From positions 1 through 59,912 of IMG/VR virus record IMGVR_UViG_3300034092_003926: a DNA stretch of 59,912 bases. One strand, 5' to 3'. The notes below the pieces were generated by a model. That model had not been told where the DNA came from and did not search any database. It was given only the letters and a program-made list of their open reading frames with translations. Below, in pieces: positions 1 to 59,912 of this stretch. A program made the translations under genes and the position numbers. The stretch is from a virus. Its lineage: Duplodnaviria > Caudoviricetes. The first letter of the stretch is position 1; every line of letters begins with the position of its first letter.

Positions 1-2
1 AT

Positions 3-242
3 AAGCCATCAGCACCAAAGTATAAAAATAAGTTTGAAAGTATGCCAGAGTTTAATATGTGCAAAGAAGATCTTGAGTTTGATAGAAAGGTAAAAAAACC
101 TGCGCCATCGGCAAGATTAAGAGATTGCGAACCAATAAAAGTCAGATGTCGAGTTTGTGGAAAAAATGAAAAAGTTGCACCTGATCTTGTCGAGTCTATA
201 GAAAGATACAAGTGTAACAAATGTTCGACAGGAGCCGGTTGA
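3..242 (+). CDS. Hypothetical protein with C-terminal Zn-ribbon (5' partial; frame open to window edge)
   Basis: Frame is open from position 3 through the ORF-track start at 42; CRVC...CNKC motif; stop TGA overlaps the dnaB ATG (TGATG). Confidence 0.65.
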   Translation, partial: KPSAPKYKNKFESMPEFNMCKEDLEFDRKVKKPAPSARLRDCEPIKVRCRVCGKNEKVAPDLVESIERYKCNKCSTGAG

Positions 243-1696
243 TGATTCTTTGTGATCCCGCCGCAGAAAGAGCGGTTTTAGCTGGTATATGCACCTATGG
301 TGAAAATGCCTATCTTGATGTTGCTGATATTATTCAAGAAACTTCTTTCACTGTAGACAGCAATAGCATTATTTTCAAGTGCATTAAAACGCTATTTAAC
401 AACGAACAAAAAACAAAAATAGACGTAGCATCTATATATTCTATTGCTCAAGAGTTGGGCGTTAGCAATATTCTTAACAAAAAAGAAGAAGCTCAACATC
501 TTAAAGCTATTATGGATTTTCCTGTTAGTGAGGAAAATGTTAGAAAATTTGCAGCAAAAATTCGTAAGCTTGAGATAGCAAGATTACTTCGAAAGCAACT
601 TGAAACAACTCAAGACAAGATTTTAGAAGTTACTGGCAATGAGCCGATATCATCTATTATCGGTATTGCAGAAGACAGCATTTTTAATTTTACTTCTTTA
701 TTAAATGATAGTGATAGTGGGCCAGAAAAAATTGGATCCAATATTGAAGATTATGTCAAAGATCTAGAACTCAATAAAATTGATCAGGTTGGTATTCCAA
801 CAGGATTTCCAATATATGATCAGGCTATCGGTGGTGGCTTAAGAAAAGGAACTATTAATGTTATTGGGGCAAGACCAAAAACTGGCAAAACATTATTATC
901 AGATAATATGGGATATAATGTTGCTAAATTAGGTATTCCTGTTTTGAATATGGATACAGAAATGAATAAAGAAGATCATATCCATAGACTACTAGCAATG
1001 ATTGCAGAGGTTGAAATTAATAATATTGAAACAGGAAAATTTTCAGAAAATCCAGAAAAGAAAAACAAGATCAACAGCGCCGTTCAACAATTAAAAGAAT
1101 CAAAACTTTATCATAAAAGCATTGCTGGTAAGCCATTTGAAGATCAGCTAGCGATCATGAGAAGATGGTTAGTTAAAGAAGTAGGATTAAATGATGATGG
1201 AACGGCCAAAGACTGTGTTATATTTTATGACTATTTAAAACTTATGGATAGTGCTGGTATCAGCCAAGATCTAAAAGAATATCAGGTTCTTGGATTTATG
1301 ATGACCAGCCTTCATAATTTTGCAGTTAGGTATAAGGTTCCAATTGTTGCTTTTATTCAGCTCAACAGGGATGGTATAACAAAAGAAAGTACTGACTCTG
1401 CAAGCGGATCCGATAGAATTATTTGGCTATGTAGCAATTTCAGTATATTTAAAAGAAAGAGCGACGAAGAAATTGCAGAAGACGGTCCAGATAATGGCAA
1501 CCGTAAACTAGTGCCTCTTGTTAGTCGTCATGGTGGAGGTCTAGACGATAATGATTATATTAATTGTTATATGAAAGGCTGGTGCGCCAAGATTACTGAA
1601 GGACGAACAAGGTTAGAAATTATGAATAATATTAATATAAAGAGCGAGGGGTTCGTAGTAGATGACAATGACGATGACCAAATCCCATTTGAATGA
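242..1696 (+). CDS. dnaB: Replicative DNA helicase, DnaB family
   Basis: N-terminal AERAVLAG; Walker A GARPKTGKT; DTEM; Walker B-region FYDYLKLM; IQLNR. AGGAG at 230-234 favours ATG 242 over 221. Confidence 0.93.
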   Translation: MILCDPAAERAVLAGICTYGENAYLDVADIIQETSFTVDSNSIIFKCIKTLFNNEQKTKIDVASIYSIAQELGVSNILNKKEEAQHLKAIMDFPVSEENVRKFAAKIRKLEIARLLRKQLETTQDKILEVTGNEPISSIIGIAEDSIFNFTSLLNDSDSGPEKIGSNIEDYVKDLELNKIDQVGIPTGFPIYDQAIGGGLRKGTINVIGARPKTGKTLLSDNMGYNVAKLGIPVLNMDTEMNKEDHIHRLLAMIAEVEINNIETGKFSENPEKKNKINSAVQQLKESKLYHKSIAGKPFEDQLAIMRRWLVKEVGLNDDGTAKDCVIFYDYLKLMDSAGISQDLKEYQVLGFMMTSLHNFAVRYKVPIVAFIQLNRDGITKESTDSASGSDRIIWLCSNFSIFKRKSDEEIAEDGPDNGNRKLVPLVSRHGGGLDDNDYINCYMKGWCAKITEGRTRLEIMNNINIKSEGFVVDDNDDDQIPFE

Positions 1697-2816
1697 TCAA
1701 GCCAAACTAAAAATAGTTTGCGATGAAGTATGTGATAATATTGAATCGTTATTACAGACATTTGATATTGATTACAAATTTAATCAAAAAATGATAACTA
1801 TGTGTTGTCCAATCCATGGCGGAGATAATCCATCCGCAGTAAATCTATATCCAGAAGGTGAATCATATAGAGGAAACTGGAAGTGTAGAACACATAATTG
1901 TGAGAAAATTTTTAAAGGATCAGTTATTGGTTTTATAAGAGGGATCATATCTAGCCAAAAATATGGATGGAGAAAAAATGGAGACGATACCTGTTCTTTT
2001 AAAGAGGCTGTAGAATTTGCCACAGGATTCATTAATAAAGATCTTAGTAGCATAAAAATTTCTCGCTCTGACAGAGAAAAGAAACAATTTACTGCTATTG
2101 TTAATTATTTGAATAATGATACTACTCCTCAAAAGTCACAAATAACAAGACAAAGCATTACACAAACGCTAGAGATTCCTGCACAATATTATCTAGATAG
2201 AGGATATTCTAAGGAGATTTTAGTTAAATATGATGTTGGAACATGTAATAATCCATTTAAAGAAATGCATAATAGAATTGTTGTTCCTATTTATGATAAT
2301 GAATATAAATATATGATAGGATGCACAGGGCGTAGTATTTACGAGAAATGCACAGAATGTAAATCTCATCATGACCCTAATCAATCTTGCCCAGACACTG
2401 AAATAAGATGGAAAAACTGTAAGTGGAAACACAATGCTGATTTTAAGAGTCAAAATCATCTTTACAACTTTTGGTTTGCTAAAGAACATATTCTAAAGAG
2501 CGGTGTAGCAATTATTGTAGAAAGTCCAGGAAATGTTTGGAGACTCGAAGAGAATGGAATACATAATAGTGTTGCTATATTTGGATCATCTTTAAGTGAT
2601 CGTCAAAAAATTCTTTTAGATTCATCAGGAGCAATGAGTTTAATTATCTTAACAGATAATGATGAAGCCGGAATAAAAGCAGCAGAACAAATTAAAAATA
2701 AATGCAAAAATACTTATCGCGTCTTTATTCCAACAATTAGTAAGCCAGATGTTGGAGAAATGAACAGCGAAGAGATCAACCTTGAAATAAAAACATATTT
2801 AGAAAGAATAGTATGA
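1662..2816 (+). CDS. dnaG: DNA primase, DnaG-like (Zn-binding domain + TOPRIM)
   Basis: CPIH...CRTHNC zinc domain, YYLDRG, RIVVPI, TOPRIM IIVES and ILTDNDEAG; follows the helicase. Confidence 0.88.
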   Translation: MTMTMTKSHLNDQAKLKIVCDEVCDNIESLLQTFDIDYKFNQKMITMCCPIHGGDNPSAVNLYPEGESYRGNWKCRTHNCEKIFKGSVIGFIRGIISSQKYGWRKNGDDTCSFKEAVEFATGFINKDLSSIKISRSDREKKQFTAIVNYLNNDTTPQKSQITRQSITQTLEIPAQYYLDRGYSKEILVKYDVGTCNNPFKEMHNRIVVPIYDNEYKYMIGCTGRSIYEKCTECKSHHDPNQSCPDTEIRWKNCKWKHNADFKSQNHLYNFWFAKEHILKSGVAIIVESPGNVWRLEENGIHNSVAIFGSSLSDRQKILLDSSGAMSLIILTDNDEAGIKAAEQIKNKCKNTYRVFIPTISKPDVGEMNSEEINLEIKTYLERIV

Positions 2817-3406
2817 TACGCATTATTGCTTTTGCTGGAACCAAACAATCAGGTAAGACTACTTGTGCTACAAATATCTTAAATCATTGGAAAAGCACAA
2901 CAGTAAATCAAAAGGTTAAAATATATAATTTTGCAGATCCTTTGAAGAGGGATATCTGTATGAATATTTTAGGTTTAACAGAACAGCAATGTTATGGCGA
3001 AGATTGTTTTAAAAATACTCTTACTGATATTGTATGGGATAATAAACAACTTACCGCCAGAGAAGTGATGCAATTCGTAGGGACTGATATATTTCGCAAG
3101 ATGAAGAACAATGTTTGGGCGGACGCTACTTTAATAAAAATAAATAATGAAAAACCATCCTTAGCTGTCATTGCGGATTGTCGTTTTCCCAATGAGGTAG
3201 AGTCTGTAAAAAAGGCTGGAGGAATAGTAGTCAGACTAACGAGGAAGCCCTTTAGCTCTGATCATGCTAGTGAAGTAGCGCTTGAGCAAATTAATTATGA
3301 CTGGAATAATTTTGATATTATACTAGATAATAAAAATATGGATTTACAAACCCAAAATAATGCATTAATATCTGTATTAAAGCAGAAAGGAATACTACCA
3401 TTATAA
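2813..3406 (+). CDS. Deoxynucleoside monophosphate kinase (T4 gp1-like)
   Basis: P-loop FAGTKQSGKTT, FADPLK, REVMQFVGTDIFR, IADCRFPNE, HASE. Confidence 0.85.
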   Translation: MIRIIAFAGTKQSGKTTCATNILNHWKSTTVNQKVKIYNFADPLKRDICMNILGLTEQQCYGEDCFKNTLTDIVWDNKQLTAREVMQFVGTDIFRKMKNNVWADATLIKINNEKPSLAVIADCRFPNEVESVKKAGGIVVRLTRKPFSSDHASEVALEQINYDWNNFDIILDNKNMDLQTQNNALISVLKQKGILPL

Positions 3407-4443
3407 TCACATATCTTAGAAGTAGTTCATATGGAACCCATTCTTTTTGTCCTATGCAGTATTTTATTGAATATAATTTAGGCATTAGAAGTCCATCAAA
3501 TAAAAAGGCCGATAAAGGTAGTATAGTTCATAAAGTGCTAGAAATTTTAGCCTATATTAAACTTACCGAACAAAATAAAGAAAAAATCTATATAGACGAT
3601 ATTGTTGGTGAAGTTAATATTAATGATTATAATTTGAACGATATTATAGAGAAAGTCTATAATCATTATTCATCTCGGTTTAAACACCACCAGTGGGAGG
3701 TCAAAGACTATAAAGACTGCCATCTATGGGTAAACAAAGCGCTCACGCAGCACAATGGAGAGTTCGACCCTAGGAAAAGTAACATACTACAACCAGAACA
3801 ACACTTTGATATTTTAATAGACAAACCTTGGGCAGATTATGGGTATACGACCAAAGACGGATTTTTGGAGGGCAGATTGGCCATTAAGGGTACAATTGAT
3901 CTCATCACTAAAGTTGATGATAACACAATAGAAATAGTTGATTATAAAACCGGCAGAAGATTGGATTGGGCAACAGGAGAAGAAAAAACACTAGCTAAAC
4001 TTCAGAACGATCCACAACTGAGAATTTATCATTATGCTGTTAGTCAACTGTATTCTCATATCGAGCATATTATTTTTACTATTTATTTTATAAATGATGG
4101 TGGAGCGTTCAGTATTTGTTACGATAAGTCTGATTTGCCTAAAACAGAAGACATGATTCGTCAAAAATTTGAGACCATAAAAAATACGCAGGTTCCCCAA
4201 TTAAACAAAAGCTGGAAATGTACAAAGTTATGTCATTTTGGCAAAACCACATTCGAAAACTCTCACGTGTTGCCTATAATAGAGTATAGAGATGGTCAAC
4301 TATGCAAAGTCGATCAAGCCATGACCAAGTGTGAACAAATAAAGCATGACATAGAGTTGATCGGTATCAATAAGGTCATTGACACCTACACTTTTCCAGA
4401 CTATAGTATAGGGTTTTACAAGGCTCCTGGTTCGGTGGAATAA
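3400..4443 (+). CDS. PD-(D/E)xK RecB/Cas4-like exonuclease with probable 4Fe-4S cysteines; probable ATT start
   Basis: GSIVH, KGTIDL, IVDYKTG, QLRIY motifs; C-terminal CTKLC...C. The frame extends 18 codons upstream of ATG 3454 (IITYLRSSSYGTHSFCP) to ATT 3400, which has an AAAGGA SD 8 nt upstream. Confidence 0.8.
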   Translation: MIITYLRSSSYGTHSFCPMQYFIEYNLGIRSPSNKKADKGSIVHKVLEILAYIKLTEQNKEKIYIDDIVGEVNINDYNLNDIIEKVYNHYSSRFKHHQWEVKDYKDCHLWVNKALTQHNGEFDPRKSNILQPEQHFDILIDKPWADYGYTTKDGFLEGRLAIKGTIDLITKVDDNTIEIVDYKTGRRLDWATGEEKTLAKLQNDPQLRIYHYAVSQLYSHIEHIIFTIYFINDGGAFSICYDKSDLPKTEDMIRQKFETIKNTQVPQLNKSWKCTKLCHFGKTTFENSHVLPIIEYRDGQLCKVDQAMTKCEQIKHDIELIGINKVIDTYTFPDYSIGFYKAPGSVE

Positions 4444-4445
4444 TT

Positions 4446-4529
4446 CTATGTCCACACTATTTTTCTCTGGTGTGAAAATAAAGTGTGTATTACAATATAT
4501 GTTTATATACCACACCAGAGATTATTATT
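4446..4529 (+). promoter_or_regulatory. Structured leader of the HNH gene with embedded putative late promoter
   Basis: 4453-4463 pairs with 4475-4487 (2-nt bulge). Its loop TCTCTGGTGTG (4464-4474) is the exact complement of CACACCAGAGA (4511-4521), just before ATG 4530. GTGTAT-N5-TA motif at 4485-4497. Confidence 0.6.
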
Positions 4530-5246
4530 ATGGGTAGATCTATAAAAAACGGACGCTATACAAAGTGCTATAATAAAAAGCTCACCAAAAAATTTCTAGA
4601 AAAACAATATCCTAAATATGGAGCTTATAAAATAGCAAAAGACTTGGGCATGAATGTTAAAACCATATACAATTATCTAGAATATTATAATATACCTAGA
4701 GATAGAGAAAAAAATAATCAAGTTAAAAAAGGAGATGTGTTTGGATATTTGACCTTAATAAAGCCTGTAGGTAAATTAAAAAACGGAACAATAACATGGG
4801 AATGCAAATGTGAATGTGGTAAAAAAACAATCGTTCCATCATCAAGAATTAAGGCTGGAGGAGTAAAAAGCTGTGGATGCTTCTTAAAAATGAAAGGTCA
4901 AAAAAGATGGAATTGGAAGGGGTATTGCGGGATAAGTGGCGCTAGATTTACAGAAATAAGATGGAGAGCAAACAAGAAAGGATTCGATTTTGATTTAACA
5001 CCTGAATTTTTGTGGAAGCTTTATATACAAACTCAGAATAAAAAGTGTGCCATCACAGGCGAAGAAATCGATCTTGACAAAGACGGGTCATTAGATAGAA
5101 TTGATAGTTCTAAAGGATACGTCAAAAATAATGTTTGGTGGGTAAAAAAAGATATTAATAAAATGAAACTAGACTTTCCTTTACATATATTTATTAAGTT
5201 GTGTGAAAAGGTCGTAGCCAATAAGGAGAAAATTAGATGGACATGA
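4530..5246 (+). CDS. Free-standing HNH-type (homing) endonuclease with N-terminal HTH and Cys-rich domain
   Basis: HTH-like YKIAKDLGMNVKTIYNYL; WECKCECG...SCGC; C-terminal CAITG...SLDRIDSSKGY..NNVWW...INKMK nuclease motif. ATG 4530 preferred over GTG 4485. Confidence 0.8.
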   Translation: MGRSIKNGRYTKCYNKKLTKKFLEKQYPKYGAYKIAKDLGMNVKTIYNYLEYYNIPRDREKNNQVKKGDVFGYLTLIKPVGKLKNGTITWECKCECGKKTIVPSSRIKAGGVKSCGCFLKMKGQKRWNWKGYCGISGARFTEIRWRANKKGFDFDLTPEFLWKLYIQTQNKKCAITGEEIDLDKDGSLDRIDSSKGYVKNNVWWVKKDINKMKLDFPLHIFIKLCEKVVANKEKIRWT

Positions 5247-5297
5247 GCAACTATATACCGCTTCATGTCCATTCTTAAGTGGGCTATGTTCTCACTT
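5237..5297 (+). other. Candidate recoding element (translational bypass or mini-intron) in dnaE
   Basis: Removing TAAGTGGGCT (5276-5285) restores H-V-H-S-M-F-S-L-L-D-G. Three alternative hairpins cover the site. Confidence 0.6.
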
Positions 5298-7127
5298 TTG
5301 GATGGACTATCAAAACCAGAACAAATCGCTGAAAGATGCAAAGAAATTGGTGCAACTGCTTGTGCTTTAACAGACCATGGTAATATAGCGGGTGCGGTTA
5401 AGTTTTATCTGGCAATGAAAGCTGCCGGAATAAAACCGATTTTAGGCTGTGAACTATATATCTGCAAAAATAATCCTTCTATTAGAGAAAAAGAAAATAA
5501 AGAACTAAGTCATCTTTTAGTTTTAGCAAAAAATTATGATGGATGGAAAACTCTTATTAAAATAGTTTCAGAATCCAACAGAGAAGATTATTATTATCAT
5601 AAGCCTCGTCTAGATATCAATGCTCTTGCTTCGTTGAATGATGGTAATTTGATTATGATTACTGGACATCTTGGTTCGACATTAGCAGATGAATTAATTG
5701 AGAATAATCAATTAAAAACAAACTGGAAAGAACTTGGTATTAGCCATATCAATACTTTGAAAGAAAAATTTGAATACGTATTTTTAGAAGCTCAATTGAT
5801 GGACTCTAATAACTTAACTATACAAGTTCAACTTACGGATGCCATCAGAACCTTGGGTAAATTAACAAATACAAAAGTTGTTTGTACTCCAGATGCTCAT
5901 TATGCTCGAAAAGAAGATGCTGCCGATCAAAGAATATTGCTATGTAATAATTTAAAAGTGACATTTACAGACATTAGTCGAAAAATTAGCAACGACGAAG
6001 ATGTTCCTATGGGCTGTTTCTTTACGTCTGATAACTATCATATTCTATCTCAAGAAGAAATGAAAGAGTTACATACTGTAGAAGAAATAGAAAATACAAA
6101 TTATGTGAATAGCCTAATTGAAGAATACGACATTCTTAGTAAACCAAAACTTCCTCCTTTTAGTTGTCCTCCTGGATATGATGATGCAGAATATTTGAGA
6201 GAACTTTGTCGAAAAGGATGGAAAGAAAAAATAGCAAACATAATTCCTAAAGAAGAACATAGTATTTATGTTGATCGTATTAAATACGAATTAGATGTTT
6301 TGCAAGGAGCTAATCTTAGCAGCTACTTTTTAATTGTTCAAGATATTGTTAATGAAGTAAGAAAAAATGGGTGGTTACCCGGACCCGGAAGAGGTAGTGC
6401 TGCGGGATGTTTAGTTTCTTATTTAATTGGTATTACTAGTATAGATCCTATCAAATATAATCTATTTTTTGATAGATTTTATAATTCTGGTAGAAATACT
6501 AAAGACCGTATATCTATGCCAGATATTGATGTGGATGTTCCTATTAATAAAAGAGAATATATAATTAATTATATTAAACAAAAATATGGAGAAAATAAAG
6601 TTTCTCAAATGATTACATTTAATACTATTAAGGGTCGAGGCGCTCTTAAGGACGTATTGAGGGTATATGGCAATGTTAGTTTTGAAGAAATGAATAGAAT
6701 TACAAAGAATATTCCTGACGAAGCTAAAATTGCAGATGAATTGCAAGAAATGAAAGAAGAAACTGGTGAAGCATCTATTATCCGATGGGCATTAGAAAAT
6801 AATGCAGATAAACTCAAAGAGTGGTGTTATATAGATGAAAACGGAGAATTACAGGGACCACTAGCCAAAAGATTTGAACAGGCTATAAGATTAGAAGGAA
6901 CGAAATCAAATCAATCAAAACACGCCGCCGGAATCGCTATTAGTTCTGAACCATTAAAAGATATTTGTCCTATGGTATATGATAGCAAAAATGACCAATA
7001 TATTGCTGGTATGGAAATGCAAGACCTAGAAAATATTGGTATCATTAAGTTTGATATTCTTGGCGTAGCAATGTTAGATAAAATTATGACCATACAAGAT
7101 CTTTTACAGCAAGGAGTGGAATTGTGA
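5237..7127 (+). CDS. dnaE: DNA polymerase III alpha subunit, N-terminal part (PHP + palm), with a 10-nt coding gap at 5276-5285
   Basis: SD TAAGGAG at 5222-5228, then MDMSNYIPLHVHS-stop; 10 nt later MFSLLDG continues in the +1 frame. ALTDHGN, KPILGCE, DAHY, GPGRGSAAG, MPDIDVD, HAAG, KFDILG are all present. Confidence 0.9.
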
Positions 7128-7303
7128 TCAAAAAATTTAATGACGTAGAAAACAATACTGTGTTTAAAATAAATGGCATGGAATATACAAAAGTACCAAC
7201 AGTAAAAGTTAGTTGTTGCAAAAGTATAAATGCCATTCAAGTTGATAATACTAATAATAGAACATTTATTCAACCCTCAACAGATGTAGAAGTGAATGAT
7301 TAA
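7124..7303 (+). CDS. Small hypothetical protein (59 aa), missed by the ORF track
   Basis: GTG start overlapping the dnaE-N stop (GTGA), AAGGAG SD at 7111-7116; MIKKFNDVENNTVFKINGMEYTKVPTVKVSCCKSINAIQVDNTNNRTFIQPSTDVEVND; overlaps the next ATG. Confidence 0.75.
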   Translation: MIKKFNDVENNTVFKINGMEYTKVPTVKVSCCKSINAIQVDNTNNRTFIQPSTDVEVND

Positions 7304-7985
7304 TTATAATAAAATATGTGTTTTTGATTTTGAAACAGATGGATCCGATCCTAAACAATGCAGCCCTGTTCAAATAGCAGCTATTATTATTGATCCTATA
7401 CAATTAGAAATTGTTGACGGTTCAGAATTTAATATTAATTTCAAACCAGAAGTATTAGAACAATCTGAAGACTATCAATACGAAACAGATATTCTTGATT
7501 TTCATTCCAAAGTAAAGGGGTGTAGTAAAGACGATATCTTAAATGAATGGAAAAAATATCCAAAACAGGAACATTCATGGAAGATGTTTACTAACTATCT
7601 GGATAAATATCATACTAGAAGTTCAAAAAAAAGTCAGTTCAGCGCACCAATTGCAGCAGGGTATAACATACATAGATTTGACTTGCATATTGTAAATCGT
7701 CTTAGTAAAAAATATGGAAACTTAAACAAAGAAGGTAATACGGATTTATTTTTTCCAAGAGATATAGCAGATGTGATGAATTTAGTTTTTTATTGGTTTG
7801 AACACAATAATGAACTAAAAAGTTACACTCTCGATACCGTAAGAGATTATTTTGGTATTGATAAAACTGGTGCTCATGATGCTCTAAAAGACGTAAAAGA
7901 TACCGCGGATATATTGATACGTTTCATGAAGTTACATCGTAATCTAAGTAGTAAAATAAAGTTTAAGGATTCATTCTTAAAATAA
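7296..7985 (+). CDS. DEDDh 3'-5' exonuclease (DnaQ/epsilon-like proofreading subunit)
   Basis: ExoI VFDFETDG, ExoII AGYNIHRFD, ExoIII AHDALKDV; lies between the two dnaE halves. Confidence 0.88.
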   Translation: MINYNKICVFDFETDGSDPKQCSPVQIAAIIIDPIQLEIVDGSEFNINFKPEVLEQSEDYQYETDILDFHSKVKGCSKDDILNEWKKYPKQEHSWKMFTNYLDKYHTRSSKKSQFSAPIAAGYNIHRFDLHIVNRLSKKYGNLNKEGNTDLFFPRDIADVMNLVFYWFEHNNELKSYTLDTVRDYFGIDKTGAHDALKDVKDTADILIRFMKLHRNLSSKIKFKDSFLK

Positions 7986-7987
7986 CT

Positions 7988-9604
7988 ATGGTTAAAAAAT
8001 TTGAGTATTCGTGCGGGTGTAGTTTTCCTATATCTCAGGATAATGGAATATCCAAAATATCATTTAATCCTAAAATTGAAAATATTAATCTTGAGTGTCA
8101 AAAAACATGGGATTTAATTTCCAGTGGTAATACAAAAGGTTGTTTTCAATTAGAGAGTCGTCTTGGTCGTAGTATGGCAAAAAAATTGAAGCCAGAAAAT
8201 ATAGAGCAGTTATCTGCTTTAATTAGTATTATGAGGCCGGGATGTTTAGAAGCTGTCAGAGATGGTAAAACAGTCAGTAACCACTATATAGATAAAAAGA
8301 ACGGATTAGAATCTGTTGATTATTTTCATAAAGCTCTTGAACCTGTACTTGGAAATACATATGGCGAAATGGTCTATCAAGAACAGGCGATGGAAATAAC
8401 AAAAGTAATTGCTGGATTTAACCTGCAAGAAGCAGATATGTTAAGAAAGGCTATCGGTAAGAAAAAACCAGAAGAAATGGCCAAGGTCAAAAATAAGTTT
8501 TTAGAGGGTGCAAAAAAGTTGTCTATTGTTAGTGATTCTGAGGCAGAACAAATTTTCGGATGGATAGAAAAAAGTCAAAGATACTCTTTTAATAAAAGTC
8601 ATTCTGTTAGTTATGCGATTAATGCTTATCTATCAGCATATACCAAATCGCACTTCCCTAAAATATTTTTTGCTTCATACTTGAGATTTGCTAAAGACAA
8701 AATAGACCCTCAAGCAGAAATCAAAGAATTAATACAAAATGCCAACGAGATGGATGTTAATATTAACACGCCTGATATTAGAAACTTAAATGAGTTTTTT
8801 GTAATTAAGAATAATAAGATATATTTTGGTCTTACGGATATTAAAGGTGTTGGAAAGTCAGTTTTTGATAAAATTATATCTTTGACCAAAGATATTGATA
8901 TGACCAGCCCCAGCTGGATAGAATTACTTCTTAAAGTTCTTAATAATATAAACTCCATAGCAGCTAAAGCGATAATACAAAGCGGTGCAACGAATTTTTG
9001 CAATAAAACCAGAAATAGTATGTTGTATGAATACAATTTAATTAGTGGTTTAACCAAAAAAGAATCAGAGTTCATACTAAATAATATTAACAAGATTAAA
9101 ACAATTAAAGAAGGATTAGAACTTCTGCTAACTGCACCAAGGATAACAAAAAATAGAAAACAAATCATTCAAGATATGATCTATTCTTTAGTGAATCCAC
9201 CATATTCTTTAGAAGATACTGCTGAATGGCTTGCTGATTCAGAAGATTCTCTTCTAGGATGCTCCATAACATGCTCAAAAATTGATATGTATGATATTAG
9301 TATGACTAATATGAATTGCAGAGAATTCAAAACTAGTCATATAAAAGAGAATATTATTATTGGTGGAGAAATTGATTTTATCAGTGTAACAAAAACAAAA
9401 AATGGTAAAAATCCTGGAGCAGAAATGGCTTTTGTTACGTTGACAGATTCTTATGGATCGATAGATTCTGTAGTATTTTTCCCTGAAAAGTACAAAGAAT
9501 ACAAAAATTTATTGTTTCCTAATAATGTTATAATTGTCAAAGGAAACAAGTCAAAGTCTGGTGATGGGCTAATCGTGGAAAAGGCTTATATAGCTAAAAC
9601 TTGA
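7988..9604 (+). CDS. dnaE: DNA polymerase III alpha subunit, C-terminal part (fingers, HhH, OB)
   Basis: GCFQLES, RPG, TYGEMVYQEQ, ADMLRKAIGKK, YSFNKSHSVSY, PDI, FGLTDIKGVG, MAFVTLTD. Confidence 0.92.
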   Translation: MVKKFEYSCGCSFPISQDNGISKISFNPKIENINLECQKTWDLISSGNTKGCFQLESRLGRSMAKKLKPENIEQLSALISIMRPGCLEAVRDGKTVSNHYIDKKNGLESVDYFHKALEPVLGNTYGEMVYQEQAMEITKVIAGFNLQEADMLRKAIGKKKPEEMAKVKNKFLEGAKKLSIVSDSEAEQIFGWIEKSQRYSFNKSHSVSYAINAYLSAYTKSHFPKIFFASYLRFAKDKIDPQAEIKELIQNANEMDVNINTPDIRNLNEFFVIKNNKIYFGLTDIKGVGKSVFDKIISLTKDIDMTSPSWIELLLKVLNNINSIAAKAIIQSGATNFCNKTRNSMLYEYNLISGLTKKESEFILNNINKIKTIKEGLELLLTAPRITKNRKQIIQDMIYSLVNPPYSLEDTAEWLADSEDSLLGCSITCSKIDMYDISMTNMNCREFKTSHIKENIIIGGEIDFISVTKTKNGKNPGAEMAFVTLTDSYGSIDSVVFFPEKYKEYKNLLFPNNVIIVKGNKSKSGDGLIVEKAYIAKT

Positions 9605-9629
9605 CACCCGTAGCGGATAAACATACAAT
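9601..9629 (+). promoter_or_regulatory. Sigma70-type promoter upstream of ssb
   Basis: TTGACA (9601-9606), 17-nt spacer, TACAAT (9624-9629). Confidence 0.75.
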
Positions 9630-9681
9630 ACAGTACGTTGGTTTTTGGTTAATTTACTTTATTTTTATAGGAGATCGAAAT

Positions 9682-10050
9682 ATGAATATTGTTATGCTTC
9701 GTGGTAATCTTGCTCGTGATCCAGAACTACGATCAGTAGGGTCTGGCGACAGAAAGACATCTGTTGTAAATTTTACCATTGCTACTTCTAGAGAGTTTAC
9801 TAAAGCAAATGGTGAACAGGATAAGATTACTTCATTCATTCAGTGCGAGGCATGGGATAGTGGAGCGGAGACAATTGCCTCTTCGTTTAAGAAGGGCGAT
9901 TTAGTTATTGTTGAAGGATCGCTTAGGAACGATAGTTGGGAAAAGGACGGAGTAAAACATTCTACCTTAAAGGTAAGGGTGAATAACTTCGCTAAGATTA
10001 TCAAAACTAAGAGATCAGAAAAGACAGACTCAGAAACAGTAGCTTTCTGA
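9682..10050 (+). CDS. ssb: Single-stranded DNA-binding protein
   Basis: MNIVMLRGNLARDPELR, FIQCEAW, KGDLVIVEGSL; AGGAG SD just upstream, so the start is 9682 rather than TTG 9601. Confidence 0.92.
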   Translation: MNIVMLRGNLARDPELRSVGSGDRKTSVVNFTIATSREFTKANGEQDKITSFIQCEAWDSGAETIASSFKKGDLVIVEGSLRNDSWEKDGVKHSTLKVRVNNFAKIIKTKRSEKTDSETVAF

Positions 10051-10061
10051 ATTCAATAAAT

Positions 10062-10115
10062 TTATTAGAGTCTCTAGGACTAACACTCCTAGAGATTTCT
10101 AATAATATATCACAA
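10062..10115. terminator. Long inverted repeat after ssb (terminator or processing stem)
   Basis: TTATTAGA-G-TCTCTAGGA / loop CTAACAC / TCCTAGAGA-TT-TCTAATAA. Confidence 0.6.
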
Positions 10116-10132
10116 AAGGACTTATCGATTGC

Positions 10133-11779
10133 ATGACAACCAAAAAAAGAATCTTCATAGCTAATGACGCTAGTATATTAGATACTGGCTACGGCGTGTA
10201 TGGCAAGGAATTGCTAACAAGACTTCACAATAGTGGAAAGTATGAAGTTGCAGAATTAGGCTGCTATTCCCACGTTGGACAAGAGCAGATTAAAAATATT
10301 CCTTGGAAATTTTATCCAAACGCTGTTGTTGGCGACGATGCTAGATTTAATACTTATAGATCAAATCCTGTCAACCAATTTGGAGCATGGAGATTCGTTA
10401 GATCTATTTTGGACTTTAAGCCACACATAGTATTCGATGTAAGAGATTATTGGATGTATGCTTATCAAGAGACTACAACATTAAAGAAATATTTTAGTTG
10501 GATAATAATGCCAACAACAGACTCTGCTCCACAAAAAACAGATTGGCTATATACTTTTGCTAATGCCGATGTTGTTGTGCCGTACACAGATTGGGCCAAA
10601 AAAGTTCTTGCCGATTCATGCGGTAAACTTATCAATCTTTATCCTAAAATTGCTAATGCTGGCATTAATCCTGAAGAATTTTATCCAGTAGAAAATAAAA
10701 CACAACATAAGATCAATTTTTTTGGAAGAGATCATCATGTTATTGGGTTGGTAATGAGAAATCAGAAGCGTAAGCTTATGCCAGATATGATGTTAGCATT
10801 TAGAAAATATTTAGATAGGCTAAAATCAGATAATCTGCATGAAGACTATGAAAAAAGTATTCTATATTTTCATACATCTTTTCCAGAAGAAAATGGGTGG
10901 GATCTTCCAGCATTATTATTAGAATATGGAATAGCAGATAAAACATATTTCACCTATGTTTGTAAAAGTTGCAATACGTTTTTTCCATCTAAATTCCAAG
11001 GATCATGTACTAATTGTAAGAAATGCGGAAATAGAATTGCTATATTCTCTAGTCCTTCCAATGGAATATCTACTGACCAATTAAATCAGATATATAATTT
11101 ATTTGATATATTTGTTCAGTGTGCTATCTGTGAAGGATTCGGTATGCCTCAGATTGAAGCAGCTTCTTGCGGCGTACAATTAGCGTCTGTAGACTACAGT
11201 GCTATGACCGAGATTGTCGAAAAATTAGACGGTTTTAAGATACCGGTTGCTAGACTATTTCGAGAAATGGAAACAAATGCAGATAGAGCAAATCCAGATA
11301 TTAATGAATTAAGTAATATACTATATAACTTTTTTATTAATACTAGTAACGAAAGTAAAATAGAAAAAAGCAAAATTATTCGACAAAAATGTATTGATAT
11401 ATATTCTTGGGATAATGTTTATAAAGTCTGGGATGAGTGCTTTGAATCTGTGGATATAACAAAAAAACTGCCGTGGGAAACTTTAACTCCTTCATCAGTA
11501 GACCATAATCAATCTGTTCCACCAAACTTGAATCCAAAAGAATTTGTTGAGTACATTTGTTTAAATATTATCAAAGAACCAGACTTATTAAAAACATGTA
11601 ATCTTCAAACTTTAATCAGGGATTTCTCTTCTGGTTTGTGCTTCAGCAATGGTGGAATCAGACAGCTAAATTATGAACAAGTTGCTAAAATGTTAGAGAC
11701 ATACTTAACTAATAAAATAGCAGAAGAACAAGCAAGAACAAATCCATCATTATTAGTGAAAGACGACTTTGTATTATGA
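10133..11779 (+). CDS. Glycosyltransferase, GT-B (GT4-like) with inserted Zn-ribbon
   Basis: TGYG near the N-terminus, RNQKRK, YNLFDIFV...EGFGMPQIEAASCG; CKSC...CKKC insertion. Confidence 0.85.
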   Translation: MTTKKRIFIANDASILDTGYGVYGKELLTRLHNSGKYEVAELGCYSHVGQEQIKNIPWKFYPNAVVGDDARFNTYRSNPVNQFGAWRFVRSILDFKPHIVFDVRDYWMYAYQETTTLKKYFSWIIMPTTDSAPQKTDWLYTFANADVVVPYTDWAKKVLADSCGKLINLYPKIANAGINPEEFYPVENKTQHKINFFGRDHHVIGLVMRNQKRKLMPDMMLAFRKYLDRLKSDNLHEDYEKSILYFHTSFPEENGWDLPALLLEYGIADKTYFTYVCKSCNTFFPSKFQGSCTNCKKCGNRIAIFSSPSNGISTDQLNQIYNLFDIFVQCAICEGFGMPQIEAASCGVQLASVDYSAMTEIVEKLDGFKIPVARLFREMETNADRANPDINELSNILYNFFINTSNESKIEKSKIIRQKCIDIYSWDNVYKVWDECFESVDITKKLPWETLTPSSVDHNQSVPPNLNPKEFVEYICLNIIKEPDLLKTCNLQTLIRDFSSGLCFSNGGIRQLNYEQVAKMLETYLTNKIAEEQARTNPSLLVKDDFVL

Positions 11780-12522
11780 CACAAATTTCTCAAGTTCATA
11801 CTCCTTGTAAAAATTGCAGCTTTGCTATATATAAAGATAATACTCAAATAGATTGTGCTCTAAAATATCTAGATATTTATAAAAGCAAAAATATTGAGGT
11901 ATTAGAAGTTTATGATGAAGAAAAGGAGTTTTATGTTGTAAACGATAAAAAATGTATAGGATATCGTAATGATTCTTGGTTAAAAGATCACGATCTAATA
12001 AACTCTTCTATAGAAGAAAAAATTCTACAATACAATAAATCAAACCATCTTTCATATACGTGTGTTGTAAATACTAAAGATGCAAAATTTAATGATTTAA
12101 TAGATATAATACATAATATAGAGTCAAGCAAAATCTTACCAAAAAAATTACATATTGTAAGATATAATAATAATAATGAATTCGATTTCAATAAACTTAA
12201 TGCAATTTTATCTAAACTGTCTTATCCGTGGAAGATCCACACTTGTGTGGATGATTCTGCTTTTGAATTTTTTATACATAATGTTACAATAAATGATCAA
12301 GATGCTAGATTTATTTTATGTATTAATAATCTTTCTGAATTAGCAGCGAATACAGTTATAGAGAAAGCGAATGAAATTACTCACAAAAATTTGGATCAAT
12401 TTATAGCAATATCTTTAAAAAATAACTATAATATAAGAATATTCAATAAAAATGTTTATAAATTTGATAAGTTAAATGGCTTCGTATTATTAAGCGATGA
12501 AAAAAATTATATATTAGTATGA
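11776..12522 (+). CDS. Hypothetical protein (N-terminal Cys motif)
   Basis: 248-aa ORF coupled by ATGA overlaps on both sides; CKNC...C...C. Confidence 0.7.
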   Translation: MTQISQVHTPCKNCSFAIYKDNTQIDCALKYLDIYKSKNIEVLEVYDEEKEFYVVNDKKCIGYRNDSWLKDHDLINSSIEEKILQYNKSNHLSYTCVVNTKDAKFNDLIDIIHNIESSKILPKKLHIVRYNNNNEFDFNKLNAILSKLSYPWKIHTCVDDSAFEFFIHNVTINDQDARFILCINNLSELAANTVIEKANEITHKNLDQFIAISLKNNYNIRIFNKNVYKFDKLNGFVLLSDEKNYILV

Positions 12523-13133
12523 ACTTTATTATCTTAGGCGATAAATTTCAAAAAAGAATGAAGTCAAAAGGGTGTGTGGGTCTAATAAAAATAAAAAATA
12601 AACCTATAATAGACCATCAATATTCTATTATAAAAAAGTTTTTTCCATCAGCAAAAATTATTTATGTAGCTGGATTTGAATATAAAAAAATATCTTCTTT
12701 TTTAGACAAAAACGATAACTATAAAGATATAATTTTATTGAATAATAAAAACTATGAAAAATATAATAATGTTCATTCTTTATCATTAGCAGAAAATTAT
12801 TTAGATGACGAATGTTTTATTATGTTTGGAGATAAAATTTTAACAAAACCAATACTTAAAAAATTTGATACCAATAATGGCTGTCAAATATTTATTGATA
12901 ACAGTAAAAAAGAAAGTCTCGGATGCATTATACAAAAGTCTATTATAGAAACAATATCTTACGATATAAATAACTATTTATTAGATATGTATTATATTTC
13001 AGCTCCATGTGCCCAAAAGATAAAATCACTTATTCAAACTCAAAAATACAATAATTTTTTTATATTTGAAATTATTAATAAACTGATTAATAGCAATACT
13101 ATTTTTAAACCTTTTTATGTAGGTGAATCATGA
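12519..13133 (+). CDS. Nucleotidyltransferase-fold protein (LicC/NTP_transferase-like, degenerate signature)
   Basis: FIILG...RMKS, LIKIKNKPIIDHQ, IYVAGF, N..Y...NNVHSL.LA, FIMFGD; the canonical GxGxR motif is not intact. Confidence 0.6.
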   Translation: MNFIILGDKFQKRMKSKGCVGLIKIKNKPIIDHQYSIIKKFFPSAKIIYVAGFEYKKISSFLDKNDNYKDIILLNNKNYEKYNNVHSLSLAENYLDDECFIMFGDKILTKPILKKFDTNNGCQIFIDNSKKESLGCIIQKSIIETISYDINNYLLDMYYISAPCAQKIKSLIQTQKYNNFFIFEIINKLINSNTIFKPFYVGES

Positions 13134-13393
13134 AGTCATCATTAGGTATTCTAATACAAGATTTTTCTAATATTTCTGAAAAACTGAACCAAATAAAATC
13201 ATCTTTTAAAACATATGATGATTTTGTAATATTTACAGATTTTTTCATTAATAATAACAAAATTTATAACTATAGTATTTTTTCTACTTTCTACATGAAA
13301 TTTTTTCAAGGAAATGTTTTATTTTTAGATGAAAAGAGCTACGAAGAACACAAAGATAATATTGTTGGCCAGGCCATTTTATATAGGAATTAA
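13130..13393 (+). CDS. Hypothetical protein
   Basis: 87-aa ORF, ATGA-coupled, AGGTG SD. Confidence 0.6.
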   Translation: MKSSLGILIQDFSNISEKLNQIKSSFKTYDDFVIFTDFFINNNKIYNYSIFSTFYMKFFQGNVLFLDEKSYEEHKDNIVGQAILYRN

Positions 13394-13395
13394 AT

Positions 13396-14190
13396 ATGAA
13401 TTACGATAAACTCACCGAGTCTGCTAAAAAGACATTATTAGTAAAAGAATATGAAGATAATAAAAAATCATTTAAAGATATAGCCAATGAATATGGAACA
13501 TATCCTAACAAAGTAAGACGAGATGCCATAAAACTAAAAATTAAAATTAGAGATAAAAGCGAAGCACAGAAAAATGTTTTGGCTCTTGGTAAGGCTGAAC
13601 ATCCTACTCAGGGCAAAGAAAGATCAGAAAGTATCAAGAAAAAAATAGGTCAAAGTGTTATGGAAGCATGGGATAATCTTGATAATGATGAACTAGAAAA
13701 TAGAAAGAAAAAAGCCAGAGACAATTGGAATAAACTACCAGAAGATATAAAAGAAAATATATTGCAAGAGGCGAATAATGCTGTTAGGAAAGCTAGTCGT
13801 GTTGGCTCAAAACTGGAACATCATTTGTTAAATAGTCTGGTGAACGACGGTTTCAAGGTTGACTTTCACAAAGAACAAAATCTATTGAACACCAAGTTGC
13901 AAATAGATCTGTTTTTACCTAAAATGAATGTAGCAATAGAAGTTGACGGCGTTAGTCATTTTGAACCAGTGTGGGGAGAAGATAGTCTAAAAAGAAATAA
14001 AAAATACGATAATAAGAAAACGGGTCTTATTCTTGGAAAGGGCATGGTATTGATTAGAGTTTTACAAAAAAAGGATTATTCTAAATCTCGTGGTGATTGT
14101 ATGTATCAAGAATTAAAAGCTGTTCTTGAAAAAATCAAAAATAAATTTCCAGAACCAGATAATAGGATTATAATAATAGGAGATAAATAA
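13396..14190 (+). CDS. DUF559/Vsr-like endonuclease with N-terminal HTH and NUMOD3-like segment
   Basis: SKLE...QIDLFLPKMNVAIEVDGVSHF...D..K...G..LIRV; N-terminal SFKDIANEYG HTH; GKERSESIKKKIG. Confidence 0.7.
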   Translation: MNYDKLTESAKKTLLVKEYEDNKKSFKDIANEYGTYPNKVRRDAIKLKIKIRDKSEAQKNVLALGKAEHPTQGKERSESIKKKIGQSVMEAWDNLDNDELENRKKKARDNWNKLPEDIKENILQEANNAVRKASRVGSKLEHHLLNSLVNDGFKVDFHKEQNLLNTKLQIDLFLPKMNVAIEVDGVSHFEPVWGEDSLKRNKKYDNKKTGLILGKGMVLIRVLQKKDYSKSRGDCMYQELKAVLEKIKNKFPEPDNRIIIIGDK

Positions 14191-14192
14191 AA

Positions 14193-14900
14193 ATGGTCAA
14201 GAAAAAAGAAGTTATTGAGAATGAAACGCAACCAGCATCTGTAACACCCAATGATCTGGAGTGGACTGATTACGTTTTAGGATTATTAAGCGAAGACGAA
14301 AAAATAGCCGGTAATCCTACAACAGACGGATTAAGAAGAATATTTGAAACTGCGCTAAATTGTACGGTTATTCGTGCAGAATCCTCTGTGGCTCAATCTC
14401 CTTCTATAGATAACGAGCGTAGGGCCACTGTGGTTCATTCTCTGACCTACATTTTAAATAATGGAGACATTGATGATGGAACTAAATTCCGCACGATCAG
14501 TGGAGCGGCAGACGTTTATTGGGGCAACTGCGATAAGATTTATAGAAATCATCCTGTGGCCGTTGCTGAAACACGAGCAGAAGGAAGAGCTTTACGAAGA
14601 GCACTTAAATTACGCAAAGTAGTAGCCGCTGAAGAAATAGCAAAAGAAATAGATACTGAGCACTTAGAAGAAAATAATATTGGTAAAATTAATAGTACTC
14701 AAATAAATTTCTTTGATGTCTTTGGTAAAAGATTAGATATTAACGTTCATAAACTTTTAAATAAACTTGCTATTGACAGTAAAAATATCTATAATATATC
14801 ATACGATGATGCTGTAAAAACCATTACAACATTATCAGGTTATCAACAAAACAACGATGTGCCTCAAGATATTCTTGGGTATGATCCTAACTGGAAATAA
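14193..14900 (+). CDS. Probable single-strand annealing protein (Rad52/Sak-like)
   Basis: GLRRI...ATVV...SGAAD...AVAETRAEGRALRRAL pattern; replication-operon context. Confidence 0.5.
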   Translation: MVKKKEVIENETQPASVTPNDLEWTDYVLGLLSEDEKIAGNPTTDGLRRIFETALNCTVIRAESSVAQSPSIDNERRATVVHSLTYILNNGDIDDGTKFRTISGAADVYWGNCDKIYRNHPVAVAETRAEGRALRRALKLRKVVAAEEIAKEIDTEHLEENNIGKINSTQINFFDVFGKRLDINVHKLLNKLAIDSKNIYNISYDDAVKTITTLSGYQQNNDVPQDILGYDPNWK

Positions 14901-14909
14901 GGGTGAAAC

Positions 14910-15233
14910 ATGAAGGTAAAGTATAAGGTCGGTGATAAATTAGAATTTGAACTTGAAGGATCAGGTCAAAAAGAAATTTTTAAGGAACTGGCTCTTATAC
15001 AAGAAATCTTCGCAGAAGAAAAGTGTGGATTGTGCGGAAGCACCAATCTTCGCTTTGTTGTTCGTAGCGTAGAAGGAAATGACTACTATGAACTTCGTTG
15101 TGCTGATTGTGGAGCTGTATTAGCTTTTGGACAACACAAAAAGGGCGGAACATTATTTCCAAAACGAAAAGATGACGAAGGTAATTATTTACCCAACAAG
15201 GGATGGCACAAGTGGAATAAGGATACCAAATGA
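14910..15233 (+). CDS. Zn-ribbon hypothetical protein
   Basis: CGLCG...CADCG. Confidence 0.7.
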   Translation: MKVKYKVGDKLEFELEGSGQKEIFKELALIQEIFAEEKCGLCGSTNLRFVVRSVEGNDYYELRCADCGAVLAFGQHKKGGTLFPKRKDDEGNYLPNKGWHKWNKDTK

Positions 15234-15781
15234 TATCATTAAATGAACCAATAGAAATTAAGCTACCAAATAAAAACTTAGTTTTAACGGAGCTTGAAAT
15301 CGTTTTTCATGATGATGAAAAGAATAGAACCTTATCTGCTACAGTCAAAAATATACCGGGATATATAATCCTATACAAAGATGATCAATACGAGCTGATT
15401 GGAAACTGGACAAAAGAACAAGCTAAATCTAAACTTGTAGAAAGTTTAGGTCCAACAGAAGAAATGACAAAAAAATTAAGAGCAATGTTTCCTAAAACAT
15501 TAGAAGATCATCCTTATGGACCTGGTACTATGCTATCTCAAATGCTAAGTACAATTGGGATAACATCATCTCCAACGTGCAAATGTAAGCAAAGAGCGAT
15601 AGAAATGAATGAAAAGGGTAGCGATTGGTGTGAACAAAATATTGACACTATTTTAGAATGGATGAAAGAAGAAAGTGTTAAAAGAGGAATACCATTTGTA
15701 AGCACCGCCGCAAAACTTATGGTAAATAGAGCCATAGCTAAATCGCGTAAACTTTTAGCAGATACGGCAGCGGGTGTATAA
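15230..15781 (+). CDS. Hypothetical protein with C-terminal CxC...WC domain (paralog of 17294-17710)
   Basis: GPGTMLSQML...CKC....MNEKGSDWCEQNIDTILEWMKEES. Confidence 0.7.
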   Translation: MISLNEPIEIKLPNKNLVLTELEIVFHDDEKNRTLSATVKNIPGYIILYKDDQYELIGNWTKEQAKSKLVESLGPTEEMTKKLRAMFPKTLEDHPYGPGTMLSQMLSTIGITSSPTCKCKQRAIEMNEKGSDWCEQNIDTILEWMKEESVKRGIPFVSTAAKLMVNRAIAKSRKLLADTAAGV

Positions 15782-15799
15782 GAGTACTAGAGGTACTCT
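15774..15799 (+). promoter_or_regulatory. Putative late promoter overlapping an SD-sequestering hairpin
   Basis: GTGTAT-N5-TA at 15774-15786; AGAGTAC-TAGAG-GTACTCT (15781-15799) abuts ATG 15800 and contains GAGG. Confidence 0.55.
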
Positions 15800-17305
15800 A
15801 TGCAAAATAAAGAAACTAATTTAGATCGTATTTATACAAAAATTAATGGAGTAAATAAATTTGGCCGTAAAACACAAATACGATCAATCGGTATAGACTA
15901 TAAAAGGATTAATGGTAATCTTACGGATATTCGTTCAGCAGTATTTTATGTGAACGAAAAAAAACCAATATCTCAACTTAATGCTGACAAAATAATTCCA
16001 TCAACTGTTATTGTAAATGGGATAGAATACCCAACAGATGTTGTTGAACAAAAAATAAGATATACTGTATTAACAGACGGTTGTTGGGGAACTAATATAG
16101 CTTCGTGGAGTTCTGAGCATAAAAAAAGATTAAGACAATATACTGCCTATGATCCACAAGGAAATTCACAAAACACTACTCCTCCGTCTGGCACAGTAAA
16201 TAAACCTGTGCAGGGAGGCGTTTCTGCTGGCCAGCAGTATGGTGGAACAGGGACTCTCGGATGTATAGTTCAAGATGATACAAATAGTACAATATGTGGA
16301 CTGAGTAATTTACACGTATTTGTTGGTGATGGATTTTTAGCATCAGAAAAAAAGATTTTAAAAGATCTAGGTTATCCTAATAAGATATTTAATCTATTTA
16401 AGAAGGGCACTGTACAATCTGGTGAGCCTAAAGGCGGAACCAGACCAAGTCCATACAATAAAGAACAAGGTATCGGATTTGTTAAAAGATATACGCCTCT
16501 ATATTTTTGGAATTGGGATGAAAGCAATAACTTAGTTTATCATAATTATGTAGATTGTGCTATAACATCGTTACAGCTTTTATCTGAAGATTCAAACAAA
16601 ATACCAGGAAGCCAATTAACACAAAATGCTGTTATTTGGTCTGATTCTACTAAACAATTAAACATGTTTTTTACTGACGGCAGTAATCCTTCCAATTATC
16701 CTTTTGCTACTACAGAGGAAATAGACAGTTTACAACCAGGAGCAAGAGTGTGGAAAAGCGGAAGAACAACAGGCTTCGTTGGAAAGGATGAATGTATATT
16801 AGAATTTAAAGGAGAAGTACCATTTATAAATGTTTATGGATATAACTTTTCTATTTTTAGTGTAGAAGTATTATTTGAAGATGTACTAAAATTTGGCTAT
16901 CGACTAGTAGGTAGCGAAACAATTCCTAGACCAGCAGCCATCTTAGGCGGAGATAGCGGTTCTGTTTTAATTAGCGATTTTAATGGTACAAAAAAAATTA
17001 TTGGATTAAATTTTGCTGGTGGTCCTGATTCATCAAGAGCTGGCCCTGGTAGTGCTGGTTTTGCATGTAGAATAGATAGAGTGGCTCAGTCGTTGGAAAT
17101 ATCTTCTTTCTCTACTGAGAATATGTTTTGGGATGCTAATGCCTTTGCAAGTCCTGGTCAATGGGAGTATGCAAATGCATATTTTGATAATCCTCAACAA
17201 TGGGATTATTTAATAGAAAGTGGATACAGCGATCAAAGAAAAATTGAGAAATCTATTAATGGTGGGCCAATTAAAACATATTATCAATTTGGATTATATA
17301 AGTGA
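15800..17305 (+). CDS. Trypsin-like (PA clan) serine protease
   Basis: GTLGCIV, His in LSNLHV, Asp in VDCAI, VWKSGRTTG, Ser in GGDSGS, IIGLNFAG; N-terminal prodomain-like region. Confidence 0.82.
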   Translation: MQNKETNLDRIYTKINGVNKFGRKTQIRSIGIDYKRINGNLTDIRSAVFYVNEKKPISQLNADKIIPSTVIVNGIEYPTDVVEQKIRYTVLTDGCWGTNIASWSSEHKKRLRQYTAYDPQGNSQNTTPPSGTVNKPVQGGVSAGQQYGGTGTLGCIVQDDTNSTICGLSNLHVFVGDGFLASEKKILKDLGYPNKIFNLFKKGTVQSGEPKGGTRPSPYNKEQGIGFVKRYTPLYFWNWDESNNLVYHNYVDCAITSLQLLSEDSNKIPGSQLTQNAVIWSDSTKQLNMFFTDGSNPSNYPFATTEEIDSLQPGARVWKSGRTTGFVGKDECILEFKGEVPFINVYGYNFSIFSVEVLFEDVLKFGYRLVGSETIPRPAAILGGDSGSVLISDFNGTKKIIGLNFAGGPDSSRAGPGSAGFACRIDRVAQSLEISSFSTENMFWDANAFASPGQWEYANAYFDNPQQWDYLIESGYSDQRKIEKSINGGPIKTYYQFGLYK

Positions 17306-17710
17306 ATTTACTAATTTATGTTTTTTAATTGCTAATTTTAGTAGAGCTTTTGCTGAACGTTTAGCAAATATTATGTTTTGTTCTTTGGATTCTTCTTCCA
17401 TCCATTTAATAATAGTTTGTATATTTTTTTGACACCATTCGGGACCCTTTCTATTTAAAACAGAAAGTTTTGAATTACAAGAACATCCAACATCGTACTT
17501 AATATGTATTTTATCTAAAAGCTCTTTTAAAATATCTCCGACCCCAATAGATATATCTAATTTAGGAATAATAGGATTATTTCTTTTAATCAATTTACTT
17601 GGTATACGACATTTAGCAGAAATTCCATTGTTATTGCTGTATGGTATTTTTCTACCACAATTTTCACAAATCAGTTGTTTATTATTGATATTAATAAATG
17701 AGCATAGCAT
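17294..17710 (-). CDS. Hypothetical Cys-rich protein (paralog of the 15230-15781 C-terminal domain)
   Basis: GVGDILKELL...CSC....LNRKGPEWCQKNIQTIIKWMEEES; N-terminal C...CENC...C. Confidence 0.7.
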   Translation of the reverse strand: MLCSFININNKQLICENCGRKIPYSNNNGISAKCRIPSKLIKRNNPIIPKLDISIGVGDILKELLDKIHIKYDVGCSCNSKLSVLNRKGPEWCQKNIQTIIKWMEEESKEQNIIFAKRSAKALLKLAIKKHKLVNSLI

Positions 17711-17724
17711 TTTTATATTCCTTA

Positions 17725-20700
17725 TTAATCATAAATAGGGGAGATTGTCATTGTAATGTTTTGTCCACCCATTCTATATATTCTGTGTAGACCTTTAAGA
17801 AGCGTATATTCATTGTTACCATTACAGCTATCAGCAGCATTTCCTCTACCTCCATCTATAACAGAATCTGATCCTCCGCAAGGAATTCCATTCTGTCCAC
17901 CCTCTGTTCTGATATCACAACCGTCTATAGCATTAAACCTTCCAGCTTTACCGCCTAAACCAAGTCTATTTAATAATCTCATAGTTTCTGCCCAATCATC
18001 GCCTGTTGTGCCGAATGGTGCGTCAGTGTCTCCATTTCCGCCTTCAATATTTACAATATTAAATGCGTCTCCATAAAATCCTGTAAATCTATTACATAAT
18101 AAATGATCGGCAACAAATTCTTCACATTCTGGCGTACCTGGGGCACTCAAACACTCTAGATATTGATCCCATGATTGTTTAATAGCTTGACATTCACTAC
18201 CATTACAATAAGCTGGCATCAAATCTACACCCTCTGTTAATGCCATATAGTATGTTCTTTTCATAAGATCTACTGGACAATTACCGCTATATATTACCGT
18301 GTTCCAGGATTTTACTTTATCCGACCATTTGATAACATTTCCTCCATTCATAGTCATTGGTGGATTCACATACCTGTTTCCTATCAGGTCTATAAATCCG
18401 ATACCACTGATCACAGGATCATTCGGGTCTGCTACATTAACATCATATTTGCACGGATCAACCAAATGATCTAACTGCATATGTTGAAAATTACTATTAA
18501 TTACCCAATATTTACCATTTAAAAAATAATCCATACCACTATTGGTTATTTTTACATCAACTATACTTCCATAAGCAGGATTTGGAATCAATACTTGTGT
18601 TGGTATGCCATCAATTTCTTTTGTTATATAGCTACTTGGCTTAACATCTACTATTGGCTTTAACTCTAGATGCTTTCCGAGACCAACAGCTCCATCAGGA
18701 CCCTCCCAATAGTTATTAATATTTATACTTATTGGATAGGCTCTATGCTCTCCGGTTTTAATCCATTTATAATATTCTCCACTATTAATAATTTGAGTCT
18801 CTGTTATTTGTCCAGAGATATTTACATTGGTAACTTCTAAAGTTGGATAGGATAAATATCCTACACCATCTCTTATCGCATCTGTATCATTAAATAATAA
18901 TGGTATAGTTTGTCCAATTTCATATCCTATTCCGCTATGAGTGAGTGTATAATCTGATAAAGACCATGTTTCTGATTTTCTCTTTTTATTTTTACGACTA
19001 GATTCTATTGTTATCATCATATCCTGTGGATTGATTATTCCAGTAGGGGCATATCTTTCCTCAACTTCAAAAGCATATCCATTTCCAGGATTAAGAATGG
19101 AGACAGACTTGACCGAACCCCCTAATCCATTAGAAGTTAACCCTTCTCCAAATTGGTAATTTATAAAATCCTGCTCATTTGCAATACCTCCGATTGCATC
19201 ACAATCAGTGTACATGGCCATGTCACATATATTAAATAATACTCTTATTTTTGCAACACCTTCCACCTCAAACATTTTACTGAAAAACATACTTAAATTA
19301 TTATCAACAGGATAATTGTCAGGCTCTGCATCATATAATGCTCTCCAACCAGGAAGACCAGGTCTACCAATACTAGCATATCTGGCCTCCCATATACTTA
19401 AATATTCATCAGCTTTAGCCTTTAACTGATTAATATCAGCATCCTGCGAGCCATAAGCAAAAATAGTAAATACATTTTCTTTATTTTCATTAAGATTACC
19501 ATATGTTGCACATTCTAGTCCATAGGGATCTGCATTGCCGTATATATCAAGCCCTATATTAGTACCAGTCAAAACAATTCTATGAGAATATGCGACAGAA
19601 CCATAACATTTAGTATCAAAAGAACTATTTCCATCAGTTATTAAATTATTAGAGTTTGGACAGCCTGTATCTTGTTCTATTTCTTTTATAGCAATTATAG
19701 CTGATGTATTTTGAAACATACAGAATGGATCACACTTGTCCACCGTTTCTGTTTCATTTTGGCTAATATTAACATCATTACATATTAATTCACCATTTTC
19801 ATCTACATAACATTCTGGTGGTACTTCTTTAAAGTCTTCATTCATAACTTTCTTGCAGTCCATTTCCCACGGATATCCACAAGAATCTCTAAAATTAGTT
19901 CTCCACCCTTGTCTATTATTGCCTAAAACATCTATATAATTATATTCTTTATATTCATTATAGTAACAATCCCATCCAGTAAAAAATCCGAACTCATCAA
20001 AAGCTGGATTGCAGAATTCATCACAGTCATATTCTAAAACATTTGCTTCATAATATTTTCTTAAATTAATTTCGCAATTATTCCTCGGGTCTGGAAAATT
20101 GATATTTGGATTTTTAAGTTGCCATTTTTCTACCGACCCATGATAATATGGAAAATATGATTCAACCAGTCCATCAGAATCAGGCTCTGGCAAATACTCT
20201 GGCATAATATAGTCTTGATTAACTGGAGCAGCTATTGTGATATCTGTTTTTGCTTCTTTTCTTTCAAAAGAAATATCTATAAGACCAATTTTAGGCTCGC
20301 ACCCCGCACTATATCCGAGACCATCATGAGATCTCATTATATATTCGCCTTGATATCTTAAAGAACAATCATATTGTTTTTGCTGGTAAAATCCATAAAC
20401 CCTACAATAATTATCTAATGTTCTGGTGTTTTGTCCTGAGTTTTCTGGCTCAATATTACCATCTCCATCAGCGTATGAAACAAATAATGTATTTGCGTCG
20501 CCAAAATTATCTGATTTCCTACATGGGTTTGGAACAAAATTATAGTCATTAAATCTTGTTTTGATCTCATAGCCCTGAGTAATTTCGTTTCTGTAAATTT
20601 TAACTAATGGACTACATGCTGAAAAAAGCTCTCCATTGAAATTATAACCATATGAAAAATATGTATTATCATATGCTAAATATTCTAAAAAGTTGGGCTC

Positions 20701-23052
20701 TATTCCTAAAAAACATTCAGGTTCTGGTAGCCATGAATAATAATATTTTGCTGCTTTTGCGGGAATTGTTGCATTATTTTCTAATCTAGCTTGTTGACCA
20801 GCCACAGCAAGTCCCGAACAAGAACTTTTACCATAATACCCTGGACTACTTAATTCCCATGATCTTTGATGTGGCCAACAATTACCCGGTACATATATAA
20901 TATCACCAAGATCGCATTCAGAACCTTCAGTAAGTTGTTCGCAAACCGGCTCTCCTTGATAGCAAAATCCACCATCGATAAATTCGGAAGAGTTTAATCC
21001 ATCTTCAGTATTAGGATGATCTTCTGGATAACAAGCAGATGATAAATATCCACAATATTCATCACGAGCACAAGGACAATCTCCTGCTATTGGTGTTCCA
21101 GAAAATTCATACCATAGTATACCACCTTCTGAATTTACTTCGGTAACAACACCAGAAGCAATTACTACTTCTCTGAATATCTCGTCATTGGCTGGATCAA
21201 AATCTCCGTCTAAAGTTTGCCAGAATCTAAATTCTATTTTATCTCCAACTTTGTAATTTTTACCAGCAAGAAATATTGGAAAATTATAATCAGTTTTCCA
21301 AATAGGATCATCAATAAATGGATACATAATACCATAGCCACGAGCCTTTGGTCTATAATATTTTCGACACTGGTCTGGATTGTCCGGGTTGGGATGTTCT
21401 AATGATATTAATTGATCATCGTCCACATCATAAGCAACTGGCCAAGTTTGAAACGCTACTTGTCCACCAACACCACTCTCGCTATGAATAATAGCAATAA
21501 TCTCTGGCTCTATATCAGAACCTAAATCTTGGAATGTTTGATTAATGAATGGTTGAACAGTTACGCCGGGGCGACCCTTTTTATCTTCCTCCTCCCATAT
21601 TGCATCAGAAGCATTTGTAAAGGGCTTAACCCTATCTAAAATTATAGTTTGGTTACTTATATCTCCAGTGTTAACAGCTCCACCAGGATTACGACTTTGG
21701 CGTCTTAAACAAGTGGGTTGTCTTACCTCGGTATTGAATCCAGTATAGAGTCCTTTAGCATTAAATATAAATGGTATATTACTTTGTGCTTCTCTTTTAG
21801 CGCAATCTGTAGGGAAAATAGTATCTAAGTCTCTTGCAGCTTCATAGGGAATGGTTATTTCAATATCACTACAAGATATTGCCGTAATATTATGTGGTAA
21901 ACCAAACAAAGCCATCAATTGATTTGCATTAGAAAGTCCTTCCATACCAGGCATAGGATATGTAAAATATTCATTCGGCATATCACATTCAACTCTGTAT
22001 TTTAAATCTTGATTAGAGCATCTTAACGTACCACATTCGTGACATGCAACTAAAGGAATAGCTTCATTACATTTTGTGCAGCCGCTTGCGCCGCCTATCT
22101 CTGCGTTTTCAGAACCAGTGCAATTTATATAATCGTTTGAATAGCATATCGGCCAAGTTTGACATTCTCTTTTATCTTTTGGTGGTAGGTCACATCTAGG
22201 TCCAAGGTTATCAATACCGTAATTTAATGGAGCCCAAAATTCTGCTGGAGCATTATAAAAATCAATATTTGGTGAATTAAATTCTGGTGTTTCTGTGCAT
22301 TTTTTAACACACTTAAACCAATTACATAAACCAGCATATTTACAAATCTCCCAATTTAAAATTTCTCCCGTTATTGGATCACTCTCACAACCAGGATATT
22401 GTTCATCCCACGCCAGATATTCTTCTTCTGAACACTCACAAGCCTTCCATGCACCATCTACCCAATTATATATCCATTCATTACATGCGCATGAATAGCC
22501 TATGTTTCTATTATTACAACAGGTAACTCCGACCTGTCCTAAATCTTCATCTCCATAAGAAATACAATCAGTAGGAGAAAAACTAGATAATTGTTGTTGA
22601 CAACAAGCTTTTTTAACATGTTTAATTGCACTACGAGATCCTAAAACACCTAAAATACCATTTATTCCAATACTTAATTGTCTAGGAATTTTGCATGGAT
22701 ATTCATCTCCTTGAGACTGTTGCTCGTCTGGCAAAGGATAAAGAACATTTTTGCTCACTCCGGATTTTGGTATTTCACAACAATTATAATCACTAACGCC
22801 ACCAGGAATAGTAGTAACATTAGCATCTATTAAAAAAGATGGTATATTACCTTCGTATATTACATAAGTAAACCATTCATTTAATTCATCGTAGAAAGGA
22901 TAGACCAAATGGCCATTTCCACATAGCCAAAGAGGCAAGCCCGGAGTATTACCCCACAGACCCAGATATCTTAATTTTTTATCTCCACACTGACTACATT
23001 TTTTTATATGCCTATAGTCTTCATGCTTGTATTTGTCTGCTCCTAAAAACAT
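17725..23052 (-). CDS. Large Cys-rich, acidic putative tail-tip/virion protein
   Basis: 1775 aa downstream of the tape measure and tail-tip genes; repeated GS(V/I)..V.I.N.G..Y motifs; many Cys clusters. Confidence 0.6.
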   Translation of the reverse strand: MFLGADKYKHEDYRHIKKCSQCGDKKLRYLGLWGNTPGLPLWLCGNGHLVYPFYDELNEWFTYVIYEGNIPSFLIDANVTTIPGGVSDYNCCEIPKSGVSKNVLYPLPDEQQSQGDEYPCKIPRQLSIGINGILGVLGSRSAIKHVKKACCQQQLSSFSPTDCISYGDEDLGQVGVTCCNNRNIGYSCACNEWIYNWVDGAWKACECSEEEYLAWDEQYPGCESDPITGEILNWEICKYAGLCNWFKCVKKCTETPEFNSPNIDFYNAPAEFWAPLNYGIDNLGPRCDLPPKDKRECQTWPICYSNDYINCTGSENAEIGGASGCTKCNEAIPLVACHECGTLRCSNQDLKYRVECDMPNEYFTYPMPGMEGLSNANQLMALFGLPHNITAISCSDIEITIPYEAARDLDTIFPTDCAKREAQSNIPFIFNAKGLYTGFNTEVRQPTCLRRQSRNPGGAVNTGDISNQTIILDRVKPFTNASDAIWEEEDKKGRPGVTVQPFINQTFQDLGSDIEPEIIAIIHSESGVGGQVAFQTWPVAYDVDDDQLISLEHPNPDNPDQCRKYYRPKARGYGIMYPFIDDPIWKTDYNFPIFLAGKNYKVGDKIEFRFWQTLDGDFDPANDEIFREVVIASGVVTEVNSEGGILWYEFSGTPIAGDCPCARDEYCGYLSSACYPEDHPNTEDGLNSSEFIDGGFCYQGEPVCEQLTEGSECDLGDIIYVPGNCWPHQRSWELSSPGYYGKSSCSGLAVAGQQARLENNATIPAKAAKYYYSWLPEPECFLGIEPNFLEYLAYDNTYFSYGYNFNGELFSACSPLVKIYRNEITQGYEIKTRFNDYNFVPNPCRKSDNFGDANTLFVSYADGDGNIEPENSGQNTRTLDNYCRVYGFYQQKQYDCSLRYQGEYIMRSHDGLGYSAGCEPKIGLIDISFERKEAKTDITIAAPVNQDYIMPEYLPEPDSDGLVESYFPYYHGSVEKWQLKNPNINFPDPRNNCEINLRKYYEANVLEYDCDEFCNPAFDEFGFFTGWDCYYNEYKEYNYIDVLGNNRQGWRTNFRDSCGYPWEMDCKKVMNEDFKEVPPECYVDENGELICNDVNISQNETETVDKCDPFCMFQNTSAIIAIKEIEQDTGCPNSNNLITDGNSSFDTKCYGSVAYSHRIVLTGTNIGLDIYGNADPYGLECATYGNLNENKENVFTIFAYGSQDADINQLKAKADEYLSIWEARYASIGRPGLPGWRALYDAEPDNYPVDNNLSMFFSKMFEVEGVAKIRVLFNICDMAMYTDCDAIGGIANEQDFINYQFGEGLTSNGLGGSVKSVSILNPGNGYAFEVEERYAPTGIINPQDMMITIESSRKNKKRKSETWSLSDYTLTHSGIGYEIGQTIPLLFNDTDAIRDGVGYLSYPTLEVTNVNISGQITETQIINSGEYYKWIKTGEHRAYPISININNYWEGPDGAVGLGKHLELKPIVDVKPSSYITKEIDGIPTQVLIPNPAYGSIVDVKITNSGMDYFLNGKYWVINSNFQHMQLDHLVDPCKYDVNVADPNDPVISGIGFIDLIGNRYVNPPMTMNGGNVIKWSDKVKSWNTVIYSGNCPVDLMKRTYYMALTEGVDLMPAYCNGSECQAIKQSWDQYLECLSAPGTPECEEFVADHLLCNRFTGFYGDAFNIVNIEGGNGDTDAPFGTTGDDWAETMRLLNRLGLGGKAGRFNAIDGCDIRTEGGQNGIPCGGSDSVIDGGRGNAADSCNGNNEYTLLKGLHRIYRMGGQNITMTISPIYD

Positions 23053-23053
23053 T

Positions 23054-26000
23054 TTAACACTCCGCTGCTAAAAGATAATAATTGTCATCGATCTTGGTAA
23101 GCATGCACCATTTTGCCTGATACTCGGCTGCTGCAACATTAGCCAAAATATTTATAGCTTTTACCACTTTAGGAACCATTGTGCCACTTTCATTTGGTTC
23201 CATTACAGGTTGTAAAACCCAAGGACAATAGTCTTTGTTATCATAGTTCTCAACTGCAATATCTGGACAAACTTTTGCTGATTGATATATATATACATCT
23301 TTTACAGCATTCATAGGTTCGGTAACATTATTTAACGAAGGCCACTGATTCATAAATCTACCTATTTTAATAGTAGATCCACCACCTCCGCCAAGTAATA
23401 AATATTTACTACTAAAAGTATCGAAATAAGCATATGCTTTATCTCCTTCGCTAATAGTATTACCAATTCTATCTTCAATCTGTATTTTGGCCTGGCTGAG
23501 TTGATCATTTGCAGCAACTAAATTACCATCAGCATCATAAATTTTTTGACCATATTCATTTCCATCATATTCATTTACAAGAATACCACTACCACTACCA
23601 TAAGGTTCTATATTTTGGGTGGCTTGAGCAACTACAATTTTGTGTTGTGGAGGACTTACCCAAACGCCGCGCTCTCTATCAAATCTTAAATCTACAGGAG
23701 CAACAGGCCACGTTGATGGCTTGTGCAGCCAATCTTGCATAAACTGGTTTTTTAATCCACTACTAGCAAAAATTCCACTATCTTTAATATCGTCCTCAGA
23801 GTCAATAGCATTTGGAATAGGCTTACCCTGAGTATCATAACCCCACGCATGTAAAACTAGTGGACCTTTTAATCCTAAAAATCTATAATCTTCACAGTAC
23901 CTATTATTCCAATCTTGTTGACTATAAAAATTCATAATCATGCCAGTACCAGGAACACCACTATCTCTTCCTACAATATCTATAACGTGTCCTGCTCCGG
24001 CGCCATCATGATGATGAGCTTGATCTTCAAAATTATTTGTTAGAGGATTTAAATATTGTTGATTAATTTTAATATCTATTATTCCTGTTTGGCCACTAAT
24101 GACCACATTAACAGGAGGCATAGGAGATATTGGTGCAGATTTAATTGCGGTAGAGTATCCTGTATATTTTACAGAAAACATTGGCAAGTCACCGTCGCCA
24201 CTAATTGACACCGGACTTAATAAGCCGTCCCAGCTCATAAATGCTTTTTTGTTATAGTCTACTCTCATCTCTAGAGAAGTTTTTTCCAACGTATCTGTAC
24301 CAACTACGGTTCTTTGACCAGATCCTCTTATATTACCACTACCGTTATCTTCTCTAAGAACACTAAAATCATAAATCTCACCAATTACAACTCTTTGAAG
24401 AGTGCCTTTCTCTCTTAATTTATCTTCTGTATTGTCTCCTGCTGAGGATCCTGCTCCTCCTTTTCTTACTAATTTTCTATCTATTTTATTTTCTCTAATA
24501 ATTCTATCTTTAATTATTCTTTGTGCTCGTTGTCTATTTTTTAAAGATTCTTTAAGTTGTTGATTTTGTAGATTTTTTAAAGCTCCAAATCTAGGAGTAT
24601 AAGTTTGAAAATTATAGTTGCTAGTAATACCTCCTCCACCAAAACTAACATTAACATTAGTTAAATTCGGACCATTATCTAAAAATCCTAGACTTAAAAC
24701 TGGCATACCAGGATGAGTAATAGACCCCGTTTCAATTTCTGATAAGCTAACCTGTGCTTCCTTTACCAGTCCTTCTGCTATATTATTCATGATAACTTTA
24801 GATCCATAATTCCATGGAGCTAATTCATTATCTTTTTCGACGCTAATTCCTCCTGCGCTAGTGCCAAAATTAGGACTATACCAAGGACCATAAACAGAAA
24901 TATTACTTCTTAAAGGAATACAAACCGCTGTTGGTACATCAGCAGCAGGACAATATCCTTTATTATTAAGACTAGATAGATCAATAGCGGATCGTGGTAT
25001 TACAGAACCACTTTCTATAGGAATTCCACACAAAGTTGGCGCCGGTTTACTTCTAACTTTGGTTTGTTGACTTTGATCAACATCATTTTCATCAGGAGGC
25101 TCTCTAAGATTACTATTAGCAGCAATAGCTTGAGCATATGCTTCAAATACTGAGTAAAAATCTGCTTCTGACAAATTGCACGATTTCTTTAAGCAGGGGT
25201 CGCTAAACTTGATAATAGCTTTAGTAACCTTAGAACAAGCAACTGGAGGAGATTCCACACCAACCTCAAATGTCGGTTCTCCATTAGAATAACAATTTAT
25301 ATTTTGTTTATCCGTAAGAATATAAATTTTTTCATCAACTTCAGCTTTTAACCAAACACTTAATGGTATATCTCCAGTAGTTGATACTGATTCTACAACC
25401 TTAAACCCGCTAGCGAATATGGGATAGTTGCTACCAGCATCTTTTGGTAGATCGCAAACTCCACCATCTCCACTTGTCCTAATTAATAGATAGTCATCAA
25501 TAGAAAGTTTGCCAATATCTAATTCACCGCAAACCCCCTTAATAACAGTTTCTGCTACAGTTATTTCTGGATCTTCTGTCGGCTTAGTTTGACCGTGTTG
25601 ATCTTCAAAATCAAATATACCGATAGAAGCAGGATTAGTACTTACAGCAGGTTTGGGTGGTGCATTAGGATATAGGGGTTTTTCATCAGGATCGAAAACA
25701 AACCCAGTATTATATCTTATCTTAACATCTCTAGTATCAAATCTTGCAAATGGTTGAACTCTAAAGTCTTCTGCTTTAAAGAATGAAAGTTCTGGTTCGT
25801 ACAAACCAAGAACCGGAACGCAAGGTTCTGCCCAGCCACCAGCATTGGTCGGAATATGACTATATAAACGTTCTCTATATATTTTACCTTCTACTTGAGA
25901 CGGATCTGTTATTTCACCAGAGCATTTTGGAGGTACATAAACTCCGCTATAAGAATCAGCAATTGTTCCAGAACCGATGCCAAAATAATTTTCATCATAT

Positions 26001-27805
26001 AGTCCTGCTGGAATTGTACAAACTCCTGGCGGTAAAGATACTAAATATTGCTTACCGTAATATGTATTACCAATATTTTGAATAAAATCATAAATAGCAT
26101 CCAAGTCTAATGCTCTATTATTTTTTAAACTATTAATATATATTCCATTAGCGCTATGAGCCGCATCCACCATACCCTTTGGACCATTAACTGTAAAATT
26201 ATTCTGACGCGCCAAAGCTTCTAATGAAGCAACGCCAATTCCCCACTGGGCGCATGTTTCTGCAACCTGGGAGGTAATCATATCTTTAAAGTTATAGCCG
26301 ATAACAGTATTAAAATCTATGGTATCTGGATTAATAGTAGGATATTTTGTCTTCATAGCAGCGTTATTTGGGGCATTAACTGCCCCTACACGAGCTTTCC
26401 ACAGTTCACTAGAAGACAATGCTGCTCTAATATCTGCTTCTGAAACTACTACTTTACGTTTTAATACTTTATCATCTAGTGATATGCCTTCAGCGCTATG
26501 AAGATCAGGATCAAAAAGAGGACAATGTAAAATACTATTAAGTTGATTAATTTCTAATACAATTTCAAAACCACACTCTGTTTGCATAACAGGAACTATA
26601 GGATCTCCATTGCTATCTTCTCCAAAATAAAATTGGATTTCGGTAGACTCAATAAGATTATGTTCTTGTTCTCCTAAGAGCATAGTTCTATTTTTGTCTA
26701 TACGAATTTCTTCTCCAAAATTTAACTCTGTAGATCTACCATTAAAACTTAATATAGTTTTTTTAATATCTTCTGGATTAATATCTTCAGCAATGAGTTT
26801 TGTTTGTATTCTAATAATAGGCGGATCACCAGGATCTCCTTCTTCTAGCCAAACAATAAATTCTCTTCCTGTAACTTCACATATTTCTGTTAATAGTTGA
26901 AGAATACTAATTGATGGACCAGAGACTCGATAGTATGGTGGAGGTTCAGGAAATCCGCTCATATCTAATTCAAATACATTAAACTCATGATTAAATTTTC
27001 CAGCAGCAACCAGAACATCTTTTCCTGTCAAAACCGGTCTATATGGTTCACCATAATTTGGTCCATAAAGAAGAGGTTTCATGTCCTTTAGCGCTTGCAA
27101 TACTTTTCTTCCTGTCATACCTCTATCATTTTTGTCTGCTGTTCCAAAAACAGAACAATCAGAATCTTCAAAATCACCAGCTGGAAAAAATTTGGCTCCA
27201 TTTGATGCTCCACTAATTTGTGGAGTAACATCGTCTGTTCTATATGGTTCTTTTGTTAGTCCAGTAGGTACAGGATATGTAGACTTAATTCCTGTTGGTA
27301 ATATATTATATTCATAAAAAGAATAAGCATTAAAATAATTTCTATGTTTAATAGGACCTTGTAAAAAACTATCAACAATAATTACTGCATTATCTAATAT
27401 ACTTCTTGGATCAACTACTTTAGCATTAAAAGTTAATCCAGCAGAACTTTGTTGAGCAGTATAACTCTGTAGTATTCCTCCAAAGTGAAAACATCCGGAG
27501 GATCCTGATGGAGATCCTATAGCGTCACAAGTATCAAAAAATACTGGGCCTCCAAGTTTAGCTGCTCCATAAAAATGATCGCCGTTAGGAAAATGATTAG
27601 GATCTTCGGAATTAGGAATTTTGCAGTCTTCTACGAGTTCTACATTTAAGGTGCTTTCTTGCGTAGGTCCGATACCCAAACTAGCATTAAATGATAATAC
27701 AGTTGCGCCTAAAAATACAACAGGCTTGACCACAATTTCGTCATTTAGTCCCGGCCCAGGTTGGCAACCTGTTAATCTATTTTCTGCATCATTACTTTTA
27801 ACCAT
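23054..27805 (-). CDS. Large putative baseplate hub/central tail protein
   Basis: 1583 aa; position after the tape measure and paired tail-tip genes; FLGATV.SFN.SLG...STL.V.LVED start. Function inferred from synteny only. Confidence 0.55.
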   Translation of the reverse strand: MVKSNDAENRLTGCQPGPGLNDEIVVKPVVFLGATVLSFNASLGIGPTQESTLNVELVEDCKIPNSEDPNHFPNGDHFYGAAKLGGPVFFDTCDAIGSPSGSSGCFHFGGILQSYTAQQSSAGLTFNAKVVDPRSILDNAVIIVDSFLQGPIKHRNYFNAYSFYEYNILPTGIKSTYPVPTGLTKEPYRTDDVTPQISGASNGAKFFPAGDFEDSDCSVFGTADKNDRGMTGRKVLQALKDMKPLLYGPNYGEPYRPVLTGKDVLVAAGKFNHEFNVFELDMSGFPEPPPYYRVSGPSISILQLLTEICEVTGREFIVWLEEGDPGDPPIIRIQTKLIAEDINPEDIKKTILSFNGRSTELNFGEEIRIDKNRTMLLGEQEHNLIESTEIQFYFGEDSNGDPIVPVMQTECGFEIVLEINQLNSILHCPLFDPDLHSAEGISLDDKVLKRKVVVSEADIRAALSSSELWKARVGAVNAPNNAAMKTKYPTINPDTIDFNTVIGYNFKDMITSQVAETCAQWGIGVASLEALARQNNFTVNGPKGMVDAAHSANGIYINSLKNNRALDLDAIYDFIQNIGNTYYGKQYLVSLPPGVCTIPAGLYDENYFGIGSGTIADSYSGVYVPPKCSGEITDPSQVEGKIYRERLYSHIPTNAGGWAEPCVPVLGLYEPELSFFKAEDFRVQPFARFDTRDVKIRYNTGFVFDPDEKPLYPNAPPKPAVSTNPASIGIFDFEDQHGQTKPTEDPEITVAETVIKGVCGELDIGKLSIDDYLLIRTSGDGGVCDLPKDAGSNYPIFASGFKVVESVSTTGDIPLSVWLKAEVDEKIYILTDKQNINCYSNGEPTFEVGVESPPVACSKVTKAIIKFSDPCLKKSCNLSEADFYSVFEAYAQAIAANSNLREPPDENDVDQSQQTKVRSKPAPTLCGIPIESGSVIPRSAIDLSSLNNKGYCPAADVPTAVCIPLRSNISVYGPWYSPNFGTSAGGISVEKDNELAPWNYGSKVIMNNIAEGLVKEAQVSLSEIETGSITHPGMPVLSLGFLDNGPNLTNVNVSFGGGGITSNYNFQTYTPRFGALKNLQNQQLKESLKNRQRAQRIIKDRIIRENKIDRKLVRKGGAGSSAGDNTEDKLREKGTLQRVVIGEIYDFSVLREDNGSGNIRGSGQRTVVGTDTLEKTSLEMRVDYNKKAFMSWDGLLSPVSISGDGDLPMFSVKYTGYSTAIKSAPISPMPPVNVVISGQTGIIDIKINQQYLNPLTNNFEDQAHHHDGAGAGHVIDIVGRDSGVPGTGMIMNFYSQQDWNNRYCEDYRFLGLKGPLVLHAWGYDTQGKPIPNAIDSEDDIKDSGIFASSGLKNQFMQDWLHKPSTWPVAPVDLRFDRERGVWVSPPQHKIVVAQATQNIEPYGSGSGILVNEYDGNEYGQKIYDADGNLVAANDQLSQAKIQIEDRIGNTISEGDKAYAYFDTFSSKYLLLGGGGGSTIKIGRFMNQWPSLNNVTEPMNAVKDVYIYQSAKVCPDIAVENYDNKDYCPWVLQPVMEPNESGTMVPKVVKAINILANVAAAEYQAKWCMLTKIDDNYYLLAAEC

Positions 27806-27823
27806 ATTTAATTTTCCTAATTA

Positions 27824-29728
27824 TTATGTTCTTTTTTCAAAATAATCAACTTCGCAAACATCCGCACAAATATAATCCAATGTGATTGAAAAATCCCCTT
27901 TTGGAAAGGTGGTAGATTTTTGTTTATTTACTAGAACGTAATTATTTCCTGTAATTTCATTTCCTATAATTGGTATAACAACTCCTGAAGGAATTATAAA
28001 ATCCTGTGTTGAAAAATAATTTAAGTCTAATAAGTCTAAACTTTCGTCGCATGATCCAGCTTCTAATCTTTGACTTCCTAAACAGCACTTGCCAAGATCA
28101 AAACCAAGATTACCATTAATACTTACACTAATTTTTTTAGCTGTTTGTGTTCCTAATTTTTGAATAACACTATATCCGCTAGCACAAACAGTATCATTTA
28201 ATAATTCAACATTATTATTAGGTATAACAAATTCAGCTATTACTGGTGTTGGCATTTCTACAGATAGTTGTACCTCATAATGGCTCGTTGAACAATTATA
28301 TTTATTATTATATTCAGCATTATAATTAATTGTACCTTCAAGATAATTTCTTGTCAAGGTCATTTTACTTGGTCTTAATATAGTATTAGGATTAACAGCT
28401 AATAAATCCGGTGTAATTCCTAGTGCTAATTTATATTGTTCTGTAAGATCATAACTAATAGGATCAAAAATGCCAACGACTCCAGCAACAGAATTACCAG
28501 TTAAGAGTTGTTGAGCGTAATCATTTTTATCATAAAGTGTATTTTGTTTTAATAAAAATGTTCCTTTATAAGGCCCATCAGGATTGGCTATAACGAAAGG
28601 CGCTAATGTATATGAACCACGACCAGGAACCAAGCCCTTTATTTCGCCATTGACACTAACTGTAATTTCTTGATTTTCTAAATTGGTTTCTTCATTAGCA
28701 CTGAAGGTTCTATTTATTTGTTTAGTTACTGTATGTAAAGTATTATTAGAGCAACCTATATTAAACTCATAAACTGGGCAATTTCTTTTAACAATAGCAT
28801 TATATTGTACAGAAAACGTGCCATCTGATTCTGAAACATCAAAAGTTAAGTTTTCATTATATATGCCAAAAGCTGGAACACCACCAAGCGGATCCGTCAA
28901 GTCCAATAAACCATTACCAGTGTTGGCATGTATATTGGCGAGTGTTCCTTGACCACCTATACTTAAAAATGACCCAAACATACTATCAATTTGATAAATG
29001 AGTCTTCTATGAACATATCTTTTAGCGTGTTCCCAAGCTGGTAGTGTAGTTTTATTCTCACCAACATCATATATATCGTGCTTACCTGTTGCCGATAAAG
29101 TATATGATATACTAAAATAATTATTAGTAATTTTACTAGACACTTGACCAAATGCATTAATTAAATTAATTTGATTAAATATTTCGTTGTCATTAATATC
29201 CATACTAAAATTTTCACTAAAATCTTTTATTTTATGATTTTCTATATTCAGTATGTTTGGAGAATGAAACCTATCAGCTAAATCAGGGTCATCTGCACCA
29301 TTCAATATTTCATTGGAAAGTGTTTCTTCAAGATCCTCGCCCATGTGTAAATGATTAAAGTCTATTTCTATATCAAAAGGAATATATTTACTCCAATTAT
29401 TTGGCGATTCTGCAAAATTGATTGATTTGATCTTGCTGTCTACTGCAAAAAATATGAGCTTTTCTCCAGCATAAACTTTTAATTTAGCTCCATTAGTACT
29501 AAATATGCCTTTAATAGAAGATACATCTGACATCATATTTATAATGCCATAATTATTTTGCTCTGGTTCAGCAGGTTGTGGCGACACTATGTATCCATTC
29601 AAACTCACAGTATAATAATAATTAGCAACCAAATCATTTTTATAATCCATATTAGTCGCATAGGAAATATTTTCTATTGCTTTAATTAATACATCATTAT
29701 AATAAACTGTAATTAATTCTTGTGACAT
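27824..29728 (-). CDS. Putative distal tail/baseplate protein (paralog B)
   Basis: Shares ATGKH, PAWE.AK..V, IYNE, SESDGTF, NY.EG.I.Y.A.Y, AEF.IP, IQ.L.T..AKKI with 29734-31617. Confidence 0.6.
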   Translation of the reverse strand: MSQELITVYYNDVLIKAIENISYATNMDYKNDLVANYYYTVSLNGYIVSPQPAEPEQNNYGIINMMSDVSSIKGIFSTNGAKLKVYAGEKLIFFAVDSKIKSINFAESPNNWSKYIPFDIEIDFNHLHMGEDLEETLSNEILNGADDPDLADRFHSPNILNIENHKIKDFSENFSMDINDNEIFNQINLINAFGQVSSKITNNYFSISYTLSATGKHDIYDVGENKTTLPAWEHAKRYVHRRLIYQIDSMFGSFLSIGGQGTLANIHANTGNGLLDLTDPLGGVPAFGIYNENLTFDVSESDGTFSVQYNAIVKRNCPVYEFNIGCSNNTLHTVTKQINRTFSANEETNLENQEITVSVNGEIKGLVPGRGSYTLAPFVIANPDGPYKGTFLLKQNTLYDKNDYAQQLLTGNSVAGVVGIFDPISYDLTEQYKLALGITPDLLAVNPNTILRPSKMTLTRNYLEGTINYNAEYNNKYNCSTSHYEVQLSVEMPTPVIAEFVIPNNNVELLNDTVCASGYSVIQKLGTQTAKKISVSINGNLGFDLGKCCLGSQRLEAGSCDESLDLLDLNYFSTQDFIIPSGVVIPIIGNEITGNNYVLVNKQKSTTFPKGDFSITLDYICADVCEVDYFEKRT

Positions 29729-29733
29729 AAGTT

Positions 29734-31617
29734 TTACTCCTCACATCCTTCCAGACTATCTGCTCTGCATATCAAATATGTTTTAGATAGTCTAAAAGAT
29801 CCATCAATAGGATTATATGATATCGAATATGTTTCTGGTATTAATTCAGGATGTCTAAGCTCAGTATCATGTATCATGCAATATACATTTTGAGGAATAT
29901 TAAGATAATCGTCTGTGCTACAAACATCAGCAAAGATTCCACTATAATCCACAGAAAAAGGTGTTCCGGTAACACACCCCTTTTTTGTTGTGCCTTGAAA
30001 ATCAAAAGTTATTTTTTTAGCATTGTTTGTATTTAGATCTTGTATTAATGGGCCTTGTGATCTGCCGGGTATTGTAAATTCAGCATATGTGGGCACTGAA
30101 TCACTTTCTGTAACTGTAAATGTTTCAAAACCTCTTTCCATAGCACATGATCGTTCTGTACTATATTGTGCTGTATAACTTATGCTTCCTTCAGAATAAT
30201 TATGGTCAACACTAAAAGATTGAGGAAGTGCAAGAATAGAAGAAAGAGTTGCTGATCCGTCTACACAATTAAGTAGAGCTTGAGGATTTGTGTCAGGAAA
30301 TAGAGCAGCATAATTAATAGCTAAAACTCTTTTAAATGCATCACTTAAATCGTCAGCACTATAAAAATTGTACGTGGACCTTTTTGCAATATATCCTATA
30401 AAGTCTCTTAAGGCATATGTATATTTTGTAACATCTGAAGTATTAAAAGTGTCTAAAAAATATCCATTATATGGTAAAGAAAATACCTGGCCTGTACTTT
30501 CAGTGGTCAAACCACCAGCCGACGCGGCAGATAGTATGTTTGTAGGGATCATGCCTTCAACAGTGCCGTTTACAGAAATTACTCTATCAAGATTTTGAAA
30601 ATCTCTTGTTTGATCATACGAAACAGTAAAAGTATGTATTGAATCCTGGGGAAAATTACTTATTGTAGAGTATTTTTTTAACACACATTTATATGTAGCT
30701 GTAAAAGTACCGTCACTCTCTGATGTGGCACACGTAATTGTTTCATTATATATTTTGTATTGTTGGCCAATACTTTGATGCAATATTGGTAATATGGTGG
30801 GTGTATATGATGCTTGTAATGTAGATGATAAAGCTTTATCTAAGGTGTTGCTAGCATGATTAGGAACATCTTTACTATTATAAGATGTTGTATTGAATAT
30901 GGCGGCTCCAAGTGGTCCATTAGTTCTGAATATAGCTATTTGGCTATATAATTTTTCTTGAACAAAGATTTTAGCTTTTTCCCATGCTGGTATTAACACG
31001 CCATTTGCGTCATAAAAATGTTTTCCTGTTGAGCTAATAGTATATTGAACATTAATTCTAGTATAATCTTCTGTATTTAATATTCCTTCTGGTGTTATTC
31101 TAGAATAATATGCAAACATATCTTCTTCTGAAATAGCAAAATTCCAATTGTCATTATATGTTTTGATTCCTAATAAATCATTTGCAAATTGTCCACTAGT
31201 GCTAGAATCAAGAGATATTTCTGTATTAAAGCCTGTTCCAAAAAAGACATTACTAAATTCTATTGATGCTGAAAATTTAGCATAATTAATCCATTTATTG
31301 TCTGTTGGCTCCACATTAAAAGACCTTAGTTGACCACCTTGTGCATCTATTAATAGATTATTGTCACATGTTACAATAAGTCTTTTACCATTTCTATGTA
31401 AAGTATCCTGAATATCTTTTAAAGAGACAATAGTATTAGTTAAATTGCTTTCTTCATTATTAAATTTATGATTGACAGATGATGCAAAACCGTTTAAAGT
31501 AATAACATATGTATATCCAATAATAGCATCATTTGCATATATGAACTCTTTACTTATGCTCAATATCGGAGATGGTACTATGGTTCTTCCATCATATGTT
31601 AAAACTATATTAGACAT
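29734..31617 (-). CDS. Putative distal tail/baseplate protein (paralog A)
   Basis: Immediately downstream of the tape measure gene; collinear motifs with 27824-29728. Confidence 0.6.
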   Translation of the reverse strand: MSNIVLTYDGRTIVPSPILSISKEFIYANDAIIGYTYVITLNGFASSVNHKFNNEESNLTNTIVSLKDIQDTLHRNGKRLIVTCDNNLLIDAQGGQLRSFNVEPTDNKWINYAKFSASIEFSNVFFGTGFNTEISLDSSTSGQFANDLLGIKTYNDNWNFAISEEDMFAYYSRITPEGILNTEDYTRINVQYTISSTGKHFYDANGVLIPAWEKAKIFVQEKLYSQIAIFRTNGPLGAAIFNTTSYNSKDVPNHASNTLDKALSSTLQASYTPTILPILHQSIGQQYKIYNETITCATSESDGTFTATYKCVLKKYSTISNFPQDSIHTFTVSYDQTRDFQNLDRVISVNGTVEGMIPTNILSAASAGGLTTESTGQVFSLPYNGYFLDTFNTSDVTKYTYALRDFIGYIAKRSTYNFYSADDLSDAFKRVLAINYAALFPDTNPQALLNCVDGSATLSSILALPQSFSVDHNYSEGSISYTAQYSTERSCAMERGFETFTVTESDSVPTYAEFTIPGRSQGPLIQDLNTNNAKKITFDFQGTTKKGCVTGTPFSVDYSGIFADVCSTDDYLNIPQNVYCMIHDTELRHPELIPETYSISYNPIDGSFRLSKTYLICRADSLEGCEE

Positions 31618-31623
31618 AAATTA

Positions 31624-34600
31624 CTATACTGGATAGGCTCCGTAAGTTGATCTTCCTCCTGCACCAGACGAACCAAGCTCACCACCACTTCTATTCCATT
31701 CTTTTGCCATCTTATTATTTACTTCTTTTTGAATCAACTCTACCATACGAGGTTCTAATGTGCTCCAGATTTTGTCTCCAGTGATTGTAACTTGTACTGT
31801 GTGTCTTCCTTGCATCTCTATTCTTTCTGGTATTTTTGGTAGTTTATTTGCAATATTTTCCATACGAGTTACATAAGAACCAAAACTATCCATACTAGAT
31901 TTAAATTGTGTCAAAAATGATTTGGTATTTTCATCCAAAGTTAATAGATTAACAGATGCTGTTCCGGTATTTGGCGGAGATGTTGTATCTGTTGTTGCTG
32001 TTCTTGCTGGTATTGGGGGTGCGCCGTTAGGAGTTGTAGCTTGTTGTTTTTGTTGTAATGCTTTTAAATCATTCAAGTATTCTGACAAAAATTGCTGTTG
32101 CTGTTGCGGCATATCTTCAATAGGTCGAGTTTGCGTTGATGCAACAGGATATCTCTGTCCTCTGCCTTCACGAGCTGCTTCTGCCCTGCGAGCCAAATCT
32201 TCTGATAATTTCATTTGACCTTGATCCCAATCATCTCCAAAATCAGGTAATGAGCCAAAAGTATTTTTATACTCTTCTTTGATTTTGTTCAATTCAACAA
32301 CTGCTGTTTCGTAGTCATCTTTTTCAAAGGGGTGCAGTTGATCAGAAGATGCTTTTGCAAATAAATGACGTTTATTGTATATTTTTTGTAGTCTATCTTT
32401 GAAACTTTTTACAACAAAGGGATTAGCTTCTGGACCAAGCCTAAATTCTGTAGCGTCAGTGGGCAAAGTCCCTGACGCAGCAGCTGACGCGGCGGCAGAA
32501 GGCAGAGCACTAGACGCTGGCGTACCTGTTACAGCATTAAGCTGCTTGGTTAGATCTTGCAATGCAGTAATCAATTTTATGTTTTGATCAGAGTATGACT
32601 TAATAATTGTTTTTTGAACTTCTCCTAATTTATCTATTGTCTCAATTCTTCGTTCTTCTTCTTCTTTGATCTTTGACGCAAAAGCATCTGCCATCTCATT
32701 GCTAAGAATTTTCTCCCAACTTTGTTTTTCGCCATCAAACATTCCTGCTGTTAATTTCATTATCTCTTCGGAATTAGGTAACGATCCCATCATACCTTTA
32801 ATAAGTATGCTTTCAATCTTTACGAGTTCCTGTTCTGGTAAACCTAATGATCCTTTCATTGTATCCCAGCCAGCAAAAGCCTTTGCAAAAAATTCTGGAT
32901 CCATCATACTAGCTTGACTAATAGCTTCGATATTACCGCCTTTTATAGCATCGGCAACTAATGTAGCAGCTTGTAGCTCTTGCTTTATTTGTACTCTTTC
33001 TTCAGGGTTAGCTGTTAATACTCTACGTGCAAATGATTTAGAATTAGCCGCCGTTCCTTGATAGCGTTGGAAGTCATTCATAATTTGAGCTGTTCGCTCG
33101 CTATTATTCGCTAGTTCTTCTAATGCTTGACTAAGATTATTAGCCTGCCTACCCAAAGCTGCTTCTTCTTCCATAAGTTTGGTAGCTTCTTGGAAACTAG
33201 CAGTTTCTTGTGCTTTTCTTTTTTGGGCTATTTCTTTATTAACTTTAGTTAATTCAGCATATATTGTTGTTGGATCAAGTGTTTGTCCAGCCCCACCAGC
33301 TTCGGCCAGTCTTCTAATTCTACTATCGGCAATATCTGCTCTATTAGCTGTTGGTGATCTTCCATAGATCTCATCAAGCATCATTGCTGATTCTAATCTA
33401 ATTTCATCTCCCTTGATAGTTAGCTCCAAACTTTTTTGCATAGCTTCGTTAATTTTATCTAAATTATTACCATATTGTGATAATTGGTCATTAGCGGCTT
33501 TAACTATATCTGATGCAGCTTTATTTGCAGTTTCAAATGTTTTCATAGCGGCTTGTAGTGCTGGAAATTCTTGAGCTAGTTCTTCAAAGCTTTTTCCTTG
33601 GCGACTTGTTGTTTCATTAACAAGAGAATCTTCAATTTCTTTTAACAAGCTATCTTTTGCCGATCCTGATAATCCTGCTTTTTTAAATAAATCTTCTAGT
33701 TGTGCAGTAACGCCCTTAATGTCTTCTTTACTAGTATTTCTTAATATAGCTGGTAAATTTTGTTCTACTATTCTTTGCCCTTGCAGTGACTGCGTAAGTT
33801 TAGATGCATTATCGCCGCCACCAACAAGTCCAGAAATCCTATCCAAAACATTTTTAAATTCTGTATCAGAATAAGCTGATGAATTACCCAGTATGGCCTC
33901 GTCTCTCCTATTTACACTTCCAATTCTAAAATTACCGCTCATAGCTTCTGCTAATTCATTTACAACTATTTGAGATGCTTCCATTTCAATATTAAATCTC
34001 TCAGTAAGAGCGATCATTTTGTCAAAAATTTCGATCATGCTTTCTGTTTGTAAATTAACTTCTTTCATTACTGCTGTCATACGAGTTTGCAAATTAATTT
34101 GATTTTCTTGTTCTGCTGCTAGTTCTAAACCTCTTCTATATAGCTTTTCTTGGTCTTTTAATTCTTCTCTAATACGGTCGGTATCTCCGGCAAAATTTCT
34201 ATTGATCTCTGTAGTAGCTAAATTAATAGCAGCCGCTCTCTTGGCTGCATTTACTACATCAGCACCACCAGAAGTTGCAACAAAATCTGAAACTCTTTGA
34301 TTGCCCTTTATATCAAAACCAGAGTTGATCAAAGCTGATCTTTGTGCCTCTTCAATAAATTTAGTTCTTTCTCCTAATGCTTGTTTAGCAGCAGGGTTCT
34401 TTGCTGCTTCTTCAAACTTTTTGATACTATCATTAATTTCTTCTATTGAAGATAGTTTAATTTTTCTTTCAGCTAATTGTGAAACCGATTTGACATAATT
34501 CTCAACAGCCTTAAGCTGTCCTTCCAAAGCTTGATTGTCTATATCTTTTGTCCCTTGAACGAATCTATATATGCCGTATCCTAGAGCAGCTACACCAGCA

Positions 34601-37600
34601 GCAACTAAAATAGTTCCACCACTAAGAACCACAGCAGAAAATCCGGTAATAGATGCGGCTAAAGCTGTTATGCCTGTTGTTGCGGCTGTTGCTGCAATTC
34701 CGGCTCCAGCGGCTGCTCCAACAGCAGCACCTGTTGCCAATCCAGCACCACCAGAGGCTGCTTTCTCTCCAAAAGTACTTTGTGCCTGAATTGATAAATC
34801 ATCAATATTATTTTGTATACCTCCTACTGCCTTTAAAGCATTTTTATAGTTGGCCTCATTATCATATTTACTAAGATTATCAAGAGCCTTGCTAGCAACA
34901 TCTATACTTTCATTAAGCCTACCCATAGAATTTTCTAATTTTTGTGTTTGAACACCAGTTAAAAATCCTTCTATAGCTCCCGCTATTGTTCCCCCTATTA
35001 CTCCTATAACCCCACCTATTTCTCCACCAAGTTGTTGGCCTAATGTACCTAATGATAAAGCCTGAGAGCCTGCCCCTCCTATAGCCCCAATAACCCCCGC
35101 TCCTGTTTCACTGGTACCAAACAATTTATTTTCTTTAATAGTATCTGATAGAATACTTAATCCACCCGCTATAATAGCTGGAGCACCACCTATAGCTTTT
35201 GCTGCGTCTCCTAAAGGACCAGGAAGTTTACCAAGAGCATCGTTAAGTCCATCAATACCAAGATTTTTAAATGCTTGTGCTCCTCCAAAAATATTAGCTC
35301 CTATTGCTGATTTTTTAAATTCTAAAGCTAATGAAGGAGCTAAATCTCCAACCAGCCCAAAGTCTTGAGCAGCTCGCCCTGATTGTTTGTATTCTGCTAT
35401 TTCTAAGTCTTTTGTCGTTGCCTTTACAGCGTCTGTTAGTCCACCAAATTCGCTAGACAATTGTTCTTGTGCTTGTTTTAATGCTTCTGTTTCATCTATA
35501 GTATTATTAAAAGCCTCTTTTAGAGGCCCTAATGATGCTGTTGTTGCTTTAAGCATATCATCCAGTGAATTGCCAGCTTTAATTCCTTTAATAATTTCAC
35601 CAATTGCTTTATTAACATCTGTTGCTTTAGCTGTTGGATTAAGTTCTTTTATTCTTTCTGATAATCTATTAGCAAATGCTTTACGAGATTCTCTATCTCC
35701 TAAACCTTTTGCTGATGTTCTCAAAATATCAGTTCTAAGATTAGCTCTTGTTTCTTTTCTTTCTTGTGTTATTTTTAAAGCATTGTTTATTGTTTGTGCT
35801 TTGAGTTGAGCTTCAAAAGCTTTTAAGCTAATGCCAGCTCTTTTTGCTGCATCTTCAAAAGCCGCTATAACTTCTGGGGTTGCTGTTCCACCACTAGCTA
35901 ATCTTTGAACATATCCTACTGGACCACCCTTATTGTATCCTTGTATTTTATCCGCCCTATTCATCTTATGAAGTTTAGCATAACCAATTTTTTGAGCAGC
36001 TTTTTTATTGATAACAAATTCGCCCGGAGTTAACAAAGCAGGCACAGTATCTTGTGGCGATCCTCCGTTGGCAAATTTTTTTCTTTTCTTTAACAGCGAA
36101 GGGTCGATATTTGGACCATAATCATACATTAGAGATGAAGCCATAGAGTCGGCCATCTCTTGTAATTGAACTAGATTACCAGCCTGCTTGAAATCTGCAT
36201 AATTACCAACATTATTTCCTTCTTGTTTTAAGCCACCTAATATATTATAACCAAAACCTCTTTTACGTTTACTTATTCTAAAATTCATTTCTGGATATTT
36301 ATCTAAAATTTCTTTTTTAATTTTTTCAAACTCTGACTCTCCAACTTTTCCTCCAAAAGCAAATTTTTCAATAAAATATCTTTGTGCTTCACCCCAAAGT
36401 CTGGTTAGTGCGCTACTATCATTTGTTCGTTTAGTATCTGTGGGTAATGTTGATTTAATTCCCCATTTGCTAGCACTGGGACCTAGACCTTTCGGAAAAT
36501 CTATTGGTCTATTAGGATCAGCATCGTCTGAAGAAACATTCACCCCTAAAGATTTAACAAGTTCTTCAAGAGCATACCCTTGCATAACAGCCATACTTTT
36601 AGATGATGATGCGTTACCTGTATCTATGCCTTTTGGTTCAGAGTACAGATATCCTTTCTTTCCCGCGCCCATAATAGCTTCAATATTTTGTAAATTATCA
36701 TCTATGAGTGTCTCCATCTCTGATAGATTGTTAACTTTATTTAATCCACCAGTAACACCAGTAATTTTGCTTTCTGGTATTGGGAGTTGAAGTTCTGCTA
36801 ATTTAGCTGCTAATAATGGAGCATTACTCGGCGGTCGCGCTGTAAGAACTCTAATACTATCCATTAATTGTGGATAATCTGTAATTCTGTTTGATAATTC
36901 TTTACCTAGCAAAGTCAATTCTGCATTAGCTAAAGCCTCTTTTACTTTTTCCAGATCATTATATGCTCTTATATCAATTCCACCATTAGGAGCAAAAATA
37001 TCTGCTCCTTTGACAAGAGTGTCATCAAAATCAAATGCTAATGGTCCACCAGTACCAAAAATATCAGTATATTGAAATTTTTCTGCTCCTCTGACCGAGA
37101 CTCCAGCAAGATCTTCTTGAATAGATTTAATAGCATCAGCATATCTTGTTGGTAAACTTTTTCTAACAACTTGTGTAAGAAATTTTTCTCCATTCTTACC
37201 TGTTAATTCTCTGGCATCACTAATGCTCTCATATCCTAACTGACCATTAGGGCCAAATAAACTAACTAAACCAAACTGATAGGCTCCACCGGCTGCCGCT
37301 CTCATATTTCTATCAAGTTGATTTCTTGCTGCCCCTTCTTTACCTTTTTTAACGCCTTCTGCTTCTCTTAATACCTTTTCTAAAAATGGAGCTAATCTTC
37401 CAGAGTTGGAATCTGCTCTTAAAGATCTGCTATCTAATAATTTACTACTTGTTCTAACGCCAGAAGCCTTGACAGCTTCAGCTACTGCTGCTGGCGCTAA
37501 ATCTTTAACACTAGTAGGACCACCAAGAGCTCTAATTCTTTCCAAAATACTATCATCAATTCTACTGGTTGTAGAAACTCCACCCTCAACAAATTTTTGC

Positions 37601-40497
37601 ACAATACCGCCGATAGCCATTTTTTTAGCAGCAAAATTACTAATTAGAGTATCTAAATTTTTACCAGAATAATCAAAGTCATCATATTCTTCTAATGCTT
37701 TATTAACAGATTGCCTTAGTCTTGTATTGTGGAAAGTTTTAGACAACGATCCTCCTGCTCTTACTGTTTTATAGTCAGAAAGTACAGGATCTTGTAGGGC
37801 GCTTAATAAATAATTATCTATGGCGGAGCCGTCTGTAATACTTGTCCATTGTTGCTCTCTTGCTGCTACCTCGTCAGCTTGTTTTGACATTTGTGCGGCT
37901 AGTGCAGCTTCTCTACCAAGTCTGGATGTTGCTCTTGCTGATTGTTTTTTGGGGGTTCCAAATGGCGCTACTATTTCTTTCCAGAACCCTCTTTTACCCA
38001 TATAGTTCACTAGTTCACTGTCTAGTTCTGGAATTATTCTTTCTTTTGGAACCTCAATAAATTCATTTCCTATGGCCATTCCTGCTCCACCAGTACTGAA
38101 AATATCAAAAGCTTGCTTTTTAGCATATGCTATTAATTGATCAGTACTTAGTTGAGCTAGTTCACTATCATCTAATTCTTTGATTTTGCTACGAGCACCA
38201 AGTTTTTTACCCATTCCACCATTTTTAAATTTTTGTATTAATCCACCACGATTTTTATTAATTGCATATAATACAGCAGTATTTTCTGGTGTATATTGAC
38301 TATTAAAGTCTGCATCTATACCGGATCTATATTTTAATTCAGCGGCTTTAAAGTCTCTACCAGTTTGTGCTTTAGTTAATCCTAATTTTTCTTTGAGACC
38401 TTTTCTAGCATTAAGATTTGGTATATCTGGAAATTTATTTTCTGGAGCATCAACACCGAATTCTTTATTTACAAAATTTTCAAAGAAATATCCTCTTATA
38501 GCTCCTTTACCACTGTTATTTATTTTTAATTTAGATATATCTCCATAGGCTATTGGCGGAGACTCTTTCATACCGGTTAAAGCGCCAGGTATTTTTTTCT
38601 TAAATACACTTCCTCCATCAGCATACTTATTCATTCTATGCAAATTACCAGTACCAATAGTTTCAACCGCTTTCTTTCGTATTACAAATTCCCCAGGGGT
38701 TAACATTGCTGGAACAGTATCTCTATTACCGCTTCCTGGAACAACACCACCAGTAGCAAAACCAGCAACTTTGCCACCACTATTAAATGTGGTTCCTTTA
38801 CGACTAATAGTACTATTAAGATTTTCTATAGCTTTAGTTAAAGTAGATAATGCTGATGTATTATTTTTAAGAGTTTCTGATGCTCTGCTTGTTGCTTCTG
38901 CGGTATCTCTGGTTCCAGAACCAGTTAAAGAAGCACCAAGATTACTTCCAACTGCTTTAGATCCACCTCCTTTACCAAACGAACCTAAAAAACCACCAGC
39001 AAATTCTGTAAGAGCCTTACCACCCTTAATAGTTCCTAAAATAGCTAGTGCTGGTAAGATTGGTTTAAATGCACCAGCTAATTTTATTAAAGCGCTACTT
39101 AAACCTATAACTATTTTAAAAAACGCCTGAAAGGTATCGCTTTGTCCTACTGTTTTGATCAAACCTAAAAATTCTTCTCTAACTTTAGCTAATTGAACAA
39201 CTAATGATTTTTGTGCTGTAGCCTGTGCTTCGCTTAAACTAGATGTTCCTCTTTGTGCAACTCCTAATGCTTTTTCAGCTTCGGCGAATTGTTGAATTAA
39301 TGGAATAACTTTACTGATCTGTCGGAACCCGCCCAGCTCTTCTACAATTTGTGCAAATCGCAAATCTCGCGGATCTAACTTATTAAGTTCTGCACTTAAT
39401 CTCTTAATAGCTTCAAATGGACCAACGAATTTACCATCTAGATCGGTAAGTTCAACACCAAATTCTCTTAAAAATTCTATAGTTTGTGGTCTTTGAATAC
39501 GCGTAAAAATGGTTCTTAAACCAGTAGCAATAGTTTCTGCGCTTTCACGTGTGGTTGCTCTTACGCTGGTAAAAACAGCAATAAATTCGTTTAAGGCATC
39601 TGTCCCTTGTGAAACACCAGTACTTGAAGCAGCAAATGCGCCACCAGCACGTTGTATAGCAGTAATAATATCTGATGATTCTACTGCGAACCCGGCAGCA
39701 ACAGCATTTATACTACCTAGAGCACTTTCTAAGTCTTTGGTTTGAATACCGAACTGTCTAATAGCAGCAATTGCACCTTCTGTAGTTTCAATAATATTAT
39801 CGAATGATGGTGCTAATTCTGTTTTCGCCAATGCCCCTAATGCTTGTTCGGTTTCTTTAGCACTAAGACCGGCCTGAGCTAATGTAACAGCAACTTCTGT
39901 TAATTTTTCACTACTAACACCAAGTGTAATAGATAGTCTAGTAATTTCTTTAGATAATCCTGATAGAGCAATAGCGCCATCTCCAGTAACTTGTCCTAGT
40001 CTTACCAATTGTTTATCAAATTCCAAAAACGATCTTAAGCCACTACTAACAGCTCCAATTAAAGCATAGATTCCTGTTGTAACAACACTGAAAGCAGCAA
40101 ATCGTTTAATCGCTAAAAACGATTGTTTTCCAAACTCTTCCATACTCGATGATGCAACTTTGAGATTTTTGGACGTTACAGCAGCATTTTTAGCAACGTT
40201 CTGTAATGATGATCCTGCTTGAGAAGATCCTCCTTTAACAGAAGATAGTGCTGTAGACAAACTTCTTAGAGAAACATTTAATTGATTGGTATTAGCTTTA
40301 GCATTAACTAAGACCCTATTCATTGCAATTAGTTTATTTTTAACATCATCAATAGACTTTGCTGCTTTTGGATCTAGTTTAAAGTTAACGTCAGCTTTAA
40401 CAGAACCAAGCTCTTTTTTAATTTTTGAAACAATAGGCTTAAGATTATTAGGCCCAGCTAAATTAATTTGTGCAGTAAGATTAAATGCTTTAGCCAT
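31624..40497 (-). CDS. Tail tape measure protein with internal cargo domains
   Basis: 2957 aa; TP901-type core (LAQAG, AETIATGLRTIFTRI, GGFRQ); Ala/Gly-rich hydrophobic segments; two DTVPAxLTPGEFV motifs; coiled-coil C-terminal third; follows tail tube and chaperones. Confidence 0.9.
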   Translation of the reverse strand: MAKAFNLTAQINLAGPNNLKPIVSKIKKELGSVKADVNFKLDPKAAKSIDDVKNKLIAMNRVLVNAKANTNQLNVSLRSLSTALSSVKGGSSQAGSSLQNVAKNAAVTSKNLKVASSSMEEFGKQSFLAIKRFAAFSVVTTGIYALIGAVSSGLRSFLEFDKQLVRLGQVTGDGAIALSGLSKEITRLSITLGVSSEKLTEVAVTLAQAGLSAKETEQALGALAKTELAPSFDNIIETTEGAIAAIRQFGIQTKDLESALGSINAVAAGFAVESSDIITAIQRAGGAFAASSTGVSQGTDALNEFIAVFTSVRATTRESAETIATGLRTIFTRIQRPQTIEFLREFGVELTDLDGKFVGPFEAIKRLSAELNKLDPRDLRFAQIVEELGGFRQISKVIPLIQQFAEAEKALGVAQRGTSSLSEAQATAQKSLVVQLAKVREEFLGLIKTVGQSDTFQAFFKIVIGLSSALIKLAGAFKPILPALAILGTIKGGKALTEFAGGFLGSFGKGGGSKAVGSNLGASLTGSGTRDTAEATSRASETLKNNTSALSTLTKAIENLNSTISRKGTTFNSGGKVAGFATGGVVPGSGNRDTVPAMLTPGEFVIRKKAVETIGTGNLHRMNKYADGGSVFKKKIPGALTGMKESPPIAYGDISKLKINNSGKGAIRGYFFENFVNKEFGVDAPENKFPDIPNLNARKGLKEKLGLTKAQTGRDFKAAELKYRSGIDADFNSQYTPENTAVLYAINKNRGGLIQKFKNGGMGKKLGARSKIKELDDSELAQLSTDQLIAYAKKQAFDIFSTGGAGMAIGNEFIEVPKERIIPELDSELVNYMGKRGFWKEIVAPFGTPKKQSARATSRLGREAALAAQMSKQADEVAAREQQWTSITDGSAIDNYLLSALQDPVLSDYKTVRAGGSLSKTFHNTRLRQSVNKALEEYDDFDYSGKNLDTLISNFAAKKMAIGGIVQKFVEGGVSTTSRIDDSILERIRALGGPTSVKDLAPAAVAEAVKASGVRTSSKLLDSRSLRADSNSGRLAPFLEKVLREAEGVKKGKEGAARNQLDRNMRAAAGGAYQFGLVSLFGPNGQLGYESISDARELTGKNGEKFLTQVVRKSLPTRYADAIKSIQEDLAGVSVRGAEKFQYTDIFGTGGPLAFDFDDTLVKGADIFAPNGGIDIRAYNDLEKVKEALANAELTLLGKELSNRITDYPQLMDSIRVLTARPPSNAPLLAAKLAELQLPIPESKITGVTGGLNKVNNLSEMETLIDDNLQNIEAIMGAGKKGYLYSEPKGIDTGNASSSKSMAVMQGYALEELVKSLGVNVSSDDADPNRPIDFPKGLGPSASKWGIKSTLPTDTKRTNDSSALTRLWGEAQRYFIEKFAFGGKVGESEFEKIKKEILDKYPEMNFRISKRKRGFGYNILGGLKQEGNNVGNYADFKQAGNLVQLQEMADSMASSLMYDYGPNIDPSLLKKRKKFANGGSPQDTVPALLTPGEFVINKKAAQKIGYAKLHKMNRADKIQGYNKGGPVGYVQRLASGGTATPEVIAAFEDAAKRAGISLKAFEAQLKAQTINNALKITQERKETRANLRTDILRTSAKGLGDRESRKAFANRLSERIKELNPTAKATDVNKAIGEIIKGIKAGNSLDDMLKATTASLGPLKEAFNNTIDETEALKQAQEQLSSEFGGLTDAVKATTKDLEIAEYKQSGRAAQDFGLVGDLAPSLALEFKKSAIGANIFGGAQAFKNLGIDGLNDALGKLPGPLGDAAKAIGGAPAIIAGGLSILSDTIKENKLFGTSETGAGVIGAIGGAGSQALSLGTLGQQLGGEIGGVIGVIGGTIAGAIEGFLTGVQTQKLENSMGRLNESIDVASKALDNLSKYDNEANYKNALKAVGGIQNNIDDLSIQAQSTFGEKAASGGAGLATGAAVGAAAGAGIAATAATTGITALAASITGFSAVVLSGGTILVAAGVAALGYGIYRFVQGTKDIDNQALEGQLKAVENYVKSVSQLAERKIKLSSIEEINDSIKKFEEAAKNPAAKQALGERTKFIEEAQRSALINSGFDIKGNQRVSDFVATSGGADVVNAAKRAAAINLATTEINRNFAGDTDRIREELKDQEKLYRRGLELAAEQENQINLQTRMTAVMKEVNLQTESMIEIFDKMIALTERFNIEMEASQIVVNELAEAMSGNFRIGSVNRRDEAILGNSSAYSDTEFKNVLDRISGLVGGGDNASKLTQSLQGQRIVEQNLPAILRNTSKEDIKGVTAQLEDLFKKAGLSGSAKDSLLKEIEDSLVNETTSRQGKSFEELAQEFPALQAAMKTFETANKAASDIVKAANDQLSQYGNNLDKINEAMQKSLELTIKGDEIRLESAMMLDEIYGRSPTANRADIADSRIRRLAEAGGAGQTLDPTTIYAELTKVNKEIAQKRKAQETASFQEATKLMEEEAALGRQANNLSQALEELANNSERTAQIMNDFQRYQGTAANSKSFARRVLTANPEERVQIKQELQAATLVADAIKGGNIEAISQASMMDPEFFAKAFAGWDTMKGSLGLPEQELVKIESILIKGMMGSLPNSEEIMKLTAGMFDGEKQSWEKILSNEMADAFASKIKEEEERRIETIDKLGEVQKTIIKSYSDQNIKLITALQDLTKQLNAVTGTPASSALPSAAASAAASGTLPTDATEFRLGPEANPFVVKSFKDRLQKIYNKRHLFAKASSDQLHPFEKDDYETAVVELNKIKEEYKNTFGSLPDFGDDWDQGQMKLSEDLARRAEAAREGRGQRYPVASTQTRPIEDMPQQQQQFLSEYLNDLKALQQKQQATTPNGAPPIPARTATTDTTSPPNTGTASVNLLTLDENTKSFLTQFKSSMDSFGSYVTRMENIANKLPKIPERIEMQGRHTVQVTITGDKIWSTLEPRMVELIQKEVNNKMAKEWNRSGGELGSSGAGGRSTYGAYPV

Positions 40498-40516
40498 ACG
40501 TATAAAACCTCATTAA

Positions 40517-40561
40517 ATTAAAAATCCCCATATGGAGCGCACGGCAACCATATGAGGATTT
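40517..40561 (-). terminator. Intrinsic terminator-like hairpin upstream of the tape measure gene
   Basis: Minus strand AAATCCTCATATGG / 12-nt loop / CCATATGGGGATTT (one G-U), followed by a T-rich run. Confidence 0.65.
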
Positions 40562-40585
40562 ACTAAAAAGTTATATGTTATCTTA

Positions 40586-41446
40586 TCACGAAGCTGGTGG
40601 GGTGATTTGTTTTGGTGCATTATCTGTCTTTTCCTTTTCTATACTCTTATTATCCAAGACGACAGGATTACCATCATCATCAATAAATGGTTTGAATTCA
40701 AATACATAATCACCAGCAGAATCTACAACATTACCATCTTTATCAACAAATTGACCATTCTCATTAATAAATCGACCATTTTCATCAATCAATCGACCGT
40801 TTTCATCAACCAACTTACCTTCTTTATTTATTAACCTTAATTTTGTATCAACAAATTTATAATCCAATAAAAATTTATTTTCTGGTAACTTTTCTTCATA
40901 ATCACTATCTAGACCATATAACAAACCAGCTAAATTTTGTGCAGCTAATATAGCTATTAATTCAGACGATTTATTAATATAGTCTTCATAACTAGCAAAA
41001 TACTTTTGATTATTATCCTTATACACCGTACAAGCTGAAACAAGATAGTTAAATCGGGCATTATCTGCTTGTCCTTCGGCTGTATGGGTGTCTAAATTGG
41101 TCTTTACACTAATTAGATCTCTGAGTTTTTCTCTATCTCTTCTCATCTCAACAGCAATTGTTTTGGCCTGATTTAATGAGATTCCACCCTTTGCTAAAGA
41201 TCTTTCGCCTTCCAATATCTTGCTTTGTAATTCATTAAATTGTTGTTGTTTTTTGTCATCCCATAAACCCTGATCTATTAAAAGATCATCAAGTTTAGCT
41301 CTAACAACCGCTTTGGCTTTTAGTGCTTCGCTGAAAGCTTGATTATAAACCTTTGTGGCCTCTTTTTGATCGTTTAAAGAAGGAGAACGAACTAAAAACT
41401 CAACGTTCTTACCGTCTACCTCTGCCTTGAAAGATCTTGTTAACAT
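40586..41446 (-). CDS. Probable tail assembly chaperone
   Basis: Between tail tube and tape measure; helical N-part; C-terminal 7-aa repeats (EGKLVDENGRLIDENGRFINENGQFVDKDG). Confidence 0.55.
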   Translation of the reverse strand: MLTRSFKAEVDGKNVEFLVRSPSLNDQKEATKVYNQAFSEALKAKAVVRAKLDDLLIDQGLWDDKKQQQFNELQSKILEGERSLAKGGISLNQAKTIAVEMRRDREKLRDLISVKTNLDTHTAEGQADNARFNYLVSACTVYKDNNQKYFASYEDYINKSSELIAILAAQNLAGLLYGLDSDYEEKLPENKFLLDYKFVDTKLRLINKEGKLVDENGRLIDENGRFINENGQFVDKDGNVVDSAGDYVFEFKPFIDDDGNPVVLDNKSIEKEKTDNAPKQITPPAS

Positions 41447-41448
41447 AC

Positions 41449-41727
41449 TTATTCTCCTTGTTTGTAAAATTTATAGTTATATTTAATATTATTTGATCTA
41501 GACAAATCCGCAATTGTTTTTCTTAATTGATTATTTCCGTTATTAAGTATTTTATTTCTCACATTATCCCAAATATCACCAAATTTTATTTCTTGTTCAG
41601 TTAGTGGTTCATTTTCATCTTTATGATGGCCCCATAAATAACCAAAAGCATTTTCAAATTCAAAAATAGCGCCTATCATAGTTGTTTGAAATCTTTTGGA
41701 TATTAGTGATTTATCTTCTTCTTTCAT
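41449..41727 (-). CDS. Hypothetical protein (tail assembly region)
   Basis: 92-aa ORF, ATGA-coupled to the upstream gene. Confidence 0.65.
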   Translation of the reverse strand: MKEEDKSLISKRFQTTMIGAIFEFENAFGYLWGHHKDENEPLTEQEIKFGDIWDNVRNKILNNGNNQLRKTIADLSRSNNIKYNYKFYKQGE

Positions 41728-42773
41728 TTCTTAAATCTCTCTTTTTGACTCTGGAATTGTTGACTAAGTAACTCTCTTTGAACATCAGGTAACTGCGTTG
41801 TATCAATGGGGTTTTCGCTACTTAATATAGTTTTTTGTCTTTCATTAATAGTATGTCTTGCAGAGTCATCATTCAAGTTATATATCTCTTGGGCTTCTTC
41901 CATAGAGTTTGCCACCAAGAAAACCTCTCCTGCTTTATTTAATTTATCCCCCAATAAACTTTCTGTTCTTTTTTTATTTTTATCTTTTTCATTTTGTTTT
42001 CTTTGCATTATCATCCAACCATCAAAAGCATCGTCATCTTCGATAATACTATCGGACGGACAATCAGGATGCTCATAAGCATTATCATACATTTTAGTTA
42101 AAATAACCAAAGTTTTTTGTTCATCGCTCCAGTTAATTGTAGGCTTATCAAATATTCTTTCTTTATTAGCAGACCAATAATTTCTCCAAATATCGCTTCT
42201 AGCAATTTCTCTGAATGCTTCAGAGGGGATAAGATTTTCATGAATAATATTAGACAACGCATTAAATAATGAAAAATTAACATCATCTATTGATGAAAAA
42301 AGATTTTGATCTTTATTATCATATAAACTATATACTAAAATATATTGATTTTTTAATAAAGAGGAATATCCTTCTGAAGTAAGATGATCTAAAGAATGTC
42401 TTAAATTATACAAAAAATCGTATCTTTTTTTCAATGAAGATAGTTGTCTTTTTAAGGTTTTAAGTTTTGTTTTATTTAAAAAACTTTTATAATACTCAAC
42501 CTTCAGATCATCAATCTTACTATTTATTCCCTTCAATTCTTGCTCCATCGAAGGATTCCATATTCCCATCATCATTAAAATATGTAGAATATCGTCCTGA
42601 TTTATCCAATCATTAAATCTATTATTTATATATTCTTCATTAGCATAAACATCAGCTTCATATTTTATAGTTATGTCTGGATATATTAATTTATATCTAT
42701 TATTTTTATAGACAAAAAGATAATATCCAGATAATATTCTAGATAAATATGTATTTAGGGTTATATTGTCCAT
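41724..42773 (-). CDS. Hypothetical protein, possible tail assembly chaperone
   Basis: 349 aa directly downstream of the tail tube; YEHPDCP...IEDDDAFDGW. Confidence 0.6.
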   Translation of the reverse strand: MDNITLNTYLSRILSGYYLFVYKNNRYKLIYPDITIKYEADVYANEEYINNRFNDWINQDDILHILMMMGIWNPSMEQELKGINSKIDDLKVEYYKSFLNKTKLKTLKRQLSSLKKRYDFLYNLRHSLDHLTSEGYSSLLKNQYILVYSLYDNKDQNLFSSIDDVNFSLFNALSNIIHENLIPSEAFREIARSDIWRNYWSANKERIFDKPTINWSDEQKTLVILTKMYDNAYEHPDCPSDSIIEDDDAFDGWMIMQRKQNEKDKNKKRTESLLGDKLNKAGEVFLVANSMEEAQEIYNLNDDSARHTINERQKTILSSENPIDTTQLPDVQRELLSQQFQSQKERFKK

Positions 42774-42823
42774 TATCCACTATCAATATCCAGATTCCGA
42801 GGTCTTTATCTTTAAATTATTAC

Positions 42824-43918
42824 TTAGCCAATATTATAGTTAGTAGCAGTTAGGCTGTTATACCAAGCTGTTTGCGAACTACCAGAATGTGCAACAACAA
42901 AGTCGTTGAATGTTGTGTAACTGTATGTAATGGTTACGTTTCCACCACCGGTATCACCACCAGCATAATTCACACTAGTAAGCTTATTCTTGGTTCCAAG
43001 ATGAATCTTGGTACCTTCGCAAGTTTGTAAGAAAATGGTTTGGTCAAGAAGATTATGACGACCAGCACATTTATCTGTATTTTCATTTGCAACAGTTGTG
43101 CCAGATAGGCCAGCATAATAACCATCTTCTGTTGCATTAATCATGTCACCGCTAATAGCAAGAACTTCAAATTCGCTAGTAACTTCTACTGGGAATGTTA
43201 CATATCGATAGTAAGGAGCTAAATTACCAAGTTCGTTAATGGCTTCACGGCCAAAATCGCAACTTACTGAGATATTCTGGAAATGAGCAGCAAATCCGCT
43301 GTTTGTTACAGCAGAGTTAACGCCTTGGGCGCTAATCCCTGGAATTTGTGATGGAAATCGAGAACTAGTCATATCAATAAATTGTCTACGACCAACACCA
43401 GCAGCAGCGGCTGGCTTATCATTATTATCAAAGCCTCCGCTAGCAGTTGTACCCCATAGCTTATTATTTCCGACTAAAGTAACATCTTCTGTAAAATTAC
43501 CATCTACTGGGAATGTATAGCCCACACTACTAACATACATGCCAGAGCATGTAGCAACATTTCGTGGAGTATTACCACTAGCAGCTAATTGAGTATCTGG
43601 GAAAATGGCTAATTCAATATCTGCTCTAGCATTTTGACGGCCAGCAAGAGTAGGATTAACAGATGTTACTGTACCTGTTTCTGTGGCTAATGTATAAACA
43701 AGTGGATATCCATCAAGAACTTTATTTACAGTTACTTCAATATCGGGAACGCCTTCAACGTTTTGATAAATAGATAGCTGTCCAACCTCGAATACTTGTT
43801 CTAGATTAAAGTTAGTGGTTATACCGACACTTTGTAGGCCGTGTACAACTGTTCTAGTACTAGCATTACCGATTTTGACCTGTTGAATTGCATAATAAAT
43901 ACGATTATTTGATGCCAT
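42824..43918 (-). CDS. Probable major tail (tube) protein
   Basis: Beta-rich composition, GLQSVGITTNFNLEQVFEVGQL, own promoter motif and GGAG SD, canonical position upstream of chaperones and tape measure. Confidence 0.7.
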   Translation of the reverse strand: MASNNRIYYAIQQVKIGNASTRTVVHGLQSVGITTNFNLEQVFEVGQLSIYQNVEGVPDIEVTVNKVLDGYPLVYTLATETGTVTSVNPTLAGRQNARADIELAIFPDTQLAASGNTPRNVATCSGMYVSSVGYTFPVDGNFTEDVTLVGNNKLWGTTASGGFDNNDKPAAAAGVGRRQFIDMTSSRFPSQIPGISAQGVNSAVTNSGFAAHFQNISVSCDFGREAINELGNLAPYYRYVTFPVEVTSEFEVLAISGDMINATEDGYYAGLSGTTVANENTDKCAGRHNLLDQTIFLQTCEGTKIHLGTKNKLTSVNYAGGDTGGGNVTITYSYTTFNDFVVAHSGSSQTAWYNSLTATNYNIG

Positions 43919-43969
43919 TTGGAATCTCCACTGTTCAGAGAATGTAAAATTTTAGAAGATATATGTCTG

Positions 43970-43982
43970 TAATGATATACAC
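43970..43982 (-). promoter_or_regulatory. Putative late promoter (GTGTA-N6-TA)
   Basis: Minus strand GTGTATATCATTA in the intergenic gap before the tail tube gene. Confidence 0.55.
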
Positions 43983-44020
43983 TAAAAAAACAAAAAATCA
44001 AAATTAATGAAATAATAGGT

Positions 44021-45229
44021 CTATAAATTAAAGTCTTTTCTAGTTGACCAATTATTATTATAAATCCAATATACTAATTTATATGGTTTGGTAAATGATT
44101 CGAATTTAGCAGTAACGATAGGCTGATATTCGGTCAAATCCATTCTAAAAATAACATTTCCATTTATGTCTTCTATGCCTAGATAAATAAATTGGTATTC
44201 TTCTTCTGGTTGAGGTATATCTAAATTTAGATTATATTTAGTAAGAGATATATTCCACCACTCATTATTATCGTTAATTGGTGGATCTACGCCCTTAATA
44301 GTATCAGGATGTAAGGATCTATTTTTAAAATTAATTCCAGCATATAATTCATAATCATGATGAGATCTTACGTTGCCGAGTCCATAAATTCCTAAGTCTA
44401 TATTATTATCTTCTTCCTGTAGCATATGCCTTAATCTTCGCTTACTATCATTATCCATTTCCCACCATGGTTTTTCTACCAATCCGGACTTTTTATTTTG
44501 TTCATTAAAATCGGTCCAATGTTTGGTTCTTCCTTCTCTAGTATATTCGTGCCAAATAACCGTTTTATGGGGATGGTACAGGTCATATCCTAGCGTGTAT
44601 GATCGTATACTTAGACTAATCTCATCTCCAGCAAAATAAATATTAGGATCATATTTATATTCTTCACAATGTTGTCCTATAGTAAAGAAAAAATGGCCAC
44701 TAACAAAACGCGCTGGTATAGGTTTAGTTAAACTTTCCCAGTTGGTTATTGTATGCGGTCTAAACAAAATAGTTCCGCCAAGGGTAAAATTAGAAGCTAC
44801 CATTTTATAGGGTTCTATATTTAGTATTTTATTTTCTTGCGAAGAATACATTCCAACGTATGATGTGATAATAGGTTTTTCTGAGTCTACCATACTCATC
44901 ATATTTATTAATTCTTCATCCCAGTTCGGTAAAAATCTATGATGAGAATCTAATTGTAGTGTAAAATCTTCTCCATTCCACAGCTTTTGAATTTCGCTTC
45001 TTGCCCAACATAATCCTTTACTATTTTGCCATTGAATATCGATAATTTTAAATCTTGAATCCTTTTTAAAGTCATCAAGATTATCCCATAAATCCTCGTT
45101 GGAGTGCTGCCAACAAATACCAAAAATCAGATTCTCTGGATATTTAGCTTTGCTAATGCAGTCATTGATGGTTGGGATTAGTTCTGGATCACGATAACTA
45201 GCAATTTGTACAAATATTTTAGAATTCAT
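44021..45229 (-). CDS. GT60-like (Gnt1/GlcNAc family) protein N-acetylglucosaminyltransferase
   Basis: IFVQIASYRDPEL..T, GICWQ, SKGLCWAR, LQLDSHHRF..NWD (DSH motif), SGHFFF, YDP..YF.GDEI...RSYT.GYD..HP....WH.Y. Confidence 0.8.
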   Translation of the reverse strand: MNSKIFVQIASYRDPELIPTINDCISKAKYPENLIFGICWQHSNEDLWDNLDDFKKDSRFKIIDIQWQNSKGLCWARSEIQKLWNGEDFTLQLDSHHRFLPNWDEELINMMSMVDSEKPIITSYVGMYSSQENKILNIEPYKMVASNFTLGGTILFRPHTITNWESLTKPIPARFVSGHFFFTIGQHCEEYKYDPNIYFAGDEISLSIRSYTLGYDLYHPHKTVIWHEYTREGRTKHWTDFNEQNKKSGLVEKPWWEMDNDSKRRLRHMLQEEDNNIDLGIYGLGNVRSHHDYELYAGINFKNRSLHPDTIKGVDPPINDNNEWWNISLTKYNLNLDIPQPEEEYQFIYLGIEDINGNVIFRMDLTEYQPIVTAKFESFTKPYKLVYWIYNNNWSTRKDFNL

Positions 45230-45265
45230 TTTATACTCTTAAATAATATTTCAAATATATTCTGT

Positions 45266-47992
45266 TCATTCACATAGAGGGAATTGTATGGAAACTGTCG
45301 GACCGGACGTTCCCGCATCGCATGATCCAAGGCCGGAAGGGGTCACCACAGAGACGGGCAACAGCAGTGGCGGCCAGTTGCCAGGCAAAAACTGTCCGCA
45401 GTGCTCATAGCATTCGTACTCGCCAACCCACGTCTTCGTGGTTTGCTCAACTACCTCACGCCCGCCGTTTCCATCGTCGTCCCATGTGGAACACGTCGCG
45501 GAAACTGTCAGCAGCCATTTGTCGGCAACTGTTTCCGGGGTCTCCGATGGCGAGCACGAGATGGTTGCGGATGCGAAGTAGTACGTTTCCGTATAGGACT
45601 CGTTGAAGACTTCAAATGTGATATTGGGAGATGTGCCGGAGTCCGTATACACCCATCGCTGGCTACCCGCACCTCGAATGTCGTTGGGCTCGTTTCCGAC
45701 TGTGAACAACTCGCCGAAAAACTGGAGCTGAACGCCGGCTAGGCTTTGACCGCACCAGCAATCAGTATAGCAGTTTACTGGGATTCTCTCTATATTTGAA
45801 TATACAGATAATGATCCAGCAATTAAAAATCTTGTTCGAACATAGCCACTAGCAGGTAAGTACATACCCATAGGACTATCCTGATCGTCTATCGCCCATA
45901 AACAATCAGCAATAGCATTAGATATAATCTTGGTTCCTGAACCAACTATAGTCTTTGGTAAACCAGTATTACTAACAGTGTAAGTAATTCCTCCATAAAA
46001 ATCAAACCAGTCACATTCTCCACTTGGACTTCCATCAACCTTCGCTTCTCCAAGAATACTTACTTGTGGATCTGGAGAAAAAATAGAATCATAAATGGTA
46101 CCAGAAACTATTACATCAACTAAGCAATTATCGTTTTCGTCTACACGTAAATTATTTAAGCTTAAGTATGGACCATCTGTTAGATTGGTATGACCGTTTC
46201 CACTATCGCACACTAAAGTTAAGATATAATAATTTGAAGTATTGATGTAGGCACATGGATTATATACTACACCAGAAGTCACGCAAACTGATGCACCGCA
46301 GCACTCTGTGCCTGATGGACAACAAGTATAATATTCGGGAGGACAACCAACGCCGCCATCTCCACATGGAACATATGAAGCTTCTGTTATAGTAACACCA
46401 TTAGCTGTTAAATAGCCTTCTCCACTTATTCCGGAAGAAATAGCAGCTATATTATAAATATAAGGATAGTTAGTATCACCAAAAAATATTTTATCATTTA
46501 CTTGAATATCTATGGAGGCATTATTAGTTATATTTAAAACAAGTGTTTGTATACCAGAATATGAATTTGTCCACACATATTGATAAGGGAAAAGATTTAT
46601 ATCCGAGCTTGGCAATGTATCAGCATAATATACACTATTAAAAACTAAGTCGGTGCCATTAACTACGCTATTAGGAATAAAACATCCGGTACCAGTTGGC
46701 GTAGGTGTTGGCGTTGGCGTAACCGTTGGTGTTGGCGTTACCGTTGGTGTTGGTGTTGGCGTTACCGTTGGTGTTGGTGTTGGCGTTACCGTTGGTGTTG
46801 GCGTGGGCGTTACCGTTGGTGTTGGCGTGGGCGTAACCGTTGGTGTTGGTGTTGGCGTAACCGTTGGTGTTGGCGTGGGCGTAACCGTTGGTGTTGGCGT
46901 TGGCGTAACCGTTGGTGTTGGCGTTGGCGTAACCGTTGGTGTTGGCGTTGGCGTAACCGTTGGTGTTGGCGTTGGCGTAACCGTTGGTGTTGGCGTGGGC
47001 GTAACTGTTGGTGCTGCATAGACCGAGTAATTATTATGAGAAACAACCTCTACTGTAGCCCTAGCCATTCCTCTATATAAATTGGGTGTAACAGAATCCA
47101 TTTCATATAAACTAACATTTTTAATAAAGCACTGATTCCAATGATATTTATTAACTATATCTGGATACATTAAAGGATTATTTTTCAGTTCACCATTGTG
47201 ATCTAATGGAAAATCGTCATTTTGTGTTAAACTATTAGTATTGTATAGGTTAATAGTTAAATCTTGTTGCAGACGTAAAATATCTAAGAGTTTATTTCTA
47301 TCGTTTTTATTTTCTGCAAATACATAAAAAGCAATATCCTGTTCTAACCATAAGCTTGTATTACCTAATTCATACGGTCTTGATCTTGATCTTGGAATAC
47401 TCTCAACAACTATTGCTGGTAATTGTATTCTATGGTTGCCTGCTATTGACCATTCTCCTGTACCTAATTGTTTTATATCTTCGTTATTGTTTTGTAAACT
47501 AGGATATTGTAATTGATTAAACCATGGACTATCACTAGCTCTATAAACTTGCACAAAACGATAACTATGATTGATTTTTATAGTGCTAGTTTTGTTAATA
47601 GCTGTATCAAAAACAATACGTCCGTCAGGATAATTAATGATAAAATTACCACTATTATATGGTATATATGAGTTGTTAATAAATAAACCACTAATTTTAA
47701 TTGGACTATTACTGTTATGAATAATACCACTTTCCCAAACCCAGTCTTTTCTAATACCTTGCCACACTTGACCAATATTATATGATGGATCATCGACTAA
47801 TAGCAGTGTGGCTGGTGGATTATAATTACCATAAATAGTTCCACTATTTACTATATTGGCATCAAACCATGCTCCAATATTAAGAAAAGACCAATCAAAA
47901 AACATTTTAAAGTTGCTCTCTAAAATATTTAGTAACAAATCTTCAGATATATTATTGATTCCTTTAAAAACAATATTATGATTACAATTCAT
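45266..47992 (-). CDS. Putative tail completion/terminator protein fused to a PT-repeat linker and Cys-rich C-terminal domains
   Basis: N-terminal ~320 aa with QLPAIVVE...[19 protein letters not shown] (terminator-like; also supported by position); then (PTVTPTPT)n; then Cys-rich extension. Confidence 0.6.
45290..45770. other. High-GC segment encoding the C-terminal domain of the PT-repeat protein
   Basis: Hand count 238/420 G+C (57%) over 45301-45720, versus 16/60 (45181-45240) and 17/60 (45781-45840). Confidence 0.85.
46694..47012 (-). repeat. 24-bp coding tandem repeat, ~13 units, (PTVTPTPT)n
   Basis: Plus-strand units like AACCGTTGGTGTTGGCGTTGGCGT with synonymous variants. Confidence 0.95.
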
Positions 47993-48624
47993 AAAAATGC
48001 CTTTTCTAAAAGTTTCTCTATATCTGTTGAAGCATCTTCAATAGCGCGGGTTATCCAATTATTAGAAATAGTACCAGCATATTCTGATGGAACTCTCCAA
48101 CTTGAATTTGAAGATTTCATAATTGCCCCACCAGTTCTAGATCTTATATTAGGACCAAAAAATACTTCATGCTTTTTTACTATGATAGCAGACCCATCTA
48201 ATAATAACCATTTTAGCCACGGCAAGCTATAATTATTTACTGCATCAACAACATTAGCTTCTGGCATCCCTAAAACATCAGCAAAATCTACCTTGATTAA
48301 TTCAGCAGAAAATGAGCTCTTAATTTTTTTTCCTACTATTGCTGGCTCATTATACTGATATACAATATTAGATATCCAACTATCTATTATCGACGACACC
48401 CTCATTCCTGCATCAGGGATACCAAATTCTAATCTTAGTTGACCACTAATAAGACTATTGTATTCTGGTCTAGATGCTATAGCTGTATATACAACATAAG
48501 GAAGCTCTGCTTTAATTTTAGATATACTTGCATTCATAAATTTTTTACTCGATGGTAGCAAAGCTTCTAAAATTGATTTTTGTATTTGAGATTCAGATTC
48601 TAATATTTTTAAAGAAAATTTCAT
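47989..48624 (-). CDS. Putative neck/tail completion protein
   Basis: ATG 48624 overlaps the upstream TGA (MKFSLKILE...); [24 protein letters not shown]. Function from synteny only. Confidence 0.55.
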
Positions 48625-49130
48625 AAGTCTTGCCACATACAAAGAATATATTTATTATCACCCAATCCGGCATAAGTAGGATCAGCATATAAAGTATATT
48701 TAGGATTATTGCCGCTTTGATTATATATAACCGTCATATCTTTACATTGTTTTAAACTATCATAATATATATTACTACATATTGTTTGTATCATATTATC
48801 AGCTATAGCAATATTGTGAGGTACATTAATCCATTTTTTATTATCAGCTATAATAGCTAAATAAATAGTTTCAGTCTTCTCTTCTCCGCTCCACCCAACT
48901 CCATAACAATAAGGACAGAGTTGACCAAGAGTAAACGGTATTGGGCCGCCATTCTTATATTTATTAGATGATTTTTTTAAGGAAGGATCGTATATGCAAT
49001 TTGGACAAATTTCTTTTTTGGTTACACCATAATTTAATAAACATTTTGTTGTAAGGCCGGTATTACTCAATAGCAAATCCATTTGCTTATTATAAATGCT
49101 TTGTAAATTAGAAAAGTTAGGATATGTCAT
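48621..49130 (-). CDS. Putative head closure protein with Zn-binding insert
   Basis: CPNC...CPYCYGVG; position in the adaptor-closure-neck-terminator-tube order. Confidence 0.5.
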   Translation of the reverse strand: MTYPNFSNLQSIYNKQMDLLLSNTGLTTKCLLNYGVTKKEICPNCIYDPSLKKSSNKYKNGGPIPFTLGQLCPYCYGVGWSGEEKTETIYLAIIADNKKWINVPHNIAIADNMIQTICSNIYYDSLKQCKDMTVIYNQSGNNPKYTLYADPTYAGLGDNKYILCMWQDL

Positions 49131-49140
49131 AATATATTAC

Positions 49141-49665
49141 TTACGAATAAAAGTCGTTATTCCCTAGATTTCTAAAAGGACCAATATTCATATATCGTGG
49201 ATCAAATTTATTACTAACAAACGGAGATAATACAGCAGCAAAAGCTGTTGCATTTTTAACATCCCAATGACTTGTTAATTCATCATACATGGCACAGGCG
49301 CCGTGGTCTATAATAGACTGCCAGCCTGCTAAACTACCACCAAAACTTAAACTAGCTGGGCCTAGCGCTGTTCTGATGCCTTCCATAGCAGCTTTGGTTC
49401 TTAATGTTCCTTGATCAATAATACACGCAGCCTTTAAGCACATAAGACTTGTAAAAATTTCATCGCCATTATCAACTGGATCAGGAGTAATATTTTTGTA
49501 AACAACATCAACAATATATTTTTGACCTAATTCTACATCAAATTGTACATATTTTGCCGCCACGGCCAATATTTGTTGAATTCTACAATCACTAAATTCA
49601 TATGGTGTATTAAGGTCATTAACTAGCGTTCTGGTAACAATAGTTAACTCATCTTGCCATGCCAT
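49141..49665 (-). CDS. Putative head-tail adaptor protein
   Basis: RTLVND....EFSD..I start typical of adaptors; first gene of the joining module; AAAGG SD. Confidence 0.5.
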   Translation of the reverse strand: MAWQDELTIVTRTLVNDLNTPYEFSDCRIQQILAVAAKYVQFDVELGQKYIVDVVYKNITPDPVDNGDEIFTSLMCLKAACIIDQGTLRTKAAMEGIRTALGPASLSFGGSLAGWQSIIDHGACAMYDELTSHWDVKNATAFAAVLSPFVSNKFDPRYMNIGPFRNLGNNDFYS

Positions 49666-49699
49666 AAAGAGACCTTTCTGTTTATCTATTAAAAGTATA

Positions 49700-49714
49700 T
49701 AATAACAAATACAC
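49700..49714 (-). promoter_or_regulatory. Putative late promoter
   Basis: Minus strand GTGTATTTGTTATTA in the intergenic gap (TA offset by one relative to the other copies). Confidence 0.5.
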
Positions 49715-49728
49715 TCAACGGCCTTAAA

Positions 49729-50103
49729 TCACTCTGGCTCTGGTGTTGGCTCTGGTGTTGGCTCTGGTGTTGGCTCTGGTGTTGGCTCTGGTGTTGGCGT
49801 AATAACGGTTACTGTGCCATCTTCATTCATACTAAATTGGCCAATTAAACTCCAACCTTCTGATATAGCTTGTGGCTTAATATTGTCAATAAGTTGACCG
49901 AGGGCATAATGAAGCAAAAAAACCTCTTTAGCGTCAGTTCCTAATGCTGATGCTATTTCTGACGGAGTTGCTCGCGGATTATTCCAAAAAACTTTAGACC
50001 CATTATTAAAAGAATCAACCATGGATTGAAATGTTTGTCTGGCAGTATTCTTTATATTTAATGCTATAATTTCTGAAGCAGGTTTTGCATCTAAAATACT
50101 CAT
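49729..50103 (-). CDS. Small protein with C-terminal (PTPE)n tail
   Basis: 124 aa, AGGAG SD; ends TPTPEPTPEPTPEPTPEPTPEPE. Confidence 0.75.
   Translation of the reverse strand: MSILDAKPASEIIALNIKNTARQTFQSMVDSFNNGSKVFWNNPRATPSEIASALGTDAKEVFLLHYALGQLIDNIKPQAISEGWSLIGQFSMNEDGTVTVITPTPEPTPEPTPEPTPEPTPEPE
49732..49800 (-). repeat. 12-bp coding tandem repeat, ~5 units, (PTPE)n
   Basis: Plus-strand CTCTGGTGTTGG repeated. Confidence 0.9.
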
Positions 50104-50115
50104 AATTTTCTCCTT

Positions 50116-53100
50116 TTATACATAAGTTATTGACATATTAACTGTTGAACTACTGGCTGGAAAACCAGAAGCTTGAACAATTATATTGGTAGAAGATGCA
50201 GTAATAGTTAAAGTAGATGTATTAAACGTGGCATCGTTCCATTTGTCTGTGATATTTGTTCCTACAATAGCAGCATTTCCGGTTCCAACCCTCTTAACTA
50301 ATCCTGTAATATTCCATGATGCTGTGGCTGAATTTGTAGCATTGTATACGCTAGCTTTTAAATTAAAGTGTTTGGCAGAAGAGGGTGGTATAGATATAGT
50401 CCATAGTGTAGTATTGGATGAGGACAATATGGTTGTTGTTGTTACAGTTTGCGTGGAGATAGTGTTAGAGTCTATATCAAATAATAATGTGGCGCCTCCG
50501 GCTATGTTGCTTCCAATTTTTAAAGTAGGAGTGATGATAGCCCCATAGTCACCAAGCAATTCACAGGCGGTTCCGGCAGTTCCTCCAGCATTATTAACTA
50601 TCAATCCATTGGTATCCATTGTTACAGAATTACCAGGGGCATCTAATTTTTCTCCAACTCCAAGAACATTAAATATGGCAGTTCCATTTGTTATCCAGGA
50701 ATAATCGTAACCATTTTCGCTTGGGCCAATTTGTAAATTATTATGACACCATAAAGTACCATTTACAGATAATTTAGCCGTATCTTCTGCTGTATTATTA
50801 ATGAAGTTATAACTAGTAGTATTTATGCCAACATTTCCAACATTATTAATTCTAACTCTTTCTATGCCACTAGTACTAATAGAGAAAACATTTGATGCTG
50901 GACTAAATAATCCGGTATCAGAATCATTAATAAACTCAAATGAAGGAAGCAACGCTGAACCAGATCCGGCTATAAATGATCCACTTGATCTTATATCTCC
51001 GTTAGTACTAATTCCACTACTAAATATTCCACTTCCAATAACGTGAATTTGGGCATTTGGAGTTGTGGTTCCTACGCCAAATCTTCCTCTATTATCAAAA
51101 GTAGCAACTTCTGAGTAATAATTATAAATTTTTAATCTACCAGAAGATGCTACATCTATATACTGATCACCCGGTCCTTTACCCCTATAACCTATAATCA
51201 TTGATCTAGTATTATTATCCAAAGTTATCCAACTAGCAGCGTCATTAAAGGAATAAATTGAAGCATTATTTCCTTCGCCATTATTAGTTGGATTTAATAT
51301 ACTGAAGCCGTTTGGTAAAAACATTTTATTAGCATTATCAACACCAATAACGTCTGTACCATTTCTGGATATAAAAAATTGATTATCATAATTTCCAGGA
51401 CCACCAATTCTAAAATCTATTCTAGGATTATTAGTACTACCTCCGCTATTTAATCTCAATAAAGAACCAAAGGCTCTTTCATTAACATCAGGGAAAAGAC
51501 CGCTAGCGCCACTAATATGAACAAAAGTATGAGGCGTTACGGCTTGGGATATCCAAGTTGGGAAACCACTAATGCCTACTCCTAATCTGCCACTAAAAAG
51601 TCCTGTTCCTATTACATGTAGTTGACCACTAGGAGTGCTTGTTCCTATTCCGACACTCCCTTCGACAAGTAACCCATTTGTAGGAGCAGAGACATTATAA
51701 TTTGCACCAATAGTTGCTGCACCATTGACAGCTAATCTATTTAGTGGGCTAACATGCCCCATGCCAACTCTATCATTACCCTTAAGTATAAATGCAGTAG
51801 AAGAACCGATATAGGTATCTGAAGAAGCGCTAGGTCTTTCTATTCTAACATTATCTGCTGTATCACAACGAATAATATTAAACTCAGAACCTGCGGATGT
51901 AGAACTACGAATTGAAACGTTATTTGGTATAAATAAGCCACTAGTAAATATACCGCTTCCTATTACATGAAGTTGGCTGGCTGGACTTGATGTTCCTATT
52001 CCTAATCTATTACTAGTACTATCCCAAATTAATTGATTACTATCAGCCAGTAAACCACTGGTACTACTCCAGTAGGGAATATGATTGGCAACTCCGGTTC
52101 CAGTAACGGGATTCGTGAGCGTGGCCTGTTTGCTATCTAATTGGGTTTGAATATTACTACTAACACCACTAACATAACTTAATTCTGTTAATGTTGGAGA
52201 AGTTAAAGATACTATATCTTTATCATTATTAAATATTGCAATAGTATCTGCTGTTTCATTGTTTAATCTTAAATAGCCATCTACATGAGTATTATTTTGT
52301 AAAAAAATGGTAATATCATTAATAATCATACCAGCAGTAGATGATGATATAGTTACCGGATCAGTTCCGCTGATTGTAGAAGCAAAAATTGTATCATTAA
52401 AAGTTTTAATACCACTAATAGTTTGATTGCCAGTTGTATATACTAAATTAGTAGGTATTTGGGCCACAACAGCATCATTAAAATCACCAATATCAGTAGA
52501 AACAAGACTTAAATCAGTTTTAAAATTTTCTTTAGTAATATATAATAATGATTGAGAAGAAACGTCAGGAGTATTTGATCCATCAAAAATAGGAATCCAT
52601 CCAAAAGTAGAACTAGAACTAGCAAATAAACTTAATCCTCCACTAAACACAGATTCTGATAAAAATGTTTTAATCCCACTAATAGTTTGATTACCAGTAG
52701 TATAGACCAAAGTTGAGGGAAGAAGTCCACTAACACTGCTAGCAAAATCGGTAATGTTTGATGATGAGTGAGTATGGCCACTAACACTTACCACAGTACC
52801 ATTGACGGTTAATCCATTAGCGAAGTTATGAATTGCATTAACTGTTCGTGCATTATCCACATGTAAATATTGAGAGTGATCATCATCACCTAATCCAAAT
52901 AAATTTCCATGATCATTTTGAGTAACTCCAGCAATAGTACTAATTACGGCTACTCGTATATCAAGAATACTAAGTAAAGTACATTTAGGAACATTTGTAT
53001 AATCACTATCTCCAGCAAATATTAATCGATAAAGAGGTTTAACTTCACTTAATGGAAGATTAGTAAGATTAACATCACTCCAAGAGTTATTGCTTTCAGC

Positions 53101-54195
53101 CGATCCTTGATTGCTATCAATTCTTTGACCCATAATACTAATTATAGGATCATCAATCTGATTAGTTGCGAGAATCCATACTGCAAAGTATCTTGTTTGT
53201 CCACCGGGGCTAACGTAAGGAATTGTCCAAGTTCCATCAGTTAATAAGTTATATTGTGGCCCATTAGCATCATATTTAACAGGATAGTTCGTGGCAGTAT
53301 TCTTAACCCACTGACCAGTAGTTCCTTCATGATAATAAACGGGAATTTGAGCAATCGGACTTAACTCTTGACAGAACGGATCAGCACTAGAACTATCAGT
53401 AATATTTATCTCAATATCTTCTTGATAAAGAGTACCATTACCAATTGATATAGTTGCATGACTATTACTAGACCCATTTCCGCCTAAAACATAATCACTA
53501 ATACTCAAACCATCAACATATTGCACACCAAAAGTATTATGAATCCACTTGTGAGTACTAGTATCCATCACAATACCATGACGCTCTTCAGCAAAGAAAG
53601 TCATTTGTCCACTAGGGCCAACTCCACTATTCCAAGCTACATATGCGATAGGAATATCAATATCAAAATCAAATCTTGTAGTTTTATTTGATATTTGATT
53701 AGTAGCAGTATCAAAATGAATATAATTAATTTGAGTAAGATTTGGTATAGTTAAACTATCACCACTAGTTTTAACAACTTTGACGCCTTTATTATAATAA
53801 CTATATGAACTTCCTGTAGGTTCTATCCTAAATACATTTCCACTAACACTAATTCTACTATCAGTTCTATTAATAAATCCTTGAGGCTGTTGACTATCAG
53901 CATGAGCCAGATTAGTAGAAGCTATTGTATAAATTCCACTATTATTAGTTACTGAAATATCATATCCACCACTAATATTGAAATTAGTTATATCAGAAAT
54001 CAAATGGGTATGGCCGCTGATGCTAACTCCAGTACCATTTACTCGTAAACTATTAATAAAATTTCCACTATTAGCTGTAAAAATGCCACTAAGATTAACA
54101 ATATTACCGCTTGGAATTAGTATAGTATCTCCAATAGCGTTATCGCTAACATTAATAACCTGAGATAATACTGCGTTTTTTCGTGATAGTGTCAT
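50116..54195 (-). CDS. Tail fibre/adhesin-like virion protein
   Basis: Repeats G(I/V)GT.(S/T)P..QLHVIG.G, SGHTH twice, LVYTTGNQTISGIKTF twice, GLGDDDH.QY, PSF.F..D.DTGLF. Confidence 0.75.
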   Translation of the reverse strand: MTLSRKNAVLSQVINVSDNAIGDTILIPSGNIVNLSGIFTANSGNFINSLRVNGTGVSISGHTHLISDITNFNISGGYDISVTNNSGIYTIASTNLAHADSQQPQGFINRTDSRISVSGNVFRIEPTGSSYSYYNKGVKVVKTSGDSLTIPNLTQINYIHFDTATNQISNKTTRFDFDIDIPIAYVAWNSGVGPSGQMTFFAEERHGIVMDTSTHKWIHNTFGVQYVDGLSISDYVLGGNGSSNSHATISIGNGTLYQEDIEINITDSSSADPFCQELSPIAQIPVYYHEGTTGQWVKNTATNYPVKYDANGPQYNLLTDGTWTIPYVSPGGQTRYFAVWILATNQIDDPIISIMGQRIDSNQGSAESNNSWSDVNLTNLPLSEVKPLYRLIFAGDSDYTNVPKCTLLSILDIRVAVISTIAGVTQNDHGNLFGLGDDDHSQYLHVDNARTVNAIHNFANGLTVNGTVVSVSGHTHSSSNITDFASSVSGLLPSTLVYTTGNQTISGIKTFLSESVFSGGLSLFASSSSTFGWIPIFDGSNTPDVSSQSLLYITKENFKTDLSLVSTDIGDFNDAVVAQIPTNLVYTTGNQTISGIKTFNDTIFASTISGTDPVTISSSTAGMIINDITIFLQNNTHVDGYLRLNNETADTIAIFNNDKDIVSLTSPTLTELSYVSGVSSNIQTQLDSKQATLTNPVTGTGVANHIPYWSSTSGLLADSNQLIWDSTSNRLGIGTSSPASQLHVIGSGIFTSGLFIPNNVSIRSSTSAGSEFNIIRCDTADNVRIERPSASSDTYIGSSTAFILKGNDRVGMGHVSPLNRLAVNGAATIGANYNVSAPTNGLLVEGSVGIGTSTPSGQLHVIGTGLFSGRLGVGISGFPTWISQAVTPHTFVHISGASGLFPDVNERAFGSLLRLNSGGSTNNPRIDFRIGGPGNYDNQFFISRNGTDVIGVDNANKMFLPNGFSILNPTNNGEGNNASIYSFNDAASWITLDNNTRSMIIGYRGKGPGDQYIDVASSGRLKIYNYYSEVATFDNRGRFGVGTTTPNAQIHVIGSGIFSSGISTNGDIRSSGSFIAGSGSALLPSFEFINDSDTGLFSPASNVFSISTSGIERVRINNVGNVGINTTSYNFINNTAEDTAKLSVNGTLWCHNNLQIGPSENGYDYSWITNGTAIFNVLGVGEKLDAPGNSVTMDTNGLIVNNAGGTAGTACELLGDYGAIITPTLKIGSNIAGGATLLFDIDSNTISTQTVTTTTILSSSNTTLWTISIPPSSAKHFNLKASVYNATNSATASWNITGLVKRVGTGNAAIVGTNITDKWNDATFNTSTLTITASSTNIIVQASGFPASSSTVNMSITYV

Positions 54196-54201
54196 GTAAA
54201 A

Positions 54202-57200
54202 TTAATAAAATAATAAGGTTCTAAAATGTTCAGTATTTCCATGTCTATTAATCCATAGATAGTTTAATCTATCTGTTGTGGTAAAGATTTCCATTTTATT
54301 ACCTATTTGAGCAGTACCTGCCGTATAAGGTACTGTTCCAGCGCCATGAATATATCCCGTATTAACATCTAAACGATAAATACGTTGAGTAATATCTTTA
54401 ATAAAATAAATGTTATTACCACCATCATAAGCATAAAAACTTCCAGTACTTAAAGTTTCTGTGAATGGTGCTGTATGAACATAAGTTATACGATCTGTTG
54501 TTAAATCTATCTTATCAATACCAACAAGACCGCCACCTCTGGCACACCATAAATATCTTCCTCTATTTAATGAATGTATTCCTTCATTACCATAAACCCA
54601 AGATAGTTCATGTCCAACATTCTTAACTGGAGTACTAACAATAGTATAAATAGTATTTGCTGCTGGTGCCACTGCTGTAGCAAATGATATTGTTCCTGTT
54701 AATGGATTTACGCCTGTTATAATTAACTCTTGATTAGCACCATTACCAGTCATTGTTCTAATACGTCTTCCTACTAACCAACTTGATCCACCGCTTGGCC
54801 CAAAAGCACAACAAGTCATTGTTCCGCTTACAGCACCAGATGTTGGTTGACTAAGAGTAAGTGTTGTGGTTCCCTGACCAGCAATAATTCTAGTACCAGT
54901 AGCAATGCCTGTTCCCGTAATGAACCATCCATTAACATTACCCGGAGCAGCAGCACTAAGAGTAATGGTAGTTGCTTGAGCAGAAGCAGAACCTGTAGCA
55001 GTTGCCCACACAGCATTAGCATCAACAAGGGTTGTTGTTGTACCACCAGTTGCAACACCATAAGTATACTGTTGAGCAGCATTGCCTTCTGATTGAGCGC
55101 CAATAATTGGAGCATTTGTTACAATATATCTAGAAACGCTAGGGATAGGTGTTGTTATTGATCCACCTAAAAATCCGATAGTTCCACCAAGAGGAGAAAT
55201 ACCTTGAAATGCTTGGCTAGTTGTGCTACCAGTTGTTAATGCCGGTGCAGATGTGGCAATAATAAATATTTTTCCAGCAACTTCTGGAGGATAAAAAGTA
55301 ATAGTGCCAGTTACTGCTCCAGTACACGCTCTACTTAAAACTATCGCCGTGTTTCCAGCACCACTTATTACATATGTATCTGGAGGAATGTTAGTTCCAG
55401 AAACTAGCCAACCATTAATATTTGCGTTAGTATTGGCGGTCATTGTGATAGTTGCCACACCAGCACCACCGCCAGTAGAAACTGTACTTGTGACAGCGGT
55501 TGTTGGCCCCCAAGGACTAAATGTAATAATACCGGCTGGAGTACCTCCCTGAGTTGGTATAGTAAGAGATGTTGTTCCTGCTCCACTAGTTACTCTAGTA
55601 CCCGGAGTAATATTTGTTCCAGTAACATACCACCCGTTAATATTTGAAGGAGTAGCTCTAGCAAAAGTTAATGTTGTTGTATTTGCCGATGATAGATTAT
55701 CTCTAAAATCTTTGCTAGCATCAGAAAGATTATTTGTCCCTAATGCAGTTAGATAAGAGTATGTTCCAGAACCTGCGGCACTAGGAGCGTATGTAAAAGT
55801 TGTAGTACTCGGTACGCTAGTAACTTGCACTAAACCTGTTACGTTATACTGATCTGCTGCTGCGCTCGTTACTCCACGAATTGAAACCCAATCGCCCACT
55901 TTTAAATTATGAGGCTGAGTAGAAGTGGCGGTTATAGTTGTTGTGCCAGTTAAACTCGTTAATGCTATTGGAAGTTCATCAATTATATTATGAGCAGAAT
56001 CGGAACGTAAAGCCGCTAATACGCAAGCAACTCCAAAATCTCTAGAACGACCAAGGTGCATCATATTTATTCCGCCCATCGTTGAGTATTGGAAATGCTG
56101 TGCTGATCCACCCCATGTTATGTGCATAGTATCGCTATCACCTTGAATACTATATACTGATGTATTATCTGGTAAAACGCTCCACCCTCTATAAAGAGTT
56201 AGGGCTGTTGAAGTATTAGATAAAATTCTACGAACTTGACCAGCACCTTTACCAAAAACAATTCTAACGGCATAATTTCTCCAAGCATTAGTTGTCCAAG
56301 TTTTAGAAGTGTCTATTAAAGTGTTATAATTATTAGAACCTGTTGATGTTCCAGCATCAAATCCTAATAGTTCATATCTGGAGGTAGCGTCGGGGGCTGT
56401 TCCAATAGCAGAGAATGTTAAGGTAGTTGCTGTATTACTTATAACTTCTACTTCTTGACCTCGGCCAGTTCCGCTAAATATAAATAACTCGTAGCCAACC
56501 CATTCGTTTGGTGTCCAATCAGCACTAGAATCTACAAGAGTGGTAGTTGATCCGCCAGTAGCCATACCTCTATACCAGATGCTAGAATTTTCAGTAGTTC
56601 TTTCTAGACTATTATCTGCTGGTAATGCTAGTGTTAAGTTTTGAATAGCCGGTAAAGCATACCATACATCATTAAGAACATCATAGTACTGAATAGTGTG
56701 AAATGGTGTTGCCCCTGCCCCAGAAACAAGTAATATGGCACCAGAACGTATCATAAATTTTGATGTTTGATCTGGCTGAACATCCCAAGCAGTATCTACT
56801 GTTATAACACTACTTTCTATTTGATAGTTAGTTCCGGCGGCTGGACTTGTCCAAGTATTATTACTCAATGGTTCATAAGCATTTATGTTTATATCACCAA
56901 TATTTAAAACTTGATTACTATTATAGATAATTTTTCTCACTTGGTTCGGACCAGTACCAAACGGCGTTGTTCTAACAACATATCCAATCCAACCATTATG
57001 GTTTCCGGTAGAACCAGTATAAGCACCACTGTTGGCAACGTCGGAAGAGATACTAGAACCAAACCAATTTTTTGAAGTATCTGTTAAAGATGTTGTTGCG
57101 CCGCCAGTTGCTATTCCAAAATCTGCAACAACTGGTTCATCAACATTAGTAATGACGCGCTCTTGACCAGCACCGGTGCCAGAAACTATACGAATTTTAA

Positions 57201-57561
57201 ATCCTATAGCAGATTTACCGGTTGGAAGTCCTGTGCGAATAGTGTTAGAAGTTGCTGATAATACTTTACCAGAATAACCCATAGCGCCAGCAAACCTCAT
57301 AGTTGCTGAATCTCTAGGAGGATTTGGTGGAGAAGCCAGCTGCATATAACTATCTGCAATAGTATCATATCTCCAAAATGAGCCAGCGCCTAGTAAATAA
57401 TAGATATATCTACCATTAGATTCGTTAATAATATTGTTGTCAGCAGTGCAACTACACGAAGCATTACTTGTGCTAGCAGCAGCGGGCGCGGCTGGAGAAA
57501 ATCTTGTCCATTCCCAAACTGGTAAGTCAACAACTTTCTTTAAACTATTAACTAATCCCAT
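54202..57561 (-). CDS. Repeat-rich putative virion/fibre-associated protein
   Basis: Repeats G.ATGG.TT.L.D....W and I..G.G.GQ.R.I.SN; three (I/V)NGW...GT.I...T repeats; propeller-like termini (FWRYD, IYRLD). Confidence 0.65.
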   Translation of the reverse strand: MGLVNSLKKVVDLPVWEWTRFSPAAPAAASTSNASCSCTADNNIINESNGRYIYYLLGAGSFWRYDTIADSYMQLASPPNPPRDSATMRFAGAMGYSGKVLSATSNTIRTGLPTGKSAIGFKIRIVSGTGAGQERVITNVDEPVVADFGIATGGATTSLTDTSKNWFGSSISSDVANSGAYTGSTGNHNGWIGYVVRTTPFGTGPNQVRKIIYNSNQVLNIGDININAYEPLSNNTWTSPAAGTNYQIESSVITVDTAWDVQPDQTSKFMIRSGAILLVSGAGATPFHTIQYYDVLNDVWYALPAIQNLTLALPADNSLERTTENSSIWYRGMATGGSTTTLVDSSADWTPNEWVGYELFIFSGTGRGQEVEVISNTATTLTFSAIGTAPDATSRYELLGFDAGTSTGSNNYNTLIDTSKTWTTNAWRNYAVRIVFGKGAGQVRRILSNTSTALTLYRGWSVLPDNTSVYSIQGDSDTMHITWGGSAQHFQYSTMGGINMMHLGRSRDFGVACVLAALRSDSAHNIIDELPIALTSLTGTTTITATSTQPHNLKVGDWVSIRGVTSAAADQYNVTGLVQVTSVPSTTTFTYAPSAAGSGTYSYLTALGTNNLSDASKDFRDNLSSANTTTLTFARATPSNINGWYVTGTNITPGTRVTSGAGTTSLTIPTQGGTPAGIITFSPWGPTTAVTSTVSTGGGAGVATITMTANTNANINGWLVSGTNIPPDTYVISGAGNTAIVLSRACTGAVTGTITFYPPEVAGKIFIIATSAPALTTGSTTSQAFQGISPLGGTIGFLGGSITTPIPSVSRYIVTNAPIIGAQSEGNAAQQYTYGVATGGTTTTLVDANAVWATATGSASAQATTITLSAAAPGNVNGWFITGTGIATGTRIIAGQGTTTLTLSQPTSGAVSGTMTCCAFGPSGGSSWLVGRRIRTMTGNGANQELIITGVNPLTGTISFATAVAPAANTIYTIVSTPVKNVGHELSWVYGNEGIHSLNRGRYLWCARGGGLVGIDKIDLTTDRITYVHTAPFTETLSTGSFYAYDGGNNIYFIKDITQRIYRLDVNTGYIHGAGTVPYTAGTAQIGNKMEIFTTTDRLNYLWINRHGNTEHFRTLLFY

Positions 57562-57571
57562 TATTATCTCC

Positions 57572-58135
57572 TTATGAAAATTCTAATTTACTTCTTATTG
57601 AGTTTGCGTATACATTACGCGCAATATTAATATACTGTTCTTGATTCATACCAGCTATTTGAGCAGCATTAGTTATGGCTCCTATAGCATTGTTTCCCGC
57701 TGGTAGTCCATTCGTTATTTGTGTCACGGCAGATACTGTTGGTAAAGTTCCAGCATCAATTGTAACACGCTGACGTTGAGCAGAATCGCAGGCTTGCTGA
57801 TTCTCCATTATTTTAACTAAACGGCTTAATAATTTGATTAAGTCTTGTTGCTCATTATCTGTTATTTTTAATGATCTTGAACTATTATATACTATTTGTA
57901 GTTTGTCGTTAGAGTTATGTGTTGAAGTAGCAAAATTAAGAAAGACTCTTTTGCCAGAAATTGATGAATATGCCTTTTCTACAGATCCCGTAGCATATAT
58001 TATAACTCCCCTAGTTTGATTGATTATAGAAACTAGTCTTGTTATATCAAAATCATCAAGGTTAATAAATTCAACATATCCATTTCCAGATATTCCAGGT
58101 GAAAAAATGTACTCTGTAACTAAAAAATCCTTCAT
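57572..58135 (-). CDS. Hypothetical virion-associated protein
   Basis: 187 aa; Y.F.P...LVSIINQT.G.IIY...D.LQIVY N-terminal module; within the fibre cluster. Confidence 0.65.
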   Translation of the reverse strand: MKDFLVTEYIFSPGISGNGYVEFINLDDFDITRLVSIINQTRGVIIYATGSVEKAYSSISGKRVFLNFATSTHNSNDKLQIVYNSSRSLKITDNEQQDLIKLLSRLVKIMENQQACDSAQRQRVTIDAGTLPTVSAVTQITNGLPAGNNAIGAITNAAQIAGMNQEQYINIARNVYANSIRSKLEFS

Positions 58136-58165
58136 ATTTTAGCCTTTTTGTTAGGTTTTCCTATA

Positions 58166-58178
58166 TATAATACTACAC
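58166..58178 (-). promoter_or_regulatory. Putative late promoter
   Basis: Minus strand GTGTAGTATTATA in the intergenic gap. Confidence 0.5.
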
Positions 58179-58180
58179 CT

Positions 58181-59572
58181 TTAGCCAAAAATCAATGCGT
58201 TTATCACAGATTCGTCAGAAAAAGATTCTCCAATAAACGAACTCGATCTTTTTACAAGAGTTCCGTCTGTTTTTATTAAAAGCAAGTCAGTTTCTATTGT
58301 ATCATTAGGAACGCCAGATATCATAACATTTTGACTAAATATTCCACTTCCCGAGATTCTAAGTTCACCGCTAACATCTAATAATGATCCATTAAAAAGA
58401 AGATTGGGTTGCGCAATAATTCCACTTGTACTACCATCATTAACTAATAATCTATTAGCTCCAGGACTAGAAACAACAACTCCATCACTAGAAAAATTTG
58501 TCCCAGGTACTAAACTTAAATATTCTATAACACTGCCACTGGGAGCAGGAGTTGTTAAAGTAAAAGATGTTCCATTGGACGCTGTATAGTCGCCACTAGC
58601 AAATAATTTAACACCATTTAAAAATACATCTAGCGAACCAACAGTATATCCTCCAGAAACATTAAATGTTCCACTAGAAGATGTTAATAAAAATGCTCCA
58701 CGACTTACTGGATTTACTCCTCCGCCAATATCGCCGCTACTAGAAATAATAAATATTCCACTATTATTAGATACTATTATATTAGCTCCAGCAACTATAT
58801 CTTTTACTGGAATTAAACCACTAACAGTACTGCCAAAATTAGTTATATCCACAGATGCATGTGTGTGACCACTAGTACTAACATTAATATTATTAACGCT
58901 TAAAAATGTAAAATTTCCACTACTACTCGGTAGCCACAACCCACTAGAACTGTTATATTGTAAAAATTGTCCATTCGTCGCTCCTGTTGTAGCAACATTA
59001 TGAAGTTCTTCTAATTCGTATCCATTCTGAATTTTAACCTCAATAACTCCCTCTTGAGCATGACTACGAATGATTGTTCCAACAAAAACCATATGATAAG
59101 GAGCGTATGGCTTAGTAGTGGTAATGCCCCCAGAAACTGTTGGACTAAGCCACAAAGCTGTTCCATTAGTATTAGGATTGAACTGGGTTGTATTTACATT
59201 AACTAACGCGCCGTTAATAATAACACTTCCAGTATCTTGATCTAATATATCTGTAGCAGTAATTCCGTATGTCTTACTAGATGAAGCTTCTCCACTAGCT
59301 AATGCTAGTCCTACTGTTGGCTTGTCTCCGTGACCACCAGTAATATAAACCGCACTCATTTTAGGTATAGTGGATCCAGTATTATTAAATACCACGGTAC
59401 TTAACGAGCTTGCACTAAGATATCTTGTTTCGTCCCACTGAGAGCCTAATCCTATTTTTAATAAATTAGTATCAGTTTCAAATCCTGGTTCTCCACTGGC
59501 CAATACTGGATTAGTATTTGTCCAATCGTCAGCGGTTCCTCTACGTATTTGTATTTGATTTTTTATAGCCAT
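58181..59572 (-). CDS. Fibre-like protein with Mtd_N/hyaluronidase-type N-terminal module
   Basis: IQIRRGT..DW...NPVLASGEPGFETDT..LKIG; ELEELHNV; LDVFLNGVKL...DYTA.NG; ends ALIFG. Confidence 0.75.
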   Translation of the reverse strand: MAIKNQIQIRRGTADDWTNTNPVLASGEPGFETDTNLLKIGLGSQWDETRYLSASSLSTVVFNNTGSTIPKMSAVYITGGHGDKPTVGLALASGEASSSKTYGITATDILDQDTGSVIINGALVNVNTTQFNPNTNGTALWLSPTVSGGITTTKPYAPYHMVFVGTIIRSHAQEGVIEVKIQNGYELEELHNVATTGATNGQFLQYNSSSGLWLPSSSGNFTFLSVNNINVSTSGHTHASVDITNFGSTVSGLIPVKDIVAGANIIVSNNSGIFIISSSGDIGGGVNPVSRGAFLLTSSSGTFNVSGGYTVGSLDVFLNGVKLFASGDYTASNGTSFTLTTPAPSGSVIEYLSLVPGTNFSSDGVVVSSPGANRLLVNDGSTSGIIAQPNLLFNGSLLDVSGELRISGSGIFSQNVMISGVPNDTIETDLLLIKTDGTLVKRSSSFIGESFSDESVINALIFG

Positions 59573-59601
59573 ATATTACCATATAATCCTAAAATTCATA
59601 T

Positions 59602-59614
59602 TATAATAATACAA
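59602..59614 (-). promoter_or_regulatory. Possible late promoter variant
   Basis: Minus strand TTGTATTATTATA in the intergenic gap. Confidence 0.35.
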
Positions 59615-59628
59615 AATCATTATAATGT

Positions 59629-59910
59629 CTAGGGTGTTCCACCATCTAATATAAAATATTCTATTTTTGTAGTTGGTGTAGTAGCATCATCACCAATTAG
59701 TATATTATTAACAGCATTAAATCTTAGGTTACTATTAACACTAGGCTTTAAATTACCATCAGTTCCATTAACAAAAATTAGATGGTTAGTGTTAGAACTG
59801 CTAGTATCAACTTCTATATTTAAAGCATTAGTAGCCGTACCACTTAAACTTGCTGTAATAATATTAGCACTAAAATTTCCACTATTATCACGACTAACTA
59901 TAGTACCAGA
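59629..59910 (-). CDS. Fibre-like protein, 3' end only (runs off the window)
   Basis: Open frame SGTIVSRDNSGNFSANIITASLSGTATNA...FILDGGTP-stop, not in the ORF track. Confidence 0.8.
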   Translation of the reverse strand, partial: SGTIVSRDNSGNFSANIITASLSGTATNALNIEVDTSSSNTNHLIFVNGTDGNLKPSVNSNLRFNAVNNILIGDDATTPTTKIEYFILDGGTP

Positions 59911-59912
59911 AA

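Follow-up and report, generated by a model that had tools for sequence, protein, structure and literature searches.

A giant phage tape measure protein with a mosaic block of folded domains, one a predicted HAD-family phosphatase, between two repeated modules

The tape measure gene and its paired modules

The window analysed here is a stretch of 59,912 nucleotides from a metagenomic virus record (IMGVR_UViG_3300034092_003926, Caudoviricetes), which covers about 43% of the genome. A single minus-strand ORF encoding 2957 residues (P0001) contains the whole of the region singled out in the initial annotation. Residues 183–389 (nt 39331–39951) match PF10145 (PhageMin_Tail) with an E-value of 1.2e-21 (77.9 bits against a Pfam cut-off of 33.2, and 85.2 bits in a second scan), and PHROG tape-measure families match the ORF with E-values down to 1.2e-20. 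From these profile matches we identify it as a phage tail tape measure protein (TMP) of the TP901/PF10145 type.

ORFs of 364, 349, 92, and 286 residues lead up to the TMP gene and ORFs of 627, 634, 1583, and 1775 residues follow it, an order that would fit a tail module with the TMP as its largest gene between small chaperone-like ORFs and large distal-tail genes. The flanking ORFs gave no family matches, and a PHROGs scan of nine tail-module neighbors matched a glycosyltransferase and a single family of unknown function, and nothing else. A search for related loci in IMG/VR yielded one locus (L001), in which the gene for the closest relative (P0002) lies in the same gene order as here. Two glycosyltransferases and a dNMP kinase are also among the gene products of the phage. 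The regions of the TMP and the motifs of its two modules are as follows.

31624..40497, minus strand: TMP ORF, matching PF10145 and PHROG tape-measure families
38803..40497, minus strand: conserved N-terminal region (residues 1–565), with PhageMin_Tail and a glycine-rich stretch (residues ~490–530)
38590..38805, minus strand: module A (residues 565–636), an FNSGG-x4-FATGG doublet, the DTVPAMLTPGEFV core and two helices, then YADGG; 94.9 bits with the module HMM
38746..38787, minus strand: FNSGG/FATGG of module A (residues 571–584), from the sequence
38683..38721, minus strand: first DTVPA motif, DTVPAMLTPGEFV (residues 593–605)
38611..38625, minus strand: YADGG of module A (residues 625–629), from the sequence
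35875..36087, minus strand: module B (residues 1471–1541), KFANGG, the DTVPALLTPGEFV core, then YNKGG-x7-LASGG; 89.8 bits with the module HMM
36061..36078, minus strand: KFANGG of module B (residues 1474–1479), from the sequence
36013..36051, minus strand: second DTVPA motif, DTVPALLTPGEFV (residues 1483–1495)
35887..35937, minus strand: YNKGG..RLASGG of module B (residues 1521–1537), from the sequence
31627..35874, minus strand: C-terminal 1416 residues, with Gly/Ala-rich hydrophobic stretches (residues ~1740–1985), from the sequence

Relatives were collected by similarity to this region itself, so the segment frequencies given here and below are conditional on that sampling. The N-terminal region is found in 158 of 173 relatives, with 46–83% identity among the rows listed. 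The C-terminal part is poorly conserved: its segments C1, C2, and C3 occur in 48, 96, and 6 of the 173 relatives, respectively, with 22–65% identity among the rows listed.

The initial annotation had described a series of xxxGG motifs and two DTVPAxLTPGEFV motifs, and a sequence check recovered each of them in its place. The two DTVPA motifs are 890 residues apart, and the span from FNSGG to RLASGG is 967 residues. These GG motifs exceed chance. Between residues 566 and 1545, F..GG occurs eight times, against a mean of 0.47 and a maximum of 5 in 2000 shuffles, and [KRQ][FL]..GG occurs five times (0.25 in shuffles, maximum 3). An HMM of the module (~70 residues) has exactly two matches in this TMP and between one and eight per protein across 174 proteins. 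Modules A and B are 73% identical at the nucleotide level over 95 nt. AlphaFold2 models place the helices of module A at residues 608–626 and predict two strands and two helices for the DTVPALLTPGEFV core of module B. A complex prediction for three chains of module A, based on an alignment of 12 rows, scored 0.04 against a mark of 0.42, and we count it neither for nor against self-association.

When the protein sequence of the region was compared with 50,697 phage records, the short module alone was matched, in 104 records (86 from Gordonia, plus cyanophage and others); the 40 of these matches that were listed include 33 annotated tape measure proteins and two cyanophage virion 'lysozymes'. 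At the nucleotide level the region had no match among the same 50,697 records.

Module A also matches residues 721–814 of the lambda tape measure protein gpH (phmmer E-value 7.8e-4), and the module profile matches gpH 728–784 (E-value 8.8e-4). The match is marginal yet specific, as the next-best PDB matches have E-values of at least 0.69. Lambda gpH is cut in a glycine-rich region near its C terminus, yielding gpH* (about 1–710) and gpHC (about 690–853), and the processed protein is then ejected to form a trans-envelope channel (PMC12617516). The FATGG of gpH falls at residues ~733–737, counted from the alignment, and the reported cut at about 690–723. By sequence comparison, the DTVPA module is thus similar to the gpH segment just after the glycine-rich cleavage region, inside the cleaved C-terminal fragment.

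Both proteins share the FxxGG ... GEFV ... YxxGG module and a glycine-rich stretch ahead of it. However, gpH has a single module ~70–125 residues from its C terminus, whereas the present TMP has two internal copies, at residues 565–636 and 1471–1541 of 2957. The module HMM finds no copy near the C terminus of this TMP, and many relatives do carry one ~90–150 residues from theirs. Furthermore, gpH is described as having 'no known enzymatic activity' (PMC12617516), whereas the module pair studied here brackets ~840 residues of folded cassettes.

Folded cassettes and a predicted HAD phosphatase

The cassettes and the lone GG motifs at their junctions are listed in the order of the protein chain.

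38248..38577, minus strand: cassette S1 (residues 641–750), pLDDT mostly below 50; rare, in 5 of 173 relatives
38215..38253, minus strand: lone GG doublet NRGGLIQKFKNGG (NRGG..KFKNGG; residues 749–761), S1/S2 junction, with HSP breakpoints
37621..38214, minus strand: cassette S2 (residues 762–959), alpha+beta fold of no known family; in 53 of 173 relatives
37579..37620, minus strand: lone GG doublet MAIGGIVQKFVEGG (MAIGG..KFVEGG; residues 960–973), S2/S3 junction, with HSP breakpoints
37078..37578, minus strand: cassette S3a (residues 974–1140), helical bundle followed by a low-confidence part; in 20 of 173 relatives
36628..37050, minus strand: cassette S3b, HAD (residues 1150–1290), pLDDT 91–98; in 121 of 173 relatives
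36367..36597, minus strand: cassette S3c (residues 1301–1377), extension of the HAD domain, pLDDT 50–60; in 123 of 173 relatives
36349..36366, minus strand: KFAFGG (residues 1378–1383), S3/S4 junction, with HSP breakpoints
36076..36348, minus strand: cassette S4 (residues 1384–1474), small alpha+beta domain (H-E-E-E-H); in 26 of 173 relatives

The lone doublets consist of a GG, a five-residue amphipathic stretch ending in F, and an xxGG; NRGGLIQKFKNGG follows the pattern seen at the flanks of the module consensus.

Structures were predicted by AlphaFold2 with alignments, in one model comprising module A, S1, S2, and S3a (mean pLDDT 60.6) and a second holding the HAD domain and S4. The segments had been described as globular rather than coiled-coil, and the models bear this out for S2 (alpha+beta at residues ~770–960, pLDDT 70–93), the first half of S3a (a helical bundle at residues ~977–1065, model residues 412–500, pLDDT 90+), the HAD domain, and S4 (alpha+beta at residues 1387–1460, pLDDT 81–94). 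The description does not extend to S1 (residues 641–750), residues 1066–1140, and S3c (residues 1296–1385 in the model), which are predicted with low confidence (below 60) and may be disordered or unmodelled. S3c adjoins S3b in nearly all architectures of the relatives, indicating that it travels with the HAD domain.

The first model had no Foldseek match at E ≤ 1e-3 against PDB or BFVD; since it is multidomain with a mean pLDDT of 60.6, this search could have overlooked weakly similar relatives of individual domains. S2 and S3a had no usable match in the ESM Atlas. For the second model, which contains S4, the listed Foldseek matches are almost all HAD-superfamily phosphatase folds, with no other known fold named. 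The six segments searched separately against Pfam at E ≤ 10 gave nothing meaningful. The cassettes other than HAD are orphan domains.

S3b is modelled as an alpha/beta domain with a Rossmannoid core. Foldseek against PDB gave seven matches at E ≤ 1e-3, of which those listed are HAD-superfamily phosphatases or HAD-like proteins (probability 0.80–1.0). Its fold neighbors include the T4 Pnkp 3′-phosphatase (TMt 0.54), deoxyribonucleotidase-like proteins, and AphA, and there is a weak match to PHROG 2643 (5′-3′ deoxyribonucleotidase; E-value 0.004). No Pfam family was found for residues 974–1380 even at E ≤ 10.

All the catalytic residues are in place: motif I is D1156-x-D1158-x-T1160 (D-F-D-D-T), motif II T1219, motif III K1254, and motif IV D1266-D1267. 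The motif columns are invariant or nearly so across 30 aligned sequences. Among 125 domain copies, both aspartates of motif I are kept in 124 and its threonine in 123, motif II (T/S1219) in 124, the lysine of motif III in 123, and in motif IV D1266 in 123 (plus one E) and D1267 in 124. The seven residues are retained down to about 30% identity. The assignment, which rests on the predicted fold together with the motifs, makes S3b an intact-looking HAD-family phosphomonoesterase by prediction, nearest in fold to the nucleotidase, AphA, and T4 Pnkp-phosphatase types.

The cassette shares the Rossmannoid fold and all four motifs with NT5C-like deoxyribonucleotidases, AphA, the T4 Pnkp phosphatase domain, and the HAD domain of Legionella Lem4. 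It differs in sequence, with 11–20% identity to solved HAD structures and no Pfam HAD model that fits it, and in setting, since it is embedded within a structural protein of the virion, with a conserved extension of ~80 residues (S3c) after it. The segments had been called enzyme-like in general; this stands for the HAD phosphatase and its invariant catalytic motifs, but only one of about six segments can be recognized as an enzyme.

Such a domain might serve the phage itself and not be directed at the host, either in tail or virion assembly or at the channel, where it would act on the ends of the incoming phage DNA or on nucleotides. The nucleotidase-type and Pnkp fold neighbors, the weak PHROG match, and the dNMP kinase and two glycosyltransferases of the phage are in line with this. 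However, the TMP has no kinase or ligase partner for the domain, and an enzyme of assembly need not be built stoichiometrically into a structural protein. Relatives moreover place in the same slot ADP-ribosyltransferase (ART)-like domains, typical of host-directed modification, and we consider a phage-serving role very unlikely.

Mosaicism among relatives and the role of the GG junctions

The GG motifs had been proposed to be cassette boundaries, and homology breakpoints in BLAST alignments indeed concentrate on them. There are 31 HSP starts at residues 740–769, around the S1/S2 junction. At the S2/S3 junction we find 58 HSP starts at residues 950–969 and 15 HSP ends at residues 970–979, and at the S3/S4 junction 68 HSP ends at residues 1370–1399. 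Compared with this TMP, the closest relative (P0002) shows 71–82% identity in the cassettes, against 62% in the N region and 27–32% in the C region.

The comparison also agrees with the earlier proposal of a polymorphic array, as the cassettes of relatives differ in number, kind, and order. In 160 relatives there are 38 cassette architectures, none identical to that of this TMP and some with inverted order. The distance between modules 1 and 2 ranges from about 0 to 2476 residues, and total length from about 1900 to 7279. The cassette families are nearly confined to giant TMPs: 93 matches were obtained in 1.84 billion representatives, 83 of them in proteins of at least 1508 residues. A count of cassette families by GG-splitting and single-linkage clustering was dropped, as 489 of the 619 segments, being unevenly cut, collapsed into one cluster.

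An assembly or gene-fusion artefact is rejected, since the N-module-cassettes-module layout recurs in over 150 independent metagenomic relatives. A mosaic, enzyme-bearing TMP is well supported. A systematic survey reports that it was unable to confirm any genuine recent mosaicism in TMPs (PMC10684548), against which this region offers a clear case of mosaicism at the domain level.

An ART-like cassette is present in 19 of 173 relatives, always between modules, where it replaces or adds to the cassettes seen here. PF03496 scores above the Pfam cut-off in two of them (P0053 and P0101). The ART-like cassettes keep an (F/L/V/I)S(T/S)S motif, and an acidic-x-E motif is conserved in most rows.

The junctions might also be protease sites of a true polyprotein, whose cassettes would be separated into free proteins within the tail or once ejected. 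In favor of this, doublet conservation coincides precisely with the cassette junctions, and the gpH segment that the module resembles immediately follows the glycine-rich stretch in which gpH is cleaved. Trimming of TMPs at either terminus, or removal of an internal part, has been called common (PMC1796659), and processing has been proposed for myophages as well (PMC11972413). On the other hand, the site and mode of cleavage are unknown even for lambda gpH (PMC12617516), the few short homologs have the appearance of fragments (P0143, for instance, is almost the same as the P0053 row), and the doublets might just as well act as hinges or as short strands through which chains pair. The initial annotation had suggested the phage's late serine protease as the processing enzyme, but Pfam detects no peptidase family in the TMP or in 36 other ORFs scanned, from a record that covers ~43% of the genome. 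On balance we find the polyprotein doubtful. The link between the conserved junction motif and the unmapped cleavage region of gpH offers a concrete place to seek the lambda site.

Candidate cargo delivery and comparison with known systems

TMPs occupy the tail lumen and exit ahead of the DNA, and TMP length sets tail length. The N-proximal third of this giant TP901/lambda-type TMP is best explained as expanded by a mosaic folded-domain block (residues ~640–1475), set between two ~70-residue modules in each of which GG doublets flank a DTVPAxLTPGEFV hairpin and two helices. The lone GG doublets mark the points where relatives exchanged, gained, or lost cassettes. Because a TMP sits in the tail lumen and leaves before the DNA, the block is probably pre-made protein cargo, following the logic of 'polyvalent proteins', that would reach the envelope or cytoplasm of the host as infection begins. 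We infer ejection of the block from the known ejection of TMPs in lambda and T5 (PMC12617516); its cassettes, whether tethered or cut free, may then have an effector or anti-defence function.

Three considerations weigh against delivery. Of about six cassettes in this TMP, a single one has a recognizable activity. Promiscuous effectors usually recur in other delivery systems or as free-standing genes, but sequence matches show no such sharing for the cassette families. Finally, folded domains of 140–220 residues, in three or six copies, must fit into and pass through the tail lumen.

Some of the same observations would suit cassettes that are lumen-packing or length-tuning spacers or hinges with no role in the host, their variability reflecting adaptation of tail length and assembly. 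The spread of TMP lengths among relatives, from about 1900 to 7279 residues, fits a protein whose length sets that of the tail, and most cassettes are without recognizable activity and belong to families restricted to TMPs. Yet each of the seven HAD catalytic residues persists in 123–124 of the 125 copies, even where identity falls to about 30%, and the ART-like cassette retains its (F/L/V/I)S(T/S)S motif and, mostly, its acidic-x-E motif. Such conservation is not expected of spacers, which makes a filler unlikely.

Delivery of cargo is our preferred reading. If it is true, the TMP would be a general vehicle for protein delivery at the first moment of infection, when phages are most exposed to defences. 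The orphan cassettes form a delimited set of phage proteins that are candidates for early action and could be screened for function. As a tentative extension, these giant TMPs might be programmable multi-effector injectors of swappable pre-made enzymes (HAD, ART-like, and orphan domains), in which the GG-doublet joints would serve recombination and also release, by cleavage, or unfolding; the gpH cleavage region would then be the single-copy ancestor of the joint. Counter-defence or takeover activities would in that case reach the host before phage gene expression.

TMPs are usually seen as helical rulers, sometimes with a cell-wall hydrolase. The present TMP is akin to two known kinds of protein, the enzyme-bearing TMPs and the polyvalent proteins. 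Enzymatic domains embedded in TMPs and acting at infection are exemplified by motif 3 of mycobacteriophage TM4 gp17 and the Rpf motif of Barnyard (PMC1796659), and the C-terminal domain of T5 pb2 is likewise enzymatic and embedded in a TMP (PMC12617516). Those TMPs carry single cell-wall hydrolase motifs, whereas here we find a multi-cassette block with a HAD phosphatase, joined in relatives by ART-like domains, and Pfam detects no muralytic domain. Among the titles and abstracts listed in literature searches, none describes a phage TMP that carries a HAD domain or an array of cargo.

Sle1-type effectors of contractile injection systems (CIS) also combine a TMP-like scaffold with exchangeable functional domains and are ejected by a tail-like machine (PMC13277306). 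Compared by description, they are carried by the CIS particles of actinobacteria and vary in one functional domain at the C terminus (PMC13277306), whereas the array here has several cassettes and is internal to a bona fide phage TMP.

Polyvalent proteins are very large, rapidly reshuffled, multi-enzyme proteins, ARTs included, which are proposed to accompany the DNA into the host and may undergo processing into parts (PMC5512222). Extensive domain shuffling is shared, as seen in the 38 architectures of 160 relatives. However, polyvalent proteins bear several effector-type enzymes per chain, whereas this TMP has one recognizable enzyme domain, to which relatives add the ART-like cassette; the MPTase and LPD domains typical of polyvalent proteins were not detected in it by Pfam. 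The term 'tape measure' is absent from the main text of the paper describing them (PMC5512222). Polyvalent proteins are packaged in the head or transferred by conjugation (PMC5512222), whereas in the present case the tail tape measure itself forms the chassis and a dedicated, repeated motif sits at the junctions.

The tape measure gene and its setting

The whole region lies within one minus-strand ORF of 2957 aa, which encodes the tape measure protein (TMP). Its N-terminal 560-870 aa match several PHROG tape-measure families, and a Pfam scan places PF10145 (PhageMin_Tail) on aa 183-389 (E 1.2e-21). The IMG/VR virus record (59,912 bases; completeness estimate 43%) also encodes DnaB, a primase, a split Pol III alpha, SSB, and two glycosyltransferases.

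Selected features of the window
5265-7127, plus: first Pol III alpha ORF, PHP and NTPase domain
7296-7985, plus: separate RNase_T-type exonuclease ORF, between the Pol III alpha ORFs
7988-9604, plus: second Pol III alpha ORF, finger, HhH, and OB
10133-11779, plus: group-1 type glycosyltransferase
31624-40497, minus: TMP, 2957 aa
40586-41446, minus: 286-aa ORF directly upstream of TMP, C-terminal tandem peptide repeats of type DENGRLIDENGRFINENGQFVDKDGNVVD
44021-45229, minus: GlcNAc-type glycosyltransferase, surrounded by structural genes (Pfam E 1.3e-66; PHROG E 1.1e-105)
50116-54195, minus: 1359-aa ORF, two BppL_N (lower baseplate protein N-terminal) stretches (E 7.6e-7)
58181-59572, minus: 463-aa ORF, Mtd_N (major tropism determinant N-terminal domain) at its start (E 1.4e-13)

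The TMP gene is flanked by small ORFs upstream and by ORFs of 627, 634, 1583, and 1775 aa downstream, and this gene order is repeated in L001, the locus of the closest relative. Family scans of the neighboring ORFs returned no matches, the DUF3659 match in the 286-aa ORF being weak and below the cut-off (E 0.0011). The gene order is compatible with a long-tail module.

Elsewhere in the window, DNA polymerase III alpha is split over two ORFs (5265-9604, plus). The 1359-aa ORF, probably a receptor-binding or baseplate protein, is located upstream of the tail genes and not downstream. In Bordetella phage, diversity-generating retroelements act on Mtd. The G+C content dips to 0.252 at 12001-14000, compared with 0.31-0.38 elsewhere, and the ORFs in this interval have no Pfam match.

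Modules, GG doublets, and cassette mosaicism

The initial annotation had described a region bracketed by two DTVPAxLTPGEFV motifs and punctuated by xxxGG motifs, and every motif that it listed was recovered at its position in the TMP ORF. Their enrichment is not due to chance, since F..GG occurs eight times in aa 566-1545 against an expectation of 0.47, and the highest count among 2000 shuffles was 5. Both DTVPAxLTPGEFV motifs are the cores of a module of ~70 aa, and a profile based on 415 unique copies has exactly two matches in the TMP, at aa 565-636 and 1471-1541 (modules A and B). GG doublets stand on both sides of the core because the module consensus contains them, roughly ..xxGG-x5-FxxGG-x(5-8)-DTVPAMLTPGEFVINKKAAQKIG..L..IN-x(3-6)-YxxGG-x6-LxxGG... 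In each doublet, a five-residue amphipathic stretch separates the glycine pairs. Within the region, the doublets that stand alone (NRGGLIQKFKNGG, MAIGGIVQKFVEGG, and KFAFGG) correspond to the flank element of the module without its core. The core of module B is predicted by AlphaFold2 to form a hairpin and two helices (pLDDT 54-72). The two cores share 73% nucleotide identity over 95 nt, and the four KFxxGG sites have only a 20-nt similarity in common; therefore, they are old duplicates rather than a recent repeat.

Relatives carry between 1 and 8 modules. The module is also present in Gordonia phage TMPs and inside the 950-aa virion 'lysozyme' of a T4-like cyanophage, Synechococcus phage S-SCSM1 (MK867354.2; locus L002, 1255-4107), the gene of which adjoins baseplate-hub genes. 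Both occurrences agree with the earlier remark that a single copy of the motif is common in TMPs, and the second indicates that the module is not restricted to siphophage TMPs.

A search of aa 560-1545 against 5.8 billion clustered proteins gave 837 hits, and the 120 matches listed are all TMP-sized (1897-5154 aa), with query coverage from 6% to 100%. Exhaustive HMMER with aa 630-1478 against 1.84 billion representatives yielded only 93 hits, 83 of them at least 1508 aa long. The short hits resemble fragments; P0143, for example, is almost identical to the row of P0053. The TMP was then cut into segments, each of which was compared with 173 collected proteins; the resulting frequencies are conditional, because all relatives were recruited by similarity to the cassette region.

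Occurrence of TMP segments among 173 collected proteins (conditional frequencies)
N region, aa 1-565: 158
S1, aa 641-750: 5
S2, aa 751-973: 53
S3a, aa 974-1140: 20
S3b, aa 1141-1300: 121
S3c, aa 1301-1383: 123
S4, aa 1384-1474: 26

The boundaries of 635 BLAST HSPs accumulate at the GG motifs, with ends at aa 630-639 (113), 1370-1399 (68), and 1520-1549 (122), and starts at aa 740-769 (31), 950-969 (58), and 1460-1479 (114). In the 160 relatives that have two or more modules, the part from module 1 to module 2 shows 38 arrangements of cassettes and unassigned stretches; none of these is identical to that of the window TMP, and in some the order is reversed. The interval itself ranges from about 0 to 2476 aa (median 849). 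P0002, the closest relative, has 71-82% identity in the shared cassettes, compared with 62% in the N region and 27-32% in the C region, a pattern that cassette exchange between diverged backbones would give. The pile-up of HSP ends and the variable cassette number and content bear out the proposal that GG motifs are cassette boundaries, and the cassette and mosaic interpretation of the TMP is well supported.

P0126, P0136, and other relatives are proteins of 5000-7279 aa; some relatives exceed 7000 aa, with as many as 8 modules and two copies of the haloacid-dehalogenase-superfamily (HAD) domain. If the whole length of those above 7000 aa measured tail length, the tails would be longer than 1 micrometre.

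Predicted folds of the cassettes

AlphaFold2 models were obtained with alignments of 29 and 30 sequences. The S2 core is predicted as alpha+beta (pLDDT 70-93), the first half of S3a as a helical bundle (90+), aa 1150-1290 as alpha/beta (91-98), and S4 as a small H-E-E-E-H domain (81-94); S1, aa 1066-1140, and S3c are poorly predicted. Foldseek found seven PDB structures similar to the model containing aa 1150-1290 at E<=1e-3. Nearly every match listed is a HAD phosphatase or HAD-like protein (probability 0.80-1.0); among them are phosphoserine phosphatase, a deoxyribonucleotidase-like protein, AphA, the T4 Pnkp 3'-phosphatase (TMt 0.54), the Legionella Lem4 HAD domain, and MDP-1. The fold neighbors comprise nucleotide, nucleic-acid-end, and phosphoprotein phosphatases.

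All four HAD motifs are present (D1156-x-D1158-x-T1160, T1219, K1254, and D1266-D1267), with residues that are fully or almost fully conserved across the 30 aligned sequences. Of 125 domain copies, drawn from 123 of 174 proteins, 123 or 124 retain each of the seven residues, and the single deviating row is a partial hit. The domain has no Pfam hit at E<=10 and a weak PHROG deoxyribonucleotidase match (E 0.004). Judged by motifs and predicted fold, aa 1150-1290 have all the features typical of an active HAD phosphatase.

For the model that covers S2 and S3a, no structure in PDB or BFVD matched at E<=1e-3, and the Atlas search gave no lead for either cassette. The earlier description of the segments as 'enzyme-like domains' therefore holds for one cassette of the window TMP, the HAD domain, to which the relatives add a second type, similar to ADP-ribosyltransferases (ART-like). 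ADPrib_exo_Tox scores above the Pfam cut-off in two relatives (P0053 and P0101), in the same inter-module interval, and a local search located an ART-like cassette in 19 of the 173, always between modules. A (F/L/V/I)S(T/S)S motif is found in all 19 rows and acidic-x-E in most, with no clear position for the canonical arginine.

Proposed delivery, possible cleavage, and comparison with known systems

TMPs fill the tail lumen and exit ahead of the DNA, which makes it most likely that the block would be delivered ready-made, as protein, to the envelope or cytoplasm of the host. The analysis shows that a conserved TMP chassis carries a mosaic block of folded domains, with GG doublets marking the junctions. 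We propose that the domains of this block would serve as early effectors, either tethered or released. Injection of the cassettes as effectors is a plausible inference.

Apart from a weak match near the C terminus of a second TMP (8vjh_Q, E 0.85), the sole solved-structure sequence matching the region is lambda gpH. Module A aligns with gpH residues 721-814 (phmmer, E 7.8e-4) and the module profile with residues 728-784 (E 8.8e-4), so the counterpart of the module is the first part of the C-terminal fragment gpHC, immediately adjoining the region in which gpH is cleaved. The structure does not resolve the N-terminal part of gpHC (about 690-817; PMC12617516), and in gpHC bound to gpI only residues 818-849 are visible (PMC12617516; same in PMC10721106). 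According to PMC12617516, neither the exact cleavage site of gpH nor its catalysis is established in lambda. The lambda analogy is all that speaks for the GG doublets as protease sites, a speculative reading; against it, Pfam detects no peptidase in the TMP or in 36 other scanned ORFs of this ~43% complete genome. The late serine protease proposed in the initial annotation as processing enzyme is equally speculative. As junctions, the doublets could instead be flexible hinges, short strands that pair one chain with another or with the tube, or recombination joints. For several phages, processing of the TMP has been described or proposed (PMC1796659, PMC11972413).

The titles and abstracts of the tape-measure literature searched describe no array of HAD or ART cassettes within the TMP of a phage. 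Peptidoglycan hydrolase motifs embedded in TMPs are already known (PMC1796659), the C-terminal fragment of T5 pb2 has been proposed to degrade the cell wall, and the lambda TMP forms a trans-envelope conduit (both in PMC12617516, the former as cited there). A survey of phage protein mosaicism reports a sequence-level mosaic signal in TMPs but no confirmed genuine recent case (PMC10684548). In actinobacterial contractile injection systems, TMP-related effectors have exchangeable domains (PMC13277306). The term 'tape measure' does not occur in the main text of the paper on polyvalent proteins (PMC5512222), and the early-effector mode proposed there resembles the one suggested here for the TMP block.
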